Shown here in pieces: positions 1 to 64,000 of a stretch of DNA of 64,000 nucleotides (within the stretch, counting starts at the first letter, position 1; every line of letters starts with the position of its first letter). The notes under the pieces were generated by a model. That model was not told the origin of the DNA, ran no database searches, and worked only from the letters and a program-made list of their open reading frames with translations. The stretch comes from an uncultured Lachnospiraceae bacterium (GTDB lineage Bacteria > Bacillota > Clostridia > Lachnospirales > Lachnospiraceae), in contig CAJTSB010000014.1 of the NCBI GenBank assembly GCA_910578825.1, positions 5,783 through 69,782 of the forward strand. Reading direction: 5' to 3'. The position numbers and the translations under genes are program-made.

Positions 1-834
1 AGCCGTAGGTTTCTCCTTTCCGCCCACAGATTTTCCCACAAAAACGGCTGCCAGGGCCGACATCAGATAATTATCACAGCCACACAGCTGCGCCGCCGTG
101 TTCCTTGAACATACAACCATAGCTCCAACTGCAATAAATACAGCCGTAATCATTCCCGCCAGAAAACGATATCTGCCTACATGGATTCCGGAGAGGGCTG
201 CCGCCGTCTTATTTGAGCCTATCGCATAGAGAAAGGTTCCCTGTTTCGTATGTTGTAGAAAAATATGTGCGAAAATTACGGAGGCAAACATAATCAGAAT
301 AATATACGGCGCCTGTCCAATTGCCACAAATCCTGCCTCAAAGAACGTCCGCCTGGGCATCGCTCCATTGGGAAGCGCCATCCCGGCAGAAATCGCTCCG
401 CCGCCTGTAAACCATTGTCCCAATCCCTGATGAACAAACATCAATGCACAGGTTGCCAGCATATCGGGTATTTTACAGACAAGAATCAAAAACAGCGTAA
501 AAAGATAGGCGATCATGGTAAATATCACACAGATAACCGCCGATAATGGAAGGCTCAATCCATACCAGAGGTAACATGCCATGAACACATACCCGGAACA
601 GCTTGCCAGGGTACAGGCGGACATATCAAATCCGTCACAGGCAAGCGTTACCGTCAGAGCAATTGCCAGAATCGTTGTAATAGACATGGCACGCAAAATA
701 TTCGTGAGATTTGCGGAAGAGAAAAAGGACAGCCCCATAATTGCTGTGAAAAAAATGATGCTTATCATAATTGCGATGACTGCCGACCAGTCCAGAAGGA
801 ATGCTCCCACCCTTTTCCTTTGCATTTTATCCAT
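1..834 (-). CDS. Sugar ABC transporter permease (RbsC/AraH type), C-terminal part cut by window edge
   Basis: Not in the ORF track because it runs off the window. My reverse-strand translation from the ATG at 834 gives MDKMQRKRVGAFLLDWSAVIAIMISIIFFTAIMGLSFFSSANLTNILRAMSITTILAIALTVTLACDGFDMSACTLAS..., a hydrophobic multi-pass sequence. GFDMS resembles the GIDLS motif of ribose-type permeases. The ATG overlaps the stop (827-829) of the upstream ATPase gene. Confidence 0.7.
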   Translation of the reverse strand, partial: MDKMQRKRVGAFLLDWSAVIAIMISIIFFTAIMGLSFFSSANLTNILRAMSITTILAIALTVTLACDGFDMSACTLASCSGYVFMACYLWYGLSLPLSAVICVIFTMIAYLFTLFLILVCKIPDMLATCALMFVHQGLGQWFTGGGAISAGMALPNGAMPRRTFFEAGFVAIGQAPYIILIMFASVIFAHIFLQHTKQGTFLYAIGSNKTAAALSGIHVGRYRFLAGMITAVFIAVGAMVVCSRNTAAQLCGCDNYLMSALAAVFVGKSVGGKEKPTA

Positions 835-2350
835 GATTTCCTCCAATCATATCGTACATAATTTCCTGTTCCTCCGTTTCAGCCGTCTTTCGCTCGGCGG
901 TAATTTGACCGTTATATAGCGTATAGAGCCTGTCGGTAATGGCAAGAAGTTCCGAAATGTCGCTGGAAACGTAAAGTACCGCGGCGCCTTTTTTTGCCAG
1001 CGATTTTATCATCCTGAAGATTTCCTGTTTTGCTCCCACGTCAATCCCCTGCATGGGCTCATCCAGAATATAAATATCACAATCCGCCTCTATCCATTTT
1101 CCTATGATCACCTTCTGCTGATTTCCTCCAGAGAGAAATTGTATCTGCTGTTTCTCATCCCTGCATGAGACAAGAAGTTCCTTGATGGCAGCACGCGCAC
1201 GAGCCCCCATCGCCGTTTTATGCAGGATGGAACAGGTACAGAATTTCGCCAGACATGCGACGCATAAGTGGAACGTTATACTCTCAGAAGGACAGATTCC
1301 TTCTTTCCGGCGTTCCTCTGGAACCAGCGCAATTCTATGCCTTACCGCATCTGTGGGATTCTTTAAGATAACCTCTTTCCCATTTATTTTTATTACTCCC
1401 GCACTCTTTTTTTCTGCACCGAACACGGTCTTGCAAATCTCTGTCTTTCCGGCTCCGACAAGACCTGCCAGCCCCACAATTTCCCCTTTTCTCACATAAA
1501 AAGAGACCTGTTTTAAGCTGTTCTTCTGGTCACACAATCCGGACACTTCAAGCATTACAGGATTTTCCCTTATATCGGAATGTTCCCCGGACGCATCCTC
1601 ACGTCCATCCGCCACGCGCCCCAGCATCTTTTCCACAATCTTTTCCGTTCTGGTATGTTCCGTAACCGGAAACTCATCGGTAATCCTGCCAAAACGCATA
1701 ACGCTGCAGCTTTCACATACGCTTAAAATTTCTCCAATTCTATGTGAAATAAATACCACAGCTGTATGCTCTTCCTTTGCCAGCCTTCGAATAAACTGAA
1801 ACAGTTTTTGCGTCTCCGCCATACTGAGCGACGCCGTCGGTTCATCCAAAATCAGGAGCCTGCATTTCTTATGCACCTCTTTTGCAATCAGCAAAAGCTG
1901 TTTTTGCGCTAATGTCAAATTCTTTGCCAACATCCCCGGCTGCAGCTCAATGCCAAGTTCCTTCAAAATCGCCTCCGCCTGCCGCCTTAACGCTTTCCGA
2001 CGATAGATCATATGGTTATCGCTTGCCACATCATCCATCAAAAGATTTTCAAAAACAGTAAAATCCGGCAAAATTGCCGAATCTACCTCCTGGTGTACAA
2101 TTCCAATTCCCAGTTTCAACGCCTCCGCGGGCGTTTTCAATTCTACGCTTTTTCCATTCACGCAGATTTCTCCGCTCCAGGAAGGATACACGCCGGAAAG
2201 CACCTTCATAAGCGTTGACTTTCCGGCTCCGTTTGTACCCACCACTGCGCGGATTTCTCCGGAATGTATGGTAAAGTTTACCCGGTCTAAAGCCAGAACA
2301 CCCGGGAACTCTATTGAAATATTCTTTGCAGTCATGATAAAAGGATCCAT
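827..2350 (-). CDS. Sugar ABC transporter ATP-binding protein, tandem NBDs (RbsA/MglA type)
   Basis: 507 aa. NBD1 has Walker A GTNGAGKST and Walker B LLILDEPT. NBD2 has Walker A GLVGAGKTE, signature LSGGNQQKV and Walker B IYILDEPMQG. Confidence 0.9.
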   Translation of the reverse strand: MDPFIMTAKNISIEFPGVLALDRVNFTIHSGEIRAVVGTNGAGKSTLMKVLSGVYPSWSGEICVNGKSVELKTPAEALKLGIGIVHQEVDSAILPDFTVFENLLMDDVASDNHMIYRRKALRRQAEAILKELGIELQPGMLAKNLTLAQKQLLLIAKEVHKKCRLLILDEPTASLSMAETQKLFQFIRRLAKEEHTAVVFISHRIGEILSVCESCSVMRFGRITDEFPVTEHTRTEKIVEKMLGRVADGREDASGEHSDIRENPVMLEVSGLCDQKNSLKQVSFYVRKGEIVGLAGLVGAGKTEICKTVFGAEKKSAGVIKINGKEVILKNPTDAVRHRIALVPEERRKEGICPSESITFHLCVACLAKFCTCSILHKTAMGARARAAIKELLVSCRDEKQQIQFLSGGNQQKVIIGKWIEADCDIYILDEPMQGIDVGAKQEIFRMIKSLAKKGAAVLYVSSDISELLAITDRLYTLYNGQITAERKTAETEEQEIMYDMIGGNHG

Positions 2351-2353
2351 ACT

Positions 2354-3475
2354 TTAATACCCGATGCATTCTCTGAGCCAATCATTGGTAACATAATTTT
2401 CCACTGCGCCATATTGTTCGGGCGCAACTTCATAAATATTTTCGATGGTAATACCTTCTTTGAGCATATCCTGTGTAATCAAAGACGCCGGCATCTCTAT
2501 GTAATCCGTAGCCTCATCCGTTCCCGGAGCTTTGATATCATCGTAATCACCGTTCAACTCCATGGCAAGAATCCGCATTCCCTGTTCCCCGTTTGCCTTA
2601 AAATCCGTACAGGCACAGGCTTTCCACTGCGAATCCTTCTCTGACATATACTGAATATCCATATTGCAGATATCTACGGATACCAGCGGAATCTTCTTTG
2701 CAGATTCCTTGAGCGCCTGATAACATCCCTGGGCATAAGCATCATAGGCAACCCATATGGCATCCACATCCTCTTCCTCGTATTTCATCAGAGTTGCGCT
2801 CATTACATCATGCATAGATGATGTGGCATTGCTGTAATCCGTAGGACCAATCACTTCCAGCGTACGGATTTTACCACTCTTTTCATACTCCTGATATCCC
2901 GTTTCCCGCCGGTCAAACGCCGCAATATAATTGGGTCCGACCCAGACTTTGAGGATATTTACCTGCTCCTTTTGCGGGTATAACTCATCACAGACATACG
3001 CCAAAAGGCCAGTGGCAAACCCGGCGTCATCCTGAAAAAACTGCGTGACGCCTTCAATTTTCTGCGTCTCTCCCGCATCATCCCGAAACTGGGTATCGAA
3101 AGTTACAATCTTCAAATCTGGATAATCTTTCAGCAAATCCACCAAAAAGGTATAAGAATAATCCTGTCCTCCATGCGACAGATACAGACCATCATATCCC
3201 CCGGCGGCACATGTACTGATATAATTCTGAAAAGCCGTATCATCACCTTCTGAAAAAAACACGTCGCAGGTCATCCCCAGTTTTTTCGCTGTCTCCTTGC
3301 ACTGATTTGCGCAAAGCTGAAAAATTTCACTGGAAGACATATTCAGGATATATGCCACCTTCTTTCCTTTCACCGGAGAATTCCCTGTTTCTGCCATCGC
3401 GGCCTTCCCGCTCCCGCATCCACACAGGGAAAACAGCAGAAACACAATCATTCCCACTGAAACTAACCTTTTCAT
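2354..3475 (-). CDS. Sugar ABC transporter substrate-binding lipoprotein (type-1 periplasmic binding fold)
   Basis: 373 aa. It has a signal peptide plus lipobox (LFSLCGCGS). It lies 3 nt upstream of the ATPase gene in the same operon. The substrate is unknown. Confidence 0.75.
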   Translation of the reverse strand: MKRLVSVGMIVFLLFSLCGCGSGKAAMAETGNSPVKGKKVAYILNMSSSEIFQLCANQCKETAKKLGMTCDVFFSEGDDTAFQNYISTCAAGGYDGLYLSHGGQDYSYTFLVDLLKDYPDLKIVTFDTQFRDDAGETQKIEGVTQFFQDDAGFATGLLAYVCDELYPQKEQVNILKVWVGPNYIAAFDRRETGYQEYEKSGKIRTLEVIGPTDYSNATSSMHDVMSATLMKYEEEDVDAIWVAYDAYAQGCYQALKESAKKIPLVSVDICNMDIQYMSEKDSQWKACACTDFKANGEQGMRILAMELNGDYDDIKAPGTDEATDYIEMPASLITQDMLKEGITIENIYEVAPEQYGAVENYVTNDWLRECIGY

Positions 3476-3564
3476 TTTGAACCCTCCCTGTCCATAGAAT
3501 AATCTTTTTGCAGTTCCGTCATGGGAACACTCACTCTGGAATTGATAAATGGCATCGATACCTC

Positions 3565-4146
3565 CTAATCTCCAATATCCGTGTGCCCCTGCTCAAATTC
3601 CCACTGCAGACCATATTTATCAATAAAATAAAAATATTTTGTATTTCCAAGGATATCCGCCGCCTCCTGTTTTGCCTGCGGATTATTCTCCTTCTGTTTA
3701 TCAAAATAGTAGAAATCAGAAGGTTTCGTCTCACTAATCTGGTACACCCGATAGTCTTCCGTCGTGTTGATTAATGTCACGTCCGGCTGGGACTTTATAT
3801 ACTCGAATGCATCTTCAATATTCACTACTTTCAGGGCTACATGCCTTGCACCACTGATATCGTTTGCCTTAAAAAATACTGGTTCTCTTCGTCCTTTCGG
3901 GTTGTGGTAACACATCAGCTCAATCGTGAATTTCGTTCCGGGCACATCCATAAACCCAATCGAAACTTCCGCCTCTTTTGCCTCCTCTATAAATCCGCCT
4001 GCCTGAAAGAATCCCTCATTTTTCCAATGGGGAATGTGCTGATTGGGAACCGCCCCTAAAATTCTCTCATAATAGTTAAACGCTTCCTCCACATCGTCAA
4101 CAAAAATGCATACATGTGATAATCCTGTAAAAATCGGTCTCTTCAT
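3565..4146 (-). CDS. VOC family protein (glyoxalase / bleomycin-resistance / dioxygenase fold)
   Basis: 193 aa. LSHVCIFVDDVEEAFNYYERILG at the N-terminus and ARHVALKVVNIEDAF in the second half look like the paired beta-alpha-beta-beta-beta modules typical of VOC proteins. Confidence 0.65.
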   Translation of the reverse strand: MKRPIFTGLSHVCIFVDDVEEAFNYYERILGAVPNQHIPHWKNEGFFQAGGFIEEAKEAEVSIGFMDVPGTKFTIELMCYHNPKGRREPVFFKANDISGARHVALKVVNIEDAFEYIKSQPDVTLINTTEDYRVYQISETKPSDFYYFDKQKENNPQAKQEAADILGNTKYFYFIDKYGLQWEFEQGHTDIGD

Positions 4147-4158
4147 CTTTTTGCCTCC

Positions 4159-4350
4159 TTAAATAATTCCTCTGTCCCGGCACAATGCCTCAATGCTTCT
4201 GTCATAAGTTGCCTCCGCCTCTTTGGAAAAGAAACATCCTGGTACGCCCTCATTGTTATCCCTATGGTGGGCTACGCACTCACAGCATTTTCCATGCCTT
4301 GGGCAATCATAGGTACAGGGACAGTCTCTGTTGTTGTCACAAATCGCCAT
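4159..4350 (-). CDS. Small cysteine-rich protein (DUF6485-like)
   Basis: I moved the start to MAICDNN at 4350, which is preceded by AAAAGGAGAA. The sequence CDNNRDCPCTYDCPRHGKCCECVAHH has 7 Cys plus His within 26 aa and is probably a metal or Fe-S binding site. The family name is from memory. Confidence 0.55.
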   Translation of the reverse strand: MAICDNNRDCPCTYDCPRHGKCCECVAHHRDNNEGVPGCFFSKEAEATYDRSIEALCRDRGII

Positions 4351-4484
4351 TTTTTTCTCCTTTTTGTGTATCAATTATGTATCAATAAATATTATTTGAT
4401 CCTTTTAGATTCTATCACGTCATCCTTCTTTTGTAACCACATTGGCATAATTCGTATATTTTACGTCATAATTGTTTCATTTAA

Positions 4485-6068
4485 TTAGTTTTTGCTCTCT
4501 TCTCTCAGCCTCTTTAGATCCAGCATATCAAGACCTGCTGCCAGTTCCACAAGCTCCGTCTGTAGACAAAACAGATTTACCGCAGTGGTAAAAAATTCCA
4601 GTATTGCATTGAGGGCAATCGTAATCGCTATGGCTTCCATAGGAATTTTAAGCTGAACAAACAAAATCGTGTAGCAGGTCAGTGCGCCGCCAGGAACAGG
4701 AGGAGCCGCCACCGCAAGCACAATAGCAATGATAAAAGCTGTAACCAGCCACACCGGTGAAACCGCCACGCCATAGATTTCCGCCATGCAAAATCCCACC
4801 GCCAAAAACATGACGGATACTCCCGGCATAAAAATAACCTGCCCTAAAGAAACGCCGAAATTAACTATCCTTTTGTCAATCCCAAGATCTTTTTCACAGC
4901 ACTCCATATTCACCCCGAAAGCAGCAGAGGAAGACGCCGTAGTCAACGCAATCAAAAAGGTGGGCGCCATCTTTTTCAGCAGTATCCTGGGATGTACCTT
5001 CCTTCTCGTACACACGATCACAAGATACGCCGCCAGAAGAATCACATCTCCCATAAGCATTGCCAGAATCAGTTTATATGCAGGAAAAAATGCGGTAAAG
5101 TCATTTCCCAATATCATATTTAAGATGCTGCCGAATACAAACAGAGGCACAAAGGCTCCTACCGCCTCCATAATAAGTTGGACGATATAGTTGGACTGTT
5201 CCACAAAAGCCGCGGCAACCGTAGTTTTATTACCCAGCATCAGCATTGCCGTTCCGATCAAAACCGCAACAAAAATAATCTGTAGAGGATTCCCCTCTGT
5301 AAAGGGTGTAAAAAAGTTATCTGGAACAATGTCCAGAACCATCTGGAACAATTCGGAGAAATCAAACATACCTCCGCCTCCGACCTCAAAGGAAAAAAGC
5401 AGCATAGTTACCGCACAGGCAGGCAATGTCAGAAAGATGGTCATCAGCAGGAAACGACCAATCATCCTTTTCCCGATCCTGCCCATGGCAGCCATATCCC
5501 CGATACTGTATATTCCCCATATAACCGACAGAAACACCAACGGCCCTGCAATCGCCGACAAAAGTCCCATAAAGCGGTTAAATACAGGACTGATAAGATC
5601 ATTTACCAGAAATTCCCGAATGCCATCCGGCAGGAAACTGCACACCCCTCCGCACAAAACAGCCAGAACCACTGCCAGCACAAGTAAAACTATCTGGGAA
5701 CGCTCTTTCTTTTTCGGAGTAAATACAATCAGATTCCTGCCGTTTTTGTACTGCCAGGCAGGAACCACCCCCATATTGGCAAGCAGCCCCCGCAGTACCT
5801 CGCTCTGTTCTTCTTCTCCTGTGTCAAAAGGATCAAACCGCTCCCCTGTTATGGCAAGCTCCAGACGGACAGACTGAAAACGCCTGATGTATTTTTGCGC
5901 AAATACTGCCTCTGTGCCAAAAGTTTCCTGATATTTTAACAGCGTTTCCTCCAACGCAAGCCGGATTTGAAGAATATTTCTTGCATCCACGCCCCATTCC
6001 CTGAACGTTTCTTCCGCCAAATCAACTGTCTGTGCAATATTCTCATTACTAAGTTTTATCTTTTTCAC
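4485..6068 (-). CDS. Fusion protein: N-terminal degenerate GHKL (RsbW/SpoIIAB-like) domain + divergent DAACS/SDF-family (GltP-fold) symporter
   Basis: 527 aa. Residues ~125-527 carry the SDF hallmarks: HP1 TTASSSAAFGVNM, HP2 AAPPVPGGALT and TM8 NAILEFFTTAVN. Residues 1-122 align with the two other GHKL domains in the operon (see findings). The start lies 9 nt after the PP2C stop. Confidence 0.75.
   Translation of the reverse strand: MKKIKLSNENIAQTVDLAEETFREWGVDARNILQIRLALEETLLKYQETFGTEAVFAQKYIRRFQSVRLELAITGERFDPFDTGEEEQSEVLRGLLANMGVVPAWQYKNGRNLIVFTPKKKERSQIVLLVLAVVLAVLCGGVCSFLPDGIREFLVNDLISPVFNRFMGLLSAIAGPLVFLSVIWGIYSIGDMAAMGRIGKRMIGRFLLMTIFLTLPACAVTMLLFSFEVGGGGMFDFSELFQMVLDIVPDNFFTPFTEGNPLQIIFVAVLIGTAMLMLGNKTTVAAAFVEQSNYIVQLIMEAVGAFVPLFVFGSILNMILGNDFTAFFPAYKLILAMLMGDVILLAAYLVIVCTRRKVHPRILLKKMAPTFLIALTTASSSAAFGVNMECCEKDLGIDKRIVNFGVSLGQVIFMPGVSVMFLAVGFCMAEIYGVAVSPVWLVTAFIIAIVLAVAAPPVPGGALTCYTILFVQLKIPMEAIAITIALNAILEFFTTAVNLFCLQTELVELAAGLDMLDLKRLREESKN
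5703..6068 (-). other. Degenerate GHKL/anti-sigma-kinase-like domain (predicted pseudokinase) at the N-terminus of the symporter
   Basis: IRLALEETLLKYQETFG aligns with IDIAIDELFGNIAHYAY (the N-box Asn is replaced by Lys). ELAITGERFDPFD aligns with ITFIDNGTPYDPL (the G1 Asp is replaced by Thr). LRGLLANMG aligns with IGGLGIYMV (the G2 box is lost). The shared tail is YKNGRNLIVF versus YREGKNILKI. Confidence 0.6.
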
Positions 6069-6076
6069 TTCTCACA

Positions 6077-7516
6077 CTAACCTTTCATCCGTTTCCTATA
6101 TTCGAAACAAAGCATGGTAATGTCATCAAACTGCTCTGCACCGCCTACAAACGCATCAATATCCTTTTTTACGGCAGGAAGCAGCTCCGATGGCGGCAGC
6201 GACGCATTTGCGCAAAGCGCTTTCTCCAATCGTCCCATGCCATACAACTCGTTGTCCTTATTCATGGCCTCCGTCACGCCATCTGTATACTGGAAGAACT
6301 TATCCCCCACTTCAAGCTGCATGGAACCACATTTGTACTGTATGCCTTCTATGCCTGCAAGGACAAATCCTGCCCGTATCTCATAGGGTTCAAATACGCC
6401 ATTCTTTTTACAGATAAAGGGAATCTCATGACCTGCATTTACGAATCGGAATTCCCCCGTCACAAGATCCAATACACCCTCAAAGGCGGTGATAAACATT
6501 CCTTCGCTGTTTGATTCGCACAAAAGATCGTTTACCTCCGTGAACACCTCTCCCAGGTCTCTGCCTGACTGGGTGTGATCCTTAATCAGCGTTTTCCCGA
6601 TAACCATGAACAGCGCCGCAGGCACGCCCTTGCCAGACACATCCGCCGCCACAACGGCAAGGTGACGTTCATCCACCATAAAAAAATCATAAAAATCTCC
6701 GCCCACTTCCCTGGCAGGTTCCATGGCTGCAAACACGTCAAACTCCTCACGATCCGGAAAGGCAGGAAAAATACAGGGCAGCATGGACTGCTGAATATTG
6801 GTGGCAACATTCAGCTCCGCCGCAGTCTTCATGGTCTTTGCGCTCTGATTGATGGAATAAAAAATCATCCAAAATTCCACCACAAATATCAGACACACAG
6901 TAATGTACAGCAGAAAGAACCACGGAGTATTGGGATAAATCCCTACACCGTTTGACACAAGATTAATAAAATAAAAACCTACCACTGAGATAAACAACGC
7001 GGGAAGAAACACCATCATTTTCCCGCCTACCGCCTCAATGGTGCGATGTATGGTCTTTTTCAGGAAACAGGCATATAATATCGAAAATATGGTATAAACA
7101 AAAATCTTAATCAGGATAAAAAAAATCAGGTTCGGCGTATCATAGGGACTTTCCTTGATCAGTCCCAGGGCGGTGCCGAGAAATGTGTCGGTGGTTCCGC
7201 AGAACATAAAGGTACACACATTGGCGATCAGGCAGGCCATCAGGGAAATTGAAAGCTTGGTAGACCAACTGTCTTTGTACAAAAACTGCGGCACAATGCA
7301 TACAAGGGCGGAAAGTCCCAGTATCCCCACCGCGTCATTGTACAAATTAATGGAATAACTCACAAATGCCATGATATAGCCTATGACAGCCCCGATGGTC
7401 CAGAAAACAGCCCGGATTATCCCTTTATATTTCGGGGTAAGCGTAATCCCCGTCAGCAGTCCCGCAAAAACCGACGCCATAAAAACCGCAAAACTCCAAA
7501 GTGCAATTGATACCAT
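6077..7516 (-). CDS. Multi-pass membrane PP2C/SpoIIE-family serine phosphatase (RsbU-like)
   Basis: 479 aa. The N-terminal ~225 aa are very hydrophobic (about 7-8 TM segments). The C-terminal PPM domain has NIQQSMLP, GGDFYDF, ADVSGKGVPAAL, YTDGVTEA and FDDITMLCF, so all metal-binding Asp motifs are present. Confidence 0.85.
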   Translation of the reverse strand: MVSIALWSFAVFMASVFAGLLTGITLTPKYKGIIRAVFWTIGAVIGYIMAFVSYSINLYNDAVGILGLSALVCIVPQFLYKDSWSTKLSISLMACLIANVCTFMFCGTTDTFLGTALGLIKESPYDTPNLIFFILIKIFVYTIFSILYACFLKKTIHRTIEAVGGKMMVFLPALFISVVGFYFINLVSNGVGIYPNTPWFFLLYITVCLIFVVEFWMIFYSINQSAKTMKTAAELNVATNIQQSMLPCIFPAFPDREEFDVFAAMEPAREVGGDFYDFFMVDERHLAVVAADVSGKGVPAALFMVIGKTLIKDHTQSGRDLGEVFTEVNDLLCESNSEGMFITAFEGVLDLVTGEFRFVNAGHEIPFICKKNGVFEPYEIRAGFVLAGIEGIQYKCGSMQLEVGDKFFQYTDGVTEAMNKDNELYGMGRLEKALCANASLPPSELLPAVKKDIDAFVGGAEQFDDITMLCFEYRKRMKG

Positions 7517-7531
7517 TTAGCTTTTTCTCCT

Positions 7532-10500
7532 TCAAAATAAGTCCATCCCACTTAAGGCGGACAAATATTTACTTAGATATTCCTCGGTAATATCGCTCCA
7601 GCCTTCCAGCAGGTTTTGTAAATACCCGCCGGTAAGTTCGTTCACAACAGGTATCTCATAGCGATCTCCCATTTCTTCATTCGTCATAAGCCCCTGTAAC
7701 TGTTCCCTGCCTTCTGCAGTCTGTTTCCGTTTCCGCAACAGCTCCAGGAATTCTTTGTCCGGCAACGCCTCTACGACATAACCCAGCTTTTTGGCTACCC
7801 CAAACAAATCGGCAAATTTTAATTCTACAGGCGGATACACATGGAAGACCGCCGTTTCACCCTCCGTCGCGGTCAGTACCACGATGTTATGCGCCGTTTC
7901 ATCTACCGGTGAAAAATTCACGCTCCCCTCATACACCGTTAAGGGCACAGCTCCCAGCTTAATATAGGAAGAAAACTGGCGGGTAAAGGCATTGGAATGG
8001 AGATTCATCTGGAATTCCCCGTCCTGTATGCGCCCCTGAAGATTCCCGATGCGCATAATTTTTATGTTCAGCCCATCCTTCACTGCCGCCCGCAACAGCT
8101 CATACTCCGCCATATATTTGGAGTAAATATATTTATTATGTATTTCCTGCCCGATATAAAAATCGGATTCACAAAAACATTCCTTGCAGGCATTCCCCGC
8201 CGTCATACCCGCGACGCTGATGGTGGAAATCTGGCAAAGCGTCGCCTGCTCCTTCCTTGCAAAACGGATCAGGTTTCTTACTCCCTGCGTATTGATCTTT
8301 TCCAGATTATCCCCATAAGAAAAATGGGAAACATTCGCAGCAGAATTGATAATGGTGTGGATTGGAACCGGACACTCCTGGGCAAAAATATCTGGATTGG
8401 CGATATCTCCTTCTACCACCAGCCATTTATCTTCATAACTTTCGGAAAAATCTTCTTCCGCGTAATAAAACAGGGAAGATTTCACGCGTTTCAAGGCACT
8501 GAGGGTCTTCTTAGGCCGGGAAAGACAGACAATTTTGCCGCATATATCCGGATTCTTTAAGAGATCCACCAGAATGTGTATCCCAAGATATCCCGTCGCA
8601 CCCGTTAAAAGCACATTTCCGAGAAACTTACGTTTTACCTCCTTTTGCGTATGTGCGGCAAGGTATTCTCCCATTCTTTTGTAATCCAGGGACGCTATGT
8701 CAAATCCCTTATCCCCGCTGCCGTCTGTCTTTTTAAAAATCTTCTCCAGCAAAAGAGCAGGCGTGGGATACTTGTATAAGTCCCCAAATTCCAGCTGATT
8801 CTCGGCAAGTCCCAGCTTTTCCTCGATTTTAAGCATTACAGACACCGCATTCAGGGAATCTCCTCCCAGTTCGAAGAAATTGTCATCCAACCCGACCTGC
8901 TCTATGGACAACGTTTCTCCGAAAGCTTCGCAGACCCATTTTTCCCTCTGCGTTTGCGGTTTTCTATAGACCCGGACATATTCTATCGGTTCCGCCGCCA
9001 GGGCTTTCAGGTCTGTCTTGCCATTGGGCGTCTGGGGCATGGCATCCAGTTCCTTTAACACATCCGGCACCATATAGGAGGCAAGACGCGTTATCATATG
9101 TGCCTTTAATGCCTTCGGGGTCACTGCCCCTTTCGATAACGCCGTATAAAATCCAACCAGATGTCCGGTCTTTTCGATTTTCCGTATCATACAGCAGCAC
9201 GCCGTCACACCCGGAAATTCTCCCATCACATTTTCAATTTCCGACAATTCTATGCGCAGCCCCCGCAGCTTAACCTGCCTGTCGTTCCTGCCGCAATACA
9301 TAAGCTTTCCTTCATTTGAAAAATATCCCAGATCCCCTGTCCGGTACAGTCGGATGCCCCTCCAGTTAATGTATTTTGCTGCCGTTTCCTCTGGCATGGC
9401 CTGATAACCAATACCCACGCCGTTCCCATATATACAGATTTCTCCTGTCGCACCGAAAGGCACCGGATTTCTCTCTCCGTTTAAGAGGATAATGCCCATA
9501 TTGGCGATCGGCATACCGATGGAAACTGCATCTCCCGCCTCGGTGATGGTGGCTCCGATCGTAGTTTCCGTGGGACCGTAACCATTGTAAATCCGCACCG
9601 GACTAATTTTTTCCAGCCGTTTGACAAGGTTTCCCGGAAGAACCTCCCCAGCCGCCAGGATGGCTCTCACACCTTCCATCGCCTTCAGAAAAGCTTTATT
9701 TTCCAGATATGCCGTAATCCGGGAAGGCGTACAGTGAAGGATATCCGCTCCGTGACGCAGGATATGTGCAGACAGTTCCCCTGCGTCTGTGATTGCTTTC
9801 TCATTGCCCAGCTCCACAAACAGACCGTTCATCAAAGGCACAAAAATTTCAAACAGAGAAATGTCAAAACAAATAGATCCAATAGCCACAATGCCGTGAC
9901 AGTTTCTGGTAATATCCCGGTTAAATGGATTGTTATCCGGGTGAACAATATTGGCTATGCCCCTGTGAGAAAGCATCACCCCTTTCGGGCGTCCTGTAGT
10001 GCCCGACGTATAAATCATATAGGCAAGATCCTCCTGCTGGATTGCCGGTAACAGTGCCAAATCCTCCTCCTGGGATAACAGGGTATCAATTTCTATGTAA
10101 TCATAATTCCCGGCAATTTCTACATCCCCGGATGAAATCAGACAAGCCGCCCCGCTGTTTTCCATAATATAGGAAATCCTGTCCGCAGGATAACCGGGAT
10201 CAGCCGGAATAAAGGCTGCACCCGCTTTTGATATGCCAAGAATCGTCGGAATCAGGCGATAATCCCGCTTTAACAGAAAAGCAATTTTATCACCGCTCTT
10301 TACCCCAAGACGCCTGAGCCCACAGGCAATCCTGTTACTGATTTCTTCAAGCTGCCCGAATGTAAAGGCATATTCTCCCGCATACAGGGCCGGAGCATCT
10401 TTATACTGTTTCGCCGCACGCCGAAACAGGGAAGGAATCGTAAGATCCCTTTCAACCGGAAATGTTTTTCCTTTCATCGAGGTGATTTTCCTGTATTCCG

Positions 10501-11827
10501 TTTCTCCCATTGCTTTGATATCAGAAAGTTTCTTCATTTCCTGTCCTGCTGTATCTGCAAGTTCCACAGGCTCCTTTGCACTGCCCGCTGTTCCCTGCGC
10601 TGCAATCTCCAAAATGGCATCACAAAAATATCCTGCCTTTTCCTCTGTATAGACGTTTTCCCGATAATCCGGCTGTAGATCCAGTCCATCCTTTTCATTG
10701 CGAAAAATATTAAAGGTCAGGTGGTTCGACATTTCCCCTGCCACACTAAACCGAACGCTATAAGGAAAGTCTGCACAAAAAGAAAAGCGGTAAAAATTAA
10801 ACACATATTCTGAAAGGGATTCCCCTGTCAGGTCTTCATCACGCAGGACAGAAAGAATCCGGTTAAAACCATCTCCCTTATGGAGCGACGCCTCCCCTGA
10901 CGCACTCTTTACTTTCCGGCAAAGCTCGCCAAAGGTATCCATCTCTTCCACCTGCACCCTAACCGGAACGAGCAGTGTGTAACACCCCAGCGTATTCATC
11001 TGCCCGGACACACGGTTTAAACGGGGCATCAAAAACACCGCATCCCTTTTGCCCGTAGCCCGGGACAGATATAGGGCATATGCTGCTGCAAAAATATAAG
11101 GAATCGAAACCTCCTCTTTCCTGCCAAATTCTTCCATTTGCTTTAATAGTTTTTCCGGTACGCTGACCCGGCAGCTTCCATATCTGTTTCCATCCGCTTT
11201 CTGAGAAAAAACAGCGCTCTCAAACTCTGCGCCGGCAAAATAGGAACTCCAGAATCCGTCTTCCTTCCCGCTTTCGCCATTATCACCCTCCCCCGCATTG
11301 TTGTTTTCGCAGGCAGACCCCAAAACGTTCTCCGGGAAAAATACTGATCGTTCAATCCTTTTCCCCGCAAGCGCATCCAGCATTTTCTGTGCAAACAGGC
11401 TCATGCCGTAGCCGTCGATGATCACATGATGGAAACGCACATACAAAAAGACGCCTCCCTCTGAAAGAGGGATGACCATTGCCTGATACAGACACTGTTC
11501 CATATTGAACGGTCGCCTGTCCATGGCCGCCATATATTCTTCCGCCAGATCCGCAATCCGTTCCGTTTCAATACTACATTCAGAAATCTTCCTTTCCCCC
11601 CGTGAAATCACCCACTCCTCTTCCCTGAGACTAAGAGAAACGGCAAAAATATCCGCGCTGTCAAGCACAGTATCCGCCGCCTCCTTTACTCTCTGCGAAG
11701 AAAAATCCGGCAGATGGAGTTTCAAAGAAATCGTATTCCGCGCGCTGCCTGGACAGACCTGCTCCGTCATTACAATCTGGGTCTGTGATAAATTAAATCT
11801 GCTCATTTGTTCTTCTGCTGTCGTCAT
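7532..11827 (-). CDS. Non-ribosomal peptide synthetase, C-A-T-R (terminal thioester reductase)
   Basis: 1431 aa. The C domain (~10583-11827) has HHVIIDGYG. The A domain (~8993-10465) has MIYTSGTTGRPKG, FDISLFE, NGYGPTETT and PNGKTD. The T domain (~8738-8965) has FFELGGDSLNA. The R domain (~7535-8635) has LLTGATGYLGIHIL and YIYSK (YxxxK). Confidence 0.92.
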   Translation of the reverse strand: MTTAEEQMSRFNLSQTQIVMTEQVCPGSARNTISLKLHLPDFSSQRVKEAADTVLDSADIFAVSLSLREEEWVISRGERKISECSIETERIADLAEEYMAAMDRRPFNMEQCLYQAMVIPLSEGGVFLYVRFHHVIIDGYGMSLFAQKMLDALAGKRIERSVFFPENVLGSACENNNAGEGDNGESGKEDGFWSSYFAGAEFESAVFSQKADGNRYGSCRVSVPEKLLKQMEEFGRKEEVSIPYIFAAAYALYLSRATGKRDAVFLMPRLNRVSGQMNTLGCYTLLVPVRVQVEEMDTFGELCRKVKSASGEASLHKGDGFNRILSVLRDEDLTGESLSEYVFNFYRFSFCADFPYSVRFSVAGEMSNHLTFNIFRNEKDGLDLQPDYRENVYTEEKAGYFCDAILEIAAQGTAGSAKEPVELADTAGQEMKKLSDIKAMGETEYRKITSMKGKTFPVERDLTIPSLFRRAAKQYKDAPALYAGEYAFTFGQLEEISNRIACGLRRLGVKSGDKIAFLLKRDYRLIPTILGISKAGAAFIPADPGYPADRISYIMENSGAACLISSGDVEIAGNYDYIEIDTLLSQEEDLALLPAIQQEDLAYMIYTSGTTGRPKGVMLSHRGIANIVHPDNNPFNRDITRNCHGIVAIGSICFDISLFEIFVPLMNGLFVELGNEKAITDAGELSAHILRHGADILHCTPSRITAYLENKAFLKAMEGVRAILAAGEVLPGNLVKRLEKISPVRIYNGYGPTETTIGATITEAGDAVSIGMPIANMGIILLNGERNPVPFGATGEICIYGNGVGIGYQAMPEETAAKYINWRGIRLYRTGDLGYFSNEGKLMYCGRNDRQVKLRGLRIELSEIENVMGEFPGVTACCCMIRKIEKTGHLVGFYTALSKGAVTPKALKAHMITRLASYMVPDVLKELDAMPQTPNGKTDLKALAAEPIEYVRVYRKPQTQREKWVCEAFGETLSIEQVGLDDNFFELGGDSLNAVSVMLKIEEKLGLAENQLEFGDLYKYPTPALLLEKIFKKTDGSGDKGFDIASLDYKRMGEYLAAHTQKEVKRKFLGNVLLTGATGYLGIHILVDLLKNPDICGKIVCLSRPKKTLSALKRVKSSLFYYAEEDFSESYEDKWLVVEGDIANPDIFAQECPVPIHTIINSAANVSHFSYGDNLEKINTQGVRNLIRFARKEQATLCQISTISVAGMTAGNACKECFCESDFYIGQEIHNKYIYSKYMAEYELLRAAVKDGLNIKIMRIGNLQGRIQDGEFQMNLHSNAFTRQFSSYIKLGAVPLTVYEGSVNFSPVDETAHNIVVLTATEGETAVFHVYPPVELKFADLFGVAKKLGYVVEALPDKEFLELLRKRKQTAEGREQLQGLMTNEEMGDRYEIPVVNELTGGYLQNLLEGWSDITEEYLSKYLSALSGMDLF

Positions 11828-11833
11828 TTGCGT

Positions 11834-12136
11834 TTATTCCTTATCAATGGTCAGAATATCTGCAAACCCGGTCACATCAAATATCTCCATAATGGTATCG
11901 TTGACATGGGTCACACGCATGCTGCCCTGTTTATTCATGGTTTTCTGCGCTCCTAAAAGAACCCTCAGCCCTGCTGACGACAGATAATCCAAAGACTGCA
12001 TATCAATGGTCAGTTCTTCTATTCCGTCAATAGAACCTTTGATAGCTATCTCAAGCTCCGGCGCTGTATTGGTGTCCAGCCTTCCTTCCAGTGCGAGATA
12101 TAAACTGTTTCCCTTTTGTGTTTTTGTAATTTTCAT
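11834..12136 (-). CDS. STAS-domain anti-sigma-factor-antagonist-like protein (SpoIIAA/RsbV family)
   Basis: 100 aa. The motif DYLSSAGLRVLL aligns with SpoIIAA FMDSSGLGVIL, placing Ser54 (codon 11975-11977) at the phospho-acceptor position. The stop lies 6 nt before the NRPS start. Confidence 0.85.
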   Translation of the reverse strand: MKITKTQKGNSLYLALEGRLDTNTAPELEIAIKGSIDGIEELTIDMQSLDYLSSAGLRVLLGAQKTMNKQGSMRVTHVNDTIMEIFDVTGFADILTIDKE

Positions 12137-12259
12137 GTTTGGCCTCCTCTTTCAACAGTAATAAATTGTTTCATCCTGCTGCCAGTCAGCCTATTATAAC
12201 AAATTATATCCATGATTTAAGGCATTTGGCATGGTTCGTATTTTTTACGGCACAATTTG
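12137..12259 (-). promoter_or_regulatory. Only sizeable intergenic gap inside the NRPS operon; possible internal promoter
   Basis: This 123-nt AT-rich gap lies between the kinase stop and the STAS start. The minus strand contains two TATAAT hexamers (GGATATAATTTGTTATAATAGG) but only weak -35 matches. There is no hairpin terminator. Confidence 0.3.
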
Positions 12260-12667
12260 CTATATGTTCTTTTTGATCTTTAATATATTTTTTCCCTCCC
12301 GGTATTCATAGGAAATATCGTCCATGCTCTTTTTGACCATATAAATGCCAAGACCTCCAATCTGCCGCTCTTCCGCAGAAAGGCTGATGTCCGGCTCGCG
12401 TGTTGCCAGAGGATCGTAGGGCGTTCCGTTATCGATAAAGGTAATCACCACTGCCAGAGGATTTTCCGTCACCTCCACGCGGACAGTGGCAGTGCCTGTT
12501 TTTGGATGATAGGCATAGTGAGCAATATTCCCGAACAGTTCGTCAATGGCAATATCTATCTGCATCTGCACCTTCATGGAACATTCCAGCCGCTCTAACT
12601 GCTGATTCACAAATTCTGTAACCTTTTCAATATTTTCAACTGTTGCGTCAATGATTAATTCCTTCAT
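12260..12667 (-). CDS. RsbW/SpoIIAB-like GHKL serine kinase (anti-sigma-factor type, HATPase_c_2-like)
   Basis: I moved the start to MKELIID at 12667, which is preceded by GGAGGGAATGGGAG. This removes the overlap with the PPTase gene. The N-box is DELFGNIAHY, G1 is IDNGTPYDP and G2 is IGGLGIYMVKK. Confidence 0.8.
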   Translation of the reverse strand: MKELIIDATVENIEKVTEFVNQQLERLECSMKVQMQIDIAIDELFGNIAHYAYHPKTGTATVRVEVTENPLAVVITFIDNGTPYDPLATREPDISLSAEERQIGGLGIYMVKKSMDDISYEYREGKNILKIKKNI

Positions 12668-12693
12668 CTTCTCCCATTCCCTCCACTTTCCTT

Positions 12694-13491
12694 TTATTTC
12701 CACCTGCATCCCGATGGCGTCCTGCTTTCAGTTCTTCCACTTTCCTTCCAGAAACACACTGCCGCACAATATTCCCCCAGCCGGTATTCCCTGAATTCAA
12801 ACTCCCCGGGACAGAGAGCCCGCGCCTCATCGTTCTTCCGGCAAAGGACAATCTTTCCCTCCGACGAAATGGTAATCTCAAAGGCGTCCAGAGAAAGCAT
12901 AAGTCCTGTCCCCACCGCCTTCAAAAAACTCTCCTTTAATGTCCACAACCGGGTAAACGCCTCATCCTGCCGTGTACTACCCTGCTGCCCGACAATAAAA
13001 TCATATTCTTTCCGGGTAAAAAAACGTTTTGCAAGATCCAGATCCGCCTTCTGCAACGGTTCAATGTCGCACCCTGTTTCCACACCTGCAAACACCGCCA
13101 ACGCCTTGTTGCCGGAATGGGACAGATTAAAATGAATATGCGGAAACCGGGGCAGATAAGGCTTTCCATTTTCCCTGTAGGACACCACTGCCTCCCGCTT
13201 AGACAATCCCCAGGCGGACAGCCCCTTATCTACTAAAATTCCCGCCCCCAGTGAAAGCCGTTTATCCCTCAAAAGAACATAGGAATCCACTTTTTTCTGA
13301 CGTTGATGAGACATGGTTTGGTAATAGTTGAAAAAGGTTATCTCATTCTCCAGCTCTCCCGTATCCATCCAATACAGAACGGCTCTGTCTTTTTCCAGCG
13401 GCACAGGGACATTGGACTGTCCGGCACAGGGAGGACATATAAACATCCTGCGCAGGCTGTGCAACACAGGCATCCGTCTCTCTGGTTTCAT
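12694..13491 (-). CDS. Sfp-type 4'-phosphopantetheinyl transferase
   Basis: 265 aa with FNLSHSGNKALAVF, GCDIE and WTLKESFLKAVGTG. The ATG at 13491 overlaps the MATE stop (ATGA), suggesting translational coupling. Confidence 0.85.
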   Translation of the reverse strand: MKPERRMPVLHSLRRMFICPPCAGQSNVPVPLEKDRAVLYWMDTGELENEITFFNYYQTMSHQRQKKVDSYVLLRDKRLSLGAGILVDKGLSAWGLSKREAVVSYRENGKPYLPRFPHIHFNLSHSGNKALAVFAGVETGCDIEPLQKADLDLAKRFFTRKEYDFIVGQQGSTRQDEAFTRLWTLKESFLKAVGTGLMLSLDAFEITISSEGKIVLCRKNDEARALCPGEFEFREYRLGEYCAAVCFWKESGRTESRTPSGCRWK

Positions 13492-15275
13492 CCTTCCTGC
13501 ATCCTTTCTGGTTTCGGTTCCATTTTCAGTTCCATAATCGTGTTATTCATATTCAGTACCCTCAGATACTGAAAGTCAGACATAATTTTCCTGATCAGGG
13601 CAATTCCGCCCAAGGCAATCTTCCCACTTTCCTCTTCCTGCGCCTGATATTCCATGGGATTAAATGGTACGCCGTCATCCCGAATCCGAAGAAGATAACT
13701 GCCGTCCTGAATGGTAAAGCTGATGTCGATAAAGTTTCTGTTATTCCCACGATAGCCATAACGGATAATGTTGGCACAAATTTCCTCAAGAGCCAGCCCG
13801 ATCAGCTTTGCGTCCTTTTCCCGGATGCCATTTTCCTCACAGAAGACGAACAGGGCGTCCCGGAGCTTTATCACATCTTCCAGGTGGTTTTCTATCGAAA
13901 AATCCAGACAGGTTTCCTTCGTTACTTCGGGAAGCATATATCTGCCGCCGCAAGGAAATCTACCGGTATGCTGTCCTACCATGCGATAAAGGACACACAG
14001 CAGGATTGTAAAGGCTTCGCTTATCACAGCCGCCACACACACACCGGGAAGCCCCATCCAGACCATTCCGACCAGCGTAAAAGGAACCACCACGGCAAAT
14101 CCCTGTAACACCGTGATTACAGTGGAAAGTCCTGGCTGCAGAATTGTCTGGTAATAAGACATTAAAAACTTATTATACACATAAAACAGGAAACTAAATG
14201 CAATGATACGTAGCTGCGGTATACACATTTCCAGCATCTGGCCTCCTGTGATGCCGAATAGCGCAGCAATCCACCGAGGAAACAGAAGAAACAGTAACAA
14301 AAGAGCTGCAATGGCAAAATAACTGTATGCCAGCACTTTTTTACACAGCGCACGAATCCCATAATAGTCCCTTTCCCCATAAAGTATTCCCGCAATATTG
14401 GGAATCAGGCCGATCACGCCTCCCACGCACAACTCTGCGATCAGAACCGCATTCGCACAAACAGAATAGACCGCCATGGCGTCATTTCCCAGAAACCGTA
14501 CGATTGCTGAATTGACGATTACAGACTCTAACGCAGACATCAGCGTGAAGGCCGCGCTGGGCACTCCTGCCTTCGCCGCCATCTTCACATAGCGTAACGA
14601 TTGCCTGGTATGTACCGAAAGCTTTAACATCCTGTTTTCAGACCGGAAATAAAAAATCACCGTCACCATGCCCACCAGATAACCGACCACCGTAGACAGG
14701 GCGCTTCCTGCCATTCCCATGTTGAAAACTTTAAGGAACAGAATATCCAGCGTCAGATTTACCCCATTAGCAATCACAAAAAGTGTACTCCCCAATTGGG
14801 GATGATTATCTGCATTCATAAAATAACAGAAAAGAATTGCAATGGTCAGAACCGGGATTCCGCCGAAGTTTACCGCAATATAAGGCTCTGCCAGCGCCGC
14901 CATCTGCTCATTTCCGGCAAGGGAATCAGCCAGCATTCCTGGCAGAAAAGGGGTAAGCAGCGCAAAGAGAAGGGATATGGCACCTCCCGCCGCCAGGGAA
15001 ACTGTAAATATGCCTCCCGCCTCCTTCAGCTTACGCTTTCCCAAAAGCACCGACGCCTCAGCCGCTCCCCCCATAGCCAGCATTAACGCTGGCATCTGAA
15101 GGAAAAGCAGCACTGGCATGGAAAGTTCAATAGCAGCCATAGCTTTGGGTCCTAAAATATTACCCACAATCATGCCGTCTACCACATTGCCAAGCTGCAT
15201 GGCCACAGTCATCAGCACTCCAGGCAGAATATACTGGTGAATCTTTTTATGAATTAAGTACGCATTTCGCTCCAT
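13488..15275 (-). CDS. Fusion protein: MATE-family efflux transporter + C-terminal GHKL (RsbW-like) domain
   Basis: 595 aa. Residues 1-~445 form a 12-TM MATE-like body (compare the second MATE at 25583-26926). Residues 447-595 form a soluble GHKL domain. Confidence 0.8.
   Translation of the reverse strand: MERNAYLIHKKIHQYILPGVLMTVAMQLGNVVDGMIVGNILGPKAMAAIELSMPVLLFLQMPALMLAMGGAAEASVLLGKRKLKEAGGIFTVSLAAGGAISLLFALLTPFLPGMLADSLAGNEQMAALAEPYIAVNFGGIPVLTIAILFCYFMNADNHPQLGSTLFVIANGVNLTLDILFLKVFNMGMAGSALSTVVGYLVGMVTVIFYFRSENRMLKLSVHTRQSLRYVKMAAKAGVPSAAFTLMSALESVIVNSAIVRFLGNDAMAVYSVCANAVLIAELCVGGVIGLIPNIAGILYGERDYYGIRALCKKVLAYSYFAIAALLLLFLLFPRWIAALFGITGGQMLEMCIPQLRIIAFSFLFYVYNKFLMSYYQTILQPGLSTVITVLQGFAVVVPFTLVGMVWMGLPGVCVAAVISEAFTILLCVLYRMVGQHTGRFPCGGRYMLPEVTKETCLDFSIENHLEDVIKLRDALFVFCEENGIREKDAKLIGLALEEICANIIRYGYRGNNRNFIDISFTIQDGSYLLRIRDDGVPFNPMEYQAQEEESGKIALGGIALIRKIMSDFQYLRVLNMNNTIMELKMEPKPERMQEG
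13491..13937 (-). other. GHKL/anti-sigma-kinase-like domain fused to the MATE C-terminus
   Basis: The N-box-like segment is LALEEICANIIRYGY (Asn retained). G1-like is LRIRDDGVPFNP. G2-like is ALGGIALIRKIM. The tail YLRVLNMNNTIMELK parallels YEYREGKNILKIKK of the stand-alone kinase. Confidence 0.7.
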
Positions 15276-15295
15276 ACCCTTCCTCGTTCTCCTCT

Positions 15296-18200
15296 TTATA
15301 TCTTTCCGTCAAAAAATCCCAGGGTTTCCAGCGCCTTTAAAGCATTGTGCAGATAATCCTTATCCGGCATGGGCCACTTAAAGCCCAGCCTGTAGAGTAT
15401 TTTGGTGGTAAAGCTGTTGTCTGCATCAATATAAACGCTTCCTTCCTCACGGTCTCCCGGCAGATAAGCAATCAGTCCGGAGATCAACTGGTTTTTATCC
15501 TCATCCTCCAAGGCCTTCTGCAAGCTTGCGCCAAACTCCTCATCACTTACGGTTTCTATGGCAATTCCCAGGCTGTTCATCTGCTCCACTACATCCGCCA
15601 TCTGAATCACATAACTACTGTAGGCATGGAACACACTGAAATCCCCTTCAGCCCCAGTAAGCCTTACAATCGCCTCCGCCGTAGAATCAATCGGGGAAAA
15701 CTCCGCCGGCATATCCAGCTGGGAAACCGGGAACTTTCCAAGAGCCACATACCCGCGCAGGGTACGCATAAACCCATTGGTAACGGAATTGATCTGGAAT
15801 TCTCCGTCACTGACACGGCTCATGAGATTTCCTACCCTTATCACCCGTCCTTTCATGCCTTTTGCGACGGCTGCCAATACTGCCTTTTCCGCACGGAATT
15901 TGGTATCAATATATTTGTTGGTGATACGCTGCCCGAAATCCAGTTCATTTTCATGGATTTTCTTTTCCTCCGGGAACATCTGCCCCACGTTTTCTCCTGC
16001 CACGCTTACGGTGGAAATCTGAATTAATTCCCTTCCCGTATCACGACACAGGCAGATCAAATGAAGAACGCCCTGATAATTAATCCGCTCCAAAGTATCA
16101 TCTGCGGAGAAGTGTTTTACGCACGCCGCACAATTTATCACCCGGGCAAAATCATATTGTTTCAGGAATTTTACCTTTTCCGCGTCCGTGATATCCCCTT
16201 CAATGACAACAATCCGGTTTCCGAAAAGTTCCTCATAAGGATTGCTGAAGTAATATACAAGCATACTTTTCAGCCTTTTTTCTGCTGAAAGAGCGCTGCC
16301 CCTCCTCAGCAGGCAGTATATGGTATTGTCCGTGGTTTCCACCAGCGTTTTTAAAATATGGGCGCCAAGGAAACCTGTGGCTCCTGTTAGAAGCACGTTG
16401 CCTACGGCTGACGGACGTACCTCATCTACATATTCCGGCGTATTATGCGAAAGAATCTGTCCAATGGAATCCTGCCCTAAATCCTCTTCCGCCGCCTGTT
16501 CTTCCATACCACTTTGCCCATCCTGGTTCTCGCGTTCCATGAGATACCGTTCCAGAGCCAGAGGGGTCTTATATTCAAACAGATCCGCATAGGAAACTCC
16601 AATCCCTGCACTCATGCATTTCATCGCCACTTTAGACGCTGAAAGGGAGGTTCCGCCATTTTCAAAGAAATCATCTTCTATACCGACTTTTTCCACTCCG
16701 AGAGCCATGGCAAAGATTTCACATAATCTGCGCTGTAATTCCGTGCGGGGAGCTACATAATTTCTGCTTTCCTGGGTGTAGTCCGGTTCCGGCAGCGCCC
16801 GTTTGTCAACCTTGCCGTTGTTGGTAAGCGGCAGTTCGGGCAGCTGCATCAACACCCCTGGTACCATATACGGCGTTAAGTATTTCTGCATAAAACAGGT
16901 CAGTTTCTGACTATCCACCTGCTGTTGCGCCACAAAGTAACCGCACAGGAACTGATTGGAATCCTTTTCTTTTACAAGCACAACACTTGATTTCACGCCA
17001 GGATACCGATTCATCACATTTTCAATCTCATCCAGCTCCACCCGCAGTCCCCGGAGTTTTACCTGATTGTCCATTCGCCCCATAAATTCTATCTTGCCAT
17101 GATGGTTCCATCTTGCAAGATCACCGCTTCGGTATGCCTTTTTACCCTCAAAGGTGATAAATTTATCTGCCGTCATTTCAGGTTTGCCCACATATCCCCT
17201 GCCTACGCCGTTTCCGATAATGAGCAGCTCTCCCGGTACTCCGGCGGGAAGCAGGTTCCGGTATTTATCAATCGCCATCATCTTAATATTTGCCATAGGT
17301 CTTCCTATGGTAATCTTCGTCCCGGTCACCTGCTCGAAGGCACATCCGATTGTGGTTTCCGTGGGACCATACCCGTTAAATATGATGGGCGCTGTTCCAA
17401 GGGACATGATTTTCCCATAAAGAGCATCAGGAAACGCCTCTGCGCCCACATTAAACACCTTTATCTGTGACAGCGCTTCCTTCATTTCCGGCATATCAAT
17501 AATATTGATAAGGAAGGAAGGCGTACAAGTCATCATATTCACTCCATGAGCCAGAACCAATTCCGAAAGCGCAAAAGGATTATGGATTTCCTCTTCATTG
17601 GCCATACACACTGTAATACCGTGATACAGGGGGATGCACTCCTCCAGTATGGACACGTCAAAGGTAATGGCAGCAAAGGCCAGGGATACCGTGGCATGAT
17701 CTATATAGGACTGCGCCTCCACATTGTAGGGATTGCCATCCACATAATTCACAAGGTTTTGGTGCTCAATCATAACACCTTTGGGTTTGCCGGTGGAACC
17801 AGAAGTATAAATGCAATAGCACAGATTTTCCGGTCGGATGTCTATCTGAGGATTTTGAATATTCCCCCCTTCCTCCAAAAGCTCTTCCAGACAAAGGACT
17901 TTTGCCGCAATCCTGCCCAAAAGCTGGCCGCGCTGGCTAATTAGTTCCTTCGGCATGATCACAAACTCCGCACCGGAATCCTCCAGTATATAAATAATTC
18001 GCTCATCCGGATATTCCGGATCAATGGGCACAAAAGCCCCTCCAGCCTTCATGATTCCCTGCCTTACGGCATACACATCCACCGTCCGGGGCATCATCAC
18101 GCCCACCATCCGCTCCATGTGCAGCCCCATGTCCAGCAGGTAGTTGGCAATCTTGTTGGCATTTTCATTCAGTTCGCGGAACGTCCGCATTTCCCCGTCC

Positions 18201-21200
18201 GCAATCACAGCCGTCTTGTCCGGGTGCAGCGCCACCTGACGTTCAAAAAGGACATTGGCCGTTACCTGTTCCACCGGATAGTCCGTTTCATTGTACCCTT
18301 CCAGTTCCCGGCGGGCTTCGCCGCTTAACAGGGACACTTCCTTTAAGAACCTCTTATTACAAAATTCCTCCACTGCAACGGCAAAACTATCCACCAGTCC
18401 CGCAATGGTGCTTTCCTCGTACATATCGCTGCGGTACTCGACCTGGTAACAGATTTCATCTTTATTAACCGCCACATCTACAGACAGAGGCGCTTTCGCC
18501 GTATCCAGACGCAGCTCCTCCAAAATTGCTTTTTGCCCGGCAATCTCCTCAAACTGGAAATCATCTCCCTGAAATGCAAAGAGAATATCCGCCTTAATTC
18601 CATATGCCCTACTGATCTCTGCGAAAGAATAAATATCCGCATTCATACTGTTCAAAAGCTGCTCCCCGGTTTCTTTCAGATAACTGTCGATTTCCTGCTC
18701 TCCGTCAATATTACAGTACACAGGAAGGGTTTTCACCAACATACTGATGACCGAAGCCAGCCGTGAATCATTCCTTCCATTATAAATCGTGGTAAACACA
18801 GCCTCATCCTTATATACATACCGTCCTGTCACGAAACCAAAGGCAGCGGTGAACAGCGTATTCATGGTAACCTGCTTTTCCTCACAGAACGCCCGAAGGG
18901 CATCCATATTCACCCTGATATCCCTTCTGTACAATCCCACCGATGCGGTCTCATTCTTATCCCGTGCAGGAAGGAAATCCGTATCACAGCCGGAAAACAC
19001 AGAATCATAGTATTCCCTGGCACGGATATACTCTTCTCCCTGCAAGGCTTTTTGCTCCACTAAAGCCGCCTCGAAACCGGAAAAGCTTTCCGCCGTCAGT
19101 TTCCTGCCTTCATAAGCCGCGTTCATATCGCGGATAAAAATACCGCAGGATGTTCCGTCACTGATAATATGGTGAAAATCCAGGAACAGATAATTTCCCT
19201 CTTCCGTCTCATACAGCTCTATACGGAACAGTCTTTCCTCCATAAGCTGATACGGGCGCACCAGTTCTTCCCTGTTCAGTCGGTTGTTTATTTCTACCTC
19301 AAAAGACGCATTATCGTTTCGTTTCTGCCGGATATCACCTTTTTCATCCATAAATAATGTTGTCTTGATATAAGGATGAGCGGCAACTGCCTCCTCTGCC
19401 GCCTTTTTCAGCCTGGGCAGTTCCACCTTTTCATCCAGGCAAAACAGAAACGGAATATTGTAGATCGTGCTTCCCGGATTGGCGGCACACTCTACAAAGA
19501 TACCATTCTGGGTCTGGGTCAGAGGGTAAGCATCCTGTATCTCAAAAGTTTCCCCTTCTCCCCTATTCCGAAGAAGTTCCTCCAGCTTTTCCACCGTATT
19601 ATATTCCTTTAAATCCTTATTTCGCACCACCACGCCTTCAAAAGTTTTGGAAAGCAATGCGTTTAGCCGCACCGCGCCGATGGAGGTAAGTCCGGCCCGA
19701 TAAATGTCCGTGGACGCGCCAAATTCCCTGTGTCCAATGACTTCCGCTACGCATTCAAAAATCCTTTGCTGCACGGGGCCTGCCGGCTCCTTGCGTTCTT
19801 CTTTCTTTCGTTGCGGCATGGGAAGGGCTTTTTTATCTACCTTCTGATTCTGATTCAAGGGAATTTTGTCAATCTGCATAGTAACGGCCGGAACCATATA
19901 GGGCGGCTTGCTCTCCATAATAAACGCATTCATCGCCTCCACATCGACCTGCACCGCAGCTACCACATAAGCGGCAATATACTTTCCGCCGCCTGGCTCA
20001 TCAAAAGCAACCACCGTTGCGTCTGAAATTCCCGGGAACTTCCGTATGATTTCCTCCACCTCGGTAAGCTCAATACGGAACCCCCGAATCTTCACCTGTC
20101 CATCCCGGCGTCCGATAAACTGGATATTTCCATTCGGCAGGAAACGCACAATATCCCCTGTGTGATATGCCCTGCGGTATCCTTCCGCATCAGAGAAGGG
20201 ATTTTCAGAATATGATTCCGCCGTCTTTTCCGGTCGATTGAGATAGCCTCTGGACACCTGGTATCCTGAGATCCACAATTCTCCCGGAACCCCTGCCGGA
20301 ACCCTTCTCCCGCAGCTGTCCACCACATACAGTTTCATATTGGAGAGCGGTTTGCCGATGGGAAACTCTTCCTCATAGCGTTCCAGACAATAGGCAGTGG
20401 ATAAAATCGTACATTCCGTAGGTCCATACACATTATAATATTTTGTGCCTCCGGCAGGCGCAAAAGGAGTCAACGCCTCTCCGCCCATGGACAGATGCTT
20501 TAAATTTCCGCACTGTACGCTTGTGGCAAATGCCCGCCCAATCTGAGTAGTCATAAAGGCATGGGTCACTCTCTGTTTCTCAAAATACCTGTTTAACTCA
20601 TTTAAATCCAGACGAATGGACTGATCTATAATACATACCGACGCCCCGCCGGTGAGTGCCGGATAAATATCCATCATATGAGCGTCAAACCCATAGCTGG
20701 CATAAGCCGCCACCCTGCCTTCCGGCTGCAGATCGTAATATTCTCTGTACCACTGGCAGAACGCCATCAGATTCCGGTGCTCCAACATACATCCTTTGGG
20801 CACGCCGGTGGAGCCTGAGGTATACAAAAGAATAAACAAATCCTCCGGTTTGGGCGGACAGGGAATCTCATCTTTCTCCACTTTCGGAAGTTCAGGAATA
20901 TCTTTTGTCAGCAGAATCTTCCCCTGATATCCTTCTACCAGATGTAAAAGCTCTTCCTCGGCAATGAGGAGTTGTGCGTCTGCATCCTGAATCATAAAAG
21001 ACAACCGCTCTTTGGGGTATGTAGGATCCAGAGGCTGATATGCCGCCCCCGCTTTTAAGATTCCCAGAGAGGCCAGAACCATATGCTCACATCGCGGAAT
21101 CAGCACGGACACTGTCTGTTCCCTGCCAATGCCCATTCTCGCAATATAAGCGGCCAGACGATCCGTAATCTCATCTGTCTGAGCATAGGTATAAGTTTTG

Positions 21201-24200
21201 TCCAGATAAATAACTGCAATGTCATCCGGTCTGTTTCCGACCTGTTCCCGGAACAGATCCACAACCGTTTTTGTCCTCTCAAAAGGAACTTCCGGTCCAT
21301 GAAATCTATCCAGCAGCTGGACGTCGGATTCCGAAACCAGAGAAATCTGATGCAAACTCTGACAGGAAATCATGCCCTGCAGTACCTGCACCAGCATCCT
21401 TGACAAGCCCCTTGCCGTCTTTTCACTGTATAAATCCCTGCGGTAATCTAAACTAATCTCATAACCGCCCTGCCCCTTCATTACCATCACGGAAATATCC
21501 GCCTGCACCTGCCCGGTTGAAAGAGGCTGCGCCGGACACCTTTTTCCATCCAGGGACAATCCTTTCAGCATTTCTCCCTGATAAACAAACAAAATATCGG
21601 AAGCAATATCGTAATCCCTTGCCAGTTCTTCAAAAGATATCACATCGTGTTCCATGGTTTCATAAAAATTCTTCTGGAATCCCTGTAAATACTCCTCCAC
21701 GACCATGCTTTCTTCCCAGGACTGATATATGGGAAGCGTCCGCACAAACATTCCCACAGATTCCGCCAGCTCTGTACAATGCCTTCCATTGTTGACGGTA
21801 CAGAACAGACTCCGGTTTCCTCCTGTATACTTTCCAAGGGCATAGGCAAAAGCCCCCAGAAACAGCGTATTTTCTGAAATTCCCTTCTGCCTTGTAAACT
21901 GCTCCACCGCCATAATAGAAAGCTCTTCGCTGAGAGACATCCGCACGCTGCTGCTACTGGCGCCGGGCGATTTCATCCTGTAATCTTTCAACAGGGTCTC
22001 CCCCATCTCCCCATCATCCAGTTTAGACTTAAAGTATTCCCTGGCCGCCTGATACTCCGGCGTTTGTTTCACCGTTTCCTCATAAACGGACACATCCATC
22101 AGGGATATCTCCTCCTCCTTTGGCTCTTCGCCTTTGTAAAAGGTAGATATTTCTTCCAGAAATACACATACCGAGGTACCGTCAAAAATCAGGTGGTGTA
22201 CGTCAAAGAAAAAATATCTGCGGGTTTTATCACTGCCGTCCGCCATACGATATAAGGCCATGCGGTATAAAGGCTCCTGCCCCATAACAAAAGGACGAAC
22301 AAAGCCTTTCTCTGCTGCTTTCATGTCCCTGGCCGTACACTCCTGCACAGTTGCATCTAAAAATTCCGGGCACAGTTCCATAAGGGGGCTTCCCTCTCTC
22401 TGCACAATCTTCACTCCGAAAGCGGGATGCATGGCAACCGCCTTTTTTACCGCCTCCTTAAACCGGATCATGTCCATATGCTCCGGCAGCTCACAGCACA
22501 TGGGAATATTATACATCGTGCATTCCGGTTCACTAACGCACTCCAGATAGACCCCCATCTGAGAATCCGTAAGTAACCATTCCTTCCGTTCCCCATTATA
22601 CTCCCGTATTTTGTCCCATTCCACAGTACGCTCCCGGGCGCCTTCCATTTCCCGGTCTTCCTGCAACAGCAAAGCAATCTTCTCTGGCGTTCTGCCCTTT
22701 AAGACCATTCCCGGCGTCAGGGAAAAATCCGCAAGACATTCTACCAGTTTCAACACATTGATAGAATCCCCGCCCAACTGGAAAAAGTCATCGCCGATTC
22801 CAGTTCTTCCACAGTGCAGGATTTCCTCAAAGGCTTCACATATCCGTTTCTGCATCTCATTTTCCGGCTCTCTGTACACCCCTTTGTACTCAGAAATTCC
22901 CGGTGGCAAAAGCGCCGTCCTGTCCAGCTTTCCGTTTACATTCTTCGGAAGCTCCTCCATTCTTTTCAGAAAACGGGGAATCATGTAATCCGGCAGCGTC
23001 TCTCTCAGGCAGGCTCTGATATCCTCGGGCGCAACCTCCTCTCCTGCCACATAAAATCCACACAGGTAATTCTGCCCGTTTTCATCTTCAAAGGCTTTTA
23101 CTACGGCATTTTTCACTCCCGGAACTGCCGACATACGAATCTCAATTTCTCCCGTCTCCACACGCTGTCCGTTGATTTTTACCATCCAATCCCTGCGATT
23201 TACATAAATAAAATTCCCATCCGGCAGTTTCTTTCCAATATCCCCCGTATGCAGCAGAACCTTTCCGTCCTCCTTAAGCTCAAATGTCCGGGCGGTTTGT
23301 TCTTCCATATTCAGATAACATTCGCCAAGAACGCCAAGAACACAAATTTCTCCCTCTTCGCCATCAGGAACTTCCCTGCCCTGCTCATCCAGCAAAAACA
23401 TCTCCACGTCCTGCGCAGGCTTCCCAATCGGGGTATTCTCCATTGGTTCCTCTACTTTAAAAGCTGATACCATGCTCGTTGTCTCACTGCAGCCATATAG
23501 ATTGTACAGCACATAACCGTCACCACTTAACATGGATACCCGCTCACTTCCGGTCATTACCTTTTTCAGCGCTTTCCCACGATTCTTAAAATAACGCAGC
23601 ATCTGCGGGCTGATAAAACCGCAGGTAATTTCCTTTTTTGCATAATAAGACTCCAGCAGGCGCACATCCCTGCGAACCTCCTCGGAAAGCATATGGACGC
23701 AGCCGCCGCTGCTTAAAATAGCATAATACTCCAGCACCAACACTACAAAAGATAACGGCGCAGTGGCCGCCAGCCGTTCCTCTTTCCCGAAACCAAGGGT
23801 TTCGACATTCCTCATTGCTCCCATATAGAGGCTCCCATGGCTGTGGACAATTCCCTTGGGACGACCGGTGGAACCCGATGTATAAATGATCATGGCTCTG
23901 TCCCTGTCCGCCACTGTATATTCCTCAATCGGCTCATAGCGCCCGATATCCTCCATCCACTCACCATCAATCGTACATACTGCTTTGCAGTCTTCCCGGA
24001 TATAGTCAATTCTCTCCGGCGGATATTCCGGAAGCAGCGGCACATAAACCGCCCCGGCCATCATGATTCCGATTTCCGCTGCCACATATTCCATCCGCCT
24101 GTCCATACATACTATCACTGCCTGCCCGGTTATATCTCCCATCTCCAAAAGCTTTGCCGCAACCCGGCCGCTCCTACATGCAAGCTCCTGATACGTCGTA

Positions 24201-24283
24201 CTCCTCGCGCCGCCCAAATCAACAATCGCTGCTTTATCCGGCTGTTCGTCCACAATCTTTTTAAATCTGTCCAGAAAGTTCAT
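15296..24283 (-). CDS. Non-ribosomal peptide synthetase, A-T-C-A-T-C-A-T-R (three modules, terminal thioester reductase)
   Basis: I moved the start from 24502 to the ATG at 24283 (MNFLDRF), which has GGAGGA 7 nt upstream. A1 (~22898-24283) has IIYTSGSTGRPKG, NLYGCSETT and NVNGKLDR. T1 has FFQLGGDSINV. C1 has HHLIFDGTS. A2 (~19808-21280) has LLYTSGSTGVPKG and NVYGPTE. T2 has AGLTSIGAV. C2 has HHIISDGTS. A3 (~16778-18280) has CIYTSGSTGKPKG and NGYGPTETT. T3 has FFENGGTSLSA. R (~15299-16420) has LLTGATGFLGAHIL and YIDTK. Confidence 0.92.
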   Translation of the reverse strand: MNFLDRFKKIVDEQPDKAAIVDLGGARSTTYQELACRSGRVAAKLLEMGDITGQAVIVCMDRRMEYVAAEIGIMMAGAVYVPLLPEYPPERIDYIREDCKAVCTIDGEWMEDIGRYEPIEEYTVADRDRAMIIYTSGSTGRPKGIVHSHGSLYMGAMRNVETLGFGKEERLAATAPLSFVVLVLEYYAILSSGGCVHMLSEEVRRDVRLLESYYAKKEITCGFISPQMLRYFKNRGKALKKVMTGSERVSMLSGDGYVLYNLYGCSETTSMVSAFKVEEPMENTPIGKPAQDVEMFLLDEQGREVPDGEEGEICVLGVLGECYLNMEEQTARTFELKEDGKVLLHTGDIGKKLPDGNFIYVNRRDWMVKINGQRVETGEIEIRMSAVPGVKNAVVKAFEDENGQNYLCGFYVAGEEVAPEDIRACLRETLPDYMIPRFLKRMEELPKNVNGKLDRTALLPPGISEYKGVYREPENEMQKRICEAFEEILHCGRTGIGDDFFQLGGDSINVLKLVECLADFSLTPGMVLKGRTPEKIALLLQEDREMEGARERTVEWDKIREYNGERKEWLLTDSQMGVYLECVSEPECTMYNIPMCCELPEHMDMIRFKEAVKKAVAMHPAFGVKIVQREGSPLMELCPEFLDATVQECTARDMKAAEKGFVRPFVMGQEPLYRMALYRMADGSDKTRRYFFFDVHHLIFDGTSVCVFLEEISTFYKGEEPKEEEISLMDVSVYEETVKQTPEYQAAREYFKSKLDDGEMGETLLKDYRMKSPGASSSSVRMSLSEELSIMAVEQFTRQKGISENTLFLGAFAYALGKYTGGNRSLFCTVNNGRHCTELAESVGMFVRTLPIYQSWEESMVVEEYLQGFQKNFYETMEHDVISFEELARDYDIASDILFVYQGEMLKGLSLDGKRCPAQPLSTGQVQADISVMVMKGQGGYEISLDYRRDLYSEKTARGLSRMLVQVLQGMISCQSLHQISLVSESDVQLLDRFHGPEVPFERTKTVVDLFREQVGNRPDDIAVIYLDKTYTYAQTDEITDRLAAYIARMGIGREQTVSVLIPRCEHMVLASLGILKAGAAYQPLDPTYPKERLSFMIQDADAQLLIAEEELLHLVEGYQGKILLTKDIPELPKVEKDEIPCPPKPEDLFILLYTSGSTGVPKGCMLEHRNLMAFCQWYREYYDLQPEGRVAAYASYGFDAHMMDIYPALTGGASVCIIDQSIRLDLNELNRYFEKQRVTHAFMTTQIGRAFATSVQCGNLKHLSMGGEALTPFAPAGGTKYYNVYGPTECTILSTAYCLERYEEEFPIGKPLSNMKLYVVDSCGRRVPAGVPGELWISGYQVSRGYLNRPEKTAESYSENPFSDAEGYRRAYHTGDIVRFLPNGNIQFIGRRDGQVKIRGFRIELTEVEEIIRKFPGISDATVVAFDEPGGGKYIAAYVVAAVQVDVEAMNAFIMESKPPYMVPAVTMQIDKIPLNQNQKVDKKALPMPQRKKEERKEPAGPVQQRIFECVAEVIGHREFGASTDIYRAGLTSIGAVRLNALLSKTFEGVVVRNKDLKEYNTVEKLEELLRNRGEGETFEIQDAYPLTQTQNGIFVECAANPGSTIYNIPFLFCLDEKVELPRLKKAAEEAVAAHPYIKTTLFMDEKGDIRQKRNDNASFEVEINNRLNREELVRPYQLMEERLFRIELYETEEGNYLFLDFHHIISDGTSCGIFIRDMNAAYEGRKLTAESFSGFEAALVEQKALQGEEYIRAREYYDSVFSGCDTDFLPARDKNETASVGLYRRDIRVNMDALRAFCEEKQVTMNTLFTAAFGFVTGRYVYKDEAVFTTIYNGRNDSRLASVISMLVKTLPVYCNIDGEQEIDSYLKETGEQLLNSMNADIYSFAEISRAYGIKADILFAFQGDDFQFEEIAGQKAILEELRLDTAKAPLSVDVAVNKDEICYQVEYRSDMYEESTIAGLVDSFAVAVEEFCNKRFLKEVSLLSGEARRELEGYNETDYPVEQVTANVLFERQVALHPDKTAVIADGEMRTFRELNENANKIANYLLDMGLHMERMVGVMMPRTVDVYAVRQGIMKAGGAFVPIDPEYPDERIIYILEDSGAEFVIMPKELISQRGQLLGRIAAKVLCLEELLEEGGNIQNPQIDIRPENLCYCIYTSGSTGKPKGVMIEHQNLVNYVDGNPYNVEAQSYIDHATVSLAFAAITFDVSILEECIPLYHGITVCMANEEEIHNPFALSELVLAHGVNMMTCTPSFLINIIDMPEMKEALSQIKVFNVGAEAFPDALYGKIMSLGTAPIIFNGYGPTETTIGCAFEQVTGTKITIGRPMANIKMMAIDKYRNLLPAGVPGELLIIGNGVGRGYVGKPEMTADKFITFEGKKAYRSGDLARWNHHGKIEFMGRMDNQVKLRGLRVELDEIENVMNRYPGVKSSVVLVKEKDSNQFLCGYFVAQQQVDSQKLTCFMQKYLTPYMVPGVLMQLPELPLTNNGKVDKRALPEPDYTQESRNYVAPRTELQRRLCEIFAMALGVEKVGIEDDFFENGGTSLSASKVAMKCMSAGIGVSYADLFEYKTPLALERYLMERENQDGQSGMEEQAAEEDLGQDSIGQILSHNTPEYVDEVRPSAVGNVLLTGATGFLGAHILKTLVETTDNTIYCLLRRGSALSAEKRLKSMLVYYFSNPYEELFGNRIVVIEGDITDAEKVKFLKQYDFARVINCAACVKHFSADDTLERINYQGVLHLICLCRDTGRELIQISTVSVAGENVGQMFPEEKKIHENELDFGQRITNKYIDTKFRAEKAVLAAVAKGMKGRVIRVGNLMSRVSDGEFQINSVTNGFMRTLRGYVALGKFPVSQLDMPAEFSPIDSTAEAIVRLTGAEGDFSVFHAYSSYVIQMADVVEQMNSLGIAIETVSDEEFGASLQKALEDEDKNQLISGLIAYLPGDREEGSVYIDADNSFTTKILYRLGFKWPMPDKDYLHNALKALETLGFFDGKI

Positions 24284-24454
24284 CTCTGTTTCCTCCATTA
24301 AAGTTTCACTCGCATAATTCGCTCGATAACATTTATAATAAGATAAAAACAGTTTACCAGAAAACTTCCTTATTTTTTTCCTAGTGAGAATACATTGCAT
24401 TTTTTTGAGCATAATTTGTCTGATCCCGGCTTTTTCCCTTTGTATGAATATAAC
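24284..24454 (-). promoter_or_regulatory. Promoter/leader region of the NRPS operon
   Basis: This ~170-nt AT-rich non-coding stretch lies between the upstream terminator and the NRPS start. Only weak sigma-70-like hexamers are visible (e.g. CTGGTA-17-TATAAA), so the promoter position is not resolved. Confidence 0.35.
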
Positions 24455-24487
24455 AAAAACAGTAATCTCTAAGAAATTACTGTTTTT
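24455..24487 (-). terminator. Rho-independent terminator after the CAP-domain gene
   Basis: The stem is AAAAACAGTAAT / ATTACTGTTTTT with a 9-nt loop. On the minus strand the hairpin is followed by TTTTTGTTATATT. It lies inside the spurious N-terminal extension of the NRPS ORF. Confidence 0.75.
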
Positions 24488-24523
24488 GATTTCGAAATTC
24501 ATATTCGATTTTTTCTGCCCGTC

Positions 24524-25507
24524 TTACAATTTAAAAAATTTCACCTGATAGGAAACCGTCTCGTCCAATCCGGTAATCTTCACCTTAAAGGTATCCCCCG
24601 CGCGATAACTTATATTTTTCGGTCGAAAAATAATACATCCCTGTTGTCCGTAATAACTGTTTTCCACATTAAAATAGCCGTTTGACTTCTTGCTGCTGAA
24701 CGTCCACTTTTTCGTCTTTTTTCCTCTTTTACGCGTAAGCGTGACCTTTACTTTTGACTCTTTGACCGGCTTTCCCATACTGATGCTCCACGGCATACTG
24801 TCAGAAAAATATTCTATCGGCATATTTTGCGCCGGCCACGCCACGCCGTAATATTGCGTATCCGTAAAGTTACCGTCGAATGCATACATCGCGGCGTAAT
24901 TATTCACAGAACCAAAGCCCGTTTTTTTCATGACCGGATTTAAAATCCAGCGTCTATGCCCGACACGGTCAATATTACTGACGTCGTCATCTGCCATCCA
25001 CTGCCAGACTACATTATAGGCAAGATTGCCAGACCATGAAGTCATTGCCAGATTGCTGGACCCCGCCCCCTCAAATCCCAGCTTATACAGAGCATTCGAC
25101 ATTTTATTCGGTTTCCGTGGAAAATGGGATAATTCCTGATTCGCAGCGTTGACCAATGCCGCAGCCTGGCATTTCTTGTTGTAGGTTTTGTCCAGTTTGA
25201 CATTTGCAGGTATCCCTGCTATGTAACGCATCGTATTTAAGGCTTTTAATCCCTGATTCAGAGAAGATTTTTTTAATTCTCCCGCCCGGTACGAAGACGA
25301 TTTCACGGAAGGTTTTTTCGCATAGTCTACCTGAGTGTTGATATCAAATTTATGATTTTTCACAAATTTGCGGATATCCTTCTGAGTATGATATTGCACG
25401 TTCATCCCGGTAGTTTTGGGTTTTGCCTGACAGGGAAATGATATTGAGGTTATCCCCAGCAGCAGAACCAGTAAAAAAGCCGACAACTTTGTTATGTTTT
25501 TTTTCAT
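24524..25507 (-). CDS. Secreted CAP/SCP/PR1-like domain protein
   Basis: 327 aa. It has a signal peptide (KLSAFLLVLLLGITSISFPCQA). The CAP-like core has LNTMRYIAGIP, NQELSHFP and GHRRWILNP. The C-terminal ~90 aa look like a beta-rich extra domain. Confidence 0.65.
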   Translation of the reverse strand: MKKNITKLSAFLLVLLLGITSISFPCQAKPKTTGMNVQYHTQKDIRKFVKNHKFDINTQVDYAKKPSVKSSSYRAGELKKSSLNQGLKALNTMRYIAGIPANVKLDKTYNKKCQAAALVNAANQELSHFPRKPNKMSNALYKLGFEGAGSSNLAMTSWSGNLAYNVVWQWMADDDVSNIDRVGHRRWILNPVMKKTGFGSVNNYAAMYAFDGNFTDTQYYGVAWPAQNMPIEYFSDSMPWSISMGKPVKESKVKVTLTRKRGKKTKKWTFSSKKSNGYFNVENSYYGQQGCIIFRPKNISYRAGDTFKVKITGLDETVSYQVKFFKL

Positions 25508-25582
25508 ATGTTCATCCCTCCTATCTCAAATATTTTAAAATATTATACTATAGCTCTTGCATATTTACAATCAGGAAAAGAT

Positions 25583-26926
25583 TTACACATCGGCCGACAA
25601 TCTCCTGTACTCCCTGCGGTAAAAGACAACGGAACAGCCCATGGCAATGGTCCATCCAACCGGCCATGCGCACCAGATGCCCATTGCAGAACCCATCGCA
25701 GCGGAAAAAACAAATGCCAGGACGACACGCAGAATCAAATCGGTAAACGTCGCCGTCATGAATTTTCGCATCGCGCTTACGCCGCGCAAAATTCCGTCTG
25801 CCACCAGTTTTGCAGATACTACAAAATAAAACGGAGACAAGATCCACAAAAACTGCCTGCCCGTCATCATTGCTGCGGCAGAGCCCTGCTCCATAAATAA
25901 AAGCAACAGATATTTTCCACAGAAAATATACAGTATACAGAACGGAATACACAGGCACCATACCATTTTTAAGCCCGCGTGAAAGGCTTCCCGAATACGC
26001 TCGTATTTACGCGCGCCAAGATTCTGCGCCGAAAAATTGGAAATCCCGTTTCCGATCGTGGTAAATGAAGTAATTACCAGATTATTTAACTTAACAGCGG
26101 CAGAATATCCCGCTATGACGGAGGCGCCAAATCCATTGATAACGCTTTGAATCATGATGTTTCCCACGGAAATAAAACTCTGCTGCAAAATACTGGGAAT
26201 GGCAACCACAAGGATTTTCTTCAGTATTGCCCAGTCAAATAACGGCGGTTTTTCCTGCACCGGAATCTGTCTGAGCCTCCCATACACTGTGAGGACAGCA
26301 AGCAGGCAGCTTACGCCCTGACAGAGAAAAGTCGCCCAGGCAACGCCCGACACGCCCATGCCAAATGCTTTTACAAACAAAATGTCTACTGCGACATTCG
26401 CACTGGAAGATGCAGCAAGAAAATAAAACGGCGTTCTGGAATCGCCCAGCGCAGAGAAAATTCCGGTTGCAATATTGTAGAAAAATACGAACGGCAGTCC
26501 CCACACATAAATTTCCAGATACAGGCTGGAATCTGCAAACAGCTCCTCCGGCGTATGGATAGACTGCAATAAGGGCTCGCAACCCAAAATACCTGTCAGC
26601 ATCAGTATTCCACAGAGCGCCGCACTGAACATGCAGGCAGTCGTCACCGTCGTCTTTACCCCTTTATAATCCTTCGCACCAAACATTTGCGAGACAATCA
26701 CGGAACACCCCATATTACAGCCAAATGCAAAAGCAATGAATATCAGGGTAATCTCATAGCTGTTCCCCACAGCCGCCAATGCATTTTCCCCGATGAACTT
26801 ACCCGCCACCAAACTGTCTGCAATATTATAAAGCTGCTGAAAAATAATGCTTCCAAACAGCGGAAGACAGAACTTCCACAGCACCGTCTGCGGTTTTCCC
26901 ACCGTCAAATCTCTGTTCATAATCAT
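25583..26926 (-). CDS. MATE-family efflux transporter
   Basis: About 447 aa with 12 predicted TMs. The typical N-terminus is TVLWKFCLPLFGSIIFQQLYNIADSLVAGKFIGENALAAVG. The start is ambiguous (26950, 26926 or 26920); GGAAAGGA sits just upstream of 26926. Confidence 0.85.
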   Translation of the reverse strand: MIMNRDLTVGKPQTVLWKFCLPLFGSIIFQQLYNIADSLVAGKFIGENALAAVGNSYEITLIFIAFAFGCNMGCSVIVSQMFGAKDYKGVKTTVTTACMFSAALCGILMLTGILGCEPLLQSIHTPEELFADSSLYLEIYVWGLPFVFFYNIATGIFSALGDSRTPFYFLAASSSANVAVDILFVKAFGMGVSGVAWATFLCQGVSCLLAVLTVYGRLRQIPVQEKPPLFDWAILKKILVVAIPSILQQSFISVGNIMIQSVINGFGASVIAGYSAAVKLNNLVITSFTTIGNGISNFSAQNLGARKYERIREAFHAGLKMVWCLCIPFCILYIFCGKYLLLLFMEQGSAAAMMTGRQFLWILSPFYFVVSAKLVADGILRGVSAMRKFMTATFTDLILRVVLAFVFSAAMGSAMGIWCAWPVGWTIAMGCSVVFYRREYRRLSADV

Positions 26927-26950
26927 AACGTCCTTTCCTGATTTACACAT

Positions 26951-27026
26951 TTTCAGTTGTGTATTATAATACGTAATATAAGATATGAAAAATATATATT
27001 ATATATAGGAGAAATATAGAAATTAT
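26951..27026. promoter_or_regulatory. Divergent promoter region between the MATE and LysR genes
   Basis: This is a 76-nt AT-rich spacer. It contains TTATAATACGTAATATAA (TTATA-N8-TATAA with a central TACGTA), a plausible LysR-type T-N11-A style dyad. Confidence 0.35.
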
Positions 27027-27914
27027 ATGGATATTAATTTTGAATACTACAAGATTTTCTATTACGTCGCAAAATACGGGAACATTACCAGAGCCGCCAC
27101 CGCACTGGGAAGCAACCAGCCCAACGTGAGCCGCATCATCAAACTGCTGGAGACACAGCTAAACTGCCGGCTTATCATACGTGAGCCGAGAGGCATCCGC
27201 CTCACAGAAACCGGAGAACAGCTCTATTCACACGTAGAAATTGCTTACCGCCACCTGCTCGAAGCCCAGGAGGAAATCTGCGGGCAGCCTTCCTCCGGAG
27301 AAGGTACGGTGGAAATCGGAGCGACAGAGACAGCGCTGCACCTGTTTTTGTTTGATATTTTACACGAGTTTAAGACGACGTATCCGGCTATCAAGATTAA
27401 CATTCATAACCACACAACACACGAGACCTTAAAACAGCTTTCCAGCGGAAAACTTGATTTCGCGCTTATCACAACGCCATTTGAAACGCCCAAATCCGTC
27501 CGCTGCGAGAAAATGATGGACTTTCGTGAAATACTGGTCGGCGGAACCGAATACAAAGACCTGTGCCATATGCCCCTGGAACTGAAGAACCTGAAAAATC
27601 ACCCCTGGATTGGGCTGGCGCGGGGAACTGCTACTTATGAACTGTACAATGATTTTTTTCTCAGAAATAACACAGATATCAGCCTTGATATGGAAGTGGC
27701 AACATCGGGTCTGATGCTGCCACTGATAGAAAATAACCTTGGAATCGGTTTTGTGCCAAAACAACTGGCTCTGCCATTATTGGAAACCGGCAGACTCGTA
27801 CAGATACCGATTAACTGCACGGTTCCCAGACGCCAGATTCAGCTTGTCTCCGACAAAGGCCGGGGAAAAAGCCTGGCGGCAGATACGTTTTACAAATACC
27901 TGAAAAACAATTGA
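27027..27914 (+). CDS. LysR-family transcriptional regulator
   Basis: 295 aa. The N-terminal wHTH is FYYVAKYGNITRAATALGSNQPNVSRIIKLLE, followed by a C-terminal LysR substrate-binding fold. It is divergent from the MATE gene. Confidence 0.9.
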   Translation: MDINFEYYKIFYYVAKYGNITRAATALGSNQPNVSRIIKLLETQLNCRLIIREPRGIRLTETGEQLYSHVEIAYRHLLEAQEEICGQPSSGEGTVEIGATETALHLFLFDILHEFKTTYPAIKINIHNHTTHETLKQLSSGKLDFALITTPFETPKSVRCEKMMDFREILVGGTEYKDLCHMPLELKNLKNHPWIGLARGTATYELYNDFFLRNNTDISLDMEVATSGLMLPLIENNLGIGFVPKQLALPLLETGRLVQIPINCTVPRRQIQLVSDKGRGKSLAADTFYKYLKNN

Positions 27915-27954
27915 TATCTGCCGCCGGCGAAAACATTTACAAAGAATTGTTCCC

Positions 27955-30900
27955 CTACTCTTTTACCTGCAGCAATTCCAGCACTTTATATCTGGTTACC
28001 TGGATTGCCGCTGCCAAAGCCCCGCAAATACATGCCAGGAAATACAAAAGCCAACAGATGGCAAGCGTCTCCATGCCCCGTACAAACAGTCCTGAACCAA
28101 ACACTGCGAGGATAAGCGCCACAAGAATAATGCCAACAATACACAGGAAAATCTGCTCCAATACCAGTATGCACCTTGCCCGTTTTTTGGTGACGCCGAG
28201 AATCCGCAAAAACGCTGCCTCTCTTGCCAATTGCAGGATGACAAGCCCCGGACCGAACAGCCCGATCAGCACAGCCGCAGCCACGGCAATCGGGAACAGC
28301 GACTCCAGAAGATCACGGACACGTCTGGCATTTTTCAGAGGTTCCGAATCAACACGAAATGATCCCAACTGGGCATACTGCATCCCTTCTTTTCTCCATT
28401 GATCCAGCGAGCTCTCCAGATCCGAAAGCTTTTGGTTATCCGCCAGCGTATATTCACAGTAGCTTACCGGGAACGGCTGTCCATAAAGATTTTGCGCCGC
28501 ATCGTTTATCACGGTGAAAACGCCGACGCCCCGGTCTTCATCCTCCGTCTCCAGAAATCCCACAACCTTATAGGGTTTTCCTGCCCGCTGAATTGCAGCC
28601 TCAAGCCGATCCTCTTCGTACACCTGCGGCATAAAATTATACAAATCATCCGACATCATGGTAATCGTGTCGCCCAGAGCGATACCGAGTTCCTCAAAAA
28701 GCTCCTTATCCAACAGACACACCCCTCCAGTTTCCTCAAAAGATGCACTGTCATATCCTTGCGCATAAGTAATCTTGCAGCCATTGATCAGATATCGATC
28801 CAGATTATTGGTAAATGTGATTGCGCTGCGGACTCCGATCGCGTTAATGCGCACGTCAAAACGGCGATAATAATAAACATCTTTCACCAAATCTGAATTT
28901 AGCAATTCTGCAATGGAAGTGGACGCAAATTCATTTGCCCTGCCTTTTACTTCCATCTCCCGGCAAGCATCCTGATATGCAAGTTTTGCCATCACAAACG
29001 TACCAATCCCAGCCGCCAGCACGAGTGTCAGGATCAATGACACCGCTGTCTTACCGATGCTGCGCCGCATATGGCGCAGGATGTATGTGATAACCTGGTG
29101 AAATGCATTGTATTTCCCACGCGCAGGTATTGTTTCTATCGCTGAAAGTTTTGCCAGATTCAGCCCTGCCGGAACAGGGGCAGTATCCGCAATGTCCATC
29201 CTTGGTTTGGGAGCTGTAAAGGAATTTGCGAAAATTCCTCCCTTTTTTATCGCGCCGCCTGCCTCTTCATGCAAGAGCTCCAGCGGCGGTGTTTTCTTCA
29301 TCCTTTGCACGAAAAACAGCGTCAAGAGGAAGATAAACATCAGCTCCAAAACCAGACAGAGGATGACTGCATCTATGGGAACCGCCACATCCGGAACATA
29401 ACCCACGCCCTCAGGCATATTGCTGTCCGCCATACCTTCAAGCGCCTTCCTTACCGTACTGGACGTGTAGAAGAGTCCCGTAAGACCGCCAACTGCCACT
29501 GCTGCTAACGACAAAACGATAAGCGGCGTCACAATCGAATTTCTGGCTTTCTTACTGGGAACCCCCAGAGTCCGCATAATGGCATAGGACTTTCGGTTCC
29601 TGCCGATATAGAGGTACGCCGCAAGGAACAAAGCAAGCGCTGCCCCAAGCACATACAACACCGTCGTCAATAAGGAAGTCAGCGAGCCAGAGCCAATGCT
29701 GTCCTTCATGCCGGCCCAGCCTCCATCGGAAAAACGCATTGCCAGGTTTAAATCTGCCGCCATCGGCTGTGCCTTCTCCAAAAAGCTTTCTATATCATTT
29801 GGATCTTCAATAAAGACACTGAACTGTCCCATGCTAATTTCATAATCTTCGGGAATTTCCACCGGCAACAGTGAACGATGTAAAAAAATTGTTCCTGGTC
29901 CAAAACGCCATTCAAAATCATTCATCCGTTCATTATCATCATTGTTATAGCGATACGCACCTATGATTTCCAATTCCACGGAAGTATTAAACTGCGCAAT
30001 ATCCCCTATATCCCGGGCGCGCGTGCCAAGTATACCGCTAGACGCATGCCTGTCCCCAAGCTTTACATTTATTTTATCGCCGACAGACAATCCGTACGTC
30101 TCCAGAAAAAGCTCGCTCACGACGCAGCTATCGGTATCCTCCGCCGTCAGGGGACGTCCCTTAGAGACAAGCAACGTATGTTCATTGACATATGGGATTG
30201 CGCGCATGTCCGAGGTATACACCATATCATACGTCATCATGCTCTGGTTGACAGACTCTATCAGCCCTTTATAATACGAGAATTCCTCCGTCTCCAGATA
30301 GTCGTCTCCCAATCCGTCAACCATGCGCAGGCAATCATGCTCTGCCATATATTCTCCCAGTTCAAAAGCCGTTCCCGTCCGCTCACTGTAGCTGCCAAAA
30401 CTTAAGTACCTCTTTCCCTTCTCCAGGGCGTCAAAGTAAGATCTCGAATATTTCTCGCTCAACTTCCAGGCAATATCCCCCTCAAACTGGACTAATACCT
30501 TCATCTCATCATTCCTGATGTCAATGTCGCCGGCATAGACCTTTACATCCTTAAAAACCAGATACAGTTTACTGTAATCTTGCTCCCCATCATATTCCTC
30601 ATACCCGTCATATGTACCTTCCACAACATAGTTAGCGGTCATCCAGGAATCTTCATCGCTTAAGACGCGCCTGTAGTCTTCCACCAGTCCGTCCGTCACG
30701 TACCTGATATCTGCCAGCGTAACGCCGGGCAGCGATGCGAATTCCTCAAGCTGCTCATCCGTCGGCCATGGTTTCGGATCCGGTACAAAGTATTCATAAT
30801 CCATAATGATCGGCTCCACGCTGTTATCAAGCGCTGCTACGCCGTGATACATACTCTGTGCTCTCGCGGCCTCCCTGCTGGTAATGACATAATCCGTGAC

Positions 30901-31002
30901 GCGTGAAAATAACGCAAACGAGGCTGCTGCAACTAAGAGGAAGGTCAGCAATGTCTTCACGGGGGAGCGCAAAAGCGTCTTAAATGCAAGGGATTTTTTC
31001 AT
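27955..31002 (-). CDS. Large ABC transporter permease with two FtsX/MacB-type modules and two big extracytoplasmic domains
   Basis: About 1015 aa. The start is at MKKSLAF (31002), preceded by AAAGGAG. It has an N-terminal TM, a ~400-aa ectodomain, a 3-TM bundle (…YIGRNRKSYAIMRTLGVP…), then a second TM, ectodomain and FtsX bundle (…AFLRILGVTKKRA…). Confidence 0.8.
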   Translation of the reverse strand: MKKSLAFKTLLRSPVKTLLTFLLVAAASFALFSRVTDYVITSREAARAQSMYHGVAALDNSVEPIIMDYEYFVPDPKPWPTDEQLEEFASLPGVTLADIRYVTDGLVEDYRRVLSDEDSWMTANYVVEGTYDGYEEYDGEQDYSKLYLVFKDVKVYAGDIDIRNDEMKVLVQFEGDIAWKLSEKYSRSYFDALEKGKRYLSFGSYSERTGTAFELGEYMAEHDCLRMVDGLGDDYLETEEFSYYKGLIESVNQSMMTYDMVYTSDMRAIPYVNEHTLLVSKGRPLTAEDTDSCVVSELFLETYGLSVGDKINVKLGDRHASSGILGTRARDIGDIAQFNTSVELEIIGAYRYNNDDNERMNDFEWRFGPGTIFLHRSLLPVEIPEDYEISMGQFSVFIEDPNDIESFLEKAQPMAADLNLAMRFSDGGWAGMKDSIGSGSLTSLLTTVLYVLGAALALFLAAYLYIGRNRKSYAIMRTLGVPSKKARNSIVTPLIVLSLAAVAVGGLTGLFYTSSTVRKALEGMADSNMPEGVGYVPDVAVPIDAVILCLVLELMFIFLLTLFFVQRMKKTPPLELLHEEAGGAIKKGGIFANSFTAPKPRMDIADTAPVPAGLNLAKLSAIETIPARGKYNAFHQVITYILRHMRRSIGKTAVSLILTLVLAAGIGTFVMAKLAYQDACREMEVKGRANEFASTSIAELLNSDLVKDVYYYRRFDVRINAIGVRSAITFTNNLDRYLINGCKITYAQGYDSASFEETGGVCLLDKELFEELGIALGDTITMMSDDLYNFMPQVYEEDRLEAAIQRAGKPYKVVGFLETEDEDRGVGVFTVINDAAQNLYGQPFPVSYCEYTLADNQKLSDLESSLDQWRKEGMQYAQLGSFRVDSEPLKNARRVRDLLESLFPIAVAAAVLIGLFGPGLVILQLAREAAFLRILGVTKKRARCILVLEQIFLCIVGIILVALILAVFGSGLFVRGMETLAICWLLYFLACICGALAAAIQVTRYKVLELLQVKE

Positions 31003-31033
31003 GGTATTTTCTCCTTTCTCTCCTGTCACGTCC

Positions 31034-31696
31034 TTACAACGCCTGAAGTTTTCCGTCTCTCATCCGAAGCTGCACGTCCGCCATCTCAGCAACCTCCATA
31101 TCATGTGTTACGATCACGACGCAGTACCCTTTGTCATGTGCAAGGCTGCACAGAATTTCCATGATATTCTGCGTGTTTGCGCTGTCAAGATTTCCGGTCG
31201 GCTCATCGGCAAGCATAATTTTTGCACTGGATGCAAGGCTTCTTGCAATCGCTACGCGCTGCTGCTCCCCGCCAGACAGTTTCGATGGAAAACGCTCCAT
31301 CTGCTCCTTCGTGATGCCTACGCCCTCAAGCAGCTCCTGTGCCCGCGGCTTTGCCTCCTTCGGCGATACCCCGCGCAGCTCCATGGGGAAACAGACATTT
31401 TCAACGACGGTCATCAACGGGAAAAGATGAAATGCCTGAAAGATCATGGATATCCCTTCCCTGCGGTAACGGTCCAAATCAAGTCCTGCAAGGTTTTCTC
31501 CGTCAAAATCCACCTCTCCGTCTGTGGGCAGATCAAGCCCTGCAAGCAGAGAAAGCAGCGTAGATTTACCGGAACCAGACGGACCGATGATGGTATAGAC
31601 ATTCCCTGCCTCAAACTTACAGGAGACATCCGAGACCGCGGCTCTCTGTGTGTTTTTGTATTGATACGTTACGTTTTCCAATGTTAAATTTGCCAT
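31034..31696 (-). CDS. ABC transporter ATP-binding protein (MacB/LolD/FtsE type)
   Basis: 220 aa with Walker A GPSGSGKST, signature LSGGEQQRV and Walker B IMLADEPTGNLD. Confidence 0.9.
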   Translation of the reverse strand: MANLTLENVTYQYKNTQRAAVSDVSCKFEAGNVYTIIGPSGSGKSTLLSLLAGLDLPTDGEVDFDGENLAGLDLDRYRREGISMIFQAFHLFPLMTVVENVCFPMELRGVSPKEAKPRAQELLEGVGITKEQMERFPSKLSGGEQQRVAIARSLASSAKIMLADEPTGNLDSANTQNIMEILCSLAHDKGYCVVIVTHDMEVAEMADVQLRMRDGKLQAL

Positions 31697-31750
31697 ATTC
31701 CTGCTCCTTTACTTCATTATATTTGTCAACTCTGTATCCTGTTGCCATCT

Positions 31751-34231
31751 CTATATCATCCCCCAGCCCAAATAGTAACTTGAGCATATTGGCCATAGTA
31801 TTATCTCCTTAGTGCTGTATTTTTTGGTCAAATTAACCACCTTAGACTGAAAATCTCCCTGTTTCATTTCAAGGACATCTCCTGCGTCCATTTCATCCCA
31901 TAAACGTTCCACCTCATCCATCATCGCGCCTATGCATTGATCCCTCTCCTCAACGGTCACCGTATCTTTGTCCGTAATATAATATGAGACATGACAGCCC
32001 ATACTATCCCATATATACATTGTTTGGGAGGCATGGGGTTTTTTGTTAAAATACAGGTACAACAAGATGCTCTGTTCCAGAGGTTCAGAATTCTCATAAT
32101 CCTGCGCCCTGTTTGATAGCGCCGCTAAATATACGGTATGGGTAATGAAATATTTCTCTTCTTCCGACAGCTCTACCTGAATATCTTCCCGTAATATGTC
32201 GTTCATGATCCTGTCGTAACTTTGATAATTCTCAACAGACCATTCTAAAAGTTCACGGTCAAAATCCGCCACCGACATTTCTTTATAACGATACCCCGGC
32301 TGACGCAACAAAAGTATTTTTCGGTAATCTTCTTCCGTTCCTGGCAGATATTCACTGTTTTCCGTTCCAGTATCTGCATAATATACCAAAACATCCGTAT
32401 AACGTTTCTTCCAATCTTCTATCTCTTTCTTAGAATGCGTCTCTTCCTGACTGTTGATGGACTCGTATTCGAATTCGATATCCACCTGCAGCTTGTAGTT
32501 ACTCCATTCCTTCTGTAACGAATCCACTGCCTGTTGTATCCCTGTCTTCATATATGACTCAGACGCATACTCTTCCTCACACTTTCCAGCCATAGTCCGG
32601 GAAAGACCATCTGTCACACCGCGGATTGCATCAACATACTCGCCGACGGACAAATCGTTTACATTTTGCACATACATGGTTATGTGATATCCCAGTCCCT
32701 GTACTTCTTTTTGCGGCAAGGCAATATCCTCTGGCAGAATACTTCCTTTAAACACTGTCTCTATCCACCTCTGAGAAGTCAGCGGCCGCAAGGCATAAAA
32801 GAGATAAGAGGCAATCTCGTCACTGTTACGCATTTCATATAGATTCTTATTTGAAAATAATCGATTCAGCATTTGCCGTTCTTCATCTGCAGCAGTTGCC
32901 ACCAATACCCTATCCCGGTATTCTGCAACGCTCATATCCTCGTAACCATCAAAACGCAGCACACTCAGCATTCCATATTCCTCTGCCGTAATATCCGCAT
33001 TAGATGAAATGTTTTTTTCCGCTTCGGGAACCGCAGAGGTAGCAAATACAACCGTTACGCTCATCACAAGCCCGACCGCAATGGCAACTGCGCCCATAGA
33101 AAATCTGCGAATCACCATAATGGAACGGATTCTCTTTTCAATTGCGTTGAGGCTTAAATTACTGCACAACGGTCTTATCCGGTTTCTTTCCGCCTCCATA
33201 TTAATCAGAATATTTGCATAGACAGATTTCTCACTTACACCTTTACGCCGAACGACACTCTCGTCACAGGCAAGCTCAACATCACGGTTGAGCAGGATAT
33301 ACATCAACCAGACCATTGGATTGAACCAGTGGATGCAGCACACAAAAACTGCCAGTAATTTCATCACCGTATCACAGTGATATATATGCATGTATTCATG
33401 CCAGAGTATGTATTCCAACTGCCCGGTCTCTTCCCATTCCAGTTTCTTCGGAAGAAGAATGACTGGACAAAACACGCCATAGGTAAGCGGCGTATCCACT
33501 CTGTCTGATACCCTTACCTGCGTTTTATGGCAAAAACCATGAAAAAACCGCTCTCTCTGCGACAGGCGCATTTCCATCCACTGCGCCACAAACTCATTTT
33601 CTACAGGCAGAGACATCGAAAATTCCCTGCGGCAACGCACATAAGTTACAACAAAAAATACGGCGCAAAACAAAGCTCCCATGACCCATACTGCCAACCA
33701 GATATTGTCTCTCAACACACTCCACATACCCGACAGAAACGTGGCTGCAAAGCCAACACGCGACGTATCCGGCTGTTTCATAATTATATACTCTTCCGAT
33801 GCAGCCCCCTGACTGGTTTCCATTACAACGTTTCCTACAATCTGCTGCCTCTCTGTCCCTTTGCCGGTTTTTGAAAAATTCTGTCCGACCGCCCCATTGT
33901 CTGAGTCTACAGACCACTGCCCGGACTTACCGTCGACTGTTACCACCTGCCATGCCACATCACCCTGTGTACGTCCAACATCCCATCCATTACCAAACCA
34001 GCTATATTCTCCCGCAGTAACATCCACCAACTCCTTCACAGAATCCCGCCTGGCAAGCGAATAAACACTGAATTCAGACGGAACCTCAAATGGAACCAAA
34101 AGGCGCAGCATGATAATTCCCCACAATACGAGAAAGGTCCTCTTTGGCAGCCTGTCAATTGCTGCAACCCGCATCAATGCAACTACCAGAATCATGACCG
34201 CCCCGCAAAAGCTCATTTGCAGTAAATCCAT
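31751..34231 (-). CDS. BlaR1/MecR1-like M56 family membrane sensor-protease with a non-PBP C-terminal ectodomain
   Basis: The start is probably MDLLQMSF at 34231, preceded by AGAGGTG; the ORF-track start at 34264 would overlap blaI. The HExxH motif is WHEYMHIYHCD. The gene lies directly downstream of the BlaI-family repressor. The C-terminal ~430 aa carry no SxxK penicillin-binding motif context. Confidence 0.8.
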   Translation of the reverse strand: MDLLQMSFCGAVMILVVALMRVAAIDRLPKRTFLVLWGIIMLRLLVPFEVPSEFSVYSLARRDSVKELVDVTAGEYSWFGNGWDVGRTQGDVAWQVVTVDGKSGQWSVDSDNGAVGQNFSKTGKGTERQQIVGNVVMETSQGAASEEYIIMKQPDTSRVGFAATFLSGMWSVLRDNIWLAVWVMGALFCAVFFVVTYVRCRREFSMSLPVENEFVAQWMEMRLSQRERFFHGFCHKTQVRVSDRVDTPLTYGVFCPVILLPKKLEWEETGQLEYILWHEYMHIYHCDTVMKLLAVFVCCIHWFNPMVWLMYILLNRDVELACDESVVRRKGVSEKSVYANILINMEAERNRIRPLCSNLSLNAIEKRIRSIMVIRRFSMGAVAIAVGLVMSVTVVFATSAVPEAEKNISSNADITAEEYGMLSVLRFDGYEDMSVAEYRDRVLVATAADEERQMLNRLFSNKNLYEMRNSDEIASYLFYALRPLTSQRWIETVFKGSILPEDIALPQKEVQGLGYHITMYVQNVNDLSVGEYVDAIRGVTDGLSRTMAGKCEEEYASESYMKTGIQQAVDSLQKEWSNYKLQVDIEFEYESINSQEETHSKKEIEDWKKRYTDVLVYYADTGTENSEYLPGTEEDYRKILLLRQPGYRYKEMSVADFDRELLEWSVENYQSYDRIMNDILREDIQVELSEEEKYFITHTVYLAALSNRAQDYENSEPLEQSILLYLYFNKKPHASQTMYIWDSMGCHVSYYITDKDTVTVEERDQCIGAMMDEVERLWDEMDAGDVLEMKQGDFQSKVVNLTKKYSTKEIILWPICSSYYLGWGMI

Positions 34232-34244
34232 TGTCTCACCTCTT

Positions 34245-34613
34245 TCATTCCAATTCTCCGACAATCTGTCTCAGTTTCTCAACCTGATCTGTGGAAAGTT
34301 TCTTTCTGCCAAGCAAGGCGGCAAACAGTTTGTCCGCAGAACCGTCATAAACTTTATCAATCAGTTCGTTGGTCTCCGTTTCCTGCACTTCTTCTTTTGC
34401 GATCAGTGCATGACACATAAAATTCGGCTCCTGACGCTCAATCGCTCCCTTCTTCATGCATCGTTTAATCAGCGTATATGTAGTATTCTTGTTCCAGCCT
34501 ACCTCCGCGGTCAGTTTTTCCGCAATCCGCTTTGCAGGCAAATCCCCCTCATTCCAGAGAACGCTCATGATTTTTAACTCTGAATCAAATAATTTTGCTG
34601 TCTCTTTTTCCAT
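34245..34613 (-). CDS. BlaI/MecI/CopY-family winged-helix repressor
   Basis: 122 aa. SELKIMSVLWNEGDLPAKRIAEKL…WNKNTTYTLIKRCMKKGAIERQE is the typical penicillinase-repressor N-domain. A GGAGGA SD lies upstream. Confidence 0.88.
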   Translation of the reverse strand: MEKETAKLFDSELKIMSVLWNEGDLPAKRIAEKLTAEVGWNKNTTYTLIKRCMKKGAIERQEPNFMCHALIAKEEVQETETNELIDKVYDGSADKLFAALLGRKKLSTDQVEKLRQIVGELE

Positions 34614-34632
34614 ATCATCTTCCTCCGTACAT

Positions 34633-34686
34633 ATTATAAGACTGCGGTAGTCTGTTCATGTTTATAGACTACCACAGTCTTATAAT
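34633..34686. promoter_or_regulatory. Candidate BlaI operator: two 15-bp dyads forming a 21-nt-arm inverted repeat
   Basis: ATTATAAGACTGCGGTAGTCT (34633-34653) and AGACTACCACAGTCTTATAAT (34666-34686) are reverse complements with 1 mismatch. Each arm contains AGACT-N5-AGTCT. A perfect minus-strand TTGACA sits at 34689-34694 and a minus-strand TATAAT at 34632-37. The element lies immediately upstream of the blaI SD. Confidence 0.55.
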
Positions 34687-34731
34687 CTTGTCAATAGAGT
34701 ATTATGGCATATGAAAAGCAGCTGATTCTCC

Positions 34732-36222
34732 TTATGCCCTCAGATTCGTATATCCCATCAGGCTCGCATCCACCTCACGCGCGACCTCCCGTCCCTCACG
34801 GATTGCCCACACGACGAGGGACTGCCCCCTGTGCATATCTCCGGCGGCAAAGACATTTTTTACATCCGTCTCATAACAGTCTGTCTGCGTCTTAACATTC
34901 GTACGCTCATTCAGGGAAACACCGAACGCGTCGGCAATGTATTTTTCCGTTCCTAAAAATCCTGCTGCAATCAAAACCAGATCCGCATCCATCCTGCTTT
35001 CGCTGCCCGGCACTTCTGTCATCGCCATACGTCCGGTCTTCTCGTCTTTCTTGCCCTCCAGTTTCACGGTGACGAGCCCGCAAAGCCTGCCATTTTTGTC
35101 TTTGAGAAATTCCTTAACTGTGGTCTGGTAAATCCGCGGATCATGCCCAAACATGGCAATCGCCTCTTCCTGGCCGTAATCTGTCTTGCAAACCTTCGGC
35201 CACTGCGGCCATGGATTATCCCCGGCGCGCTCATCCGGAGCCTTGGGCATCATCTCAAGCTGTGTCACAGAGGCTGCGCCGTGTCGGATGCTGGTTCCCA
35301 CACAATCGTTTCCGGTATCTCCGCCGCCGATAATCACAACCTTTTTGCCCCTGGCGGAAATATATTTCTTATCTTTCAAATCAGAATCCAAAAGGCTCTT
35401 CGTCGTCGCCGCAAGGAAATCGACTGCAAAATAAATACCTTCGGCATCCCTGCCGGGCGCTTTGATATCTCTTGGATTTTTAGCCCCGCAGGCAAGTATG
35501 ACCCTGTCGTATTCCTTTAACAATTTTGCTGCCTTGATATCTTTTCCGACATTGACACCGGTGATAAACTCCACACCCTCTTCTTTCATGATTTCCACTT
35601 TCCGGTCGATCACGTGTTTTTCCAGTTTCATGTTGGGAATTCCGTACATGAGCAGTCCCCCCGCGCGATCGTCGCGCTCATACACGGTCACCTGATGCCC
35701 GCGTTTGTTGAGCTGGTCTGCCGCTGCCATCCCTGCCGGACCGGAACCGATAACCGCCACCTTCTTTCCGGTGCGTACCTTCGGCGGACGCGCCCTGGCA
35801 AATCCCTGTTCGTAGGCATATTCAATAATTCCAAACTCATTTTCTTTTACCGTAACAGGGTCCCCGTAATGACCGCAGGTACATGCCGCCTCACAGAGCG
35901 CGGGACATACGCGGGCAGTAAATTCCGGAAAGTTATTCGTCTTTTTCAAACGGTTATATGCCTGTTCCCAGTTTCCGGTATATACAAGGTCATTCCATTC
36001 CGGCACCAGATTGTGCAACGGACAGCCGGAAGTCATTCCCATAATGTCCATGCCCGACTGGCAGAACGGAACCCCGCACGCCATACAGCGCGCGCCCTGT
36101 TTCCGTTGTTCTTCCTGTGACAGAGGGGTGTGGAATTCGTTAAAATTCTCAATGCGCTCTTTTGGCGTCACCGCCTCTGCCGTCTGTCTTTTATAATCCA
36201 AAAATCCTGTTGGTTTTCCCAT
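34732..36222 (-). CDS. gltD: Glutamate synthase (NADPH) small subunit
   Basis: 496 aa with an Fe-S Cys cluster (CMACGVPFC … CPLHN), a dinucleotide fold [14 protein letters not shown] and a second fold [13 protein letters not shown]. Confidence 0.9.
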
Positions 36223-36242
36223 GATAAATTCCTCCTTTTACG

Positions 36243-39200
36243 TCAGTGGCTGTTCAGCGAACCCTTAGGCATATTCCCAACTGCGCCTGGTCCCTCCTTC
36301 GGACATATGGCATAGAAGGCCTCAATCTGTGCCTGCTCCGAGCTGAGTCCCTTTTCTTCCATCTGTACAATCGCCATCATCATACGGTTGTAGTCATAAG
36401 GCACAATTTTCTTGAATTTCGGCAGATAGCTGCTGAAATCATCAAGAATCTCCTTCCCTTTTCGGGAATTTGTCAACGCCACATGTTCCTTAATCATGTC
36501 TTTCAGCTCCATCACATCATATTTCGAAGTAATTTCCCTGGAAAATACCATCTCCTTATTAATTCGCGTATACAAATCATTCTCTTCATCCAGGACATAC
36601 ACAATGCCGCCGCTCATGCCCGCCGCAAAGTTTTTCCCGGTTTTTCCAAGAACAACCACGCGACCGCCGGTCATATATTCGCAGCCATGATCGCCAACGC
36701 CCTCTACCACCGCATTTGCACCTGAATTACGGACGCAGAAACGTTCTCCGGCAACGCCGTTTATAAACGCCTTTCCGCTGGTAGCTCCGTAAAGGGCAAC
36801 ATTTCCAATAATAATATTTTCATCCTGTTTAAATTTCGCTCCGGTCGGCGGATATACCACAAGTTTTCCACCGGATAAACCTTTGCCAAAATAATCGTTG
36901 CTGTCACCGACAAGCTCCAGTGTCAGACCTCTGGGAATGAAAGCGCCAAAGCTCTGCCCTCCTGCACCGCTGCATTTGATTATAAATGTGTCTTCATCCA
37001 GACTATCTACATAACGCCTCGTAATCTCGGAGCCGAAAATAGTACCGAAAGAACGATCCGTATTGGTAACCTCCACATCTATACTGCGCCTCTGCCCATG
37101 TTCCAGCGCAGATTTCAACTGTTTCAACAGCACCTTCTCATCCTTGGTTTTTTCCAATTCAAAGTCATAGACCTGTTTGGGGTCGAAAATAACTTTCGCT
37201 TTCGGTCCCGCAAACGGGTTGTTCAAAATCGCAGATAAATCCAGCTCTTTTTCCCGCTCGCTTAAATCCTCGCGTACTTTTAGCAGATCGCTTCGTCCCA
37301 CAAGCTCATCCAGTGTACGGATTCCTAATTTCGCCATATATTCGCGCAGTTCCTCCGCAATAAAACGCATGAAATTGATGACGTATTCCGGTTTTCCTGC
37401 AAAGCGTTTGCGCAGTTCGGGATTCTGGGTGGCGATTCCTGCCGGACAGGTATCAAGGTTGCAGACGCGCATCATCACACAGCCCATCGTTACCAGCGGC
37501 GCCGTCGCAAAGCCAAATTCCTCGGCGCCGAGCATAGCGGCAATCGCCACATCACGCCCGGTCATCAACTTGCCGTCCGTCTCAATCCTTACCTTATTGC
37601 GCAGACCGTTTAAAATCAAAGTCTGATGCGTCTCTGACAGTCCCAGCTCCCAGGGAAGACCGGCATTGTGAATGGAACTTGAAGGCGCCGCTCCGGTTCC
37701 TCCGTCATAACCAGAAATCAATACCACCTGCGCGCCTGCCTTTGCCACGCCTGCCGCAACGGTTCCCACACCTGCCTCGGACACAAGTTTGACAGTAATC
37801 CTTGCCTCCCTGTTGGAATTTTTCAAATCATAAATCAACTGCTCCAAATCCTCAATCGAATAAATGTCATGGTGCGGCGGCGGTGAAATCAGAGACACCC
37901 CCGGCGTCGAAAGCCTCGTTTTGGCAATCCACGGATACACCTTCTGTCCGGGCAGGTGTCCGCCCTCGCCCGGCTTGGCTCCCTGCGCCATCTTAATCTG
38001 AATCTCCTTCGCACTGACCAGATACTGGCTGGTCACACCGAACCGTCCGGACGCCACCTGCTTAATTGCCGAGCAGCGGTTGACGCCGTCCCTGCCTGCC
38101 CCAAGACGCTCCGGGCTCTCTCCACCTTCGCCGCTGTTGGATTTACCATGGAGGCGGTTCATCGCAATCGCCAGAGTCTCATGCGCTTCCTGCGAAATGG
38201 AGCCATAAGACATCGCCCCCGTTTTAAAACGCGTGACGATCGAATCTACACTCTCCACTTCCTCAATCAAAACTCCCTTTTTCGGGAATTTAAAGGTCAT
38301 CATACCGCGGATATTGGCATCTCTTTCCTGCAGATCCGCTGCCTGCGTATACTGTTTAAACAACTGATAATCGCCGCGTTTCGTGGATTCCTGGAGCAGA
38401 TGGATAGTCACCGGATTGTATAAATGGCTGTCTGCCCCGCTTCGCATCTTATGGCGTCCGCGGCTCTCTAACGTCAAATCGGTCTCCAGGCCAAGCGGGT
38501 CATAAGCGCTGGAATGAAGCGCATCCACATCCTCCTCAATGTCTTTTAACGTAATGCCGCCGATGCGGCTTACCGTGTCCGTAAAATATTTGTTAATTAC
38601 ATTTTCACTGATGCCGATTGCCTCAAAGATTTTCGCCCCCTGATAAGACTGAATCGTAGAAATTCCCATCTTCGCCGCAATCTTTACAATGCCGTGAAGG
38701 ATTGCGTTGTTGTAATCTTCAACTGCCGCATAGTAATCTTTATCTAACATATGCTCGTCAATCAGCTGTTTCACCGTATCCTGTGCCAGATAGGGATTGA
38801 TAGCGCAGGCGCCATAACCAAGCAGCGTTGCAAAATGATGTACTTCCCTCGGCTCGCCGGATTCCAGAATCATGGCAAGCGCCGTGCGTTTCTTAGTCTT
38901 AATCAGATACTGCTGCAAGGCAGATACTGCCAAAAGCGAGGGAATCGGCACATGGTTCTCGTCTACGCTGCGGTCGGACAGAATCAGGATATTGGCCCCA
39001 TCGCGATACGCGCGATCCGCCTCCACAAACAGCCGTTCAATCGCCTTTTCCAGACTAGTGTTCTTATAGTAGGTAATGGGGATTTCCACCACCTGAAACC
39101 CTTCCACTTTCATGGACTTTATTTTCATCAGATCCGTATTTGTCAGAATTGGATTATCCACTTTCAATACCTGACAGTTCAGCGGCCTTTCTTCCAGAAG

Positions 39201-40835
39201 GTTTCCATCCTCCCCGATATAGACTGTGGTGCTCGTAACAATTTCCTCACGAATCGAGTCAATCGGCGGGTTGGTGACCTGTGCAAATTTCTGCTTAAAA
39301 TAGTTGAATAACGGCTGATGGTCTCCCGCCAATGCTGCCAGCGGTGTATCGATTCCCATTGCCGCCGTTGCCTCCTCACCGTTTTTCGCCATGGGAAGAA
39401 TCGCTTCTTTTAAGGATTCGTACGTGTAACCAAATGTTTTTTGCAGCCTCTGCCGCTCCTCCTTCTTGTATTCCGGCACGCGCTGGTTGGGAATCTTCAA
39501 ATTCGCAAGATTAATCAGATTGCGGTCGAGCCATTCCCCGTACGGCTGCCTGCCCGCATACTTTTCTTTTAGCTCTTCGTCGTCAATAATCCTGCCCTGC
39601 ACCGTATCCACCAAAAGCATTTTTCCAGGGCGCAGACGTTCTTTTGACACAATCTTCGTAGCCGGAATTTCCAACACGCCCACCTCGGAAGATAAAATCA
39701 GATAATCGTCCTCCGTAATATAATAGCGCGAGGGGCGCAGACCGTTTCGGTCGAGGACTGCTCCCAGAATATCTCCATCGCTGAACAGGATTGACGCCGG
39801 ACCGTCCCATGGCTCCATCATCGTTGCATAGTATTGATAGAAATCCTTCTTCTTCTGGTTCATCAGATTATTGTTTGCCCACGGCTCCGGAATGGTAATC
39901 ATCACCGCCAGCGGAAGTTCCATACCGCTCATCACAAGGAACTCAAGCGTATTATCAAGCCTTGCAGAATCAGACCCTTCTGCATTTACCACGGGCAGCA
40001 CCTTCTGTAATTCTCCCCGCAGATGTTCTGATTCCATGGTCTCCTCACGCGCCAGCATTTTATCTGCATTTCCGCGAATCGTATTGATTTCTCCATTGTG
40101 TACAATCAACCGGTTCGGATGCGCGCGTTCCCAGCTCGGGTTCGTGTTGGTAGAAAATCTGGAATGTACGGTCGCAATCGCAGATTCATAATCCTTATCC
40201 TGCAAATCTGCGAAAAACAACCTCAGCTGCTCCACAAGAAACATCCCCTTATATACAATCGTACGGCTGGAAAGAGAAACCACATAGGTATCGTCGTTCG
40301 ACTGCTCAAATACCCGGCGCGCCACATACAGTCTACGGTCAAAATCCAGTCCCTTGCTTATATGCTGCGGACGTTTCACAAATCCCTGCATAATACAGGG
40401 CATACAATCTAACGCTTTCTGTCCCAGTTTATCAGGATCAATCGGAACCTCACGCCATCCCAGAAATTCCATGCCTTCCTTCTGTACAATCACCTCAAAC
40501 ATCTTCTTTGCCTGATTACGTTTCAGTTCATCCTGTGAAAAAAAGAACATACCGATTCCGTAATCCCGTTCATCGCCTAATATAATTCCCGCCTGCTGTG
40601 CTGCTTTCCTGAAAAATTTATGGGAAATCTGCAAGAGGATACCTACTCCATCCCCGGTTTTTCCTTCCGCGTCTTTTCCTGCCCTGTGCTTTAGATTCTC
40701 TACAATCTTCAAGGCATTCTCCACCGTCTTATGCGTCTTAACGCCTTTGATATTTACTACTGCACCGATTCCGCAATTATCATGCTCAAACGCCGGGTCA
40801 TACATTCCCATCGCTGTTCGTTTCGTCTCCTGCAT
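36243..40835 (-). CDS. gltB: Glutamate synthase large subunit
   Basis: 1530 aa. The Ntn amidotransferase N-terminus is FEHDNCGIGAV, followed by central, FMN (…GEGGE…, …KMAQGAKPGEGG…) and C-terminal GXGXG beta-helix domains. Confidence 0.93.
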   Translation of the reverse strand: MQETKRTAMGMYDPAFEHDNCGIGAVVNIKGVKTHKTVENALKIVENLKHRAGKDAEGKTGDGVGILLQISHKFFRKAAQQAGIILGDERDYGIGMFFFSQDELKRNQAKKMFEVIVQKEGMEFLGWREVPIDPDKLGQKALDCMPCIMQGFVKRPQHISKGLDFDRRLYVARRVFEQSNDDTYVVSLSSRTIVYKGMFLVEQLRLFFADLQDKDYESAIATVHSRFSTNTNPSWERAHPNRLIVHNGEINTIRGNADKMLAREETMESEHLRGELQKVLPVVNAEGSDSARLDNTLEFLVMSGMELPLAVMITIPEPWANNNLMNQKKKDFYQYYATMMEPWDGPASILFSDGDILGAVLDRNGLRPSRYYITEDDYLILSSEVGVLEIPATKIVSKERLRPGKMLLVDTVQGRIIDDEELKEKYAGRQPYGEWLDRNLINLANLKIPNQRVPEYKKEERQRLQKTFGYTYESLKEAILPMAKNGEEATAAMGIDTPLAALAGDHQPLFNYFKQKFAQVTNPPIDSIREEIVTSTTVYIGEDGNLLEERPLNCQVLKVDNPILTNTDLMKIKSMKVEGFQVVEIPITYYKNTSLEKAIERLFVEADRAYRDGANILILSDRSVDENHVPIPSLLAVSALQQYLIKTKKRTALAMILESGEPREVHHFATLLGYGACAINPYLAQDTVKQLIDEHMLDKDYYAAVEDYNNAILHGIVKIAAKMGISTIQSYQGAKIFEAIGISENVINKYFTDTVSRIGGITLKDIEEDVDALHSSAYDPLGLETDLTLESRGRHKMRSGADSHLYNPVTIHLLQESTKRGDYQLFKQYTQAADLQERDANIRGMMTFKFPKKGVLIEEVESVDSIVTRFKTGAMSYGSISQEAHETLAIAMNRLHGKSNSGEGGESPERLGAGRDGVNRCSAIKQVASGRFGVTSQYLVSAKEIQIKMAQGAKPGEGGHLPGQKVYPWIAKTRLSTPGVSLISPPPHHDIYSIEDLEQLIYDLKNSNREARITVKLVSEAGVGTVAAGVAKAGAQVVLISGYDGGTGAAPSSSIHNAGLPWELGLSETHQTLILNGLRNKVRIETDGKLMTGRDVAIAAMLGAEEFGFATAPLVTMGCVMMRVCNLDTCPAGIATQNPELRKRFAGKPEYVINFMRFIAEELREYMAKLGIRTLDELVGRSDLLKVREDLSEREKELDLSAILNNPFAGPKAKVIFDPKQVYDFELEKTKDEKVLLKQLKSALEHGQRRSIDVEVTNTDRSFGTIFGSEITRRYVDSLDEDTFIIKCSGAGGQSFGAFIPRGLTLELVGDSNDYFGKGLSGGKLVVYPPTGAKFKQDENIIIGNVALYGATSGKAFINGVAGERFCVRNSGANAVVEGVGDHGCEYMTGGRVVVLGKTGKNFAAGMSGGIVYVLDEENDLYTRINKEMVFSREITSKYDVMELKDMIKEHVALTNSRKGKEILDDFSSYLPKFKKIVPYDYNRMMMAIVQMEEKGLSSEQAQIEAFYAICPKEGPGAVGNMPKGSLNSH

Positions 40836-41050
40836 ACCATCATCCTCCCTGTTATATGCTCTGCTACGGTAAAGTGTTGCTCTTAAAAATAATATACACC
40901 TTTTTTCTTCACTTGTAAACAGTATTTTTCTTCCAATTGTCTGATAATATGATTTTTTTATTTTTTAAAACAATATTATCTGAAAACAAAGCAAGTTTTC
41001 TGGTATAAATATCTGTATTTCATACAATTCAAAACACATGAATATTCCAT

Positions 41051-41083
41051 AGAAAAAGCAGCATTTCCCAAAAGAAATGCTGC
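41051..41083 (-). terminator. Rho-independent terminator after the HAD gene
   Basis: On the minus strand the stem is GCAGCATTTC, the loop TTTTGG and the return stem GAAATGCTGC, followed by TTTTTCT. Confidence 0.8.
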
Positions 41084-41115
41084 TCTTTGTCCTTACAGAT
41101 CGTATTCCCGATCCC

Positions 41116-41772
41116 CTATTCCCCAATCATCCTGCAAACTTCTACCCGCGCCTCCACAAGACTCCTGCAAATCCTCGTACAATACTGCTGAATCTGCGGC
41201 GAGGGTGCAATCAAATCCGGAACCATAATGGTGGCACAGCCTGCGGCATACCCCGCCTTTACGCCATTCTCACTGTCCTCAAATACAAAGCACTGCTCTG
41301 GCTTACAGCCAATGCGCTCCGCCGCGCGCAGAAAAATATCCGGCGCAGGTTTCCCTTGTTCCACTTCCGTTCCACTGACAATCTCAGAAAAAAAGCCGTC
41401 TATACCGGCATTTTTCAGGTTTGTCTCTATTTGCTGCGACAGGCTGCTGCTGGCAACGGCAACCGGCATCCCTTCCTGCCGAAAAAATTCCAGAATTTCA
41501 CGGACGCCCTCTTTCATCGGAACATGGACAGAAAGTTTCTCGCGCACCCTGCTCATGCATTCCCGGGCAATGCCTGCCCCGTCCGGAACCTGAAAATACG
41601 TCTCAATTACCTGGTTCATACGCGCCCCGCTGCTCCCGGAGATATCCCTCAGAAATCCGTTTGCCAGCGTCACTTTAAGCTCCGCGGCAATCTCATGCCA
41701 GGTCTGCTGGTAGACCTTCTCCGTATCAAAGAGAACGCCGTCCATATCAAAAATTGCCCCTGTAAATTCCAT
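41116..41772 (-). CDS. HAD-superfamily hydrolase (beta-phosphoglucomutase-like subfamily IA)
   Basis: The start is at MEFTGAIFDMDGVLFDTE (41772). Motif I is DMDGV, motif II VASSS and motif III/IV KPAPDIF…FEDSENG. Confidence 0.85.
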   Translation of the reverse strand: MEFTGAIFDMDGVLFDTEKVYQQTWHEIAAELKVTLANGFLRDISGSSGARMNQVIETYFQVPDGAGIARECMSRVREKLSVHVPMKEGVREILEFFRQEGMPVAVASSSLSQQIETNLKNAGIDGFFSEIVSGTEVEQGKPAPDIFLRAAERIGCKPEQCFVFEDSENGVKAGYAAGCATIMVPDLIAPSPQIQQYCTRICRSLVEARVEVCRMIGE

Positions 41773-41846
41773 ACTATTTCGTCCTACCCTTCTTTCCCAC
41801 AATTAAATCATAATTTTCCGCAATGCAAGCGTTTCCTCTCTCATCG

Positions 41847-42731
41847 TTACGCTTTTGCCCTTCTGTCCATTGAGAACAGCTGAATCACCGCAATCAGCAA
41901 AACGCTGACAACTGCCAGAACAACGGTAACAATAAAGAACCTCGAATCTGCAGGTTTCATCCAGGAAAACGCCGGCGCTTCCACTCGCAGCACTGCCATA
42001 AGGTTTGCGCCTATATGCGCCAGAAAAGCCCCATAGAAGTGACCCGTCTTCTCCATAAACCACGCCAGAAGAATTCCCAGAATCCCCGCATAAATAAACT
42101 GCACCAGATTCATATGGATGACCCCGAACAACAATGCAGAAATCACAATCGCCAGAATGCGACTGATGCGCTCGCGTTTCTTCCCTCGCTCTGTCTTTTC
42201 CTCATTGTCGAGTATCATCATATCACAAAGCCTTCCATACACTACGCCGCGGTAAAGCAGCTCTTCCAAAAATGGAGTCAAAAGACATGCACCCAGCAAT
42301 TCGAAGAGAATGCCGCCCGCAAAAAACTGCTGGTTGACCTGTTGATAGCCCTCAGATATTTCCTCCAGACCACTTAAAATCAACAAATTATTCAAAGTCA
42401 CTCCTGCAGCAGCCCCGGAAAGAAACATCAGTACGCCGTTTAGCACTCTCTTTGCCATGGACTTCTTCTTGATTTCTATCTCCATATGCTCCCAGAACAC
42501 CGTGGGCTCGTTTTTATCTTTCTGAAAATAATGTGCAATAAAGGGGATTGTCACCGCTACCGACGCCGTCTGAAGCGCCATATACTGCTCTTCCGGGTTC
42601 GCCCCCAGAAATACCGCCAGCATCGTAAACAATGACATGCTTAAGTTTGTCGCCACAAAATAAATAAAGATGGGGTAAATTACATTCCAAGATTTAAAGA
42701 TTGGACTGTTCATCCTGTCTCTCGGATTCAT
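41847..42731 (-). CDS. CPBP family (CAAX/Abi-type) intramembrane glutamic endopeptidase
   Basis: 294 aa, multi-TM, with motifs FLEELLYRG and FGVIHMN and a distal FLAHIGANL. Confidence 0.8.
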   Translation of the reverse strand: MNPRDRMNSPIFKSWNVIYPIFIYFVATNLSMSLFTMLAVFLGANPEEQYMALQTASVAVTIPFIAHYFQKDKNEPTVFWEHMEIEIKKKSMAKRVLNGVLMFLSGAAAGVTLNNLLILSGLEEISEGYQQVNQQFFAGGILFELLGACLLTPFLEELLYRGVVYGRLCDMMILDNEEKTERGKKRERISRILAIVISALLFGVIHMNLVQFIYAGILGILLAWFMEKTGHFYGAFLAHIGANLMAVLRVEAPAFSWMKPADSRFFIVTVVLAVVSVLLIAVIQLFSMDRRAKA

Positions 42732-42734
42732 TTC

Positions 42735-43586
42735 CTACTGTTCCTCCTTTGGCTCATCCATGCTGTTTTCATCTTCAAACACCTCTGTCGCCTTTATCTG
42801 CTCTTCGTCTCCAGGCTTATCCAGCACTTCTTCGCCGCTGGTCTCATCCTCAATCTCCATCTGAATCTGCCTCAGTTTCGCATCTTCAGCAATTGCACGC
42901 ATTATGCGGGTAATATCCGCGGGAGAAAACATGTCAATCGCCCGAACCAGGTCATCAATGTTCGCACGGTTAAAGATCAAAACGCCGCCTCCTTCGAGCT
43001 CAACCGTAATACAGTCCCTGGTATCTGACACATTTCCCAGACAAAGCCGGTTGTTTTCATAATCACACTGGAAGATCACGCCCTCATATTCAATTATGCC
43101 ATTCTCATTTGCCATCGCAGAATACGGCGCCCGCCTGTCATTGCCCAACAGTTTCTGAATCATCTCATCGCTGACCATATCGTCAATGGTATCCCCGATA
43201 TCCGGCTGCTTTATCACACTGTCCATATTGCCATTCGTTCCCGCATGATCTATTTTCATGAAACGCATCGTACGGAAACTTCCATTGTCCATCAACACCT
43301 GCTCTTCAAACTGTTTGTCTTTTGCCTCACCCTGTCCCAGGATGTAGGATTCACGCTGTTCCTTTTGCTTTTCCAGCGCCTCTCCCTCGCGTTCTTTCAA
43401 GTCTGCCTTGTATTCCTCGATGGCGTCATCTACCTTATCTAACAAATTCTCCCATTCTTTGTCCGTAAACTCGTCAATTGTTTTGGGCGCGCCCTTTCTC
43501 ATCTCCGGTTTCATCTTCTTTGCGTACTCTGCAACTGCCTGAGAGAAATAACCATTTCCATAGCCACTCTTTAAACTGTCTAACAT
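42735..43586 (-). CDS. Hypothetical acidic protein
   Basis: 283 aa, Glu/Asp-rich, with no TM or signal peptide. I recognise no motif. It is tightly packed between the AAA gene (13-nt gap) and the CPBP gene (3-nt gap). Confidence 0.5.
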   Translation of the reverse strand: MLDSLKSGYGNGYFSQAVAEYAKKMKPEMRKGAPKTIDEFTDKEWENLLDKVDDAIEEYKADLKEREGEALEKQKEQRESYILGQGEAKDKQFEEQVLMDNGSFRTMRFMKIDHAGTNGNMDSVIKQPDIGDTIDDMVSDEMIQKLLGNDRRAPYSAMANENGIIEYEGVIFQCDYENNRLCLGNVSDTRDCITVELEGGGVLIFNRANIDDLVRAIDMFSPADITRIMRAIAEDAKLRQIQMEIEDETSGEEVLDKPGDEEQIKATEVFEDENSMDEPKEEQ

Positions 43587-43599
43587 TTTTTGCCTCCTT

Positions 43600-45123
43600 T
43601 TATGACATTCGTCTCAACAGGTTCCTGCGTTTCTCATCAAAAAGCAACTCCTTATTATACTGAAAATATCGCTCGCATTCACACTCCTGCAGAAAACTGA
43701 CGCTGTATGAATTGGAATTTAATTCGGTAAGGAACATCACCATCTCCTGGCTGTTGCCAAACGCTCCCTCCAGAAAATCAAATACATATTCTACGACCTG
43801 CAACGCTTCTCTTTGGTCTTTTTCAAAAGTTTCCTGCTCCTGCTCAAATAAGCCTTTGATCCTTGCAAAAGCCTGATCACTTGCCTGAATACTTTCCATG
43901 CGCAATACCTGTTGGAAACGCTCCAGGACCTCCCGTGTCCTTTGATATATCCTATCCTCTTCACGGCTTACCAGTTCTGCTTTTTTCCTATTTGTATATT
44001 CTAAATTAAATTTATTATATACATTGGAAAACAACTGCTGCCCGTCCAGACCTTCTTCGACTGTACCTGTCAAATCCTTATACTCTGTCAGCGCCGCAAA
44101 CAACATCTCAATATAGTTTTCGGTCTGTACCGATGATTTCAACACCTCATTGACCCTCGAAATTAAAAGTCCGAGCACGCCAAGACGCTCATCGAAAGAA
44201 GCGTGCGCAACTTTTTTCAAAAGAATCTCATCCAGATTCCCCCTTAAAATCTCCTCAATCTGATAATCAGTACGGTATTTCCCATACAGCTCCAGATAAT
44301 TTGCAAAATCTTTGGCAATCTTGGGAAACTGAATGTACTGAACCACGACCTCCCGATCCACCGTCCTGCCAAGTTTCTCATAGACCTGAATCAACGTCGA
44401 TAAATCTTCCCATCCTCTGGGAGTGGCAAAATTCCTGCCGTCAACCGTCGTCTCCATCTGATAGAAGTTCTGCTTGCGGATATTCAGATAGGAAACCACC
44501 GCCCCATGCAATCCCTGCTGATAAGCATACTCTTTCCAGACTTCAAAATCCGGCTCCACCTCAATTTTCTTTACCCTGTCCATCGTAACCACATCAAATT
44601 CGCGCACAGATTTGTTATACTCGGGGGGATTACCCGCTGCAACAATCACCCAGCCCTGCGGAATCTTATGATTACCAAACGATTTGCACTGCAAAAACTG
44701 CAGCATCGCAGGCGCAAGCGTCTCCGAGACACAGTTAATCTCATCCAGAAACAGAATCCCCTCTGATAGTCCTGTCTGCTCCATCTTCTCGTAGATCGCC
44801 GCCACAATCTCGCTCATCGTATATTCCGTTACGTCAAACTCCTGGTCGCCATACCGCCTTTTGGAGATAAACGGGAGCCCAATCGCACTCTGCCTGGTGT
44901 GATGCGTAATCGTATACGACACCAGCCCGATTTCACACTCCCTGGCAATCTGCTCCACAATCTGCGTCTTGCCAATTCCCGGTGAACCCAGCAGCAAAAT
45001 CGGACGCTGGCGAACCGTCGGGATCTCATACATGCCATACTCATCCCTTCGCAGATACGCCTCAATCGTATTTTTTATTTCTTCCCTGGTTCTCTTTATA
45101 TTCATGACTGCCTCCAAACTCAA
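43600..45123 (-). CDS. MoxR/AAA_5-type AAA+ ATPase with a long C-terminal helical extension
   Basis: 507 aa with Walker A LLGSPGIGKTQ, Walker B GILFLDEINC and sensor region VIVAAGNPPEYN…DRV. The ATG overlaps the stop of the VWA gene (ATGA at 45120-45123). Confidence 0.8.
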   Translation of the reverse strand: MSLEAVMNIKRTREEIKNTIEAYLRRDEYGMYEIPTVRQRPILLLGSPGIGKTQIVEQIARECEIGLVSYTITHHTRQSAIGLPFISKRRYGDQEFDVTEYTMSEIVAAIYEKMEQTGLSEGILFLDEINCVSETLAPAMLQFLQCKSFGNHKIPQGWVIVAAGNPPEYNKSVREFDVVTMDRVKKIEVEPDFEVWKEYAYQQGLHGAVVSYLNIRKQNFYQMETTVDGRNFATPRGWEDLSTLIQVYEKLGRTVDREVVVQYIQFPKIAKDFANYLELYGKYRTDYQIEEILRGNLDEILLKKVAHASFDERLGVLGLLISRVNEVLKSSVQTENYIEMLFAALTEYKDLTGTVEEGLDGQQLFSNVYNKFNLEYTNRKKAELVSREEDRIYQRTREVLERFQQVLRMESIQASDQAFARIKGLFEQEQETFEKDQREALQVVEYVFDFLEGAFGNSQEMVMFLTELNSNSYSVSFLQECECERYFQYNKELLFDEKRRNLLRRMS

Positions 45124-46442
45124 CGTACAATATCAACCAAACCACCCAAATCCCGCTCGTCCAGAATTAACTTCATCGCCCAGGGCGGCACATCCACATC
45201 CAGATAATCCTCGCGAAAAAACACAAACGCTGTTTCATATGGCGGTTTTTTCAGTGGAAATATCCCATAGCCATCCGTAAAGTAAATCAATCCCCGTAAT
45301 TTATGAAAGGTTTTTTTCGCAAGCAATGTATGAACATACGTAAATGCCGGGCGAAAATCGGTTCCTCCCATCCCCTGCACCTGAAAATCTTCCATATATT
45401 GCTGCAGCTGCTTTCGATTCTCAATCACAACGTCCGACTGCACCCGCTCATCACACTGGATAATGTGAATACAAAATCTGCGATAGAAGGACTCGGACTG
45501 ACTCAGGATGCTGTAAGTCTCCTCCAGAAATTTTTGCACGAGCGATGCCTTACAGGACATGGAGGTATCAATCACAATCACAAAATCTTCGATTTTGTTC
45601 ATTTCCTTGGTCTCCAAATGTTCAATCAACGGCATGTTTCCATATAAATCCATGCCATAATGGTAGAAAATATAATCAAAACTATCCAAATCTATCTGCA
45701 TTTCCTCTTTCAGCACGCAGAATTTCTTCAGAAACGTCCGATAATCATATCTCTCACGATTTTCCACGCGCAGCTGTTCCCGCAATCCTTTCGAATCTTC
45801 TGCCGCCTCTTTGGAAAATGTTTCCAGCTCCGTCTCCATCTTATCCCGGATATCCTGCCATCGGTTCTGCTGTTCCATCGGCATATCCGGCGTCTTTGCC
45901 TCCTGCTCCCACAAAAAATGCTCATCCACAGTAAATTCCTGTATCAGACGCGCCACCACGCGGATATCCGGCTGCGACTCTCTCAGCAGATAGAAAATTG
46001 CTTCCGCGTTGAGCACCGGCATCTTCTTCTCCAATCCCTGATAAACAGCACGCCGATAAGGTTTGGATGGATTTCTCAGGCAGCGGTATGGAAGACTGTC
46101 AATCACTGATTCCACCGCAATATCACAGGAGAGATGCCATATCTGCAAATCCTCCGCTCCTCTGGGATTCCACACATGACCCATCAGACAATGGAGAATA
46201 CTGTGTAAATAACAGCGGTTTACCTGTGTGCCGCTAAGACGGTACTGCTCCATCAGAAATTCCGGGTTAAATTTCAACACGATACCATCTGTCGCCGTCC
46301 GTCCCAATTCCATCGATGGCTCAAAAATCAGGCTGGAAAGCGCCACATCCAAAAAACGCATATTCAGATACAATTCATTTCGGGAGTCCGACAATATTTC
46401 CTTACAAATATCTACTTTTTCCAGCACTTGCTCCTCAAACAT
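45120..46442 (-). CDS. DUF2201-type protein: N-terminal metallopeptidase-like domain + C-terminal VWA domain
   Basis: 440 aa. The N-domain has CYLHSILHCLMGH (H-x3-H-x4-H). The C-domain MIDAS motif is VIVIDTSMS (DxSxS), followed by IYFTDGYG. Pairing with a MoxR-type ATPase is typical of this family. Confidence 0.7.
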   Translation of the reverse strand: MFEEQVLEKVDICKEILSDSRNELYLNMRFLDVALSSLIFEPSMELGRTATDGIVLKFNPEFLMEQYRLSGTQVNRCYLHSILHCLMGHVWNPRGAEDLQIWHLSCDIAVESVIDSLPYRCLRNPSKPYRRAVYQGLEKKMPVLNAEAIFYLLRESQPDIRVVARLIQEFTVDEHFLWEQEAKTPDMPMEQQNRWQDIRDKMETELETFSKEAAEDSKGLREQLRVENRERYDYRTFLKKFCVLKEEMQIDLDSFDYIFYHYGMDLYGNMPLIEHLETKEMNKIEDFVIVIDTSMSCKASLVQKFLEETYSILSQSESFYRRFCIHIIQCDERVQSDVVIENRKQLQQYMEDFQVQGMGGTDFRPAFTYVHTLLAKKTFHKLRGLIYFTDGYGIFPLKKPPYETAFVFFREDYLDVDVPPWAMKLILDERDLGGLVDIVR

Positions 46443-46518
46443 ACGTCCATCCCTCTATCTCTTTCCTGCAAGGAACCTTCCCATTTATCGCCCCATATAT
46501 GCGTTCCAGACATAAAAT

Positions 46519-47496
46519 CTACAAACAGAATTTCTTTCTCTTCACCGGAAATCTGCGATATTTTATATCCATCATCAAGCTGACAATCTGCGGCTGCCCG
46601 GACTGTTTTGCCTCCTCCAAAAGCATTTCCATCTGTGTCGGAGTATCCACAAAACTTTCCGCCAGCCAGCGCAACTCCTCTGACTTCTCCTGATCTATCA
46701 GAAACCATACTGTTTCCTGCAAATGTTCCCGCAGCCAGTTTACATATTCTGCCCGGGCGCTTTCTGAAATATCCAAATTATATGGAAATCTAAGTCTTGC
46801 CAATGCTATCTCCATAGCAGTTATCAAATCAACATTATATTTTCCTGTCATAAAAAGCCTGTCATATTCTTCAAAAATCACCTGCGTATTGCGAAATGCA
46901 TTGCGGTATTGAATGCCCATTCCATGCGTCTGTGTAGAAATAATTCTCGCCGGTGTATTTTCTACCGCTTCCTCAAAAAATTCCGGATAAACCAGTCGGC
47001 AGAATACTTCTCCCTGCGCTCCATAGAACTCCACCGTCACCTTCTGTTTCAAATCCTGCAAAAGTTCCCGCAAACAGGAATTGCCATCCAGGCAATGCAT
47101 ATCCAGCCAGGAAAGGTTTTCACATCCGGTAAACGCCCCGGCTCCCATATAGGCCAGGTTGCTGTAACAGGATAACTTACGAAACTGCAGGCAATTATAA
47201 AAAATATAGCGTCCCAGCCGCTGAATCGTCTGCGGCAGATACAATTCTTCCAGCTTATCTCCACAGATACACGGCAAGTCCCCGCTATTTATAGGCTCAT
47301 CCTCCATCTCTGTGGCAAACGCATAGGCATTTACCTCCGTCACAGCGCATCCATCCAGTTCCTCTGGTATGACGACGCTCCCGCTGCTGCTATAACAACG
47401 CAGGATGCAGATTCCATGTTCTCTCTTTTCATATGCAAAATACGCATCTCTTTCCAATTCAGATTTCCTCCAACATCTGCCGCACGGTTTTCCCAT
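46519..47496 (-). CDS. Leucine-rich-repeat (BspA/LRR_5-like) N-domain protein with a helical C-domain
   Basis: LRR_5-like segments are IPEELDGCAVTEVNAYAFA, LPQTIQRLGRYIFYNCLQFRKL and LAYMGAGAFTGCENLSWL. An alternative TTG start at 47457 is preceded by GGAGGA-N8 and abuts the folBK stop, which would remove the 38-nt overlap. Confidence 0.55.
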   Translation of the reverse strand: MGKPCGRCWRKSELERDAYFAYEKREHGICILRCYSSSGSVVIPEELDGCAVTEVNAYAFATEMEDEPINSGDLPCICGDKLEELYLPQTIQRLGRYIFYNCLQFRKLSCYSNLAYMGAGAFTGCENLSWLDMHCLDGNSCLRELLQDLKQKVTVEFYGAQGEVFCRLVYPEFFEEAVENTPARIISTQTHGMGIQYRNAFRNTQVIFEEYDRLFMTGKYNVDLITAMEIALARLRFPYNLDISESARAEYVNWLREHLQETVWFLIDQEKSEELRWLAESFVDTPTQMEMLLEEAKQSGQPQIVSLMMDIKYRRFPVKRKKFCL

Positions 47497-48292
47497 TCAG
47501 GGGATGTCGCAGATAAGGCGCCAGCTCCGCCAGCGGCTGCAGCACGAATTCCCGATTCTGCATATCCGGGTGCGGTATCTGCAAAATTTCTCTGTCCACA
47601 ATGCAATCATCATAGAAAATAATGTCCAAATCCAGCGTCCTGGGCCCCCAGTGCATGTCGCGCTCCCGATTTGCCTCCTGCTCCACTTCGTGAAGAACAT
47701 CCAACAATTCTTCTGGTGACAGGAGCGTGCGCAGTTCCAGCATTCCGTTCAAAAACTCTGGCTGCTCCTTTACACCGTAAGGTTCTGTGATGATAAGCTG
47801 GGATTTGCGCTGCACAATACAGTCTTCCCGGCGATCCAGTGATTCTATTCCCTGCCTGATATACTTCTCCCGGTCTCCCAGATTGGAACCAACTGCAATA
47901 TAAGCGAGATGCCAGCTGCGCGTAATCTCTACGGAGACAGCCTCCAACGGAAGTCCGATTGGCGCCCACGGCTTTAATATCTCAAGCGTGATTGCCTGCA
48001 TTCTGGGAAAATGCAACAGAACTGCCCGCGCCATCTGCTCCGCCGCAGCCTCGATAAGCTGAAACGTATGCTCTGTCATATAATTTGTCATAAAATGCGA
48101 GACTTCACCATAGTGAACAGATTTTGTTAAATCATCCCTTAATCCCGCCTCTCTCGTAGATACATACAAAACGGCATTGATGATAAATTTCTGTCCCAGA
48201 CGATTCTCCTCCGGAAACACGCCATGCCTGCCAAACACTTCCAAATTTTTAATATGAATCTTATCCGTTTTCATCGCTATCACGCTCTCCAT
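47459..48292 (-). CDS. folB/folK: Bifunctional dihydroneopterin aldolase / 6-hydroxymethyl-dihydropterin pyrophosphokinase
   Basis: 277 aa. The N-half is FolB-like (IKNLEVFGRHGVFPEE…GQKF). The C-half is HPPK-like (AYIAVGSNLGD…WGPRTLDLDII…IPHP). The start may be the second Met (48274). Confidence 0.88.
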   Translation of the reverse strand: MESVIAMKTDKIHIKNLEVFGRHGVFPEENRLGQKFIINAVLYVSTREAGLRDDLTKSVHYGEVSHFMTNYMTEHTFQLIEAAAEQMARAVLLHFPRMQAITLEILKPWAPIGLPLEAVSVEITRSWHLAYIAVGSNLGDREKYIRQGIESLDRREDCIVQRKSQLIITEPYGVKEQPEFLNGMLELRTLLSPEELLDVLHEVEQEANRERDMHWGPRTLDLDIIFYDDCIVDREILQIPHPDMQNREFVLQPLAELAPYLRHPLNGKTVRQMLEEI

Positions 48293-49116
48293 CCCTCCTG
48301 CACTGCCTCCGCCATCTGAACCACACGCTTATTTTGCAGGACGTCATGCACACGCACAAATGCACACCCGGCCATCAGGCCAAACATCGTCGTCACTAAC
48401 GTTCCCTCCAGCCGTTCTTCTACCGGTAAGTCCAGGGCAATACCGATGACAGATTTACGCGAAGTTCCAAGAAGAACCGGAAATCCCAATTCCCCCAGCT
48501 CTTTCAATTTACAGATAATCTCCAGATTATGCTCATAGGTCTTTGCAAACCCTACGCCCGGGTCAAGAATCATTTTATCTTCTGCAATTCCTGCATCTCT
48601 GGCAATTTCAATCGTCTCCTTAAGGTCTGATTTGACATCCTCCATAAAATTTTGGTATTGCATATTGTCCCGGTTATGCATCAGGCAACAAGCCGTCCCC
48701 GACTCTGCAATCACCTTTGCAAGCAAGGGATCGTATTTCAGCCCCCAGATATCGTTTACCATATCCGCCCCTGCCTGCAGCGCCGCAAGCGCCACCCTGG
48801 ACTTATAGCTATCAATCGAGACCGGAATATCAAATCTATTTTTAATTAATTCAATTATCGACGCCGTCCTGTCGATTTCCTCTTCCGCTGTTATCTTCTG
48901 ATAACCAGGTCTTGTCGATTCCCCGCCGATATCAATCAGGTCTGCCCCCTCATTTATCATCTTCTCCGCCTGTTTCAACGCTGCATCCCTGTTATTAAAT
49001 TTGCCGCCATCCGAAAAGGAATCCGGCGTGAGATTTAAAATTCCCATAATATAGGTTTTCTCCGCCACATGAAACGTGCGATTGCCAATCTGCATCACGG
49101 AATTTTTCTTCTGCAT
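48280..49116 (-). CDS. folP: Dihydropteroate synthase
   Basis: 278 aa with IMGILNLTPDSFSDGG, DIGGESTRPG and SRKSVIG. Confidence 0.92.
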   Translation of the reverse strand: MQKKNSVMQIGNRTFHVAEKTYIMGILNLTPDSFSDGGKFNNRDAALKQAEKMINEGADLIDIGGESTRPGYQKITAEEEIDRTASIIELIKNRFDIPVSIDSYKSRVALAALQAGADMVNDIWGLKYDPLLAKVIAESGTACCLMHNRDNMQYQNFMEDVKSDLKETIEIARDAGIAEDKMILDPGVGFAKTYEHNLEIICKLKELGELGFPVLLGTSRKSVIGIALDLPVEERLEGTLVTTMFGLMAGCAFVRVHDVLQNKRVVQMAEAVQEGWRA

Positions 49117-49153
49117 ATTTCAACTCTCCTGTCTAAGACTCCCAATCCGCCTT

Positions 49154-49711
49154 TTAGCGTCCCATCATCTGAAAGAACTGTTCCAAAAGGCTTTTGTCAT
49201 CTGCAAACGCACCTCTTGTCTCCATCGTAACCGTCTGCGTCCCGGGTTTCTTCACCCCGCGCATCGTCATGCACATATGCTCCGCCTCCAGCATCACCAC
49301 AGCCCCTTTCGGTTTCAGATACATCATCAGCGCATCTGCAATCTGTGCCGTCAACTGCTCCTGAATCTGCGGGCGGCGCGCATAGATTTCCACCGTCCGC
49401 GCCAGCTTGCTCAAGCCCACAACTTTCCCATCCGGCAGGTAGGCAACATGTGCTTTCCCATAAAAAGGCAGCAAATGGTGCTCACAAACAGAATAAAAGA
49501 CAATATCTTTTTCTAACACAATTCCACTTCCTGCTGTATCAAATGTCTTGCCAAGGAACTGCTCTGGCGTCTTTCCCATTCCATCAAAAAGCTCCTCGTA
49601 CATCCGGGCAATCCTGTCCGGCGTCTCCCGCAGCCCCTCTCTGCCGCTTTCCTCTCCAATCCCCTCCAGCAAAAGGGTGACTGCCTGCCTGATTTTTTCC
49701 TTATCTATCAT
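49154..49711 (-). CDS. folE: GTP cyclohydrolase I
   Basis: 185 aa with [25 protein letters not shown] and [10 protein letters not shown]. Confidence 0.93.
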
Positions 49712-51065
49712 CTTTTATTTTCTCCTTAACGGTTTCTCGCAGTTCCCTCAAGTAGGACAAAGAGCCAAATGCAAGTATCATGGTACTGTCGTCCGCCCCG
49801 GAAAGCGCCCGATTTACCGCCTCTTCCACGGTCCGACAATCCATCACCTGTCCATGGTACTTTCCCGCCTCAGACGCCAACGCCTGTCCATTCATGGCCC
49901 TTGGATGATCCGGTGTAACCGTATATACCTGACATGCCAGCGGGAGCATCATTTTCAACATTTCCTCATGCTCTTTATCTGCAAGTACCCCTATTATATA
50001 AATTATTTTGTAATTTGTAAAACCCCTTTTTATCGTTTCATATAATTTCTGCGCTGCATTGGCATTGTGCGCACCGTCCATCACAAACAACGGATGTTTG
50101 CATAATATGGAAAATCTTCCCTCCCAACTGGCCCGCAAAAGCCCTTGGCGAACATTATCTTTACTGATATGGAATCCAATTTTCTGCAATACTTTTGCCG
50201 TCTCTATCGCACAGACGGCATTTTCTATCTGATAATCCCCCAGCAGAGAGAGTACCATTTCATCCGCATTTCCCGGCAGATAATCTTCCGTTTTCGGGAA
50301 CAATGTTTCCCCGAAATCCCCCAGCGGATAACGAAAAACCTGCTGCATATTATTTGACTCCGCAAAATATCGTACCTGATCTGCCTTACCGCAATCACTG
50401 TAGACTAACACTGCATGTTTGTCCCGGCACACATCCTCCAACACGCCCTGAATCTCTTCCTGCCGAGGCTTTATTGCCACAACCTGAGAACCTTCCTTGA
50501 TAATTCCAGCCTTGATGCGGGCAATCTGTGTCAAATCGCTGCCCAGAAATTTCATATGATCCATGCTGATGGACGTCAGCACACACACACGCGAAGCTGC
50601 AATAATATTTGTGGCGTCCGTCTCACCACCCATCCCGGTCTCCAGAACCACAACTTCACAGTTTCGGCGGTAAAAATAGAGAAATGCTGCCGCTGTCTCC
50701 ACCTCAAACACGGTGGGCTGTGCCATTCCTCTGGCAATCATGCGCTCACACGCCGCACGTACCTCAGAAATCACTGTCACAAACTCATCAATGGAAATGG
50801 GCTCCCCATTTACCTGGTACTGCTCCATGCGGTCAAAGACAGCCGGGGAAGTGTATCTGCCCACGCGGATTCCGGCCTGCTGAAGAATCGATGATACCAT
50901 GGCGCACACCGAACCCTTTCCATTTGTGCCCGCCACATGGATGAACTGCAAATTATCCTGAACATTAGCCAGCTCATTCATCAGATTCCTCATACTTTGC
51001 AGTCCCAGAATACTACCGCTCTTTGCTATTTCTCCTAAATAGTCCCAAACCTCATGTTCTGTCAT
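49701..51065 (-). CDS. folC: Folylpolyglutamate synthase / dihydrofolate synthase
   Basis: The start is at [10 protein letters not shown] (51065), preceded by AGAGG. The P-loop is [10 protein letters not shown], followed by [10 protein letters not shown] and a Mur-ligase C-domain. Confidence 0.88.
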
Positions 51066-51134
51066 TTTACCTCTAAAAAGCCCTGTGTGGCTTGCCCACA
51101 CAGAGCTTTCTTTCCTCCTTACATACAACTCATA

Positions 51135-52040
51135 TTATAACTGAGAATCCACAATAATTCCCTTTATCTCTTCCTGTAACAGTTTCTGCTCATCCAAAAT
51201 CTGCTGGGTATTGCGAATAACCTCCTGATGTGCGTCCAACAGCTCCTGAACTTCCATACTGTCCGGAACCGGCTTACTGTTCGCCGCTCTCTTCTTACGC
51301 TCTTCTAAATCTTCCTCGACATCTTTTGCCTTCTTCTCCTGCTCGGCACGCGCTGCTTCCCGTTCAGCATCCTGCTTAACCTGCTCTTCCTTGGCTTCCT
51401 TTGCCTCTTCTACAACGTCCTCGATATCCTCATCAATCTTATCAATGGCTTCCTGCTTGAGCATTCCGATAATCTCGTCGCTGGCTGCTTGCAATGTCTT
51501 ATCTGCCGCCTTATCTGCATCTATCATTCCATGATGTTTGAGAACCTCCTGTTTAATTGCTTTAACCCCTTTCGAAGCCGCTGCAATAACATCATGGGCA
51601 TCCTTATACTGTTTCTGCCAGTGAGAGACCTGCTGATTCAACTCTGAAATACGCGTCTTATATTCTTCGTTCTCCTTGTCGGGATACAATTCTCCCAACT
51701 CTTCTTTCTGTTTCTCGATATCCTGTAACGCTGTATTTGCTTCCTCAGCTGCTTTTTTACTTGTCTTAATGGAATCGCGGCACTCTTCTAAGACCTCATC
51801 TACCTTCTGATCCGACTTATATTGATTCTTAATGAACTGCATGGCGTCTTCCATCGCCTTTTTCTTCTTCTCCGCAATGGAATCCTGCACAAGATTCAGC
51901 TCACAACCTTTGACTGCACCATTTTTGACTCTGGCCTTGCCCTGCTGCTCTTTTTGTGACGCGTCTTCTTTGTTCTGTATCTGCTCTCTGTTATTTGTAT
52001 TCACAACTGTATCTGTACCCGCTATTCCATTTATCTTCAT
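51135..52040 (-). CDS. Hypothetical Lys/Glu-rich coiled-coil protein
   Basis: The start is at MKINGIAG (52040), preceded by AAAAGGAGAGAG. About 300 aa with long heptad-like KE-rich stretches, no TM and no recognisable catalytic motif. Confidence 0.5.
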   Translation of the reverse strand: MKINGIAGTDTVVNTNNREQIQNKEDASQKEQQGKARVKNGAVKGCELNLVQDSIAEKKKKAMEDAMQFIKNQYKSDQKVDEVLEECRDSIKTSKKAAEEANTALQDIEKQKEELGELYPDKENEEYKTRISELNQQVSHWQKQYKDAHDVIAAASKGVKAIKQEVLKHHGMIDADKAADKTLQAASDEIIGMLKQEAIDKIDEDIEDVVEEAKEAKEEQVKQDAEREAARAEQEKKAKDVEEDLEERKKRAANSKPVPDSMEVQELLDAHQEVIRNTQQILDEQKLLQEEIKGIIVDSQL

Positions 52041-52095
52041 AAGCTCTCTCCTTTTCACACAAAACTTCCCGGTATCTATAGTAAATATCGGCTTT

Positions 52096-53199
52096 TTATG
52101 TGATTTCTTTATCTTTCTTATGCAAACTCTTCTGATAATTCATATGAGAAATAACCATCAGTGCGATCTTAAACAGCATGGCGTCCTCAAACGTACGGAT
52201 ATCAAGCCCCAACGCTTTCTCAATACGCTCCAGACGATAAACCAGCGTATTGCGGTGTACATAGAGCTGTCTTGCCGTCTCCGAAATATTCAGGTTGTTC
52301 TCAAAGAATTTATTGATCGTTATCATGGTCTCCTCATCATAAATATCCGGTATTTTCTCTCCAAATATCTCCTTTAAGAACATTTCACAAAGACTAACCG
52401 GAAGCTGATAAATCAAACGCCCAATCCCAAGGTTTCCATAGAAAACGGTATCTTTCTCCATATAAAAAATACGTCCAACTTCTAACGCCAGTTTTGCCTC
52501 CTGATATGAGCGTGTGATATCCGGCAGCAAATCTACCCGATTGCCATAACCTACCCTCACCTTGACCATTGCTTCTGCGTGAAGGTTGTCCACCAGAGTC
52601 CGCGCCATCTTTCCATACTCTTCCTCAGATTCGATATCCCCGACGTCTTTCACCAGGACAACGCAATTCTCATCTACCTCCGTCACAAAATCTCTCGATG
52701 CAGTCACAAAAAGATTTTTTATTGTCTCAAGCACTATGCTGTCATTTTTGCCGGACACCTCGATGACAAACACCACCCTCTGCGCCGCGTCAATATGCAA
52801 TTTCTTGGCCTTATTATAAATATCCACCACCAGCATATTACCCAGCACGATATTCTGAATAAAGCTGTTCCGATCCGTCTGTTCCCGATACGCGCAAACA
52901 AGATTACGAATCTGACAAGCTGCAAGGCGTCCAATCATATAAGTCTCTTCATTACCGGCATGTACTAACAGAACGTATTCCAACTCATTTTCAATCATGA
53001 TCTTAAAAAAATGACAACCTGAAATCAACTGGCTCTCCGCCATGGAATCTGCAAAACTGCAGATTGCTTCCTTCCTGTCCTCCCCGAATTCACAGGTTGT
53101 CGCCAATATCTCTCCACTGTCGCTGTACAGTTCGAGCTCAACTCTTGAAATCTCCTTAATTTCCTCTAAAGTAATTTGCAATTTATGATTTGATATCAT
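52096..53199 (-). CDS. PucR/CdaR-family transcriptional regulator
   Basis: 367 aa. The C-terminal HTH is ISETARQLYVHRNTLVYRLERIEKALGLD, typical of PucR_C. Confidence 0.8.
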   Translation of the reverse strand: MISNHKLQITLEEIKEISRVELELYSDSGEILATTCEFGEDRKEAICSFADSMAESQLISGCHFFKIMIENELEYVLLVHAGNEETYMIGRLAACQIRNLVCAYREQTDRNSFIQNIVLGNMLVVDIYNKAKKLHIDAAQRVVFVIEVSGKNDSIVLETIKNLFVTASRDFVTEVDENCVVLVKDVGDIESEEEYGKMARTLVDNLHAEAMVKVRVGYGNRVDLLPDITRSYQEAKLALEVGRIFYMEKDTVFYGNLGIGRLIYQLPVSLCEMFLKEIFGEKIPDIYDEETMITINKFFENNLNISETARQLYVHRNTLVYRLERIEKALGLDIRTFEDAMLFKIALMVISHMNYQKSLHKKDKEIT

Positions 53200-53276
53200 G
53201 GATACCTCTCTTGTTGTTTGTTAGATTTACAATTACAATACCAAATACCTGTGACAGGATATCATTCAGGATATAT

Positions 53277-53319
53277 TCAGAAAAGAGAATGTCACCGCCC
53301 TGAGGCGAAACATTCTCTT
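53277..53319 (-). terminator. Hairpin terminator after the MsmK-like gene
   Basis: The stem is AAGAGAATGT / ACATTCTCTT with a 17-nt loop. There are T-rich runs on both sides, so it could act bidirectionally. Confidence 0.55.
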
Positions 53320-53355
53320 TCCCTTTGTTATGCCACCTGCTATTTCACAAAATAA

Positions 53356-54468
53356 TTAATGGGTAATTGTCAATTCTGTTTCTTTGTCAAACACATGAAC
53401 TTTCTCAACATCCATTGCAAGTTTAATCGAATCTCCAAGGCGTGCGGTAGTTCTGGAATCAACCTTCGCCGTCATGTTGGAACCGTTGATATTATAATAT
53501 AACAATACTTCGGAGCCAAGCAGCTCATATCCGGTAACCTTTGTGTTAAATGTGCTGTCCTTGAAATTATCCAATGCTGCTTTGGAATCATCAATATCAT
53601 CCGGACGAATACCAAGGATCACCGTCTTGCCATTGTAACCGCCGTCAATGAGTTTCTTACCTTTTGCAGCCGGCAATACAATGTTGTTCTCGCCAAATAC
53701 CAGAGAAACGCTGTCGCCCTGTACTTTACAGGTTGCATCCAGGAAATTCATCTGCGGAGAACCAATGAATCCGGCTACGAACAAATTATCCGGCTCATTG
53801 TACAATTTCTGCGGCGAATCTACCTGCTGGATAATACCGTCCTTCAGAACAACGATTCTTGTTCCCAGTGTCATTGCCTCTACCTGGTCATGCGTTACAT
53901 AAATGATGGTTGCGCCCAGTCTCTGATGCAGGGAAGCAATTTCCGCACGCATCTGCACACGCAATTTTGCATCCAGGTTCGACAGCGGTTCATCCATCAA
54001 AAATACCTTAGGCTCACGCACAATCGCACGTCCCATAGCCACACGCTGTCTCTGTCCACCGGACAAAGCCTTCGGCTTACGGTCTAACAATTTATCCAAA
54101 TCAAGAATTCTTGCAGCTTCTTCCACTTTCTTCTTAATCTCTGCCTTCGGAACCTTTCTCAGTTTCAAACCAAACGCCATATTATCGAATACGGTCATAT
54201 GCGGATATAATGCGTAGTTCTGGAATACCATCGCAATATCTCTGTCTTTCGGCTCCACATCATTGACGCGCTTGCCGTCAATCGTAAGCTCACCGGAAGA
54301 GATTTCCTCCAGACCTGCCACCATACGAAGGGTTGTGGACTTTCCACATCCGGAAGGACCTACGAAAATGATGAATTCCTTGTCTTCAATCTCAAGATTA
54401 AAATCCTTAACTGCCTCAAATCCGTTTGGATATACTTTACAAATGTTCTTCAATGATAAACTCGCCAT
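53356..54468 (-). CDS. Multiple-sugar ABC transporter ATP-binding protein (MsmK/UgpC/MalK type)
   Basis: 370 aa with Walker A GPSGCGKST, signature LSGGQRQRV, Walker B FLMDEPLSNLD and a C-terminal TOBE-like regulatory domain. It is an orphan ATPase with no adjacent permease. Confidence 0.9.
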   Translation of the reverse strand: MASLSLKNICKVYPNGFEAVKDFNLEIEDKEFIIFVGPSGCGKSTTLRMVAGLEEISSGELTIDGKRVNDVEPKDRDIAMVFQNYALYPHMTVFDNMAFGLKLRKVPKAEIKKKVEEAARILDLDKLLDRKPKALSGGQRQRVAMGRAIVREPKVFLMDEPLSNLDAKLRVQMRAEIASLHQRLGATIIYVTHDQVEAMTLGTRIVVLKDGIIQQVDSPQKLYNEPDNLFVAGFIGSPQMNFLDATCKVQGDSVSLVFGENNIVLPAAKGKKLIDGGYNGKTVILGIRPDDIDDSKAALDNFKDSTFNTKVTGYELLGSEVLLYYNINGSNMTAKVDSRTTARLGDSIKLAMDVEKVHVFDKETELTITH

Positions 54469-54761
54469 ATTACCAATTACCTCCTGTAATTACTCTGCTT
54501 TGCAGAAATTTATAAAAATATAGTACCAAATTTCCTGCAATAATACCACCTGACAACCTACCAAAAACGTATCCATATTCTTGTTACAAACGCCCAGAAT
54601 AAATATAACCATCTCCATTCTTCGTCAATTTAACGAAAATTACACATTTCTTCTATGCAAATTAACAAATTACTACTCCGGCATTTTTGATGATTCGGGT
54701 TGTAAATTCCACACACTTTAGTTATAATAAGAAAAAAACATTTAGAGGAGGACCTATTATC
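54469..54761. promoter_or_regulatory. Divergent promoter region (msmK-like / pfk)
   Basis: This 293-nt non-coding spacer lies between divergent genes. AGAGGAGGA is the SD for pfk. No specific operator was recognised. Confidence 0.4.
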
Positions 54762-56003
54762 ATGGGCAAGAAACGTAACATTATTGTAGGACAGTCAGGA
54801 GGCCCCACTTCCGTAATCAATTCGAGTCTGGCGGGCGTATATAAGACCGCAAAAGAAAGAGGATTCGATAAAGTATATGGTATGCTGCACGGCGTACAGG
54901 GTTTATTGGACGAACAGTATGTGGATTTATCCACCCAGATTCATTCGGACATCGACATTGAGCTGTTAAAACGTACCCCTTCCGCTTTCCTTGGCTCCTG
55001 CCGTTACAAACTGCCGGAAATCCACGAGAATCCGGAAATCTACGAAAAGCTTTTCGAAATTATGGACAAGCTGGACATTGAGACTTTTATCTATATCGGC
55101 GGAAACGATTCCATGGATACCATCAAGAAATTATCCGACTATGCAATCGTCAAAGGACATTCCCAGAAATTCCTTGGCGTACCTAAGACCATAGACAATG
55201 ACCTGGCATTAACCGACCATACGCCTGGATTCGGAAGCGCTGCAAAATATATCGCCGCTTCCACCAAAGAGATTATCCGTGACGCCCTGGGTCTTACCTA
55301 TAACAAAGAAATGATCACGATTATCGAAGTTATGGGACGTAATGCCGGATGGCTGACAGGCGCTACCGCCCTCGCAAAGACCGAAGAATGCGATGGACCG
55401 GACGCTATCTATCTGCCGGAGGCCACCTTTGACATCGACAAATTCTTACAGACCGTCAAAGGATTATTAGAGAAAAAGAAATCGATTGTCATCGCTGTTT
55501 CCGAAGGCATTAAGCTTGCCGACGGAAGATATGTATGCGAGCTGTCAGGCGGCGGAGAGTATGTAGACGCTTTCGGTCACAAACAGCTGCAGGGAACTGC
55601 CGCATATCTTGCAAGTTTCCTGGGTGCAGAGATTGGCTGCAAAACCCGCAGCGTTGAGTTCTCTACACTTCAGAGAAGCGCGTCACACATGGCTTCCCGT
55701 GTAGACATCGACGAGGCATTCATGGTAGGCGGCGCTGCCGTTAAAGCGGCAGACGAAGGCGACACCGGTAAGATGGTTGTTATCGACCGTATTTCCGATG
55801 ATCCTTATCAGAGTGCAGCCGGCATCTACGATGTACATCGAATTGCCAATCATGAAAAAGTAGTTCCGCGCAACTGGATGAATAAAGAAGGCAATTATGT
55901 GACCGATGAATTCATCAACTATATTGAGCCATTGATCCAGGGAGACTATCAGCCATTCATGGTAAACGGACTTCCACAGCATCTGGTTCTCCGCAAAAAC
56001 TAA
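54762..56003 (+). CDS. Phosphofructokinase, PfkA family, with a PPi-dependent signature
   Basis: The start is at MGKKRNIIVGQSGGPTSVIN (54762). GGNDS (55098-55112) places Asp at the E. coli Gly104 position. PKTIDND places Lys at the Gly124 position. This Asp/Lys pair is the classical PPi-PFK discriminator. Confidence 0.8.
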   Translation: MGKKRNIIVGQSGGPTSVINSSLAGVYKTAKERGFDKVYGMLHGVQGLLDEQYVDLSTQIHSDIDIELLKRTPSAFLGSCRYKLPEIHENPEIYEKLFEIMDKLDIETFIYIGGNDSMDTIKKLSDYAIVKGHSQKFLGVPKTIDNDLALTDHTPGFGSAAKYIAASTKEIIRDALGLTYNKEMITIIEVMGRNAGWLTGATALAKTEECDGPDAIYLPEATFDIDKFLQTVKGLLEKKKSIVIAVSEGIKLADGRYVCELSGGGEYVDAFGHKQLQGTAAYLASFLGAEIGCKTRSVEFSTLQRSASHMASRVDIDEAFMVGGAAVKAADEGDTGKMVVIDRISDDPYQSAAGIYDVHRIANHEKVVPRNWMNKEGNYVTDEFINYIEPLIQGDYQPFMVNGLPQHLVLRKN

Positions 56004-56039
56004 TCTATCATTTGAACAGGAAAATCCTGTCTGCAAAAA

Positions 56040-56069
56040 GTACCAGACTCCTGCAAAGGAATCTGGTAC
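56040..56069. terminator. Bidirectional terminator between convergent pfk and dut
   Basis: The stem is GTACCAGACTCC / GGAATCTGGTAC (1 mismatch) with a 6-nt loop. It is flanked by AAAAA upstream and TTTTAT downstream. Confidence 0.8.
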
Positions 56070-56096
56070 TTTTATATGCTTGCAAATTACTTTTCC

Positions 56097-56537
56097 TTAT
56101 TTCACACCGGTCGTTCCAAAACCGCCCCGGTTCTTATTTTCCAACGTTTCTGTCTCTTCAAATACGATATGGGGCTGGTTCTCCATAATGCGGAACTGAC
56201 AAATGCGGTCGTTCCTGTGAATAACCGTGTCTCTGGTGGCATACACCGGCATATACCACATATCCTCATCGCCGCAGTAACTTCCATCTATAACGCCGCA
56301 GCTATTCACCTGCAGAATTCCATAGTTCTTAAACGTAGAGCTTCTCGGCACAACATGAGCCTCATACCCTGCCGGCAGCTGCATAGCCACACCCAGCGGA
56401 ATCAGTTTGAACTCTCCTGTCTTAAGCTCAACCGTCTCACTGGCGCGCAAGTCAATCCAATCCGACTTGCCATCAATGTAAGCAAGCTTGTCAATCTCCT
56501 GTGTAAAATATTTTATCCTGACTGTTTCCATTTCCAT
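56097..56537 (-). CDS. dut: dUTP diphosphatase
   Basis: 146 aa with motifs VPRSS, GVIDGSYCGD and RGGFGTTG. Confidence 0.88.
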   Translation of the reverse strand: MEMETVRIKYFTQEIDKLAYIDGKSDWIDLRASETVELKTGEFKLIPLGVAMQLPAGYEAHVVPRSSTFKNYGILQVNSCGVIDGSYCGDEDMWYMPVYATRDTVIHRNDRICQFRIMENQPHIVFEETETLENKNRGGFGTTGVK

Positions 56538-56550
56538 CTCCTGATTCGAA

Positions 56551-57306
56551 TTATTGTCCCAGCAGATTCATCACCACAGGCGTATAATGCAATCCCTGAT
56601 ATGCATAGTATGAGTCGTTCTGTTTGTCTTCTTCCTTCTCCTGCTCTGCCTTTACCTCTTCCTGCTCTGCCTGTTGCAGCTTGATATACATGTCAATGAA
56701 TTTCAGATAATCTTCATAGGAGAAAAGCTGTTCCAGGATGCTCTGATAATAAGTATCTTCCACTTCCTGTACCGATGCTGCCGCCATACTGCCGTCTGTA
56801 TTGATATTATAGGACGCATTCGGCACCTCCACGCCGCCGTTCATATACCCTGTGACCTTGACCACGTAATTCTGCGTCTCCTCAAATGGCGGAATGCCTC
56901 CATACTTTGCTACATTATTACTTCCGGCATTGTACGCAGCAAGCGCAAGGCTTACATTTCCATCGTACTTCTCCAGCATCTGACTGATATACTTCGTTCC
57001 GCCCATAATATTCTGGTAGGGGTCGTAAGAATCCGTAACACCAAGTTCCCGCGCTGTCGCAGGCATTAACTGCATAATTCCCTGCGCTCCCGCACCAGAG
57101 GTTGCATTGGGGTTAAAATCAGATTCCGCTTTCGCAATCGCCTTAATCAGGTTCTTCGGTACATTGTACTTCTCTGCCGCTTCCGCAAAAATCTCTTCCA
57201 GAGACGCCGTAGTCTGCAGATAAGAAGAGAAATCCTCTCCCTGCACCGCCGTTGTCGTTGTCTGAGTTCCGGTACTGTCCGTACCCTGTATCGCGTTTAC
57301 TCTCAT
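56551..57306 (-). CDS. Lytic transglycosylase (SLT domain) protein
   Basis: 251 aa with AIAKAESDFNPNATSGAGAQGIMQLMP and AYNAG. The C-terminal part is of unknown function. Confidence 0.85.
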   Translation of the reverse strand: MRVNAIQGTDSTGTQTTTTAVQGEDFSSYLQTTASLEEIFAEAAEKYNVPKNLIKAIAKAESDFNPNATSGAGAQGIMQLMPATARELGVTDSYDPYQNIMGGTKYISQMLEKYDGNVSLALAAYNAGSNNVAKYGGIPPFEETQNYVVKVTGYMNGGVEVPNASYNINTDGSMAAASVQEVEDTYYQSILEQLFSYEDYLKFIDMYIKLQQAEQEEVKAEQEKEEDKQNDSYYAYQGLHYTPVVMNLLGQ

Positions 57307-57323
57307 ATGAAATGACTCCCTTT

Positions 57324-58226
57324 CTATATTTTTATACCAGCTAACAAATCTGCAAGGCTTGTAGATGCATTTTCATTGGAAATATATTGTTCGGTCTGTT
57401 CTGTCTTCTCCACGTCTACCATTTCCTCTTCCAATGCTTTCATGCTGAGACTTACCTTGTTGTCATTCGTATTCAGTACCTTGACTTTTACTTTCTGACC
57501 TGTGCTCAAAACCTCGGAAGGCTTGCCTATCCTCCTCTGGGAAATCTGTGAAATATGCACTAATCCACTGATTCCATCGCCCAAATCCACAAAAGCGCCA
57601 TAAGGCATCAATGATTCCACTGTGCCCTCAAGCACCGTTCCAGGCACCATCCGCGCAACCTTGCGGTCATGCTCTTCCTGTCTCTTCTCCTTCAAAATAA
57701 CTTTTACTGAGAGCACCAGTTTCTTTTTCGATTCCTCTACGGTAATCACTCTTGCCTGCACTTCACGTCCCAGCCAGTCCTCGGTAGCCTCCACATAAGA
57801 CAAATCAAGCTGAGATGCCGGAATAAAACCACGAATTCCTTCCACATAAGCAACAACACCGCTGGGAACGATTCCCGCTATCTTCACGGAAAGCTCTGTC
57901 TTCTCCTCAAAATATGTATGTAACTTCTCCCAGGCAAGCACATCATTGGCCTCTTTCTTAGACAACTGAATGTTGCCTTGTCCATCATCAAGTTTGACGA
58001 CCGTGCCCTCGATGACATCCCCCGGATGTACATCTTCCATCACATGGAAATTCGGATCATTACTCAAATCTTCCACTTTGATGACGCCCTGCGTGTAATA
58101 TTTCAAATCCAATGTTACTTCTTCCTCTGTTACGCCGAGCACGACACCTGAAATAATATCGCCTTCCTTAATCTCACGGAAGGATGCTTCTAACTCTTCT
58201 TTATAATCTTCCATAGATTCTGCCAT
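57324..58226 (-). CDS. S1 RNA-binding domain protein (ribosomal protein S1-like)
   Basis: The start is at MAESMEDY (58226), preceded by AAAAGGAGC. There are repeated S1 OB-fold units (GDIISGVV…, GDVIEGTV…, GTVLEGTVESLMPYGAFVDLG…GLVHISQIS). Confidence 0.8.
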   Translation of the reverse strand: MAESMEDYKEELEASFREIKEGDIISGVVLGVTEEEVTLDLKYYTQGVIKVEDLSNDPNFHVMEDVHPGDVIEGTVVKLDDGQGNIQLSKKEANDVLAWEKLHTYFEEKTELSVKIAGIVPSGVVAYVEGIRGFIPASQLDLSYVEATEDWLGREVQARVITVEESKKKLVLSVKVILKEKRQEEHDRKVARMVPGTVLEGTVESLMPYGAFVDLGDGISGLVHISQISQRRIGKPSEVLSTGQKVKVKVLNTNDNKVSLSMKALEEEMVDVEKTEQTEQYISNENASTSLADLLAGIKI

Positions 58227-58291
58227 AATCAACGCTCCTTTTCTCATATCTACATAATTACTACTATTCTAACAGAAAAACAAGAAAATTA

Positions 58292-58678
58292 CTAGTTTTT
58301 TTTCTGATTTGCCTTATTTTGAAATTTTTCTTCCTCTACAATAAAGCGTTCATGGACAGCCTTTCCGATTTCACCCTTTTCATCTTTCGCTATAACAGTA
58401 AATGATAATTTTCTTCCATCTGCCTTTTCCAGTATAGATTCACAGTATACTTTCATACCCACAGGCGTAGGGGCAAGATGATCCAATTCCAAGCGGATTC
58501 CTACGGTCCCCATGCCTGACTCAAGTTCCCCTGCTACGCTCTTCCATGCCGTCTCCTCCATCAAAGCCGCCATCCGGGGTGTTGCAAGCACCTCCAAAGT
58601 ACCGCTCTTATGTGCTTTCGCCGTGTCCTCTTCGGTTACAATAATTTCCTGATATCCCTTTATTCCTGTCTGCAGCAT
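58292..58678 (-). CDS. Hotdog-fold thioesterase family protein
   Basis: 128 aa. EVLATPRMAALMEETAW…GTVGIRLELDHLAPTPVG matches the small FlK/YbgC-like hotdog pattern. The substrate is unknown. Confidence 0.6.
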   Translation of the reverse strand: MLQTGIKGYQEIIVTEEDTAKAHKSGTLEVLATPRMAALMEETAWKSVAGELESGMGTVGIRLELDHLAPTPVGMKVYCESILEKADGRKLSFTVIAKDEKGEIGKAVHERFIVEEEKFQNKANQKKN

Positions 58679-58737
58679 ATTTGTCCTCCTTTTTATCCAA
58701 TAACTCTTTCGTCTTTTCTCAACATTTTCGGATGTTC

Positions 58738-58774
58738 AAAACCCCCGGCAGACATCTTACAATGTCCGCCGGGG
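58738..58774 (-). terminator. Hairpin terminator after the GH43-like gene
   Basis: The stem is CCCCGGCAGACAT / ATGTCCGCCGGGG (1 mismatch) with a 6-nt loop. The minus-strand U-run is only 4 nt (TTTTG). Confidence 0.5.
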
Positions 58775-58799
58775 ATAAATTGCCGGCACAGTTTTGCGC

Positions 58800-61349
58800 C
58801 TATTTTACTTTCACGGTAATGGTTGCCTTCACTTTACTGTTGCTTGACGGTTTTACCGTAATCTTTGCTGTTCCTTTCTTCTTCGCCGTAATCTTTCCAT
58901 CTGCTGAGACAGATGCGATCTTCGGCTTATTTGACTTATATTTGAATTTGGAACATGTTGTGCCTTTCGGTACGCTCGCCTTAATCTGGGACGTCTTCTT
59001 CACCTTGAGACTTACGGATTTCTTCTTTACTGTCACCTTATTCGGAATACCTTTTACAGTCACCTTACAGGTTGCTTTCGCTCCGCCGGGAGCAAGCGCT
59101 GTGATTACCGCATTGCCCTGACCCTTTGCTGTCACAAGACCTGTCTTCGCATCTACCGCTGCCACCTTGCCATTGCTGCTGGTATAGGTTATTTTAGAAG
59201 TCTCTTTGTCAAGATCCGCTTCCGCGCTCAGTTTTGCCGTCGTCTTCAAACCATCGGCTGCCTTCGTGCAGATTGTCACGGATTCCTCCTCAAAACTTAC
59301 GGAAGAGGCATACATTACAGGCGTCTTAATCCGCTTGTTCGCCAACAGCTTATCCGCACGTTTTTCCAGCTGGTCTAACCGTTTGCTGGACGTAGCCTCC
59401 TTGCCCTGACTCAAAATCGTTTTCATCTGCGCTTTTACGCTATCCGTATAATCGTTACCTGCTATCGCCTTTTCCAGCTCCGTTTGTTTCGTATCAAATC
59501 TTCTGGAATCTACCTTAATATAATCAATTTCATGCCAGTTATTCACCGTATCATCTGCGTTATAGGTATCTATCAGCGTGTTGTACTCCTCCACGGTAAT
59601 CGGAATCATACCGCCGTGAGTACCAACATCTCCGCCAGTACGCCCAAATGTTCCCTCTGCCGCCTTCTTAATGCTGTTAGGCTCTGATAAATCCGTCGTC
59701 AGATAAGGCTCATAGCGAATACTCATATCACCATAGTTATCAATCATGACGCACCATTCATCGCGGTCAATAAATTTGAACAATGTCGCTCCTTCGTATG
59801 CGCCACTGTATCCCTCCATCTCTTTCTGGGAAATCTTCTCAAAATGGTCTCCAACAGACTCATTCTTAAACCAGTTCCAGACGATCTCCGCTCTCTTAAG
59901 ATCCCTGTTATCAGACAAATCACTAAAATCAGACATCCCGGCATACTCTTTTCCATCCAGGGTAAATGGTGTGATTCTCTTAGGATCTGTCGCATCATAA
60001 GCGTCCTGGTTCTCATCTCCCTCATACTTAGGATCAAGCACCGTGTCCGCACTCATCAGCTCAATATGGTTGTTTGTTTCATCCTTCACCAAACGAAACA
60101 GCGTGCCATAAGGATTCCCATCCTCATCTGCTACCCAAAGCTGGGAAGTGTCGATATTTCCATAACCATCGTGAACCTTATTCGGAACTTTGTTTTTCCA
60201 GTTCTGAAAAAATGGCTCCTGTTCACAGAGTTTTGTTGGACCAAAGGTAACAAAATCTTTCGTTTCATTGCAGTACAGGCGGTCTCTCGTCCTGCCGTCT
60301 ACATTCGTACGTGCCGACCAGTAGACGAGATAGTTGTCTTTCGCCGGGTTATAAATTGCCTCCGGCGCCCACGCCATACATGCGTCAACCTCTGTGCCCA
60401 CATCAACATAACGCCTTGTCCAGTGTACCCAGTCCTCGGTCTCCCAAATGAAAAGTTTTGTACTGCCATATGGGCTTGTCGTCATGGTTCCCCAGTTACC
60501 GACCACATTGTTCGTCCGGTTACCACCGTATTTTTCTGCCATCGTATTCAAATCCGTGGCAAGCAGCCATACTTTACTGGAATCTATGCTGTTCTTTCTG
60601 CACCCGCGAATGAGATAGGGGTCGCGGACGCCCTGGTCTTCTCCCTCAAAGGGAAATAGCGTGGAGGCGTCGCCCGTTTTTGTCTGTTCAATATCAGCAT
60701 CTTCCTTTACCTTATAATTATAACTGGTTGGTGAATATTTTTCAATCAGATCCGCGTAATCCATACCCACCTCAAAAAGCGGATTGCAGCCGTTTAATGC
60801 CGTCCAGTTCAAACCATCCTCACTGAGGAAAAAATGAATTTGCTGCACATCTCTGTAATCAAGATGGTTTCCTTTGCCGACGGGGTCTTTATCTGCAAAA
60901 CACACATACACATATCCGGCATAGGAATCATCAGACAGTCCCGCACGAATGGTCAACGGAAATTGTTTCTCAACCTTGCCGTTCTCTACGCCTTCAATCC
61001 CATCCGCTACCGTCACCGTGGCTTTCAGCGTAAATTTATAATCATTCTCGCCTGCAAGGGGTCTTGTAATCTTCAATTTGTTGCCTTCTACCTTCACATA
61101 TTTCTCGTCCTTCGGCTGCACACTATATGTAATCTGTGCTCCATCTACTCCGCTTATCTCGGCAGGAAGTTCCAAATCCTCGGTCAAAAGCTGATTGACG
61201 TTCGATTCCCGGATAACCAATTTGCTCCTGATGGTATCAGCGCTCACCGCTGCCCTGGACTCAAGGACAGTCGTCGGCACAGCGCCGACCACCAACCCCG
61301 TCGTCAGACAAACGGCAAGCAAAGTATTTATGATTCTACGTTTCATCAC
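58800..61349 (-). CDS. Secreted glycoside hydrolase family 43-like protein with C-terminal Big_2 Ig-like domains
   Basis: 849 aa with a signal peptide. The beta-propeller-like core has DPYLIRG, WAPEAIYNPAKDNYLVYWS and EGATLFKFIDRDEWCVMID. The C-terminal segments KLSAEADLD…VTAKGQGNAVITA… and VSADGKITAKKKGTAKITV are typical of Big_2. The GH family assignment is tentative. Confidence 0.6.
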   Translation of the reverse strand: MMKRRIINTLLAVCLTTGLVVGAVPTTVLESRAAVSADTIRSKLVIRESNVNQLLTEDLELPAEISGVDGAQITYSVQPKDEKYVKVEGNKLKITRPLAGENDYKFTLKATVTVADGIEGVENGKVEKQFPLTIRAGLSDDSYAGYVYVCFADKDPVGKGNHLDYRDVQQIHFFLSEDGLNWTALNGCNPLFEVGMDYADLIEKYSPTSYNYKVKEDADIEQTKTGDASTLFPFEGEDQGVRDPYLIRGCRKNSIDSSKVWLLATDLNTMAEKYGGNRTNNVVGNWGTMTTSPYGSTKLFIWETEDWVHWTRRYVDVGTEVDACMAWAPEAIYNPAKDNYLVYWSARTNVDGRTRDRLYCNETKDFVTFGPTKLCEQEPFFQNWKNKVPNKVHDGYGNIDTSQLWVADEDGNPYGTLFRLVKDETNNHIELMSADTVLDPKYEGDENQDAYDATDPKRITPFTLDGKEYAGMSDFSDLSDNRDLKRAEIVWNWFKNESVGDHFEKISQKEMEGYSGAYEGATLFKFIDRDEWCVMIDNYGDMSIRYEPYLTTDLSEPNSIKKAAEGTFGRTGGDVGTHGGMIPITVEEYNTLIDTYNADDTVNNWHEIDYIKVDSRRFDTKQTELEKAIAGNDYTDSVKAQMKTILSQGKEATSSKRLDQLEKRADKLLANKRIKTPVMYASSVSFEEESVTICTKAADGLKTTAKLSAEADLDKETSKITYTSSNGKVAAVDAKTGLVTAKGQGNAVITALAPGGAKATCKVTVKGIPNKVTVKKKSVSLKVKKTSQIKASVPKGTTCSKFKYKSNKPKIASVSADGKITAKKKGTAKITVKPSSNSKVKATITVKVK

Positions 61350-61371
61350 GATTTCCTCCTGTCATATCCGA

Positions 61372-63366
61372 TTATTTCTTGATTTTAATCGTCTTCGTCA
61401 TGGTAACTTTTCCAACTTTTGCAGTTACTTTCACTTTACCAGCCTTCTTTGCCGTCAGTTTTCCGCTGGAAGATATCTTTGCCAGTTTCTTACCCTTTTT
61501 ATCCAAAGACCATTTTGCCTTGCCGGAAATTCCGGTCACTTTTAATTTGATGGATTTTTTGGCTTTTACCGTGCTTGCTCCGGTAATGTCGCCGACTTTA
61601 ACGACCACCGTCCTGGTAATGCTCTTGCCACCCATTGCCACTTTGACATAAACTCTTCCGTTTCCTGCCGATTTGGCGGTAATCTTACCAGACTTATTGA
61701 CAGAAACGGCTCCTGTTGCACGATATGTAATCACTGCGTTCTTATCATTGACGCCGCCAGGAAGTACCAGATTCACGGTTGTCGTCTTGCCTTTTGCCAG
61801 AGAACCTGCATTGGCAGATGCTCTGACGCTGCCAAGATTTACATCAACCTTAACCAGCGTATAATATTCCTGCGCGTATCCGTCATATTTTGCCTCTATT
61901 CTGGTGACAACCATCGCATATCCTACATTCTTAGCCGTCACTTTGCCAGTGGCGTCCACGACCGCAACGTCCGTATCCTGAGACTCATAGCTGATTTTCA
62001 CCGTTCCTTTTACGGAAGCCGGCACATCTTTCACTTTTACAGATGAAATCTGTTTCGGCAGTAAATTCAATGACGCCGGCGCCGGATTGAAACCATCCGC
62101 CAACGCTCCAAAGGGATCTAAATACTCTGCGGAGAACTCTGCTTTTGCCAGCGCCTTATTGATATCGCTGATTGCCCGGTCAATTTCTGTTTGACTCTTT
62201 GCGGCTGCCGCACTGTCTGCCGCCTTCTGAAGATCTTTTTTGGATTCCTCGTTGCAATATCCTCCGTTCAGTGCATCGGTAACCCTTGCAACTGCCGCAT
62301 TCAGTCCGGAACGATCCGCAGGTTTCACTATCACGGTAAATGTTTTCTCTCCCACCAGGGTTCCCGATTCCGTCCTGGCTTTCAGAGTTACCGTCGTATC
62401 CCTCGCCGGATTGATGACCTTTCCCTCAGATGTAACAACCGCCTCATTTTGGGACGTCCAGGTAATCGGCAAATCTCCGTGAGTCTTCGGCAGATTCAGG
62501 TCATATTTAACAGCGCTCTCTGATTGATTTTTTCCGAGTATGCTTTCCACCTTCATGGCGTTTTCAAATTCTGTCTGAAATTTCTCCTGATACGGCGCCT
62601 GAACTTCAGCGTCTGTCAGAACGCCATCATAAATCTTAAAAGATGAAATCTTGCCATTGAAGTTTGTATCACCGCTCCAGACAGACTTTCCGATATAGCC
62701 AAGCACATTATTTTTACAACCTTTCGCAATAACGTCATCTACAATACTATAACCGCTCGCAAGACTGGTATTTCCTTCTGCATCCTGAATCGGCACGCCA
62801 TCAATATAGAGTTTGATGGTTCCCTCATCAAATACCAGATCCACGGTATAGAACTGCTCATCCTCCAACATCCGAGCTGTACTGAACAATTTCTCAACAC
62901 TGGCATTCTTAATTCCCGCTCTTACCGGTCCATTATCAAACCTGGGGCAATAAAACATATAATTTGCTCCCGTTCCCTGTGGATTCGATCCCAAACAGAA
63001 TAACCAGGAATGAACGCCTGTCGTTGCGCTTCTGGCATATCTCGTCTCAATCGTAAACTTCTCCTGATCCGTCAGATTATCCATGATACTCGTCGGAAAT
63101 TCCACATATGCATTGGCATTTTTAAGCTCCATCACACCGTTTTCCGCATCAAATGCAACATTGGTTTTACCCTGAATAGTCGCATCATTGTTATTGCCTG
63201 ACTTGTCTTTAATCTTGCCCTCTTCCTCCTTAGAGAAATCATAATCTACCGCCAGCTTATGTCCTTCCTGACCAGCTGCATCTGCCGTAGCAACGTTTCC
63301 GGTAAATACTGTAGTTGCTACCAGAGCACATGCAAGCAATCCGCTTACTATCTTTTTTACTCTCAT
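61372..63366 (-). CDS. Secreted LamG/concanavalin-like lectin domain protein with FIVAR-like and Big_2 domains
   Basis: The start is at MRVKKIV (63366), preceded by GGAAGGGAG. It has a signal peptide. The LamG-like segments are FTIETRYARS…HSWLFCLG…FNGKISSFKIYDG. The C-terminal Big_2-like repeats are VDATGKVTAKNVGYAMV and KISSSGKLTAKKAGKVKVTA. Confidence 0.6.
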   Translation of the reverse strand: MRVKKIVSGLLACALVATTVFTGNVATADAAGQEGHKLAVDYDFSKEEEGKIKDKSGNNNDATIQGKTNVAFDAENGVMELKNANAYVEFPTSIMDNLTDQEKFTIETRYARSATTGVHSWLFCLGSNPQGTGANYMFYCPRFDNGPVRAGIKNASVEKLFSTARMLEDEQFYTVDLVFDEGTIKLYIDGVPIQDAEGNTSLASGYSIVDDVIAKGCKNNVLGYIGKSVWSGDTNFNGKISSFKIYDGVLTDAEVQAPYQEKFQTEFENAMKVESILGKNQSESAVKYDLNLPKTHGDLPITWTSQNEAVVTSEGKVINPARDTTVTLKARTESGTLVGEKTFTVIVKPADRSGLNAAVARVTDALNGGYCNEESKKDLQKAADSAAAAKSQTEIDRAISDINKALAKAEFSAEYLDPFGALADGFNPAPASLNLLPKQISSVKVKDVPASVKGTVKISYESQDTDVAVVDATGKVTAKNVGYAMVVTRIEAKYDGYAQEYYTLVKVDVNLGSVRASANAGSLAKGKTTTVNLVLPGGVNDKNAVITYRATGAVSVNKSGKITAKSAGNGRVYVKVAMGGKSITRTVVVKVGDITGASTVKAKKSIKLKVTGISGKAKWSLDKKGKKLAKISSSGKLTAKKAGKVKVTAKVGKVTMTKTIKIKK

Positions 63367-63419
63367 GATAATTCTCCCTTCCATGTGGATATATTGTTTT
63401 CGTCCGGTTCCTCAGACAA

Positions 63420-64000
63420 TTACGTCTGTTTTCCCTTCTTAATCTTCATTGTCTTTTTGTATCCGGTACTGCTTTTCAGCAGTTTCTTAACCGCCTTATA
63501 GCGCTCGGCTTTCACTTTGATGGTTGCCTTCTTATGAATGCCCTTAATTGCATTCTTGCCAATACTGGTTACATTGCTGCCCATCGTAATCGTCTTAAGT
63601 TTCTTCTTGTTGGAGAAGGCCTTGCTACCGATGGCATTGACCTTAAAATTATAACCATTAATCGCTACCGTATCCGGTATCTTCACGGAACTCTTGTTGC
63701 CCTTCATTCCAGTCACCGTCACCGCACCGTTTGTTCCATCCGTATTCTCCTCGTCCACCTTCGTAATTTTATAGCTCAGGTTGCCAATGGTGAGGCTTGT
63801 GTTCTTCGCCGGGAGCGGTTTTGCCGCATCTACATCACCCCTTGCAATAGCTGCCGGGTTCGCAAGCACGGTAATCGGAATTTCCTTCGTATAGGTATTT
63901 CCATATTCATTGTATGTAACCTTAAGCGTCTGCTGTCCCGCTTTCGCCGTGTTAATAAGAGAGGCATCCAGTTTAAATGCAAACCTGTCTTTCAAAATTC
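63420..64000 (-). CDS. Surface protein with Ig-like and BspA-type LRR segments, N-terminus beyond the window
   Basis: The ORF is open to the window edge. IPDTVAINGYNFKVNAIGSKAFSNKKKLKTITMGSNVTSIGKNAIKG is LRR_5-like. No signal peptide is seen at the first in-window Met, so the true start is probably upstream of 64000. Confidence 0.5.
   Translation of the reverse strand, partial: ILKDRFAFKLDASLINTAKAGQQTLKVTYNEYGNTYTKEIPITVLANPAAIARGDVDAAKPLPAKNTSLTIGNLSYKITKVDEENTDGTNGAVTVTGMKGNKSSVKIPDTVAINGYNFKVNAIGSKAFSNKKKLKTITMGSNVTSIGKNAIKGIHKKATIKVKAERYKAVKKLLKSSTGYKKTMKIKKGKQT

Follow-up and report, generated by a model that had tools for sequence, protein, structure and literature searches.

The reverse-strand gene at 4485..6068 of the window (the whole 64,000-nucleotide stretch of DNA that was analysed) was found, from the ORF list, Pfam, an AF2 model and Foldseek, to encode a 527-aa fusion between an N-terminal degenerate GHKL domain and a carrier of the SDF/SLC1 fold. 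We give a probability of roughly 0.5 to the reading that this protein is an elevator carrier for neutral α-amino acids which lacks the canonical sodium sites, and that its dead kinase domain serves as the docking module of a partner-switching system. The ORF is a real gene; it opens with a GTG start codon, an AAAGG sequence lies about 11 nt upstream of this start, the N-terminus of the protein agrees with those of its homologues, and the AF2 model of the whole protein reached a pLDDT of 80.7. It is also not the oddity of a single operon, as the carrier belongs to a very large, uncharacterised family of gut bacteria, and a profile of its N-terminal domain matched more than 1,100 clusters at 50% identity. 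We also considered that the gene might be a pseudogene or encode a transporter in decay, and rejected this because the altered motifs described below were kept across hundreds of full-length homologues.

The N-terminal domain (residues 1-120; 5709..6068, reverse strand) was identified by AF2, Foldseek and hhalign as an RsbW/SpoIIAB-like Bergerat fold, predicted to be cytoplasmic. Its AF2 model (pLDDT 86.7) showed the order beta-alpha-alpha-beta-beta-lid-alpha-beta-beta, and the top PDB matches in Foldseek were UsfX, RsbW and SpoIIAB, with TM scores of 0.65-0.72 and E values of 1e-4 to 1e-3. These nearest structures are anti-sigma kinases that were crystallised with their STAS partners (8ih8, UsfX-RsfB; 6m37, RsbV/RsbW; 1til/1th8, SpoIIAB-SpoIIAA). 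When the N-domain family was compared by hhalign with RsbW-like proteins of the type found in the operon, 110 columns were aligned at 96% probability (E=3.8e-9), and both groups shared a [DN]P[FL] motif and a Y-x-Y-x-x-G-x-N hairpin. The GHKL homology which the initial annotation had proposed for this region was thus recovered both in the predicted structure and in the profile comparison. Methods that work at the level of sequence gave very little. No Pfam family, HATPase_c_2 and HATPase_c included, was obtained for residues 1-125 at E<=10; the family HMM of the N-domain returned only spurious neurolysin matches (E about 0.5) from the PDB sequences; a clean round-1 RsbW HMM did not match the N-domain at E<=10; and BLASTP against the GHKL domains of the operon was weak, with E values of 0.006 and 0.15. 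The relationship is therefore visible only by profile-profile and fold comparison. An apparent merger of the RsbW and N-domain profiles in an iterative HMM survey was rejected as an artefact of using whole multi-domain proteins (PP2C-kinase fusions and MATE) as seeds.

The catalytic columns of the domain were counted over 199 family sequences. In the N-box (E-x-x-x-N), which serves magnesium and ATP binding, E41 was kept and the Asn position was occupied by K45, in agreement with the initial annotation, which had read this change as Asn to Lys; across the family the position held K in 76 sequences, N in 36, R in 35 and other residues in 52, so that Asn was still present in 18% and absent from 82%. 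The Asp of the G1 box (D-x-G), the residue that contacts adenine, was likewise missing, with V, I, L or F in its place and D in 0 of the 199 sequences, while G75 was kept. The earlier claim of an Asp to Thr change was correct as to the loss of Asp but not as to the replacement, since the equivalent residue is I73 and T74 is the one after it. The G2/lid region was shortened to about 12 residues between a strand and a helix (residues 75-86, with low pLDDT) and contained no GxGxG; hhalign paired an NMG of the N-domain with the GLG of G2 across an 8-residue gap, although this alignment was ambiguous. The loss of these ATP-binding residues supports the reading of the domain as a GHKL-like module that would only bind. 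The shortened lid, on the other hand, removes part of the surface with which SpoIIAB contacts SpoIIAA, and this counts against docking of a STAS protein. Between the domain and the membrane part, a polybasic juxtamembrane linker, TPKKKERSQ (residues 117-125; 5694..5720, reverse strand), was seen in the family alignment, where the consensus was FTPKKKKRSQ with S124 and Q125 nearly invariant.

The transporter body (residues 129-499; 4572..5684, reverse strand) was delimited by Pfam SDF (PF00375, E=5.2e-62, 210.5 bits against a curated cutoff of 27.9) and by alignments to PDB sequences. Foldseek with the AF2 model gave TM(target) scores of 0.75-0.83 to inward-facing GltTk, GltPh, ASCT2 and EAAT2, with GltTk/GltPh and an ancestral uncoupled aspartate transporter as the top matches, and the closest PDB sequence was 9bgz (E 2e-33 with the single sequence and 7e-52 with the family profile). 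As modelled, the carrier has a GltPh-type fold with a scaffold and a transport domain and with both HP1 and HP2. The HP1 serine motif was retained as ASSSAAF (residues 378-384; 4917..4937, reverse strand) opposite SSSSGTL of GltPh, and S379 was invariant in the family; the HP2 tip, AAPPVPGGA (residues 454-462; 4683..4709, reverse strand), lay opposite GTAGVPGAG of GltPh, with P456 and G460 invariant. When phmmer was run against 9bgz and GltPh, GQVIFMPGVSV was aligned to GATINMDGTAL, and the TM8 stretch LNAILEFFTTAVN of the carrier to IDRILDMARTTVN / IDAILDRGRTMVN. The same register was obtained from the profile of 69 family sequences, over which the motifs of the carrier body were counted, and this alignment reached L502, equivalent to D409 of GltTk and D405 of GltPh. 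The SDF/DAACS fold assigned in the initial annotation was hence upheld by the Pfam match and by TM scores of about 0.8 to GltPh/GltTk. The rewritten motifs also stood in the HMM alignments, and neither the single sequence nor the family profile shifted the register.

In the unwound part of TM7 the NMDGT motif is replaced by FMPGV (residues 413-417; 4818..4832, reverse strand, from the phmmer and family-profile alignments), with F413, P415 and V417 at the positions of N310, D312 and T314, so that the reading of this motif and the loss of N310 and D312 put forward earlier were confirmed. The pattern [FY]-M-P-G was found in 64 of the 69 relatives, and position 417 was mostly Ala among them. TM8 (NAILEFFTTAVNLFCL, residues 487-502; 4563..4610, reverse strand, from the translation and alignments) carries N487 for D390, E491 for D394, T494 for R397 and L502 for D405, while T495 and N498 correspond to T398 and N401 unchanged; the E and T given earlier for D394 and R397 are thus E491 and T494 in both alignments. 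N487 and L502 were present in 69/69 sequences, the Arg position was A, T, G or S in every one of them, E or D stood at 491, T495 was invariant, and N or D stood at 498. The TM3 stretch RFLLMT (residues 205-210; 5439..5456, reverse strand), placed by the register of the alignments opposite Y88-S93 of GltPh, has M209/T210 for the Na3 ligands T92/S93 and F206 for Y89. The changes at D390, T92/S93, Y89 and D405 were not mentioned in the initial annotation.

The side-chain ligands of Na1 and Na3 and the substrate Arg were accordingly all replaced throughout the family, and the loss of sodium and dicarboxylate determinants claimed earlier held across the 69 sequences. A sodium-site signature has been defined as [S/T]92-93, N310, [M/S]311, [D/E]312 and [D/E]405 (PMC12668577); the carrier shows M209, T210, F413, M414, P415 and L502 at these positions, and its relatives depart from the signature family-wide. 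The signature of proton coupling, [A/L/I/V/M/F]92, L311 and N405 (PMC12668577), is matched only at position 92 (M209), with Met at 311 and Leu at 405. By these alignments the carrier is probably sodium-independent, and the loss of N310 and D312, which are kept even by proton-coupled homologues, could signal that transport has been abolished. The determinants of acidic substrates, R397 and T314, were both absent (T494 and V417). The residues for α-amino-acid recognition are retained, namely the HP1 serines, E/D491, T495 and N/D498, and the two ligand positions for a side-chain carboxylate (417 and 494) are, in the alignment, small or apolar. ASCT1 and ASCT2 have Thr and Cys at the Arg position of TM8. 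A handful of aligned residues therefore suggests a neutral amino acid as the substrate class.

The genes around the carrier were then considered. A membrane-anchored PP2C phosphatase of the SpoIIE type (6077..7516; Pfam SpoIIE, E=3.7e-44, residues 283-473), with about 225 hydrophobic N-terminal residues, is encoded 8 nt upstream; all features in this paragraph lie on the reverse strand. It is followed by a 1431-aa NRPS with C-A-T-R domains (7532..11827; Condensation, AMP-binding, PP-binding and NAD_binding_4 in Pfam), which sits between the PP2C gene and that of a single-domain STAS protein of the anti-sigma antagonist type (11834..12136; Pfam STAS, TIGR00377) with a predicted phosphorylatable Ser in LDYLSSAGLRV. 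The gaps between the STAS, NRPS, PP2C and SDF genes were 6-15 nt. Further along are a predicted stand-alone RsbW-like Ser kinase (12260..12709; HATPase_c_2, E=2e-20, with NCBIfam RsbW below its cutoff) whose motifs are intact (N-box DELFGN, G1 IDNG, G2 GGLG), an Sfp-type phosphopantetheinyl transferase (12694..13491; ACPS and AASDHPPT_N), a MATE efflux transporter with a C-terminal HATPase_c_2 domain (13488..15275; MatE and HATPase_c_2), and a second, reductase-terminated NRPS of 3068 aa (15296..24502; three AMP-binding, two Condensation and two PP-binding domains with a C-terminal NAD_binding_4). In the MATE fusion, the N-box Asn and the G1 Asp were kept, and hhalign gave 95.8% to RsbW-like proteins.

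The partner-switching set of the window is hence complete, with a STAS protein bearing the conserved Ser, a PP2C and an intact GHKL kinase, and no sigma factor domain turned up either in the operon (4485-15275) or in those cassettes that were inspected. We presume that the NRPSs belong with the gut peptide-aldehyde NRPS clusters of Guo et al. 2017. A Stachelhaus code derived by hand for the adenylation domain of the C-A-T-R protein (approximately DIFHLAGIGK) matched no verifiable specificity. Scans for promoters (14 promoter-like sites against 17.5 expected) and terminators (19 terminator-like sites against 13.0 expected) were uninformative.

Linkage was followed in a distant set of 32 loci with homologues of 51-61% identity from Oscillospiraceae, Phascolarctobacterium, Spirochaetales and others. 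A STAS, PP2C or RsbW-like gene lay within 10 kb of the carrier in 26/32 loci, the median gap to the nearest partner-switching gene was 50 bp, and the strand was the same in 25 of 28. An RsbW-like kinase gene was present in 18 of these loci, and an SBP_bac_3-permease together with an ABC ATPase carrying an extra C-terminal domain in 22; NRPS genes were found in none of the 32. By hhalign the extra domain of the ATPase is GHKL-like, at 95.6% against the SDF N-domain and 87% against RsbW-like proteins, with Gln in place of its N-box Asn and Tyr in place of its G1 Asp in the alignment. Of the 33 STAS proteins encoded in the cassettes, 31 carried the phospho-Ser motif [LI]SSAGL unchanged. Some cassette phosphatases carried extracellular dCache sensors (dCache-HAMP), some cassettes encoded PP2C-kinase fusions of 937-940 aa, and tandem SDF paralogues, two to three per locus, were frequent. 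Among close orthologues from Lachnospiraceae, no partner-switching gene lay within 10 kb at 20 of 33 loci (about 60%), so the linkage is not obligatory; nor does every transporter of these cassettes have the domain, since the 240-residue N-terminal extension of an MFS protein at one locus (L004) was not GHKL-like (hhalign probability <1%). The ancestral context, as judged from this gene order, appears to be an amino-acid-uptake cassette under a partner-switching module and not an NRPS cluster.

Homology and synteny together point to the STAS protein as the ligand of the N-domain. The domain would descend from an anti-sigma kinase of the RsbW/SpoIIAB type and would have lost ATP binding, and the carrier attached to it might couple to protons, exchange substrates or act as a facilitator. 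The stand-alone RsbW-like kinase would phosphorylate the STAS protein on its conserved Ser; upon a signal, the membrane PP2C would dephosphorylate it; and the unphosphorylated STAS would then bind the dead kinase domain of the carrier and the related domain of the MATE exporter, as well as, in other genomes, those of the ABC ATPases, turning transport on or off post-translationally. For the direction of transport, which we infer, the ancestral amino-acid-uptake context favours precursor import over product export. The cassette of the window, placed inside a reductase-terminated NRPS cluster, probably supplies a precursor, and the carrier would bring in this amino acid in step with NRPS synthesis and export. 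It had already been suggested that the substrate is not acidic, that coupling is non-canonical and that the carrier is regulated by way of its pseudokinase domain and the STAS protein; these suggestions fit the present findings and are strengthened by the comparative genomics. SDF carriers are trimers and SpoIIAB and RsbW are dimers, a mismatch which counts against the docking proposal. A more general reading, to which we give somewhat less than even odds, is that in gut Clostridia and relatives one phospho-regulated STAS protein directly gates SDF, polar-amino-acid ABC and MATE transporters through fused degenerate domains, and jointly that the SDF members form a natural clade of glutamate-transporter homologues without any sodium ligand, the near-universal N310 and D312 included. 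The PP2C would sense an extracellular or membrane signal, and nutrient uptake would be gated post-translationally, in the window together with NRPS precursor import and product export.

The synteny that speaks for docking speaks equally for the carrier being an input, that is, a transceptor whose N-domain would bind or let go of either the STAS protein or the RsbW-like kinase, depending on whether substrate is bound or on the state of the elevator. Amino-acid availability would then be reported to the switch, and the switch would control a different target, for example the MATE transporter, the ABC importer or an NRPS. We regard this as rather unlikely. It is compatible with the loss of all ion-coupling residues, N310 and D312 included, as a binding-only or slow carrier could do without them, and DctA-DcuS offers a precedent for co-sensing by a transporter (abstract of PMC5703999). 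However, the two to three tandem paralogues at many loci form a pattern typical of transporters that diversify in substrate, sensor domains (TM or dCache-HAMP) are already present on the phosphatases themselves, and the HP1, HP2 and TM8 site is conserved as in functional carriers. The AF2 model shows the carrier in one state only, inward-facing, and is uninformative here.

The closeness of the N-domain to the operon's own RsbW type, extending to the C-terminal YxYxxGxN β-hairpin, raises the further idea that it pairs through the GHKL dimer interface with the stand-alone kinase and not with the STAS protein; by analogy with the SpoIIAB/RsbW structures, we assume that this hairpin may sit at the dimer sheet. 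The carrier would stand where a sigma factor normally does, as the target that the kinase sequesters, and the kinase would be drawn off by dephosphorylated STAS. The lack of a sigma factor in the operon and the kinase genes at 18/32 distant loci agree with this. Still, nothing in the data separates it from direct STAS docking, the PP2C-fused kinases would mean that a large sensor protein has to be recruited by the carrier, and the symmetry problem of trimer and dimer is met again; we consider such pairing distinctly improbable.

Because the operon is shared with two reductase-terminated NRPSs, and because an apolar, enlarged pocket without ion coupling could suit a facilitator for a neutral product, the carrier might alternatively export, or confer self-resistance to, the NRPS product (a peptide aldehyde or derived heterocycle) and not import a precursor. 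There seems to be little chance of this, as the operon already holds a dedicated GHKL-bearing MATE exporter, with a second MATE gene at 25583-26950, and the usual partners of the family are polar-amino-acid ABC importers, NRPS genes being absent from the distant loci. Furthermore, the residues that bind the α-amino and α-carboxyl groups are conserved, but a peptide aldehyde has no free carboxylate. An ordinary sodium/proton:dicarboxylate or glutamate symporter with an unrelated, non-regulatory extension, as implied by the database name of the homologues ("dicarboxylate/amino acid:cation symporter") and by weak NCBIfam DctA and GltP matches, is hardly credible, since these matches score 61-74 bits against cutoffs of 513-638, the motif data contradict it family-wide, the extension folds well, is conserved as a GHKL homologue and occurs in the many clusters of the family, and the gene is operonic with STAS, PP2C and kinase genes.

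Returning to the proposed docked, sodium-independent carrier, its nearest structural relatives are GltPh/GltTk and the reconstructed ancestral uncoupled aspartate transporter AncInt (PDB 9bgy/9bgz/9bh0; Reddy et al. 2025, PMC12668577), with which it has in common the elevator fold (TM scores reaching 0.83 in Foldseek), the serines of HP1, the tip of HP2 and the T398 and N401 equivalents. Sodium coupling is predicted to be absent from it, as from AncInt; unlike AncInt, which retains every sodium-site residue as well as the Arg and transports aspartate, its family lacks N310, D312, T92, D405 and R397, and it has an extra domain of 120 aa, predicted to be cytoplasmic, that none of these proteins has. 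ASCT1 and ASCT2, also among the PDB matches though at an identity of only about 20%, resemble it in having a small uncharged residue for the TM8 Arg while keeping the acidic D394 equivalent, T398 and N401, but they have no GHKL domain. The ASCTs are obligate exchangers in which NMDGT and the dependence on sodium are preserved.

The N-domain has the fold and secondary-structure order of SpoIIAB, RsbW and UsfX, and STAS and PP2C genes adjoin it likewise. Those are free proteins, whereas the N-domain is fused to a membrane transporter, has a short lid and no Pfam HATPase_c_2 match, and has no sigma factor partner encoded nearby. Partner switching is the textbook means to free or trap sigma factors, and UsfX is an anti-sigma GHKL protein that binds STAS antagonists without kinase activity. 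The logic of STAS, PP2C and GHKL kinase without an encoded sigma output, as found here, is shared with SypE/SypA, BtrU/V/W and RbaV (review PMC8256260) and with HenR and its STAS target in Anabaena (abstract of PMC13555669), where the outputs are gene expression, secretion or glycosyltransferase function and not the transporters presumed here. In MlaB-MlaF, a single-domain STAS protein directly binds and regulates the ATPase subunit of a transporter (abstract of PMC7367683), which resembles the present proposal. In our literature search we found no account of SDF, ABC or MATE transporters that carry a fused degenerate anti-sigma-kinase domain and nothing relevant on GHKL-fused transporters or transporter-directed partner switching, which do not figure in the review of STAS-only proteins (PMC8256260) either. 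The comparison with the Mla system has its limits. MlaB binds the ABC ATPase fold itself and not a GHKL-like docking domain, and no kinase/phosphatase switch is known for it.

If true, a STAS/PP2C/kinase switch that gates transporters through fused dead-kinase domains would be a new class of output, in which partner switches may control nutrient transporters directly and not through gene expression, and it would allow fast control of amino-acid uptake and metabolite export in abundant gut anaerobes. For the SLC1 field, a conserved natural clade in which the NMD loop and all sodium side-chain ligands are replaced while amino-acid recognition residues are kept would offer a test case for elevator carriers without ion coupling, complementing the uncoupled ancestor solved in 2025. 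For natural-product work, regulated genes for putative precursor import and for export are flagged inside the reductase-terminated NRPS clusters of the gut. The fusion of MATE with HATPase_c_2 was also found to be widespread in Lachnospiraceae.

The ORF under study (4485..6068, minus strand, GTG start, 527 aa) is the last of the closely spaced genes of a minus-strand operon and encodes a degenerate GHKL N-domain joined to a carrier of the SDF/SLC1 fold. In transcription order, the operon begins with a reductase-terminated NRPS of 3068 aa (15296-24502), followed by a MATE transporter bearing a C-terminal HATPase_c_2 domain (13488-15275), an Sfp-type PPTase (12694-13491), a stand-alone RsbW-like kinase (12260-12709), a STAS protein (11834-12136), an NRPS with C-A-T-R domains (7532-11827) and, directly before the carrier gene, a membrane PP2C/SpoIIE phosphatase (6077-7516), all on the minus strand. 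The intergenic gaps from the STAS gene through to the carrier gene were only 6, 15 and 8 nt. The nearest genome match was a mouse-gut Lachnospiraceae MAG with 97% identity.

No Pfam match was obtained for residues 1-125 at E<=10, and the family HMM of the N-domain found no relevant match among PDB sequences. BLASTP of the N-domain against the two GHKL domains of the operon gave E values of 0.006 and 0.15. The AF2 model of the isolated domain (pLDDT 86.7) runs from a strand through two long helices and a beta-hairpin into a lid that is short (about 12 residues) and disordered, followed by a helix and a second beta-hairpin; its best PDB matches (TM 0.65-0.72, E from 1e-4 to 1e-3) were UsfX (8ih8, with RsfB), RsbW (6m37, with RsbV) and SpoIIAB (1til, 1th8, 1l0o), with histidine-kinase CA domains ranking behind. 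When 92 N-domains were aligned by hhalign with 20 operon-type RsbW-like proteins, a probability of 96% (E=3.8e-9, 110 columns) was obtained. In this alignment 'ALEETLLK' lies opposite 'AIDELFGN', so that the N-box Glu corresponds to E41 and the Asn is replaced by K45, as the initial annotation had proposed; 'AITGERFDP' lies opposite 'IDNGTPYDP', which bears out the claimed absence of the G1 Asp but puts I73 at its position, T74 (the residue named earlier) being off by one. Of 199 family members none had D at the G1 position, where V, I, L or F stood instead; the N-box Asn position was K in 76, N in 36, R in 35 and other residues in 52, while E40/E41, G75, [DN]79-P80, W105-x-Y107 and G110-x-N112 were kept. 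The G2/lid region of the N-domain is shortened and aligns ambiguously, and it contains no GxGxG, in line with the loss of the G2 glycines first noted. Since catalytic residues are lost and the fold is kept, sequence and structure comparison give good support to the earlier proposal that the domain is a binding-only pseudokinase. The stand-alone RsbW-like kinase, unlike the N-domain, retains every box. The N-terminus of SDF carriers is cytoplasmic, as in the GltPh topology, and by this analogy the domain should lie on the cytosolic side, where a polybasic linker conserved in the family (FTPKKKKRSQ) tethers it.

A word-indexed search with the full protein returned 558 proteins, and nearly all of the 120 best were about 525 aa long with full query coverage. 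The N-domain profile, searched against 1.84 billion cluster representatives, matched 1,132 clusters at E<=1e-3, of which 613 also passed E<=1e-10; in all of the best 150 clusters the domain was N-terminal, on proteins of about 520-535 aa or fragments. Among the named hosts are Lachnospiraceae, Oscillospiraceae, Acutalibacteraceae, Ruminococcus, Phascolarctobacterium and Spirochaetales MAGs recovered from animal guts.

The main new finding is the genomic context of these homologues. Orthologues with 64-97% identity in several Lachnospiraceae share the NRPS arrangement of the window, and distant homologues (51-61% identity) lie outside it, in a recurring cassette of variable order: an SBP_bac_3-permease, an ABC ATPase of 363-383 aa, one to three SDF copies, an RsbW-like protein, a STAS protein and a PP2C phosphatase. 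Linkage was counted from clean single-sequence searches at loci with usable flanks (32 distant and 33 close Lachnospiraceae). At least one of the STAS, PP2C and RsbW-like genes lay within 10 kb in 26 of the 32 distant loci, the permease-ATPase pair was present in 22/32, and an NRPS was found in none of the 32. The switch gene closest to the SDF gene lay at a median distance of 50 bp (<250 bp in 19/28) and on the same strand in 25/28. With few such modules per genome, only a few percent of loci would roughly be expected to show this linkage by chance. Among the close orthologues, the ABC pair was found at 25 of 33 loci and a switch gene within 10 kb at only 13 of 33; the linkage between carrier and switch is thus strong but not universal. 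The phosphorylatable serine loop of the cassette STAS proteins (L-[ED]-Y-[LI]-S-S-A-G-L-R-V) was kept in 31 of 33 proteins, and neither the operon nor any cassette inspected contained a sigma factor gene.

In some cassettes the phosphatase, a dCache-HAMP sensor and the kinase form one protein of 842-940 aa. At one locus (L004 16234-18762) a single polypeptide carries an extracytoplasmic dCache_1/Cache_3-Cache_2 and HAMP sensor, the SpoIIE phosphatase and a HATPase_c_2 kinase, and polypeptides likewise combining an extracytoplasmic sensor, phosphatase and kinase occur at three others (L045 11907-14720; L052 11896-14712; L072 11785-14607); all of them adjoin a STAS gene and transporters. Phosphatase and kinase would act on one STAS protein, and the sensor likely detects a small molecule. 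In Sporofaciens musculi the conserved cassette is interrupted by a DDE transposase (L017 8515-9849), which separates the ABC ATPase gene from the first SDF gene. At another locus (L083 4406-7321), proteins of 394 and 450 aa that match the STAS query flank a 99-aa STAS-only gene beside a MATE gene and a pair of SDF paralogues, which suggests that some cassettes hold additional multi-domain STAS proteins.

Related domains were found on the neighboring transporters. The ABC ATPases of 363-383 aa (L017 7223-8374; L003 7248-8348; L061 7440-8546; and many other loci) carry 120-130 extra C-terminal residues that are GHKL-like and have no Pfam match; hhalign relates them to the SDF N-domain with a probability of 95.6% and to RsbW-like proteins with 87%, and in the alignment Gln stands at the N-box Asn and Tyr at the G1 Asp. 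The genes of these polar-amino-acid ABC ATPases adjoin SDF genes in 47/65 loci. The HATPase_c_2 domain of the MATE transporter (13488-15275, minus strand), unlike the SDF N-domain, still has its N-box Asn, and its G1 box reads D-D-G. This MATE fusion is common in Lachnospiraceae, both Pfam domains being present in 119 of the best 120 of 188 homologues; automated annotation noticed it (one JGI entry reads 'efflux pump/anti-sigma regulatory factor') and overlooked the SDF N-domain.

On the most economical reading, which we consider moderately likely, a partner switch would have the dead kinase domains as its receivers: the kinase would phosphorylate the STAS protein, the sensor PP2C would dephosphorylate it, and free STAS would dock on the transporter-borne domains and alter transport activity. 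Alternatively, the N-domain might pair with the RsbW-like kinase and not with STAS, or the carrier might be a transceptor that reports to the switch. Export of the NRPS product is a third, less likely alternative, and the carrier of the window is more likely a precursor importer, because the operon already has MATE exporters and the habitual partners of the family are polar-amino-acid ABC importers. The parts of the proposed receiver system are of known kinds (SLC1 fold, GHKL anti-sigma kinase, STAS/PP2C partner switch). Partner switches with non-sigma outputs are documented (PMC8256260; PMC13555669), and regulation of an ABC ATPase by a STAS protein is described for MlaFB (PMC7367683). A literature search covering few subscription journals turned up no account of transporters that carry a degenerate anti-sigma-kinase domain as the receiver of a switch, nor of an SDF clade with FMPG replacing NMDG. 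The descriptive part of the finding on this family is solid.

The transporter body matched Pfam SDF over residues 129-499 (E=5e-62), and the NCBIfam models DctA and GltP scored far below threshold (61-74 bits vs cutoffs of 513-638). By phmmer against PDB sequences, 'GQVIFMPGVSV' lies opposite 'GATINMDGTAL', and LNAILEFFTTAVN in TM8 opposite 'IDAILD(M/R)GRTMVN' of GltPh. A 69-member family profile gave the same register and additionally placed L502 opposite GltTk D409 (GltPh D405, the Na1 Asp). As the two registers agree, the hand alignment of the initial annotation (N310 to F413, D312 to P415, D394 to E491 and R397 to T494) was right; further changes are T314 to V417, D390 to N487 and Y89 to F206, and the TM3 Na3 ligands T92/S93 are M209/T210. 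These changes are family-wide and no idiosyncrasy of a single sequence: in 69 relatives of 51-88% identity, the TM7 motif was [FY]MPG in 64, N487, T495 and L502 were invariant, the D394 equivalent was always E or D, the TM8 Arg position was only A, T, G or S, and the HP1 serines (S379) and HP2 tip (PPVPGG) were kept.

The family matches neither the sodium signature ([S/T]92-93, N310, [M/S]311, [D/E]312, [D/E]405) nor the proton signature ([ALIVMF]92, L311, N405) of Reddy et al. 2025 (PMC12668577). The AF2 model of the whole protein (pLDDT 80.7) superposes on inward-facing GltTk, GltPh, ASCT2 and EAAT2 with TM 0.75-0.83, and an ancestral uncoupled aspartate transporter (PMC12668577) was among its top matches by E-value. 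The residues that recognize the alpha-amino and alpha-carboxyl groups are conserved, and small or apolar residues stand at the two positions that hold a side-chain carboxylate. From this we infer that the substrate is a neutral amino acid and that the carrier works independently of sodium. Database-style naming would make the protein a sodium/proton dicarboxylate symporter, which the motifs contradict.

The GltPh Y88 equivalent in TM3 is R205 (5454-5456, minus strand), one helical turn away from the lost Na3 ligands, and this position is R in 58 and K in 5 of the 69 relatives. A fixed positive charge in place of a sodium ion is a theme known from other carrier families; that R205 plays such a part here is speculation. 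A cytoplasmic tail after TM8 (residues 503-527; 4485-4559, minus strand) is also conserved in the family, with the consensus QxELVELAGSLxMLD. Its nearly invariant Q503, L506, L509, L513, L516 and L521 suggest an amphipathic helix, which might pack on the N-domain or a partner.

Both NRPSs of the window (7532-11827 and 15296-24502, minus strand) terminate in a thioester reductase (NAD_binding_4) and have the PPTase alongside, an arrangement that we take to resemble the peptide-aldehyde/pyrazinone clusters of gut Clostridia. Just downstream of the carrier gene lie a 71-aa Cys-rich ORF (4159-4374, minus strand), with a weak, below-cutoff match to DUF6485 (E 0.005), and a protein of the glyoxalase/bleomycin-resistance fold (3565-4146, minus strand); both may be cluster members, e.g. 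for handling reactive aldehydes. On the 5' side of the large NRPS, a CAP/SCP-domain protein (24524-25507), a further MATE transporter, which lacks a GHKL domain (25583-26950), and a divergently transcribed LysR regulator (27027-27914) probably form the cluster boundary.

Follow-up and report, generated by a model that had tools for sequence, protein, structure and literature searches.

The question raised by this locus is why the exporter of an NRPS operon should end in a domain resembling an anti-sigma factor. The locus lies in a stretch of 64,000 nucleotides from an uncultured Lachnospiraceae bacterium, which is referred to here as the window. The gene at 13488..15275 (minus strand) encodes a MATE exporter of 595 amino acids with a C-terminal GHKL tail. 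Its transmembrane core, residues 1-446 (13938..15275, minus strand), was delimited by an AlphaFold2 model, Foldseek, and hydropathy with K/R distribution, and the tail, residues 447-595, is encoded by 13491..13937 (minus strand). To our knowledge MATE pumps have mainly been studied with regard to gene expression and ion coupling, and partner switches classically regulate sigma factors, with few other outputs known to us.

The exporter contains MatE (PF01554) in two stretches (E 1.8e-19, 70.4 bits against a Pfam cut-off of 24.9). The NCBIfam model TIGR00797 (matE) scores 96.4 bits, which is under its cut-off of 147.4, and all named MATE equivalogs of NCBIfam score far under theirs. Since none of these cut-offs is reached, the exporter is placed by its sequence in a divergent MATE branch outside the named subfamilies. 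The full-length AlphaFold2 model (mean pLDDT 89.9, pTM 0.88) has 12 transmembrane helices, the last of which ends at residue 437, and its core matches PfMATE, DinF-BH and VcmN (Foldseek TM 0.83-0.85, target-normalised) and more weakly ClbM (TM 0.65). Hydropathy agrees with this model and K/R residues are frequent in the even-numbered loops, and on the strength of these loops and the 12 helices the tail is predicted to be cytoplasmic, as the earlier note had held from established MATE topology.

Modelled alone, the tail reaches a mean pLDDT of 87.5, and is predicted to be folded and not disordered. Its elements follow the order strand, two helices, two strands, lid, helix and two strands. A GHKL domain of the SpoIIAB/RsbW type was assigned to residues 456-584 (13524..13910, minus strand) by AlphaFold2, Foldseek and Pfam, the HATPase_c_2 match (PF13581) covering exporter residues 462-578 (E 4.1e-18, 66.1 bits against a cut-off of 27.4). 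The ten best PDB matches of the tail model in Foldseek are all SpoIIAB, RsbW or UsfX, with E-values from 2e-8 to 7e-6. These include the SpoIIAB structures 1l0o, 1til and 1th8 (E about 2e-8, TM 0.70-0.77), the RsbW structure 6m37 (TM 0.84) and the UsfX structures 8ih8 and 8jzt (TM 0.75-0.80, target-normalised), while histidine kinases appear in the PDB search with E-values above 1e-3. The NCBIfam equivalogs for RsbW (20.6 against a cut-off of 145) and SpoIIAB (13.8 against 135) are not reached by the tail. The proposal that residues 447-595 form a separate soluble domain with structural likeness to SpoIIAB/RsbW is thus borne out by the model and the PF13581 match, and an extracytoplasmic or disordered tail, which the earlier note had named as counting against its reading, is not what AlphaFold2 and topology show.

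The three sequence elements that had been pointed out in the tail, the N-box Asn, RDDGVPF and LGGIALIRK, are all present, and the N-box and G1 box align to SpoIIAB. The N-box EEICANIIRYGY (residues 497-508; 13752..13787, minus strand) contains E498 and N502, which align to E46 and N50 of SpoIIAB, and the G1 box RDDGVPFNP (residues 532-540; 13656..13682, minus strand) contains D533 and G535, which align to D81 and G83 in the Asp-x-Gly of SpoIIAB. The N-box Asn is a ligand of Mg-ATP and the Asp-x-Gly of G1 contacts the adenine. The second Gly of the DxGxG pattern is Pro in the tail and likewise in the stand-alone kinase encoded in the window (DNGTP), the homologue consensus of which reads DNGVA. 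The G2 box, LGGIALIRKI (residues 555-564; 13584..13613, minus strand), with G556 and G557, is reduced to LGG in the tail, and the stand-alone kinase keeps the full GGLG. The lid counts 21 residues from G535 to G557, against a family median of 18 among the matches listed. Its residues 541-556 are modelled at low confidence (mean pLDDT 59-65 for residues 541-560). Taken together, these motifs make the tail a predicted ATP-binding domain. Arg20 of SpoIIAB, which we take to be a docking residue, was tried as an indicator of whether a domain binds STAS or sigma, and was found uninformative because the position is variable both in the tail, by alignment, and in the stand-alone kinase, by eye.

The genes around the exporter, all on the minus strand, provide the usual partners of such a domain. 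Upstream lies NRPS 1 (15296..24502), of architecture A-T-C-A-T-C-A-T-R with a terminal reductase (three AMP-binding, two Condensation and three PP-binding domains and NAD_binding_4 in Pfam). Translation of NRPS 1 probably begins near 24298 or 24283 and not at 24502, and a 16-bp hairpin followed by a T-run (24488..24454) is found inside the first codons of the nominal reading frame. The earlier note had placed the exporter directly after this large NRPS and had it translationally coupled to the following gene, and the position and the overlap behind this coupling are seen in the sequence: the NRPS 1 stop is separated from the MATE gene by a 20-nt gap with a GGAGG-type ribosome-binding site, and the start of the Sfp-type 4'-phosphopantetheinyl transferase gene (12694..13491; Pfam ACPS and AASDHPPT_N) overlaps the MATE stop codon (ATGA). 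Next comes the stand-alone RsbW/SpoIIAB-like Ser kinase (12260..12709; PF13581, E 2e-20), in which the N, G1 and G2 (GGLG) boxes are all complete and do not vary among 27 homologues. Conservation among these homologues does not extend to the first 14 residues, and translation probably begins at the Met at 12667. It is followed by a single-domain STAS protein of the anti-sigma antagonist type (11834..12136; Pfam STAS; TIGR00377 at 73.2 against a cut-off of 53.45), whose phosphorylatable Ser motif DYLSSAGLR is conserved in 30 homologues, by NRPS 2 (7532..11827; C-A-T-R in Pfam) and by a PP2C phosphatase of the SpoIIE type (6077..7516; Pfam SpoIIE at residues 283-473, E 3.7e-44). The N-terminus of the latter (residues 1-225) is hydrophobic and looks polytopic when the sequence is judged by eye. 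The partner-switch genes of the window thereby flank NRPS 2, and the STAS and kinase partners that had been envisaged for the tail are encoded in its own operon. A promoter and terminator scan of the window found fewer promoter-like sites than in shuffled sequence and no convincing internal terminator, and for these reasons lends no support to an operon boundary. One promoter-like site lies inside the 123-nt gap ahead of the STAS gene.

Since a GHKL tail is found with its usual signalling partners nearby, control of export by phosphorylation is proposed, a mode of pump regulation that appeared in none of the papers searched. The reading we prefer, at a probability of about 0.42, is that the tail docks the STAS protein and that the exporter is an output or a node of a partner switch that lacks a sigma factor. 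The pump, a predicted MATE exporter of the NRPS product by sequence, would then export this product, probably a short peptide aldehyde or a compound derived from one, and the tail would serve the STAS protein as a GHKL partner anchored in the membrane. On a membrane or envelope signal the PP2C phosphatase would dephosphorylate STAS-P, and unphosphorylated STAS would dock on the tail in the manner of SpoIIAA on SpoIIAB, in this subfamily probably depending on bound nucleotide. Docking would alter the transport cycle of the pump, and the soluble kinase, possibly together with the tail, would re-phosphorylate STAS and reset the switch. The exporter would thus stand in for the sigma factor as output, and natural-product export would be placed under a post-translational gate controlled by phosphorylation. 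That the tail makes the pump a direct output or a sensing input of such a phospho-STAS switch is possible, at somewhat less than even odds. One consideration runs against the docking reading: the operon holds a complete kinase, and the tail is therefore not needed for phosphorylation of STAS.

The neighbourhoods of relatives bear first on the role of the pump. An NRPS gene lies directly upstream of the MATE-tail gene in about 48 of 55 loci, and the suggestion that this is the dedicated exporter of the NRPS product is therefore supported. Most family members among the matches listed adjoin reductase-terminated NRPS genes, and among the distant homologues (25-45% identity) whose loci were read, most are also flanked by NRPS genes. 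Genes for STAS, PP2C and kinase all occur within 10 kb in 23 of the 55 loci, and one or two of them in 8 further loci; among distant loci, six of the nine that are informative carry partner-switch genes. The STAS, kinase and PP2C genes stand beside the MATE-tail gene in at least seven gene orders, and STAS is often the next gene after it (L018, L021, L040, L056). Two gene fusions (P0158, P0269) and one locus (L065), described below, also tie the tail to the switch, and the association recurs throughout the family.

The remaining 24 of the 55 loci have no partner-switch gene in the fetched flanks, a count to be read with the view past a 9-kb NRPS reaching only about 1 kb upstream and with some contigs ending early. 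The tails in these loci are equally constrained, as seen by dN/dS in two of them (L007 and L012), and this observation speaks against STAS docking. It would agree with an autonomous nucleotide sensor, in which export is gated by energy state through binding of ATP or ADP to the tail, independently of STAS, and the partner-switch genes regulate something else, e.g. an NRPS or a GH3 enzyme. The position of the module genes fits as well, since they flank NRPS 2 in the window and GH3 in some other loci. We nevertheless consider this explanation improbable, as the association of the tail with STAS or kinase persists in loci without an NRPS (L040, L069), in gene fusions and at 25-45% identity.

Docking of STAS on the tail, the preferred reading, has also to be compared with how the tail itself has been conserved. 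Alignment of 52 close homologues showed that the N-box Glu and Asn and the G1 Asp-x-Gly are invariant in all 52, and that G556 and G557 are conserved among them. A HMMER scan of cluster representatives, of which the best 150 were listed, was used to estimate the breadth of the family and yielded at least 131 representatives of 50%-identity clusters with the MATE-tail architecture at 25-45% identity. End-to-end conservation of the tail is seen in over 120 clusters (67-95% identity) and in 54 species-level genomes. Its dN/dS is 0.03-0.08, compared with 0.11-0.13 for the transmembrane core, and purifying selection on the tail is strong and at least equal to that on the core. Because the tail is conserved across clusters, species and distant representatives at such low dN/dS, its conservation is not due to chance.

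Among the matches listed for the wide family, the N-box Glu is kept in 95% and the Asn in 70%, the G1 Asp in 82% and the Gly in 95%, and G557 in 64%. At least one of N502, D533, G535 and G557 is absent in 48% of these matches, and N502, D533 and G557 are jointly absent in 13%. The non-catalytic positions D517, Y570 and N577 are conserved at 95-100%. A second, paralogous MATE tail has lost ATP-binding residues (N to T, D to Y or N), and an intact tail is paired with such a degenerate one (MATE1 and MATE2) in 19 loci. The conserved role of the tail looks more like binding than catalysis, because the second MATE tail and about half of the wide family lack ATP-binding residues while D517, Y570 and N577 are kept. 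Invariance of the ATP site in the subfamily of the window protein speaks against passive docking and suggests that the tail there may do more than that.

A tail that is itself an active Ser kinase, with its activity set by the transport state of the pump (a 'transceptor'), would explain this invariance of N-box and G1 residues. Such a kinase would phosphorylate STAS, the level of STAS-P would control the soluble RsbW-like protein together with a target whose gene lies elsewhere, be it a sigma factor or not, and export flux would consequently feed back on expression of the cluster. In accordance with this, one locus (L065) has STAS and PP2C genes and the MATE tail as the sole GHKL domain found in about 22 kb read, and the pTM of 0.88 and the confidently placed linker fit a fixed contact between tail and core that could transmit conformational change. 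The reduced G2 box, the short lid in most of the family, the loss of catalytic residues in the paralogous tail and in about half of the wide family, and the lack of a conserved sigma factor nearby all weigh against it, and we regard an active kinase as unlikely.

SpoIIAB and RsbW work as dimers, and the pairs of intact and degenerate tails raise the further question whether the tail is mainly a dimerisation partner. Its partner could be the soluble RsbW-like kinase or a second MATE's degenerate tail, so that the kinase is held at the pump or two pumps are joined, and STAS binds the canonical kinase only. Natural tandem fusions of MATE, tail and an RsbW-like domain occur twice (P0158, P0269), each with a STAS gene nearby, and add to the 19 paired loci in favour of this arrangement. 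In many loci no second tail and no soluble kinase lies within 10 kb, and we consider this arrangement improbable. Where the pump is a direct output or a sensing input of a phospho-STAS switch, intact and degenerate tails of MATE1 and MATE2 may form an asymmetric pseudo-dimer.

Partner switching of the classical kind would require a sigma factor. None is encoded in the operon, and no sigma domain was detected among the scanned genes of the window, which lie between about 800 and 48300. ECF sigma/anti-sigma pairs occur downstream in two related loci (L001 and L040). A local sigma target was considered and rejected, as the ECF sigma is not conserved and the sole match beyond these two is in L039. 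A word-index search with the tail alone returned only gene fragments and an apparent sigma-GHKL fusion (P0145), which proved to be an assembly chimera in which a sigF-like gene and the end of a MATE-tail gene have been brought together on an N-gapped scaffold, and therefore gives no evidence of a sigma link. The structures best matched by the tail show anti-sigma factors bound to sigma F or to their antagonists, and one may thus speculate that the tail holds a sigma factor at the pump and frees it on binding of STAS. With the sigma gene absent from the operon and from most related loci, and the only apparent fusion being a chimera, such a membrane-tethered anti-sigma factor is highly improbable.

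Compared with SpoIIAB/RsbW and their antagonists SpoIIAA/RsbV, the exporter shares the fold, the N-box Glu/Asn, the G1 Asp-x-Gly and the usual STAS, PP2C and kinase genes in its operon. It differs in that the domain is carried at the C-terminus of a secondary transporter with 12 transmembrane helices, in that G2 is LGG only instead of GxG/GGxG, and in that no sigma factor is encoded nearby. UsfX of Mycobacterium tuberculosis is an anti-sigma F factor that is said to be without kinase activity and to bind its partners without phosphorylating them. By analogy, the degenerate tails of the family may work like UsfX. The latter differs in being a soluble protein with a sigma factor as binding partner, and the tail in the window keeps its ATP-binding residues. 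The gene for ClbM, the MATE of the colibactin cluster, lies beside a synthetase as does that of the exporter. The solved MATE structures matched here (PfMATE, DinF-BH, VcmN, ClbM) have chains of about 400-510 residues that align over the transmembrane core only, and among the matches listed they appear to have no cytoplasmic domain of the size of the tail. A MATE core and a GHKL domain occur together in no solved structure among the listed Foldseek matches.

Outputs other than sigma factors are found in the partner-switch and STAS systems SiaABCD, SypA/SypE, BtrUVW and MlaB-MlaF. The non-sigma partner switches resemble the present system in that an RsbW-type kinase and a PP2C phosphatase set the phosphorylation of STAS and the target is not a sigma factor. 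A further partner switch with a non-sigma output is Anabaena HenR/All4160 (10.64898/2026.04.08.717354), and SLC26/SulP STAS domains and partner switches with outputs other than sigma have been reviewed (PMC8256260). These systems act on an enzyme or an ABC ATPase, or have STAS itself fused to a transporter; in the exporter, by contrast, it is the anti-sigma-like GHKL half that is fused to the transporter. Full-text literature searches found no paper describing a MATE-HATPase_c_2 fusion and none on a partner switch inside a gut NRPS cluster, nor did the literature searched describe any bacterial MATE with a cytoplasmic domain devoted to regulation. Should docking of a phospho-regulated STAS protein on the tail prove real, it would represent both a new way to gate secondary transporters and a new class of partner-switch output, and would give a handle on the release of peptide metabolites, probably peptide aldehydes, of abundant mouse-gut Lachnospiraceae. 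Such a gate may operate throughout the family, which comprises at least 131 clusters at 50% identity and occurs mainly within the NRPS clusters of gut Firmicutes.

The view that a module of this kind on an efflux pump is unusual can be upheld in part. It agrees with the lack of a describing paper in the literature searched, and does not agree with the databases, where the MATE-tail fusion forms a large family and is not rare. The fusion is annotated by automated pipelines, and the JGI annotation already names it 'efflux pump/anti-sigma regulatory factor'.

A conserved cytoplasmic loop of the exporter, LYGE(K/R)DYxG (residues 297-305), was weighed as a docking site for the tail. In an alignment, its counterpart in the plain MatE protein encoded in the window is the ordinary MATE 'GA..' loop. 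Cultured carriers of the locus are Sporofaciens musculi, Petralouisia muris, Otoolea muris and Eubacterium plexicaudatum ASF492.

The MATE-tail gene, a minus-strand open reading frame at 13488..15275, encodes 595 residues, and the stretch 13491..13937 singled out in the earlier note corresponds exactly to residues 447-595. Pfam matched both parts of the protein: two stretches to MatE (E 1.8e-19), and residues 462-578 to HATPase_c_2 (PF13581; E 4.1e-18), with a bit score of 66.1 where the gathering score is 27.4. NCBIfam matches to MATE families were sub-threshold, as were those of the tail to RsbW and SpoIIAB. The full-length AlphaFold2 model, made from an alignment of 42 diverse family members (mean pLDDT 89.9, pTM 0.88), has transmembrane helices that extend to residue 437 and are followed by a linker (438-455) and an alpha/beta domain (456-584) ordered as strand, two helices, two strands, lid, helix and two strands, the lid (541-556) being of low confidence. 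Structure comparison of the core with PfMATE, DinF-BH and VcmN gave target-normalised TM scores of 0.83-0.85. By Pfam and by fold the protein is a divergent MATE that falls short of the NCBIfam cut-offs. Hydropathy displays 11 clear peaks and a weak first helix, and lysine and arginine are enriched in the even-numbered loops and in the tail; twelve helices with this charge distribution put the tail on the cytoplasmic side.

Searched against PDB sequences, residues 447-595 retrieved SpoIIAB (1l0o, E 2e-4), the tail EEICAN aligning with E46...N50 and RDDG with RDEG (D81-x-G83). The model of the tail alone (pLDDT 87.5) found its best PDB matches in SpoIIAB (1l0o, 1til and 1th8; E ~2e-8, TM 0.70-0.77), RsbW (6m37; TM 0.84, target-normalised) and M. 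tuberculosis UsfX (8ih8), and histidine kinases scored far weaker. The tail is thus folded, cytoplasmic and SpoIIAB/RsbW-like, in support of the earlier note, and neither extracytoplasmic placement, disorder nor lack of such likeness, any of which the earlier note would have taken as refutation, was observed. Profile, fold, N-box and G1 box identify a PF13581 domain whose G2 box is reduced to LGG and whose RsbW and SpoIIAB equivalog scores fall below cut-off, and neither of these names should be applied to it.

The tail had also been claimed to be competent for ATP binding. The N-box and G1 residues are indeed kept: E497, E498, N502, D533, D534 and G535 are invariant or nearly so in 52 close homologues, drawn from 54 species-level loci, and so is the G556-G557 pair of the G2 box. 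The stand-alone GHKL protein at 12260..12709 carries the N, G1 and G2 boxes, the last as a complete GGLG, and the degenerate tail of a second MATE paralogue in 19 related loci has N502 changed to T, D533 to Y or N, and D534 to S. Purifying selection on the tail is at least as strong as on the membrane core, with dN/dS of 0.03-0.08 and 0.11-0.13, respectively, in pairs with unsaturated dS. Residue conservation and dN/dS together make ATP binding plausible in the subfamily of the window protein, and competence is accordingly best worded as a prediction from sequence. Among 132 representatives of 50%-identity clusters, which form the wide family, N502 is retained in 70%, D533 in 82%, G535 in 95% and G557 in 64%; 52% retain the four together, and 13% have lost N502, D533 and G557 at once. 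Lid length is 21 residues in the window protein, with a median of 18 in the wide family. D517 (99%), Y570 (95%) and N577 (100%) have no role in GHKL catalysis, yet exceed the catalytic positions in conservation. Across the family, protein contact rather than catalysis appears the more likely function. In two further readings the nucleotide site itself would be at work. A tail with kinase activity of its own that signals the transport state of the pump, in the manner of transceptor feedback, would suit the conservation seen in the subfamily and is unlikely given the wide family; an autonomous nucleotide sensor is quite improbable.

The gene lies in a minus-strand run with gaps of 4-123 nt, consisting of NRPS 1 (15296..24502; A-T-C-A-T-C-A-T-R), the MATE-tail gene, a PPTase gene, an RsbW-like kinase (12260..12709) in which the N, G1 and G2 boxes are complete, a STAS protein of the phosphorylatable type (11834..12136), NRPS 2 (7532..11827; C-A-T-R), which sits between the STAS and PP2C genes, and a PP2C phosphatase (6077..7516) whose hydrophobic N-terminus is apparently membrane-embedded and looks polytopic. 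With PP2C, STAS and kinase in one gene run, the biosynthetic cluster embeds a complete partner-switching set. No sigma factor was found among the window genes scanned (~800-48300), and a tail serving as a tethered anti-sigma factor, which its SpoIIAB-like fold might bring to mind, is highly improbable. The DNA has the ATGA overlap with the PPTase gene that the earlier note described, and also a 20-nt gap from the NRPS stop and a GGAGG-type ribosome-binding site. That the protein is a dedicated exporter of the NRPS product is supported by related loci, since an NRPS lies directly upstream in ~48 of 55; NRPS genes also flank the distant members L056, L058, L059, L061, L065, L066 and L067.

The reading that we favour, at a probability of roughly 0.4, is that the exporter is itself the output of the partner switch. 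Unphosphorylated STAS would dock on the tail as SpoIIAA does on SpoIIAB and thereby alter transport, and whether STAS is phosphorylated would depend on the soluble kinase and PP2C. A functional tie between the tail and the partner switch is suggested mainly by recurrence across rearrangements, fusions and low identity. Of 55 loci, 23 have all three partner-switch genes within 10 kb and 8 more have one or two; such genes are also seen in 6 of the 9 distant loci that were informative. Gene order varies: PPTase, PP2C, kinase, ABC importer, STAS and NRPS 2 in L008; MATE-tail, STAS and kinase in L040; NRPS, MATE-tail, STAS and a sensor-PP2C::kinase fusion in L056 (Erysipelotrichaceae); a HAMP-PP2C::kinase fusion, NRPS and MATE-tail in L061; MATE-tail, NRPS, kinase and STAS in L067. 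In L065, which has a STAS-PP2C pair nearby, no GHKL domain besides the tail was found. Partner-switch genes are absent from the fetched DNA of 24 of the 55 loci, where the sequence covers only ~1 kb beyond the NRPS on its upstream side. In L007 and L012, which lack visible partner-switch genes, constraint on the tail is just as strong, and such loci count against the link between tail and switch.

In two natural fusions the MATE-tail protein continues into an RsbW-like second HATPase_c_2 domain that is canonical: P0158 (L058, 888..3248), with a STAS gene directly after, and P0269 (L069, 1447..3720), with STAS, kinase and PP2C nearby. The 19 loci with a second MATE (L018, L021, L024, L025, L028, L031, L035, L036, L041-L046, L050, L053, L054, L057 and L003, which repeats the L041 arrangement) are ordered MATE-tail, STAS, second MATE, GH3, PP2C and kinase. 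The second MATE has ~594 aa, lies ~2.5-5 kb after the first, and its GHKL-like tail has lost both the Asn that binds Mg and the Asp that binds adenine; an intact and a degenerate tail may form an asymmetric pair. These arrangements would suit a tail that pairs with the soluble kinase, or with another tail, as a pseudo-dimer, a reading that we consider improbable alongside the loci in which the tail has neither companion in view. A tail that is inert, or whose function lies outside all these readings, takes the remaining probability.

SiaABCD and SypA/SypE are partner switches with non-sigma outputs, and MlaB-MlaF is a STAS-regulated transporter. By function, the MATE-tail operon resembles partner switches of this kind, of which Anabaena HenR/All4160 is another (10.64898/2026.04.08.717354). 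The operon is also akin to STAS-regulated transporters, which include SLC26/SulP proteins (PMC8256260). In contrast to such transporters, it is here the anti-sigma-like half, not the STAS half, that is fused to the transporter.

The fusion had been called unusual, and a full-text literature search found no description of a MATE-HATPase_c_2 fusion; it is, however, a large uncharacterised family and not a one-off. It is conserved in >120 clusters at 67-95% identity and in 54 species-level genomes, nearly all of mouse-gut Lachnospiraceae, including the isolates Sporofaciens musculi, Petralouisia muris, Otoolea muris and Eubacterium plexicaudatum ASF492, together with one Erysipelotrichaceae MAG (33% identity). 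When 1.84 billion representatives were scanned with HMMER, without an index, 677 matches fell below 1e-30; 131 of the best 150 are 545-625 residues long, and among the matches listed the alignment reaches query residue ~580-590 at 25-45% identity. JGI labels such proteins 'Na+-driven multidrug efflux pump/anti-sigma regulatory factor'. Source records place P0198 and P0326 in a Methanobrevibacter MAG and a Pseudomonadota MAG, reflecting either mis-binned contigs or transfer outside Firmicutes. An apparent sigma-GHKL entry of the protein database, P0145, is spurious: the L003 scaffold (913..2021), with runs of N, fuses a spoIIAB/sigF-like region with the final ~90 codons of a MATE-tail gene. L040 (E. 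plexicaudatum ASF492; 4365..7078 and 16334..17278) lacks the NRPS and has kept MATE-tail, STAS and kinase; defence-type genes (TOTE AEP primase, helicase/PLD, SIR2) lie on the flanks of this trio, and an ECF sigma gene follows it.

Two starts in the window probably need revision. The RsbW-like gene is listed with an ATG at 12709, inside the end of the PPTase gene; its first 14 residues are unconserved in 27 homologues, which start MKEL, and translation probably begins with the Met at 12667. The first ~68 residues of the 3068-aa NRPS 1 frame look non-coding by eye, the L001 homologue has 2978 aa, and the true start probably lies near 24298 or 24283. A perfect 16-bp hairpin followed by a T-run (24488..24454) within the first codons of this frame may be the terminator of the upstream CAP-domain gene (24524..25507), which lies between NRPS 1 and an ordinary MatE gene. 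In the 123-nt gap between kinase and STAS, a promoter-like site (12203..12232, minus strand, 10/12 matches) could serve as internal promoter for STAS, NRPS 2 and PP2C, the whole scan being not enriched relative to shuffled sequence. The ordinary MatE gene (25583..26950, minus strand) encodes 455 aa without a tail, 23% identical to the fused MATE, and lies beside the divergently transcribed gene of a LysR regulator (27027..27914, plus strand), both just upstream of the cluster. Further upstream on the minus strand (27955..34264), a MacB/FtsX-type ABC pair (1024 aa and a 220-aa ATPase) and a BlaR1-type M56 peptidase sensor (837 aa) may have a role in resistance or sensing.

Follow-up and report, generated by a model that had tools for sequence, protein, structure and literature searches.

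Small nonribosomal peptide synthetases (NRPSs) that end in a reductase (R) domain have been described from gut Clostridia (Guo et al. 2017), with dipeptide aldehydes, pyrazinones, and N-acyl dipeptide aldehydes as products. Among the last, N-octanoyl-Met-Phe-H comes from a Clostridium NRPS cluster, BGC0001686 (PMC8518294, PMC8210680), and PMC8518294 describes ruminopeptin as an N-acylated Leu-Glu aldehyde. According to PMC8210680, stabilization by an N-acyl tail was already discussed by Guo et al. (2017). A further R-terminated line is AusA, the aureusimine synthetase of Staphylococcus aureus (A-T-C-A-T-R). Its R domain is a proven aldehyde-releasing enzyme.

The synthetase studied here, NRPS1, is by its sequence an intact assembly line of an uncultured Lachnospiraceae bacterium. 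Our overall reading, to which we give a probability of about 60%, is that its first adenylation domain (A1) loads a non-amino acid and that the R domain releases an N-capped dipeptide aldehyde or alcohol; we infer the substrate class, the release as an aldehyde, and the biological target.

Gene structure and domain organization

NRPS1 is encoded on the minus strand at 15296..24283 of the window, the whole stretch of 64,000 nucleotides that was analyzed, and has 2995 aa with the order A-T-C-A-T-C-A-T-R. Pfam searches of the mechanically called open reading frame (15296-24502, minus strand) gave three AMP-binding, three PP-binding, and two Condensation domains and a C-terminal NAD_binding_4. This frame exceeds NRPS1 by 73 codons. 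The start was placed at the ATG at 24283 (stop codon at 15296-15298) because GGAGGA lies 8 nt 5' of it, a terminator-like hairpin of 16 pairs (24454..24488, minus strand) between the CAP-domain gene and NRPS1 falls within the extension, the homologues begin with MNFLD, and the representative of the 90%-identity protein cluster is also 2995 aa long. The initial annotation had ended the gene at this same position. The hairpin marks NRPS1 as part of a transcription unit apart from the CAP-domain gene.

All of the expected cores were found intact, that is, A3, A7, A8, and A10, three carrier serines, two HHxxxDG motifs, and both TGxxGxxG and YxxxK. Downstream of A1, and likewise on the minus strand, Pfam and motif searches delimited T1 (22604..22873; GGDSI serine at 22760-22774), C1 (21284..22603; HHLIFDG at 22178-22198), T2 (19514..19753; GLTSIG serine at 19676-19693), C2 (18254..19513; HHIISDG at 19154-19174), and T3 (16484..16783; GGTSL at 16643-16657). 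The best PDB matches of C1 were elongation C domains. Both A2 (19754..21283) and A3 (16784..18253) have a canonical Asp235 in the GrsA alignment, and the code of A2 is common to a rumen orthologue (L001). The terminal thioester reductase (15299..16483; NAD_binding_4, 112.7 bits) contains the two motifs announced for it, as TGATGFLG (16364-16390) and YIDTK (15899-15913). Its best NCBIfam matches were the R region of AusA and TIGR01746; the latter score, 150.5 bits, falls under the cut-off of 213 and counts against our overall reading.

A loading domain without Asp235

A1 (22874..24283, minus strand) retains YTSGSTGRPKG, HTGD, and NGKLDR. Its A4 core, APLSFVVLVLEYY, is present as first reported, at 23723-23761 rather than 23723-23752, and contains the codon (23744..23746, minus strand) of residue 180, a Val at the equivalent of GrsA position 235. 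This substitution, proposed from the letters alone, was borne out by two independent automated alignments: HMMER paired "LSFVVLVLEYY" of A1 with "FSFDGSALDIF" of LgrA, and a MAFFT alignment to GrsA (1AMU chain A, with residue 2 as the sole difference) also put Val at 235. The MAFFT alignment gave codes identical to the three extracted by hand, VVLFMGLSMK for A1, DAMFSGVILK for A2, and DVLTNGGIGK for A3, and the A4 counterparts FDAHMMD (A2, 20669-20689) and FDVSILE (A3, 17642-17662) were both present. The A5 core reads NLYGCSETT in place of NxYGPTE (23477..23503, minus strand), as had also been noted.

The same A4 and A5 strings, including the Val, occur in all 12 members of the 90%-identity cluster, which come from independent assemblies. 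In work by Conti in 1997, the alpha-amino site was reportedly formed by Asp235 and the carbonyls of Gly324 and Ile330, and we take both altered sites of A1 (235, and A5 next to Gly324) to line the alpha-amino position. Against TIGR01733, the NCBI "amino acid adenylation domain" model, A1 scored 262.3 bits, under the cut-off of 317.4, and A2 (388.9), A3 (378), and the A domain of a second synthetase, NRPS2 (337.5), scored above it. In the pocket, L239, G301, and M331 are identical to those of LgrA-A1 (Val), the closest solved relative, and F/Y278 and M/I299 are similar.

The A1 clade and its split relatives

Asp235 was found in none of 114 alignable, more distant A1 homologues, in which the position is taken by V (67), I (27), A (12), or another residue (8); together with the agreement of the 12 cluster members, this means that Val235 is not due to chance or sequencing error. 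The Pro of YGPTE is likewise absent from all 114, and in every one the A1-type domain forms the protein N-terminus, with the C domain, where present, coming after A-T. On sequence grounds, A1-T1 is part of a large clade of starter-loading didomains of gut and rumen Firmicutes. The loss of Asp235 and the altered A5, both clade-wide in loading A domains, make a non-amino-acid starter the best reading, and an N-capped dipeptide, set free by the R domain, would follow from it.

Alternatively, A1 might activate an amino acid after all (an unusual one, either an aromatic amine or a beta- or N-substituted amino acid, or else a normal one that binds with no salt bridge to Asp), so that a tripeptide aldehyde would result. 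Asp235 is missing from some A domains that activate anthranilate or beta-amino acids, the closest solved relatives of A1 (LgrA-A1, TycA, and GrsA) are amino-acid-activating initiation domains, and a Blautia homologue with NRPS1-like architecture has a canonical Asp235 loader, so the NRPS1-type scaffold itself does not demand a non-amino starter. We regard this as improbable, since A1 has no acidic residue anywhere in its code, positions 235, 236, and 239 included, falls under the TIGR01733 cut-off, and has lost, with the rest of its clade, the Pro beside Gly324. Moreover, in the 10-residue codes listed for the 114 homologues, Asp occurs at neither 235 nor 236, and the shifted Asp known from beta-alanine domains is thus missing; a few of these codes contain Asp or Glu elsewhere. 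Even near relatives differ in the pocket (VVMFVGFLL, VVMFFGLSV, and VILFCGIAMK), which counts against our overall reading, and specificity may thus be loose or diverse.

In several relatives, the equivalent of A1-T1 is a stand-alone A-T or A-T-TE protein whose gene adjoins a C-initiated NRPS. One locus (L088) has an A-T gene (65% identical) followed by a gene that begins with a stretch 60.6% identical to C1. Another (L092) encodes a C-A-T-C-A-T-R protein, 38% identical to residues 569-2993 of NRPS1, and, 14 bp after it, an A-T-TE protein 48% identical to A1-T1; at a third (L098), a C-initiated, R-terminated NRPS is followed by A-T-TE. The A-T-TE layout recurs in many clade members (P0008, P0024, P0091, and others), and in Ruminococcus sp. 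MAGs (P0029, L097) NRPSs open with A1-clade loaders. Because relatives encode a separate A-T beside a C-initiated NRPS, A1-T1 is, as far as sequence can tell, a unit dedicated to starter loading that NRPS1 carries as a cis fusion, and C1, by the same kind of comparison, corresponds to the C domain at the N-terminus of the split relatives.

A decayed or skipped A1-T1, with module 2 starting the line and a free dipeptide aldehyde going on to a pyrazinone as for AusA and the first gut clusters, would fit the low TIGR01733 score of A1 and the A1-type gene fragments or interrupted copies seen elsewhere (a remnant in P0010, a broken copy in L096). This we consider very improbable: the catalytic cores of A1 are all intact, as are the serine of T1 and the HHxxxDG of C1, A1 is identical across the 12 independent assemblies, the clade is conserved with a hydrophobic residue kept at 235, and relatives retain a complete separate A-T gene tightly coupled to the NRPS.

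Neighboring genes

The neighboring genes described here all lie on the minus strand. A MatE efflux transporter with a fused HATPase_c_2 kinase-like domain (13488..15275; Pfam, NCBIfam MATE) is probably an exporter with a regulatory domain, and full-length homologues of this fusion adjoin related NRPSs at three other loci (L001, L023, L098). There follow an Sfp-type 4'-phosphopantetheinyl transferase (12694..13491; Pfam ACPS, NCBIfam HetI/AusB-like), a HATPase_c_2 protein resembling RsbW/SpoIIAB serine kinases (12260..12709), a STAS-domain protein of the anti-sigma-antagonist type (11834..12136), NRPS2 (7532..11827), and a SpoIIE/PP2C-type phosphatase (6077..7516). The kinase, STAS protein, and phosphatase, the first two assigned by Pfam, are 44%, 63%, and 51% identical to their counterparts at locus L089. 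NRPS2 has 1431 aa with the order C-A-T-R (Pfam), the A code DIFHLAGIGK from the GrsA alignment, and 48% identity to the A-T-R of L089; its N-terminal C domain carries HHVIIDG, and among the best PDB matches of this domain are two starter C domains, CDA-C1 and RzmA-Cs. NRPS2, the partner-switching regulators, and the MatE-kinase fusion are all kept in relatives. The membership of a second MatE transporter (25583..26950; Pfam), at the upstream edge of the cluster, is uncertain.

Proposed pathway and nature of the cap

In the proposed pathway, A1 would adenylate a carboxylic acid without an alpha-amino group and load it on T1, C1 would couple this starter to the amino acid selected by A2, C2 would append the one selected by A3, and the R domain would free the T3 thioester through hydride transfer. 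The product is probably an N-capped dipeptide aldehyde, with the alcohol formed if reduction went further, and its capped N-terminus would leave it unable to cyclize to a pyrazinone. The non-amino starter and N-capped dipeptide put forward in the initial annotation thus gain from the Asp235 loss, the A5 change, their conservation in the clade, and the separate A-T capping units of relatives. Its further suggestion, that a capped product would differ from known gut products, does not hold, as N-octanoyl-Met-Phe-H and ruminopeptin had already been reported.

For the predicted cap, a hydrophobic acid of small or medium size is the most likely candidate. As a first guess, tentative and held at somewhat less than even odds, we propose an aliphatic 2-oxo acid, because a published rule assigns such acids to A domains with an aliphatic residue at 235 and a code otherwise resembling that of the cognate amino acid; an aliphatic residue or Val at 235 is the mark of 2-keto-acid A domains (PMC10949194, PMC13643306, PMC10316625). 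A1 has no insertion and the cluster has no ketoreductase (KR) domain, nor does it encode a precursor-supply enzyme hinting at a particular acid. To our knowledge, the known bacterial 2-keto-acid A domains have a KR embedded or adjacent. The absence of a KR counts against a 2-oxo-acid cap. Next come fatty acids with a short, branched, or medium chain and aryl-alkyl acids, which are live alternatives.

If an ordinary fatty acid with a short, branched, or medium chain served as starter, NRPS1 would make a lipo-dipeptide aldehyde similar in type to N-octanoyl-Met-Phe-H or ruminopeptin and would belong to the known N-acyl dipeptide aldehyde family, with only an A-T loader instead of a starter C domain to set it apart. 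Fatty acids are plentiful in the gut, the capped products documented from clusters of gut Clostridia are N-acyl dipeptide aldehydes (PMC8518294, PMC8210680), and mutanobactin, from an R-terminated Firmicute line, has decanoic acid on its starter module (PMC8210680). The lack of a KR and an all-hydrophobic pocket without a polar partner for a keto group would also fit. However, A1 is an NRPS-type A domain (best match LgrA, 226 bits) and shares only 24% identity (45 bits) with OaaA, a characterized gut fatty-acid activator; its pocket is shut by L239, F278, L322, and M331 and is Val/Leu-sized, with no long-chain tunnel, and the published rule ties Val235 to 2-keto acids (PMC10316625). A fatty-acid starter is therefore unlikely in our view, although it deserves serious consideration.

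Comparison with known systems

In the 2-keto-acid A domains (Ak/KAL) of cereulide, valinomycin, cryptophycin, StsA, and Dol15D, as in A1, an aliphatic residue replaces Asp235 and the remaining code looks like one for an aliphatic amino acid (PMC10949194, PMC13643306). The domains of this group belong to KR-containing elongation modules and give ester-linked hydroxy acids, whereas A1 is a KR-less loading domain, and among the PDB matches A1 was no closer to 2-keto-acid A domains than to ordinary ones. The quinone/furanone A-T-TE synthetases, which use aromatic alpha-keto acids, share Val at code position 1 with A1 (PMC10316625) and their layout with many A1-clade members. They act alone and dimerize two keto acids, whereas the A-T-TE genes of the A1 clade come directly after C-initiated NRPS genes, and A1 itself is without a TE.

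The OaaA/OaaACP/OaaC system of Coprococcus eutactus is another NRPS-like route in the Lachnospiraceae by which a non-amino acid is adenylated and passed to a carrier and then to a C domain (PMC13310621). Unlike A1, OaaA is of the acyl-CoA-synthetase type, and this fatty-acid-amide pathway has neither an R domain nor amino-acid modules. Lipoinitiation by starter C domains (surfactin, CDA, and the rhizomide synthetase RzmA) would lead to the same outcome as proposed for NRPS1, an N-acylated peptide, but NRPS1 opens with A-T and has an elongation-like C1, and it is NRPS2 that opens with a C domain matching CDA-C1 and RzmA-Cs.

AusA provided the best NCBIfam match region for A2, A3, and R, with all scores far under its equivalog cut-off of 2500 bits. 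Terminal reductase release and an AusB-like phosphopantetheinyl transferase are common to both clusters, but AusA lacks a third module for loading a non-amino starter, and the free amine that it makes goes on to a pyrazinone. The rup cluster of Ruminococcus bromii (Schneider and Balskus 2018) resembles NRPS1 in its gut Firmicute origin and in its predicted N-acylated dipeptide aldehyde (PMC12327764, PMC8518294); the amino-acid codes of NRPS1 are uncharacterized and probably differ from those of rup.

With the gut Clostridia family (Guo et al. 2017), NRPS1 shares its small size, a gut-type Firmicute host, a terminal reductase, two amino-acid modules, and the predicted capped dipeptide aldehyde, a type of protease inhibitor known from gut Clostridia. 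NRPS1 may stand apart in that its cap would enter via a cis-fused NRPS-type A-T, and its cluster adds a second, C-A-T-R synthetase and partner-switching genes.

A single reductase-terminated synthetase gene and its start codon

The gene for NRPS1 (15296-24283, minus strand, 2995 amino acids) lies in a single long ORF on the minus strand (15296-24502), on which the Pfam models identified three AMP-binding, three PP-binding, and two Condensation domains, all above their cutoffs, as well as a C-terminal NAD_binding_4 domain. The resulting order of adenylation (A), carrier (T), condensation (C), and reductase (R) domains is A-T-C-A-T-C-A-T-R. This is a modular type I NRPS, with co-linear A, T, and C domains and intact core motifs, namely three copies of SGSTGxPKG, HTGD or YxTGD, NGK[LV]D[RK], three carrier serines, and HHxxxDG in each of the two C domains. 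The database record of the gene product has 3068 amino acids. We discarded the 73-codon N-terminal extension (24284-24502, minus strand), which contains a strong terminator-like hairpin of 16 pairs (24454-24488) located 3' of the upstream CAP-domain gene, while a ribosome-binding site (GGAGGA) is found 8 nt 5' of the ATG at 24283. This ATG, already chosen in the initial annotation, was further confirmed by the N terminus of the closest homologues (MNFLD) and by the representative of the 90%-identity protein cluster, which has 2995 amino acids.

The window was 100% identical to contig CASLYT010000012.1 of the MAG GCA_949399275.1 and nearly identical to two further MAGs and several read-set assemblies. 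Housekeeping proteins of the window fell into protein clusters with entries labeled 'Lachnospiraceae bacterium'. NRPS1, encoded in Lachnospiraceae MAGs, resembles the known family of small R-terminated NRPSs from gut-associated Clostridia genomes, and its relatives come from MAGs of rumen and human gut (Hadza).

The loading adenylation domain lacks Asp235

The A domains of the window were aligned with MAFFT to GrsA, using a reference identical to PDB 1AMU chain A across residues 1 to 541 except for residue 2. The 10-residue codes read off this alignment were VVLFMGLSMK (A1), DAMFSGVILK (A2), and DVLTNGGIGK (A3), the same as those previously extracted by hand, and DIFHLAGIGK for the A domain of the neighboring C-A-T-R synthetase (NRPS2). 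A full-text literature search for the four codes found no relevant paper. The Val reported at position 235 of A1 in place of Asp was recovered by both automated alignments, MAFFT to GrsA and, independently, HMMER to LgrA, which paired LSFVVLVLEYY of A1 with FSFDGSALDIF of LgrA. Its codon, for residue 180 of the protein, is found at 23744-23746, within the A4 string (23723-23761, both on the minus strand), and the change in A5 (NLYGCSETT), also described before, was located at 23477-23503 (minus strand). Both strings were unchanged in 12 of 12 members of the 90% cluster, which derive from independent assemblies, and therefore they are not sequencing errors.

The best NCBIfam match of A1 was TIGR01733, the model for amino acid adenylation domains, but its score (262.3 bits) fell below the curated cutoff of 317.4, which was surpassed by A2 (388.9), A3 (378), and the A domain of NRPS2 (337.5 bits). 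Acyl-CoA ligase models scored A1 even lower, so that A1 is not closest to the acyl-CoA synthetase/FAAL families, as a starter of the FAAL or OaaA type would be. Kinship with the gut fatty-acid activator OaaA was ruled out (24% identity, 45 bits). The best PDB matches were all NRPS A domains, with LgrA first (226 bits), and the nearest solved relatives over the whole domain were the initiation-module domains LgrA-A1, TycA, and GrsA. A ranking of PDB chains restricted to the pocket segment (A4-A5) again put forward these three and contained no keto-acid or aryl-acid enzyme. We consider an aryl-alkyl acid unlikely as the starter. An amino acid is very improbable, even with amino acid-activating domains as the nearest structures, given that A1 has Val at the position where Asp is expected for amino acid adenylation.

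A clade of similar loaders in gut and rumen genomes

The search for homologues of A1-T1 (22604-24283) retrieved 120 gut and rumen proteins, from metagenomes as well as MAGs, and 114 of them were alignable across position 235. Since this set does not include proteins of more than about 950 amino acids, full-length architectures were read from the contigs. The named hosts were Lachnospiraceae, Oscillospiraceae, Eubacterium, Ruminococcus, Ruthenibacterium, and some Bacteroidales, together with one MAG each labeled Sphaerochaetaceae and Methanocorpusculum. None of the 114 had Asp235 (67 Val, 27 Ile, 12 Ala, 2 Cys, 2 Ser, 2 Met, 1 Thr, and 1 Asn), and none had the Pro of YGPTE, the motif being YG[CQSMAL][ST]E throughout. 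In PheA, the alpha-amino site is reported (Conti, 1997) to be formed by Asp235 together with two backbone carbonyls, those of Gly324 and Ile330, and therefore both clade-wide changes map to that site. In full-length homologues the A domain begins within residues 1 to 11 and, when a C domain is present, it is always 3' of A-T.

A HMMER search with A1 against 1.84 billion representatives was uninformative about the clade, as the best 150 matches, ranked by summed domain scores, were mega-synthetases of 4 to 8 kaa. Three of the related loci discussed below (L001, L023, and L038) were among the matches listed in a contig scan with the generic patterns YTSGSTGxPK and VKINGQRV. In the literature searched, we found no substrate assignment for any member of the clade, which comprises more than a hundred protein clusters.

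Which acid does A1 load?

The A1 pocket is wholly hydrophobic (-VLFMGLSM-). Residues L239, G301, and M331 are common to LgrA-A1, whose substrate is Val, and those at 278 and 299 are similar, therefore favoring an aliphatic 2-oxo acid. According to three papers (PMC10949194, PMC13643306, PMC10316625), an aliphatic residue at position 235, typically Val, is the mark of 2-keto-acid A domains, in which the other code residues resemble those for the cognate amino acid; Val235 of A1 agrees with the first of these two features. Our first-ranked candidate for the starter is a 2-oxo or 2-hydroxy acid, with a probability of about 0.4. Several features weigh against a 2-oxo acid. To our knowledge, all characterized bacterial keto-acid modules possess a ketoreductase (KR) partner, but A1 has 470 amino acids without insertion and no KR or SDR was found in the cluster beyond the terminal R domains. 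The cluster is also devoid of a precursor-supply gene, and fatty acyl groups are the only caps documented in gut clusters (PMC8518294). This last point agrees with a short, branched, or medium-chain fatty acid, which we rank second, as a somewhat less likely starter; the family matches of A1 do not point to fatty-acid activators. NRPS1 starts with A-T, unlike the synthetases of starter-C lipoinitiation, in which the first domain is a C domain with an acyl-CoA or acyl-ACP as donor.

Predicted release and product

The C-terminal R domain of NRPS1 contains both motifs of SDR-type thioester reductases, TGxxGxxG (TGATGFLG) and YxxxK (YIDTK). It scored 112.7 bits with NAD_binding_4 (cutoff, 20.1) and 150.5 bits with TIGR01746, below the cutoff of that model (213.35). 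Its best family match in NCBIfam was the R region of AusA, an enzyme that releases a dipeptide aldehyde (PMC8210680). From the observed domain order and motifs, the most likely sequence of events is that A1 would adenylate a carboxylic acid devoid of an alpha-amino group and load it onto T1, C1 and C2 would each join one amino acid, adding two in total, and the R domain would reduce the thioester and set free an aldehyde, or perhaps an alcohol. The predicted product is an N-capped dipeptide aldehyde, which would be unable to form a pyrazinone.

A portable loader

Different arrangements of the loader were found in the relatives. At L088 a stand-alone A-T (P0001, 65% identical) is followed after 22 bp by a gene with 60.6% identity to C1 at its start, and at L092 a C-A-T-C-A-T-R synthetase, 38% identical to NRPS1 residues 569 to 2993, is followed after 14 bp by an A-T-TE that is 48% identical to A1-T1. 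At L098, a C-initiated R-terminated NRPS of 3474 amino acids precedes an A-T-TE, which is in turn followed by a C-like protein on its own and by a fusion of MatE with HATPase_c_2. The rumen Lachnospiraceae MAG with L001 has a fused loader with V235 (code VALFMGNGTK) and the same A2 code as the window. Finally, an uncultured Blautia sp. from a Hadza gut MAG (L023, 3917-12916) shares the A-T-C-A-T-C-A-T-R layout of NRPS1 at 40.7% identity, but its loader is canonical, with Asp235 (DVLTDGGIS, YGPTETT). Module 1 is therefore exchangeable, and it appears to have been exchanged between lineages. Judging from these architectures, the most fitting description of NRPS1 would be a peptide-aldehyde synthetase of the C-A-T-C-A-T-R type onto which its trans-acting starter loader has been fused.

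Incomplete loaders were also detected. A 365-amino-acid fragment of the A1 type stands alone at L093 to L095 (P0010) and an interrupted one of 325 amino acids at L096 (P0015) continues into the remainder of the NRPS in a different ORF, which suggests that genes of this family often decay or are broken in assembly. Separately, free-standing proteins of 350 amino acids at L089 (11905-12957) and 420 amino acids at L098 (11470-12732), 28% identical to each other, are located directly 3' of the A-T(-TE) loader and have an HxxxDG-like motif (HGVTDGRG / HAIFDGRG). They had no Pfam match in the precomputed listing and may be stand-alone condensation-like enzymes; no homologue was found in the 64-kb window.

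Cluster surroundings and a second synthetase

The NRPS cluster occupies the minus strand between about 6077 and 26950. In order of coordinates, it includes a PP2C/SpoIIE phosphatase (6077-7516), NRPS2 (7532-11827, 1431 amino acids), a STAS protein (11834-12136), a HATPase_c_2 kinase (12260-12709), an Sfp-type PPTase, and a MatE efflux transporter of 595 amino acids with a fused C-terminal HATPase_c_2 kinase-like domain (13488-15275). Directly upstream of NRPS1, with the terminator between them, is a CAP/SCP-domain protein of 327 amino acids (24524-25507) without any NCBIfam match, and a second MatE past the terminator, also on the minus strand, marks the cluster edge. The remaining window contains housekeeping genes (GOGAT, folate synthesis, and transport), plus genes for a BlaI-type repressor, a BlaR1/M56 sensor-protease, an ABC ATPase, and a large FtsX permease beside the cluster (27955-34613, minus strand), together a possible module for sensing or resistance.

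NRPS2, the second R-terminated synthetase (C-A-T-R), is ca. 32% identical to C2-A3-T3-R of NRPS1. It is the only one in the cluster that begins with a C domain, as in starter-C lipoinitiation, and the nearest PDB entries to this domain, at weak similarity, included ObiF1 and, among starter C domains, CDA-C1 and RzmA-Cs. In the 64-kb window we found no donor carrier belonging to NRPS2 itself, T1 being the sole carrier partner there, which raises the idea that T1 may feed both synthetases. In the NRPS2 orthologue at L089 there is one in-frame TAG within the C domain (…AFAQA*DLTEAA…, about 4513-4598), found likewise at L091 in an independent sample, so that the gene is a pseudogene or else the codon is read through. 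The split of NRPS2 into 291 and 1136 amino acids in the sister MAG (L083) is an artifact of a run of N at about 12284-12293 (window ca. 11200-11210) and not the result of a mutation.

The set of STAS, kinase, phosphatase, C-A-T-R, and A1-type loader recurs at L089 (44 to 63% identity) and parts of it at L001, L023, L038, and L097. Full-length homologues of the MatE-HATPase_c_2 fusion adjoin related NRPSs at L001 (37% identity), L023 (35%), and L098 (26%). No sigma-factor gene was found near the phosphatase, STAS, and kinase genes. The STAS protein, the two HATPase_c_2 kinases (one MatE-fused), and the PP2C phosphatase might constitute an embedded partner-switching module governing production and export. 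The recurrence of these regulators and of the fusion hints at control of otherwise silent clusters and could aid in switching them on.

More broadly, the Asp235-less A-T units may be widespread, uncharacterized KR-less 2-oxo-acid starter loaders of gut Firmicutes, in which case they would lead to peptide aldehydes with an N-(2-oxoacyl) cap and hence a pair of electrophilic centers. T1 might supply two C domains, C1 in cis and, in trans, the starter-like one of NRPS2; from the same starter, the cluster would then make a dipeptide aldehyde and an amino aldehyde, both capped. The conjunction of such a loader family, a T1 serving two synthetases, and partner-switching control is quite improbable as a whole.

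Comparison with known peptide aldehydes

The peptide aldehydes of gut Clostridia inhibit proteases of host and microbes, and the N-cap determines whether the aldehyde survives or collapses to an inert pyrazinone. The NRPS1 locus would illustrate one capping route, a dedicated Asp235-less A-T loader. Establishing the substrate of one clade member would allow the annotation of all and improve product prediction for clusters of uncultured Lachnospiraceae, Oscillospiraceae, and Ruminococcus. A stabilizing role of the N-acyl tail is discussed in PMC8210680, citing Guo 2017. The contrast drawn in the initial annotation with free-amine dipeptide aldehydes did not hold, as N-acyl dipeptide aldehydes have already been reported from the gut Clostridia family (PMC8518294, PMC12327764). 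According to these two sources, N-octanoyl-Met-Phe-H comes from BGC0001686, and ruminopeptin is an N-acylated Leu-Glu aldehyde. Compared by description, the N-capped dipeptide aldehyde reported for those systems is the same kind of product as that predicted here. NRPS1 would thus probably be a further member of the known N-acyl dipeptide aldehyde kind, the noteworthy part being its uncharacterized loader clade.
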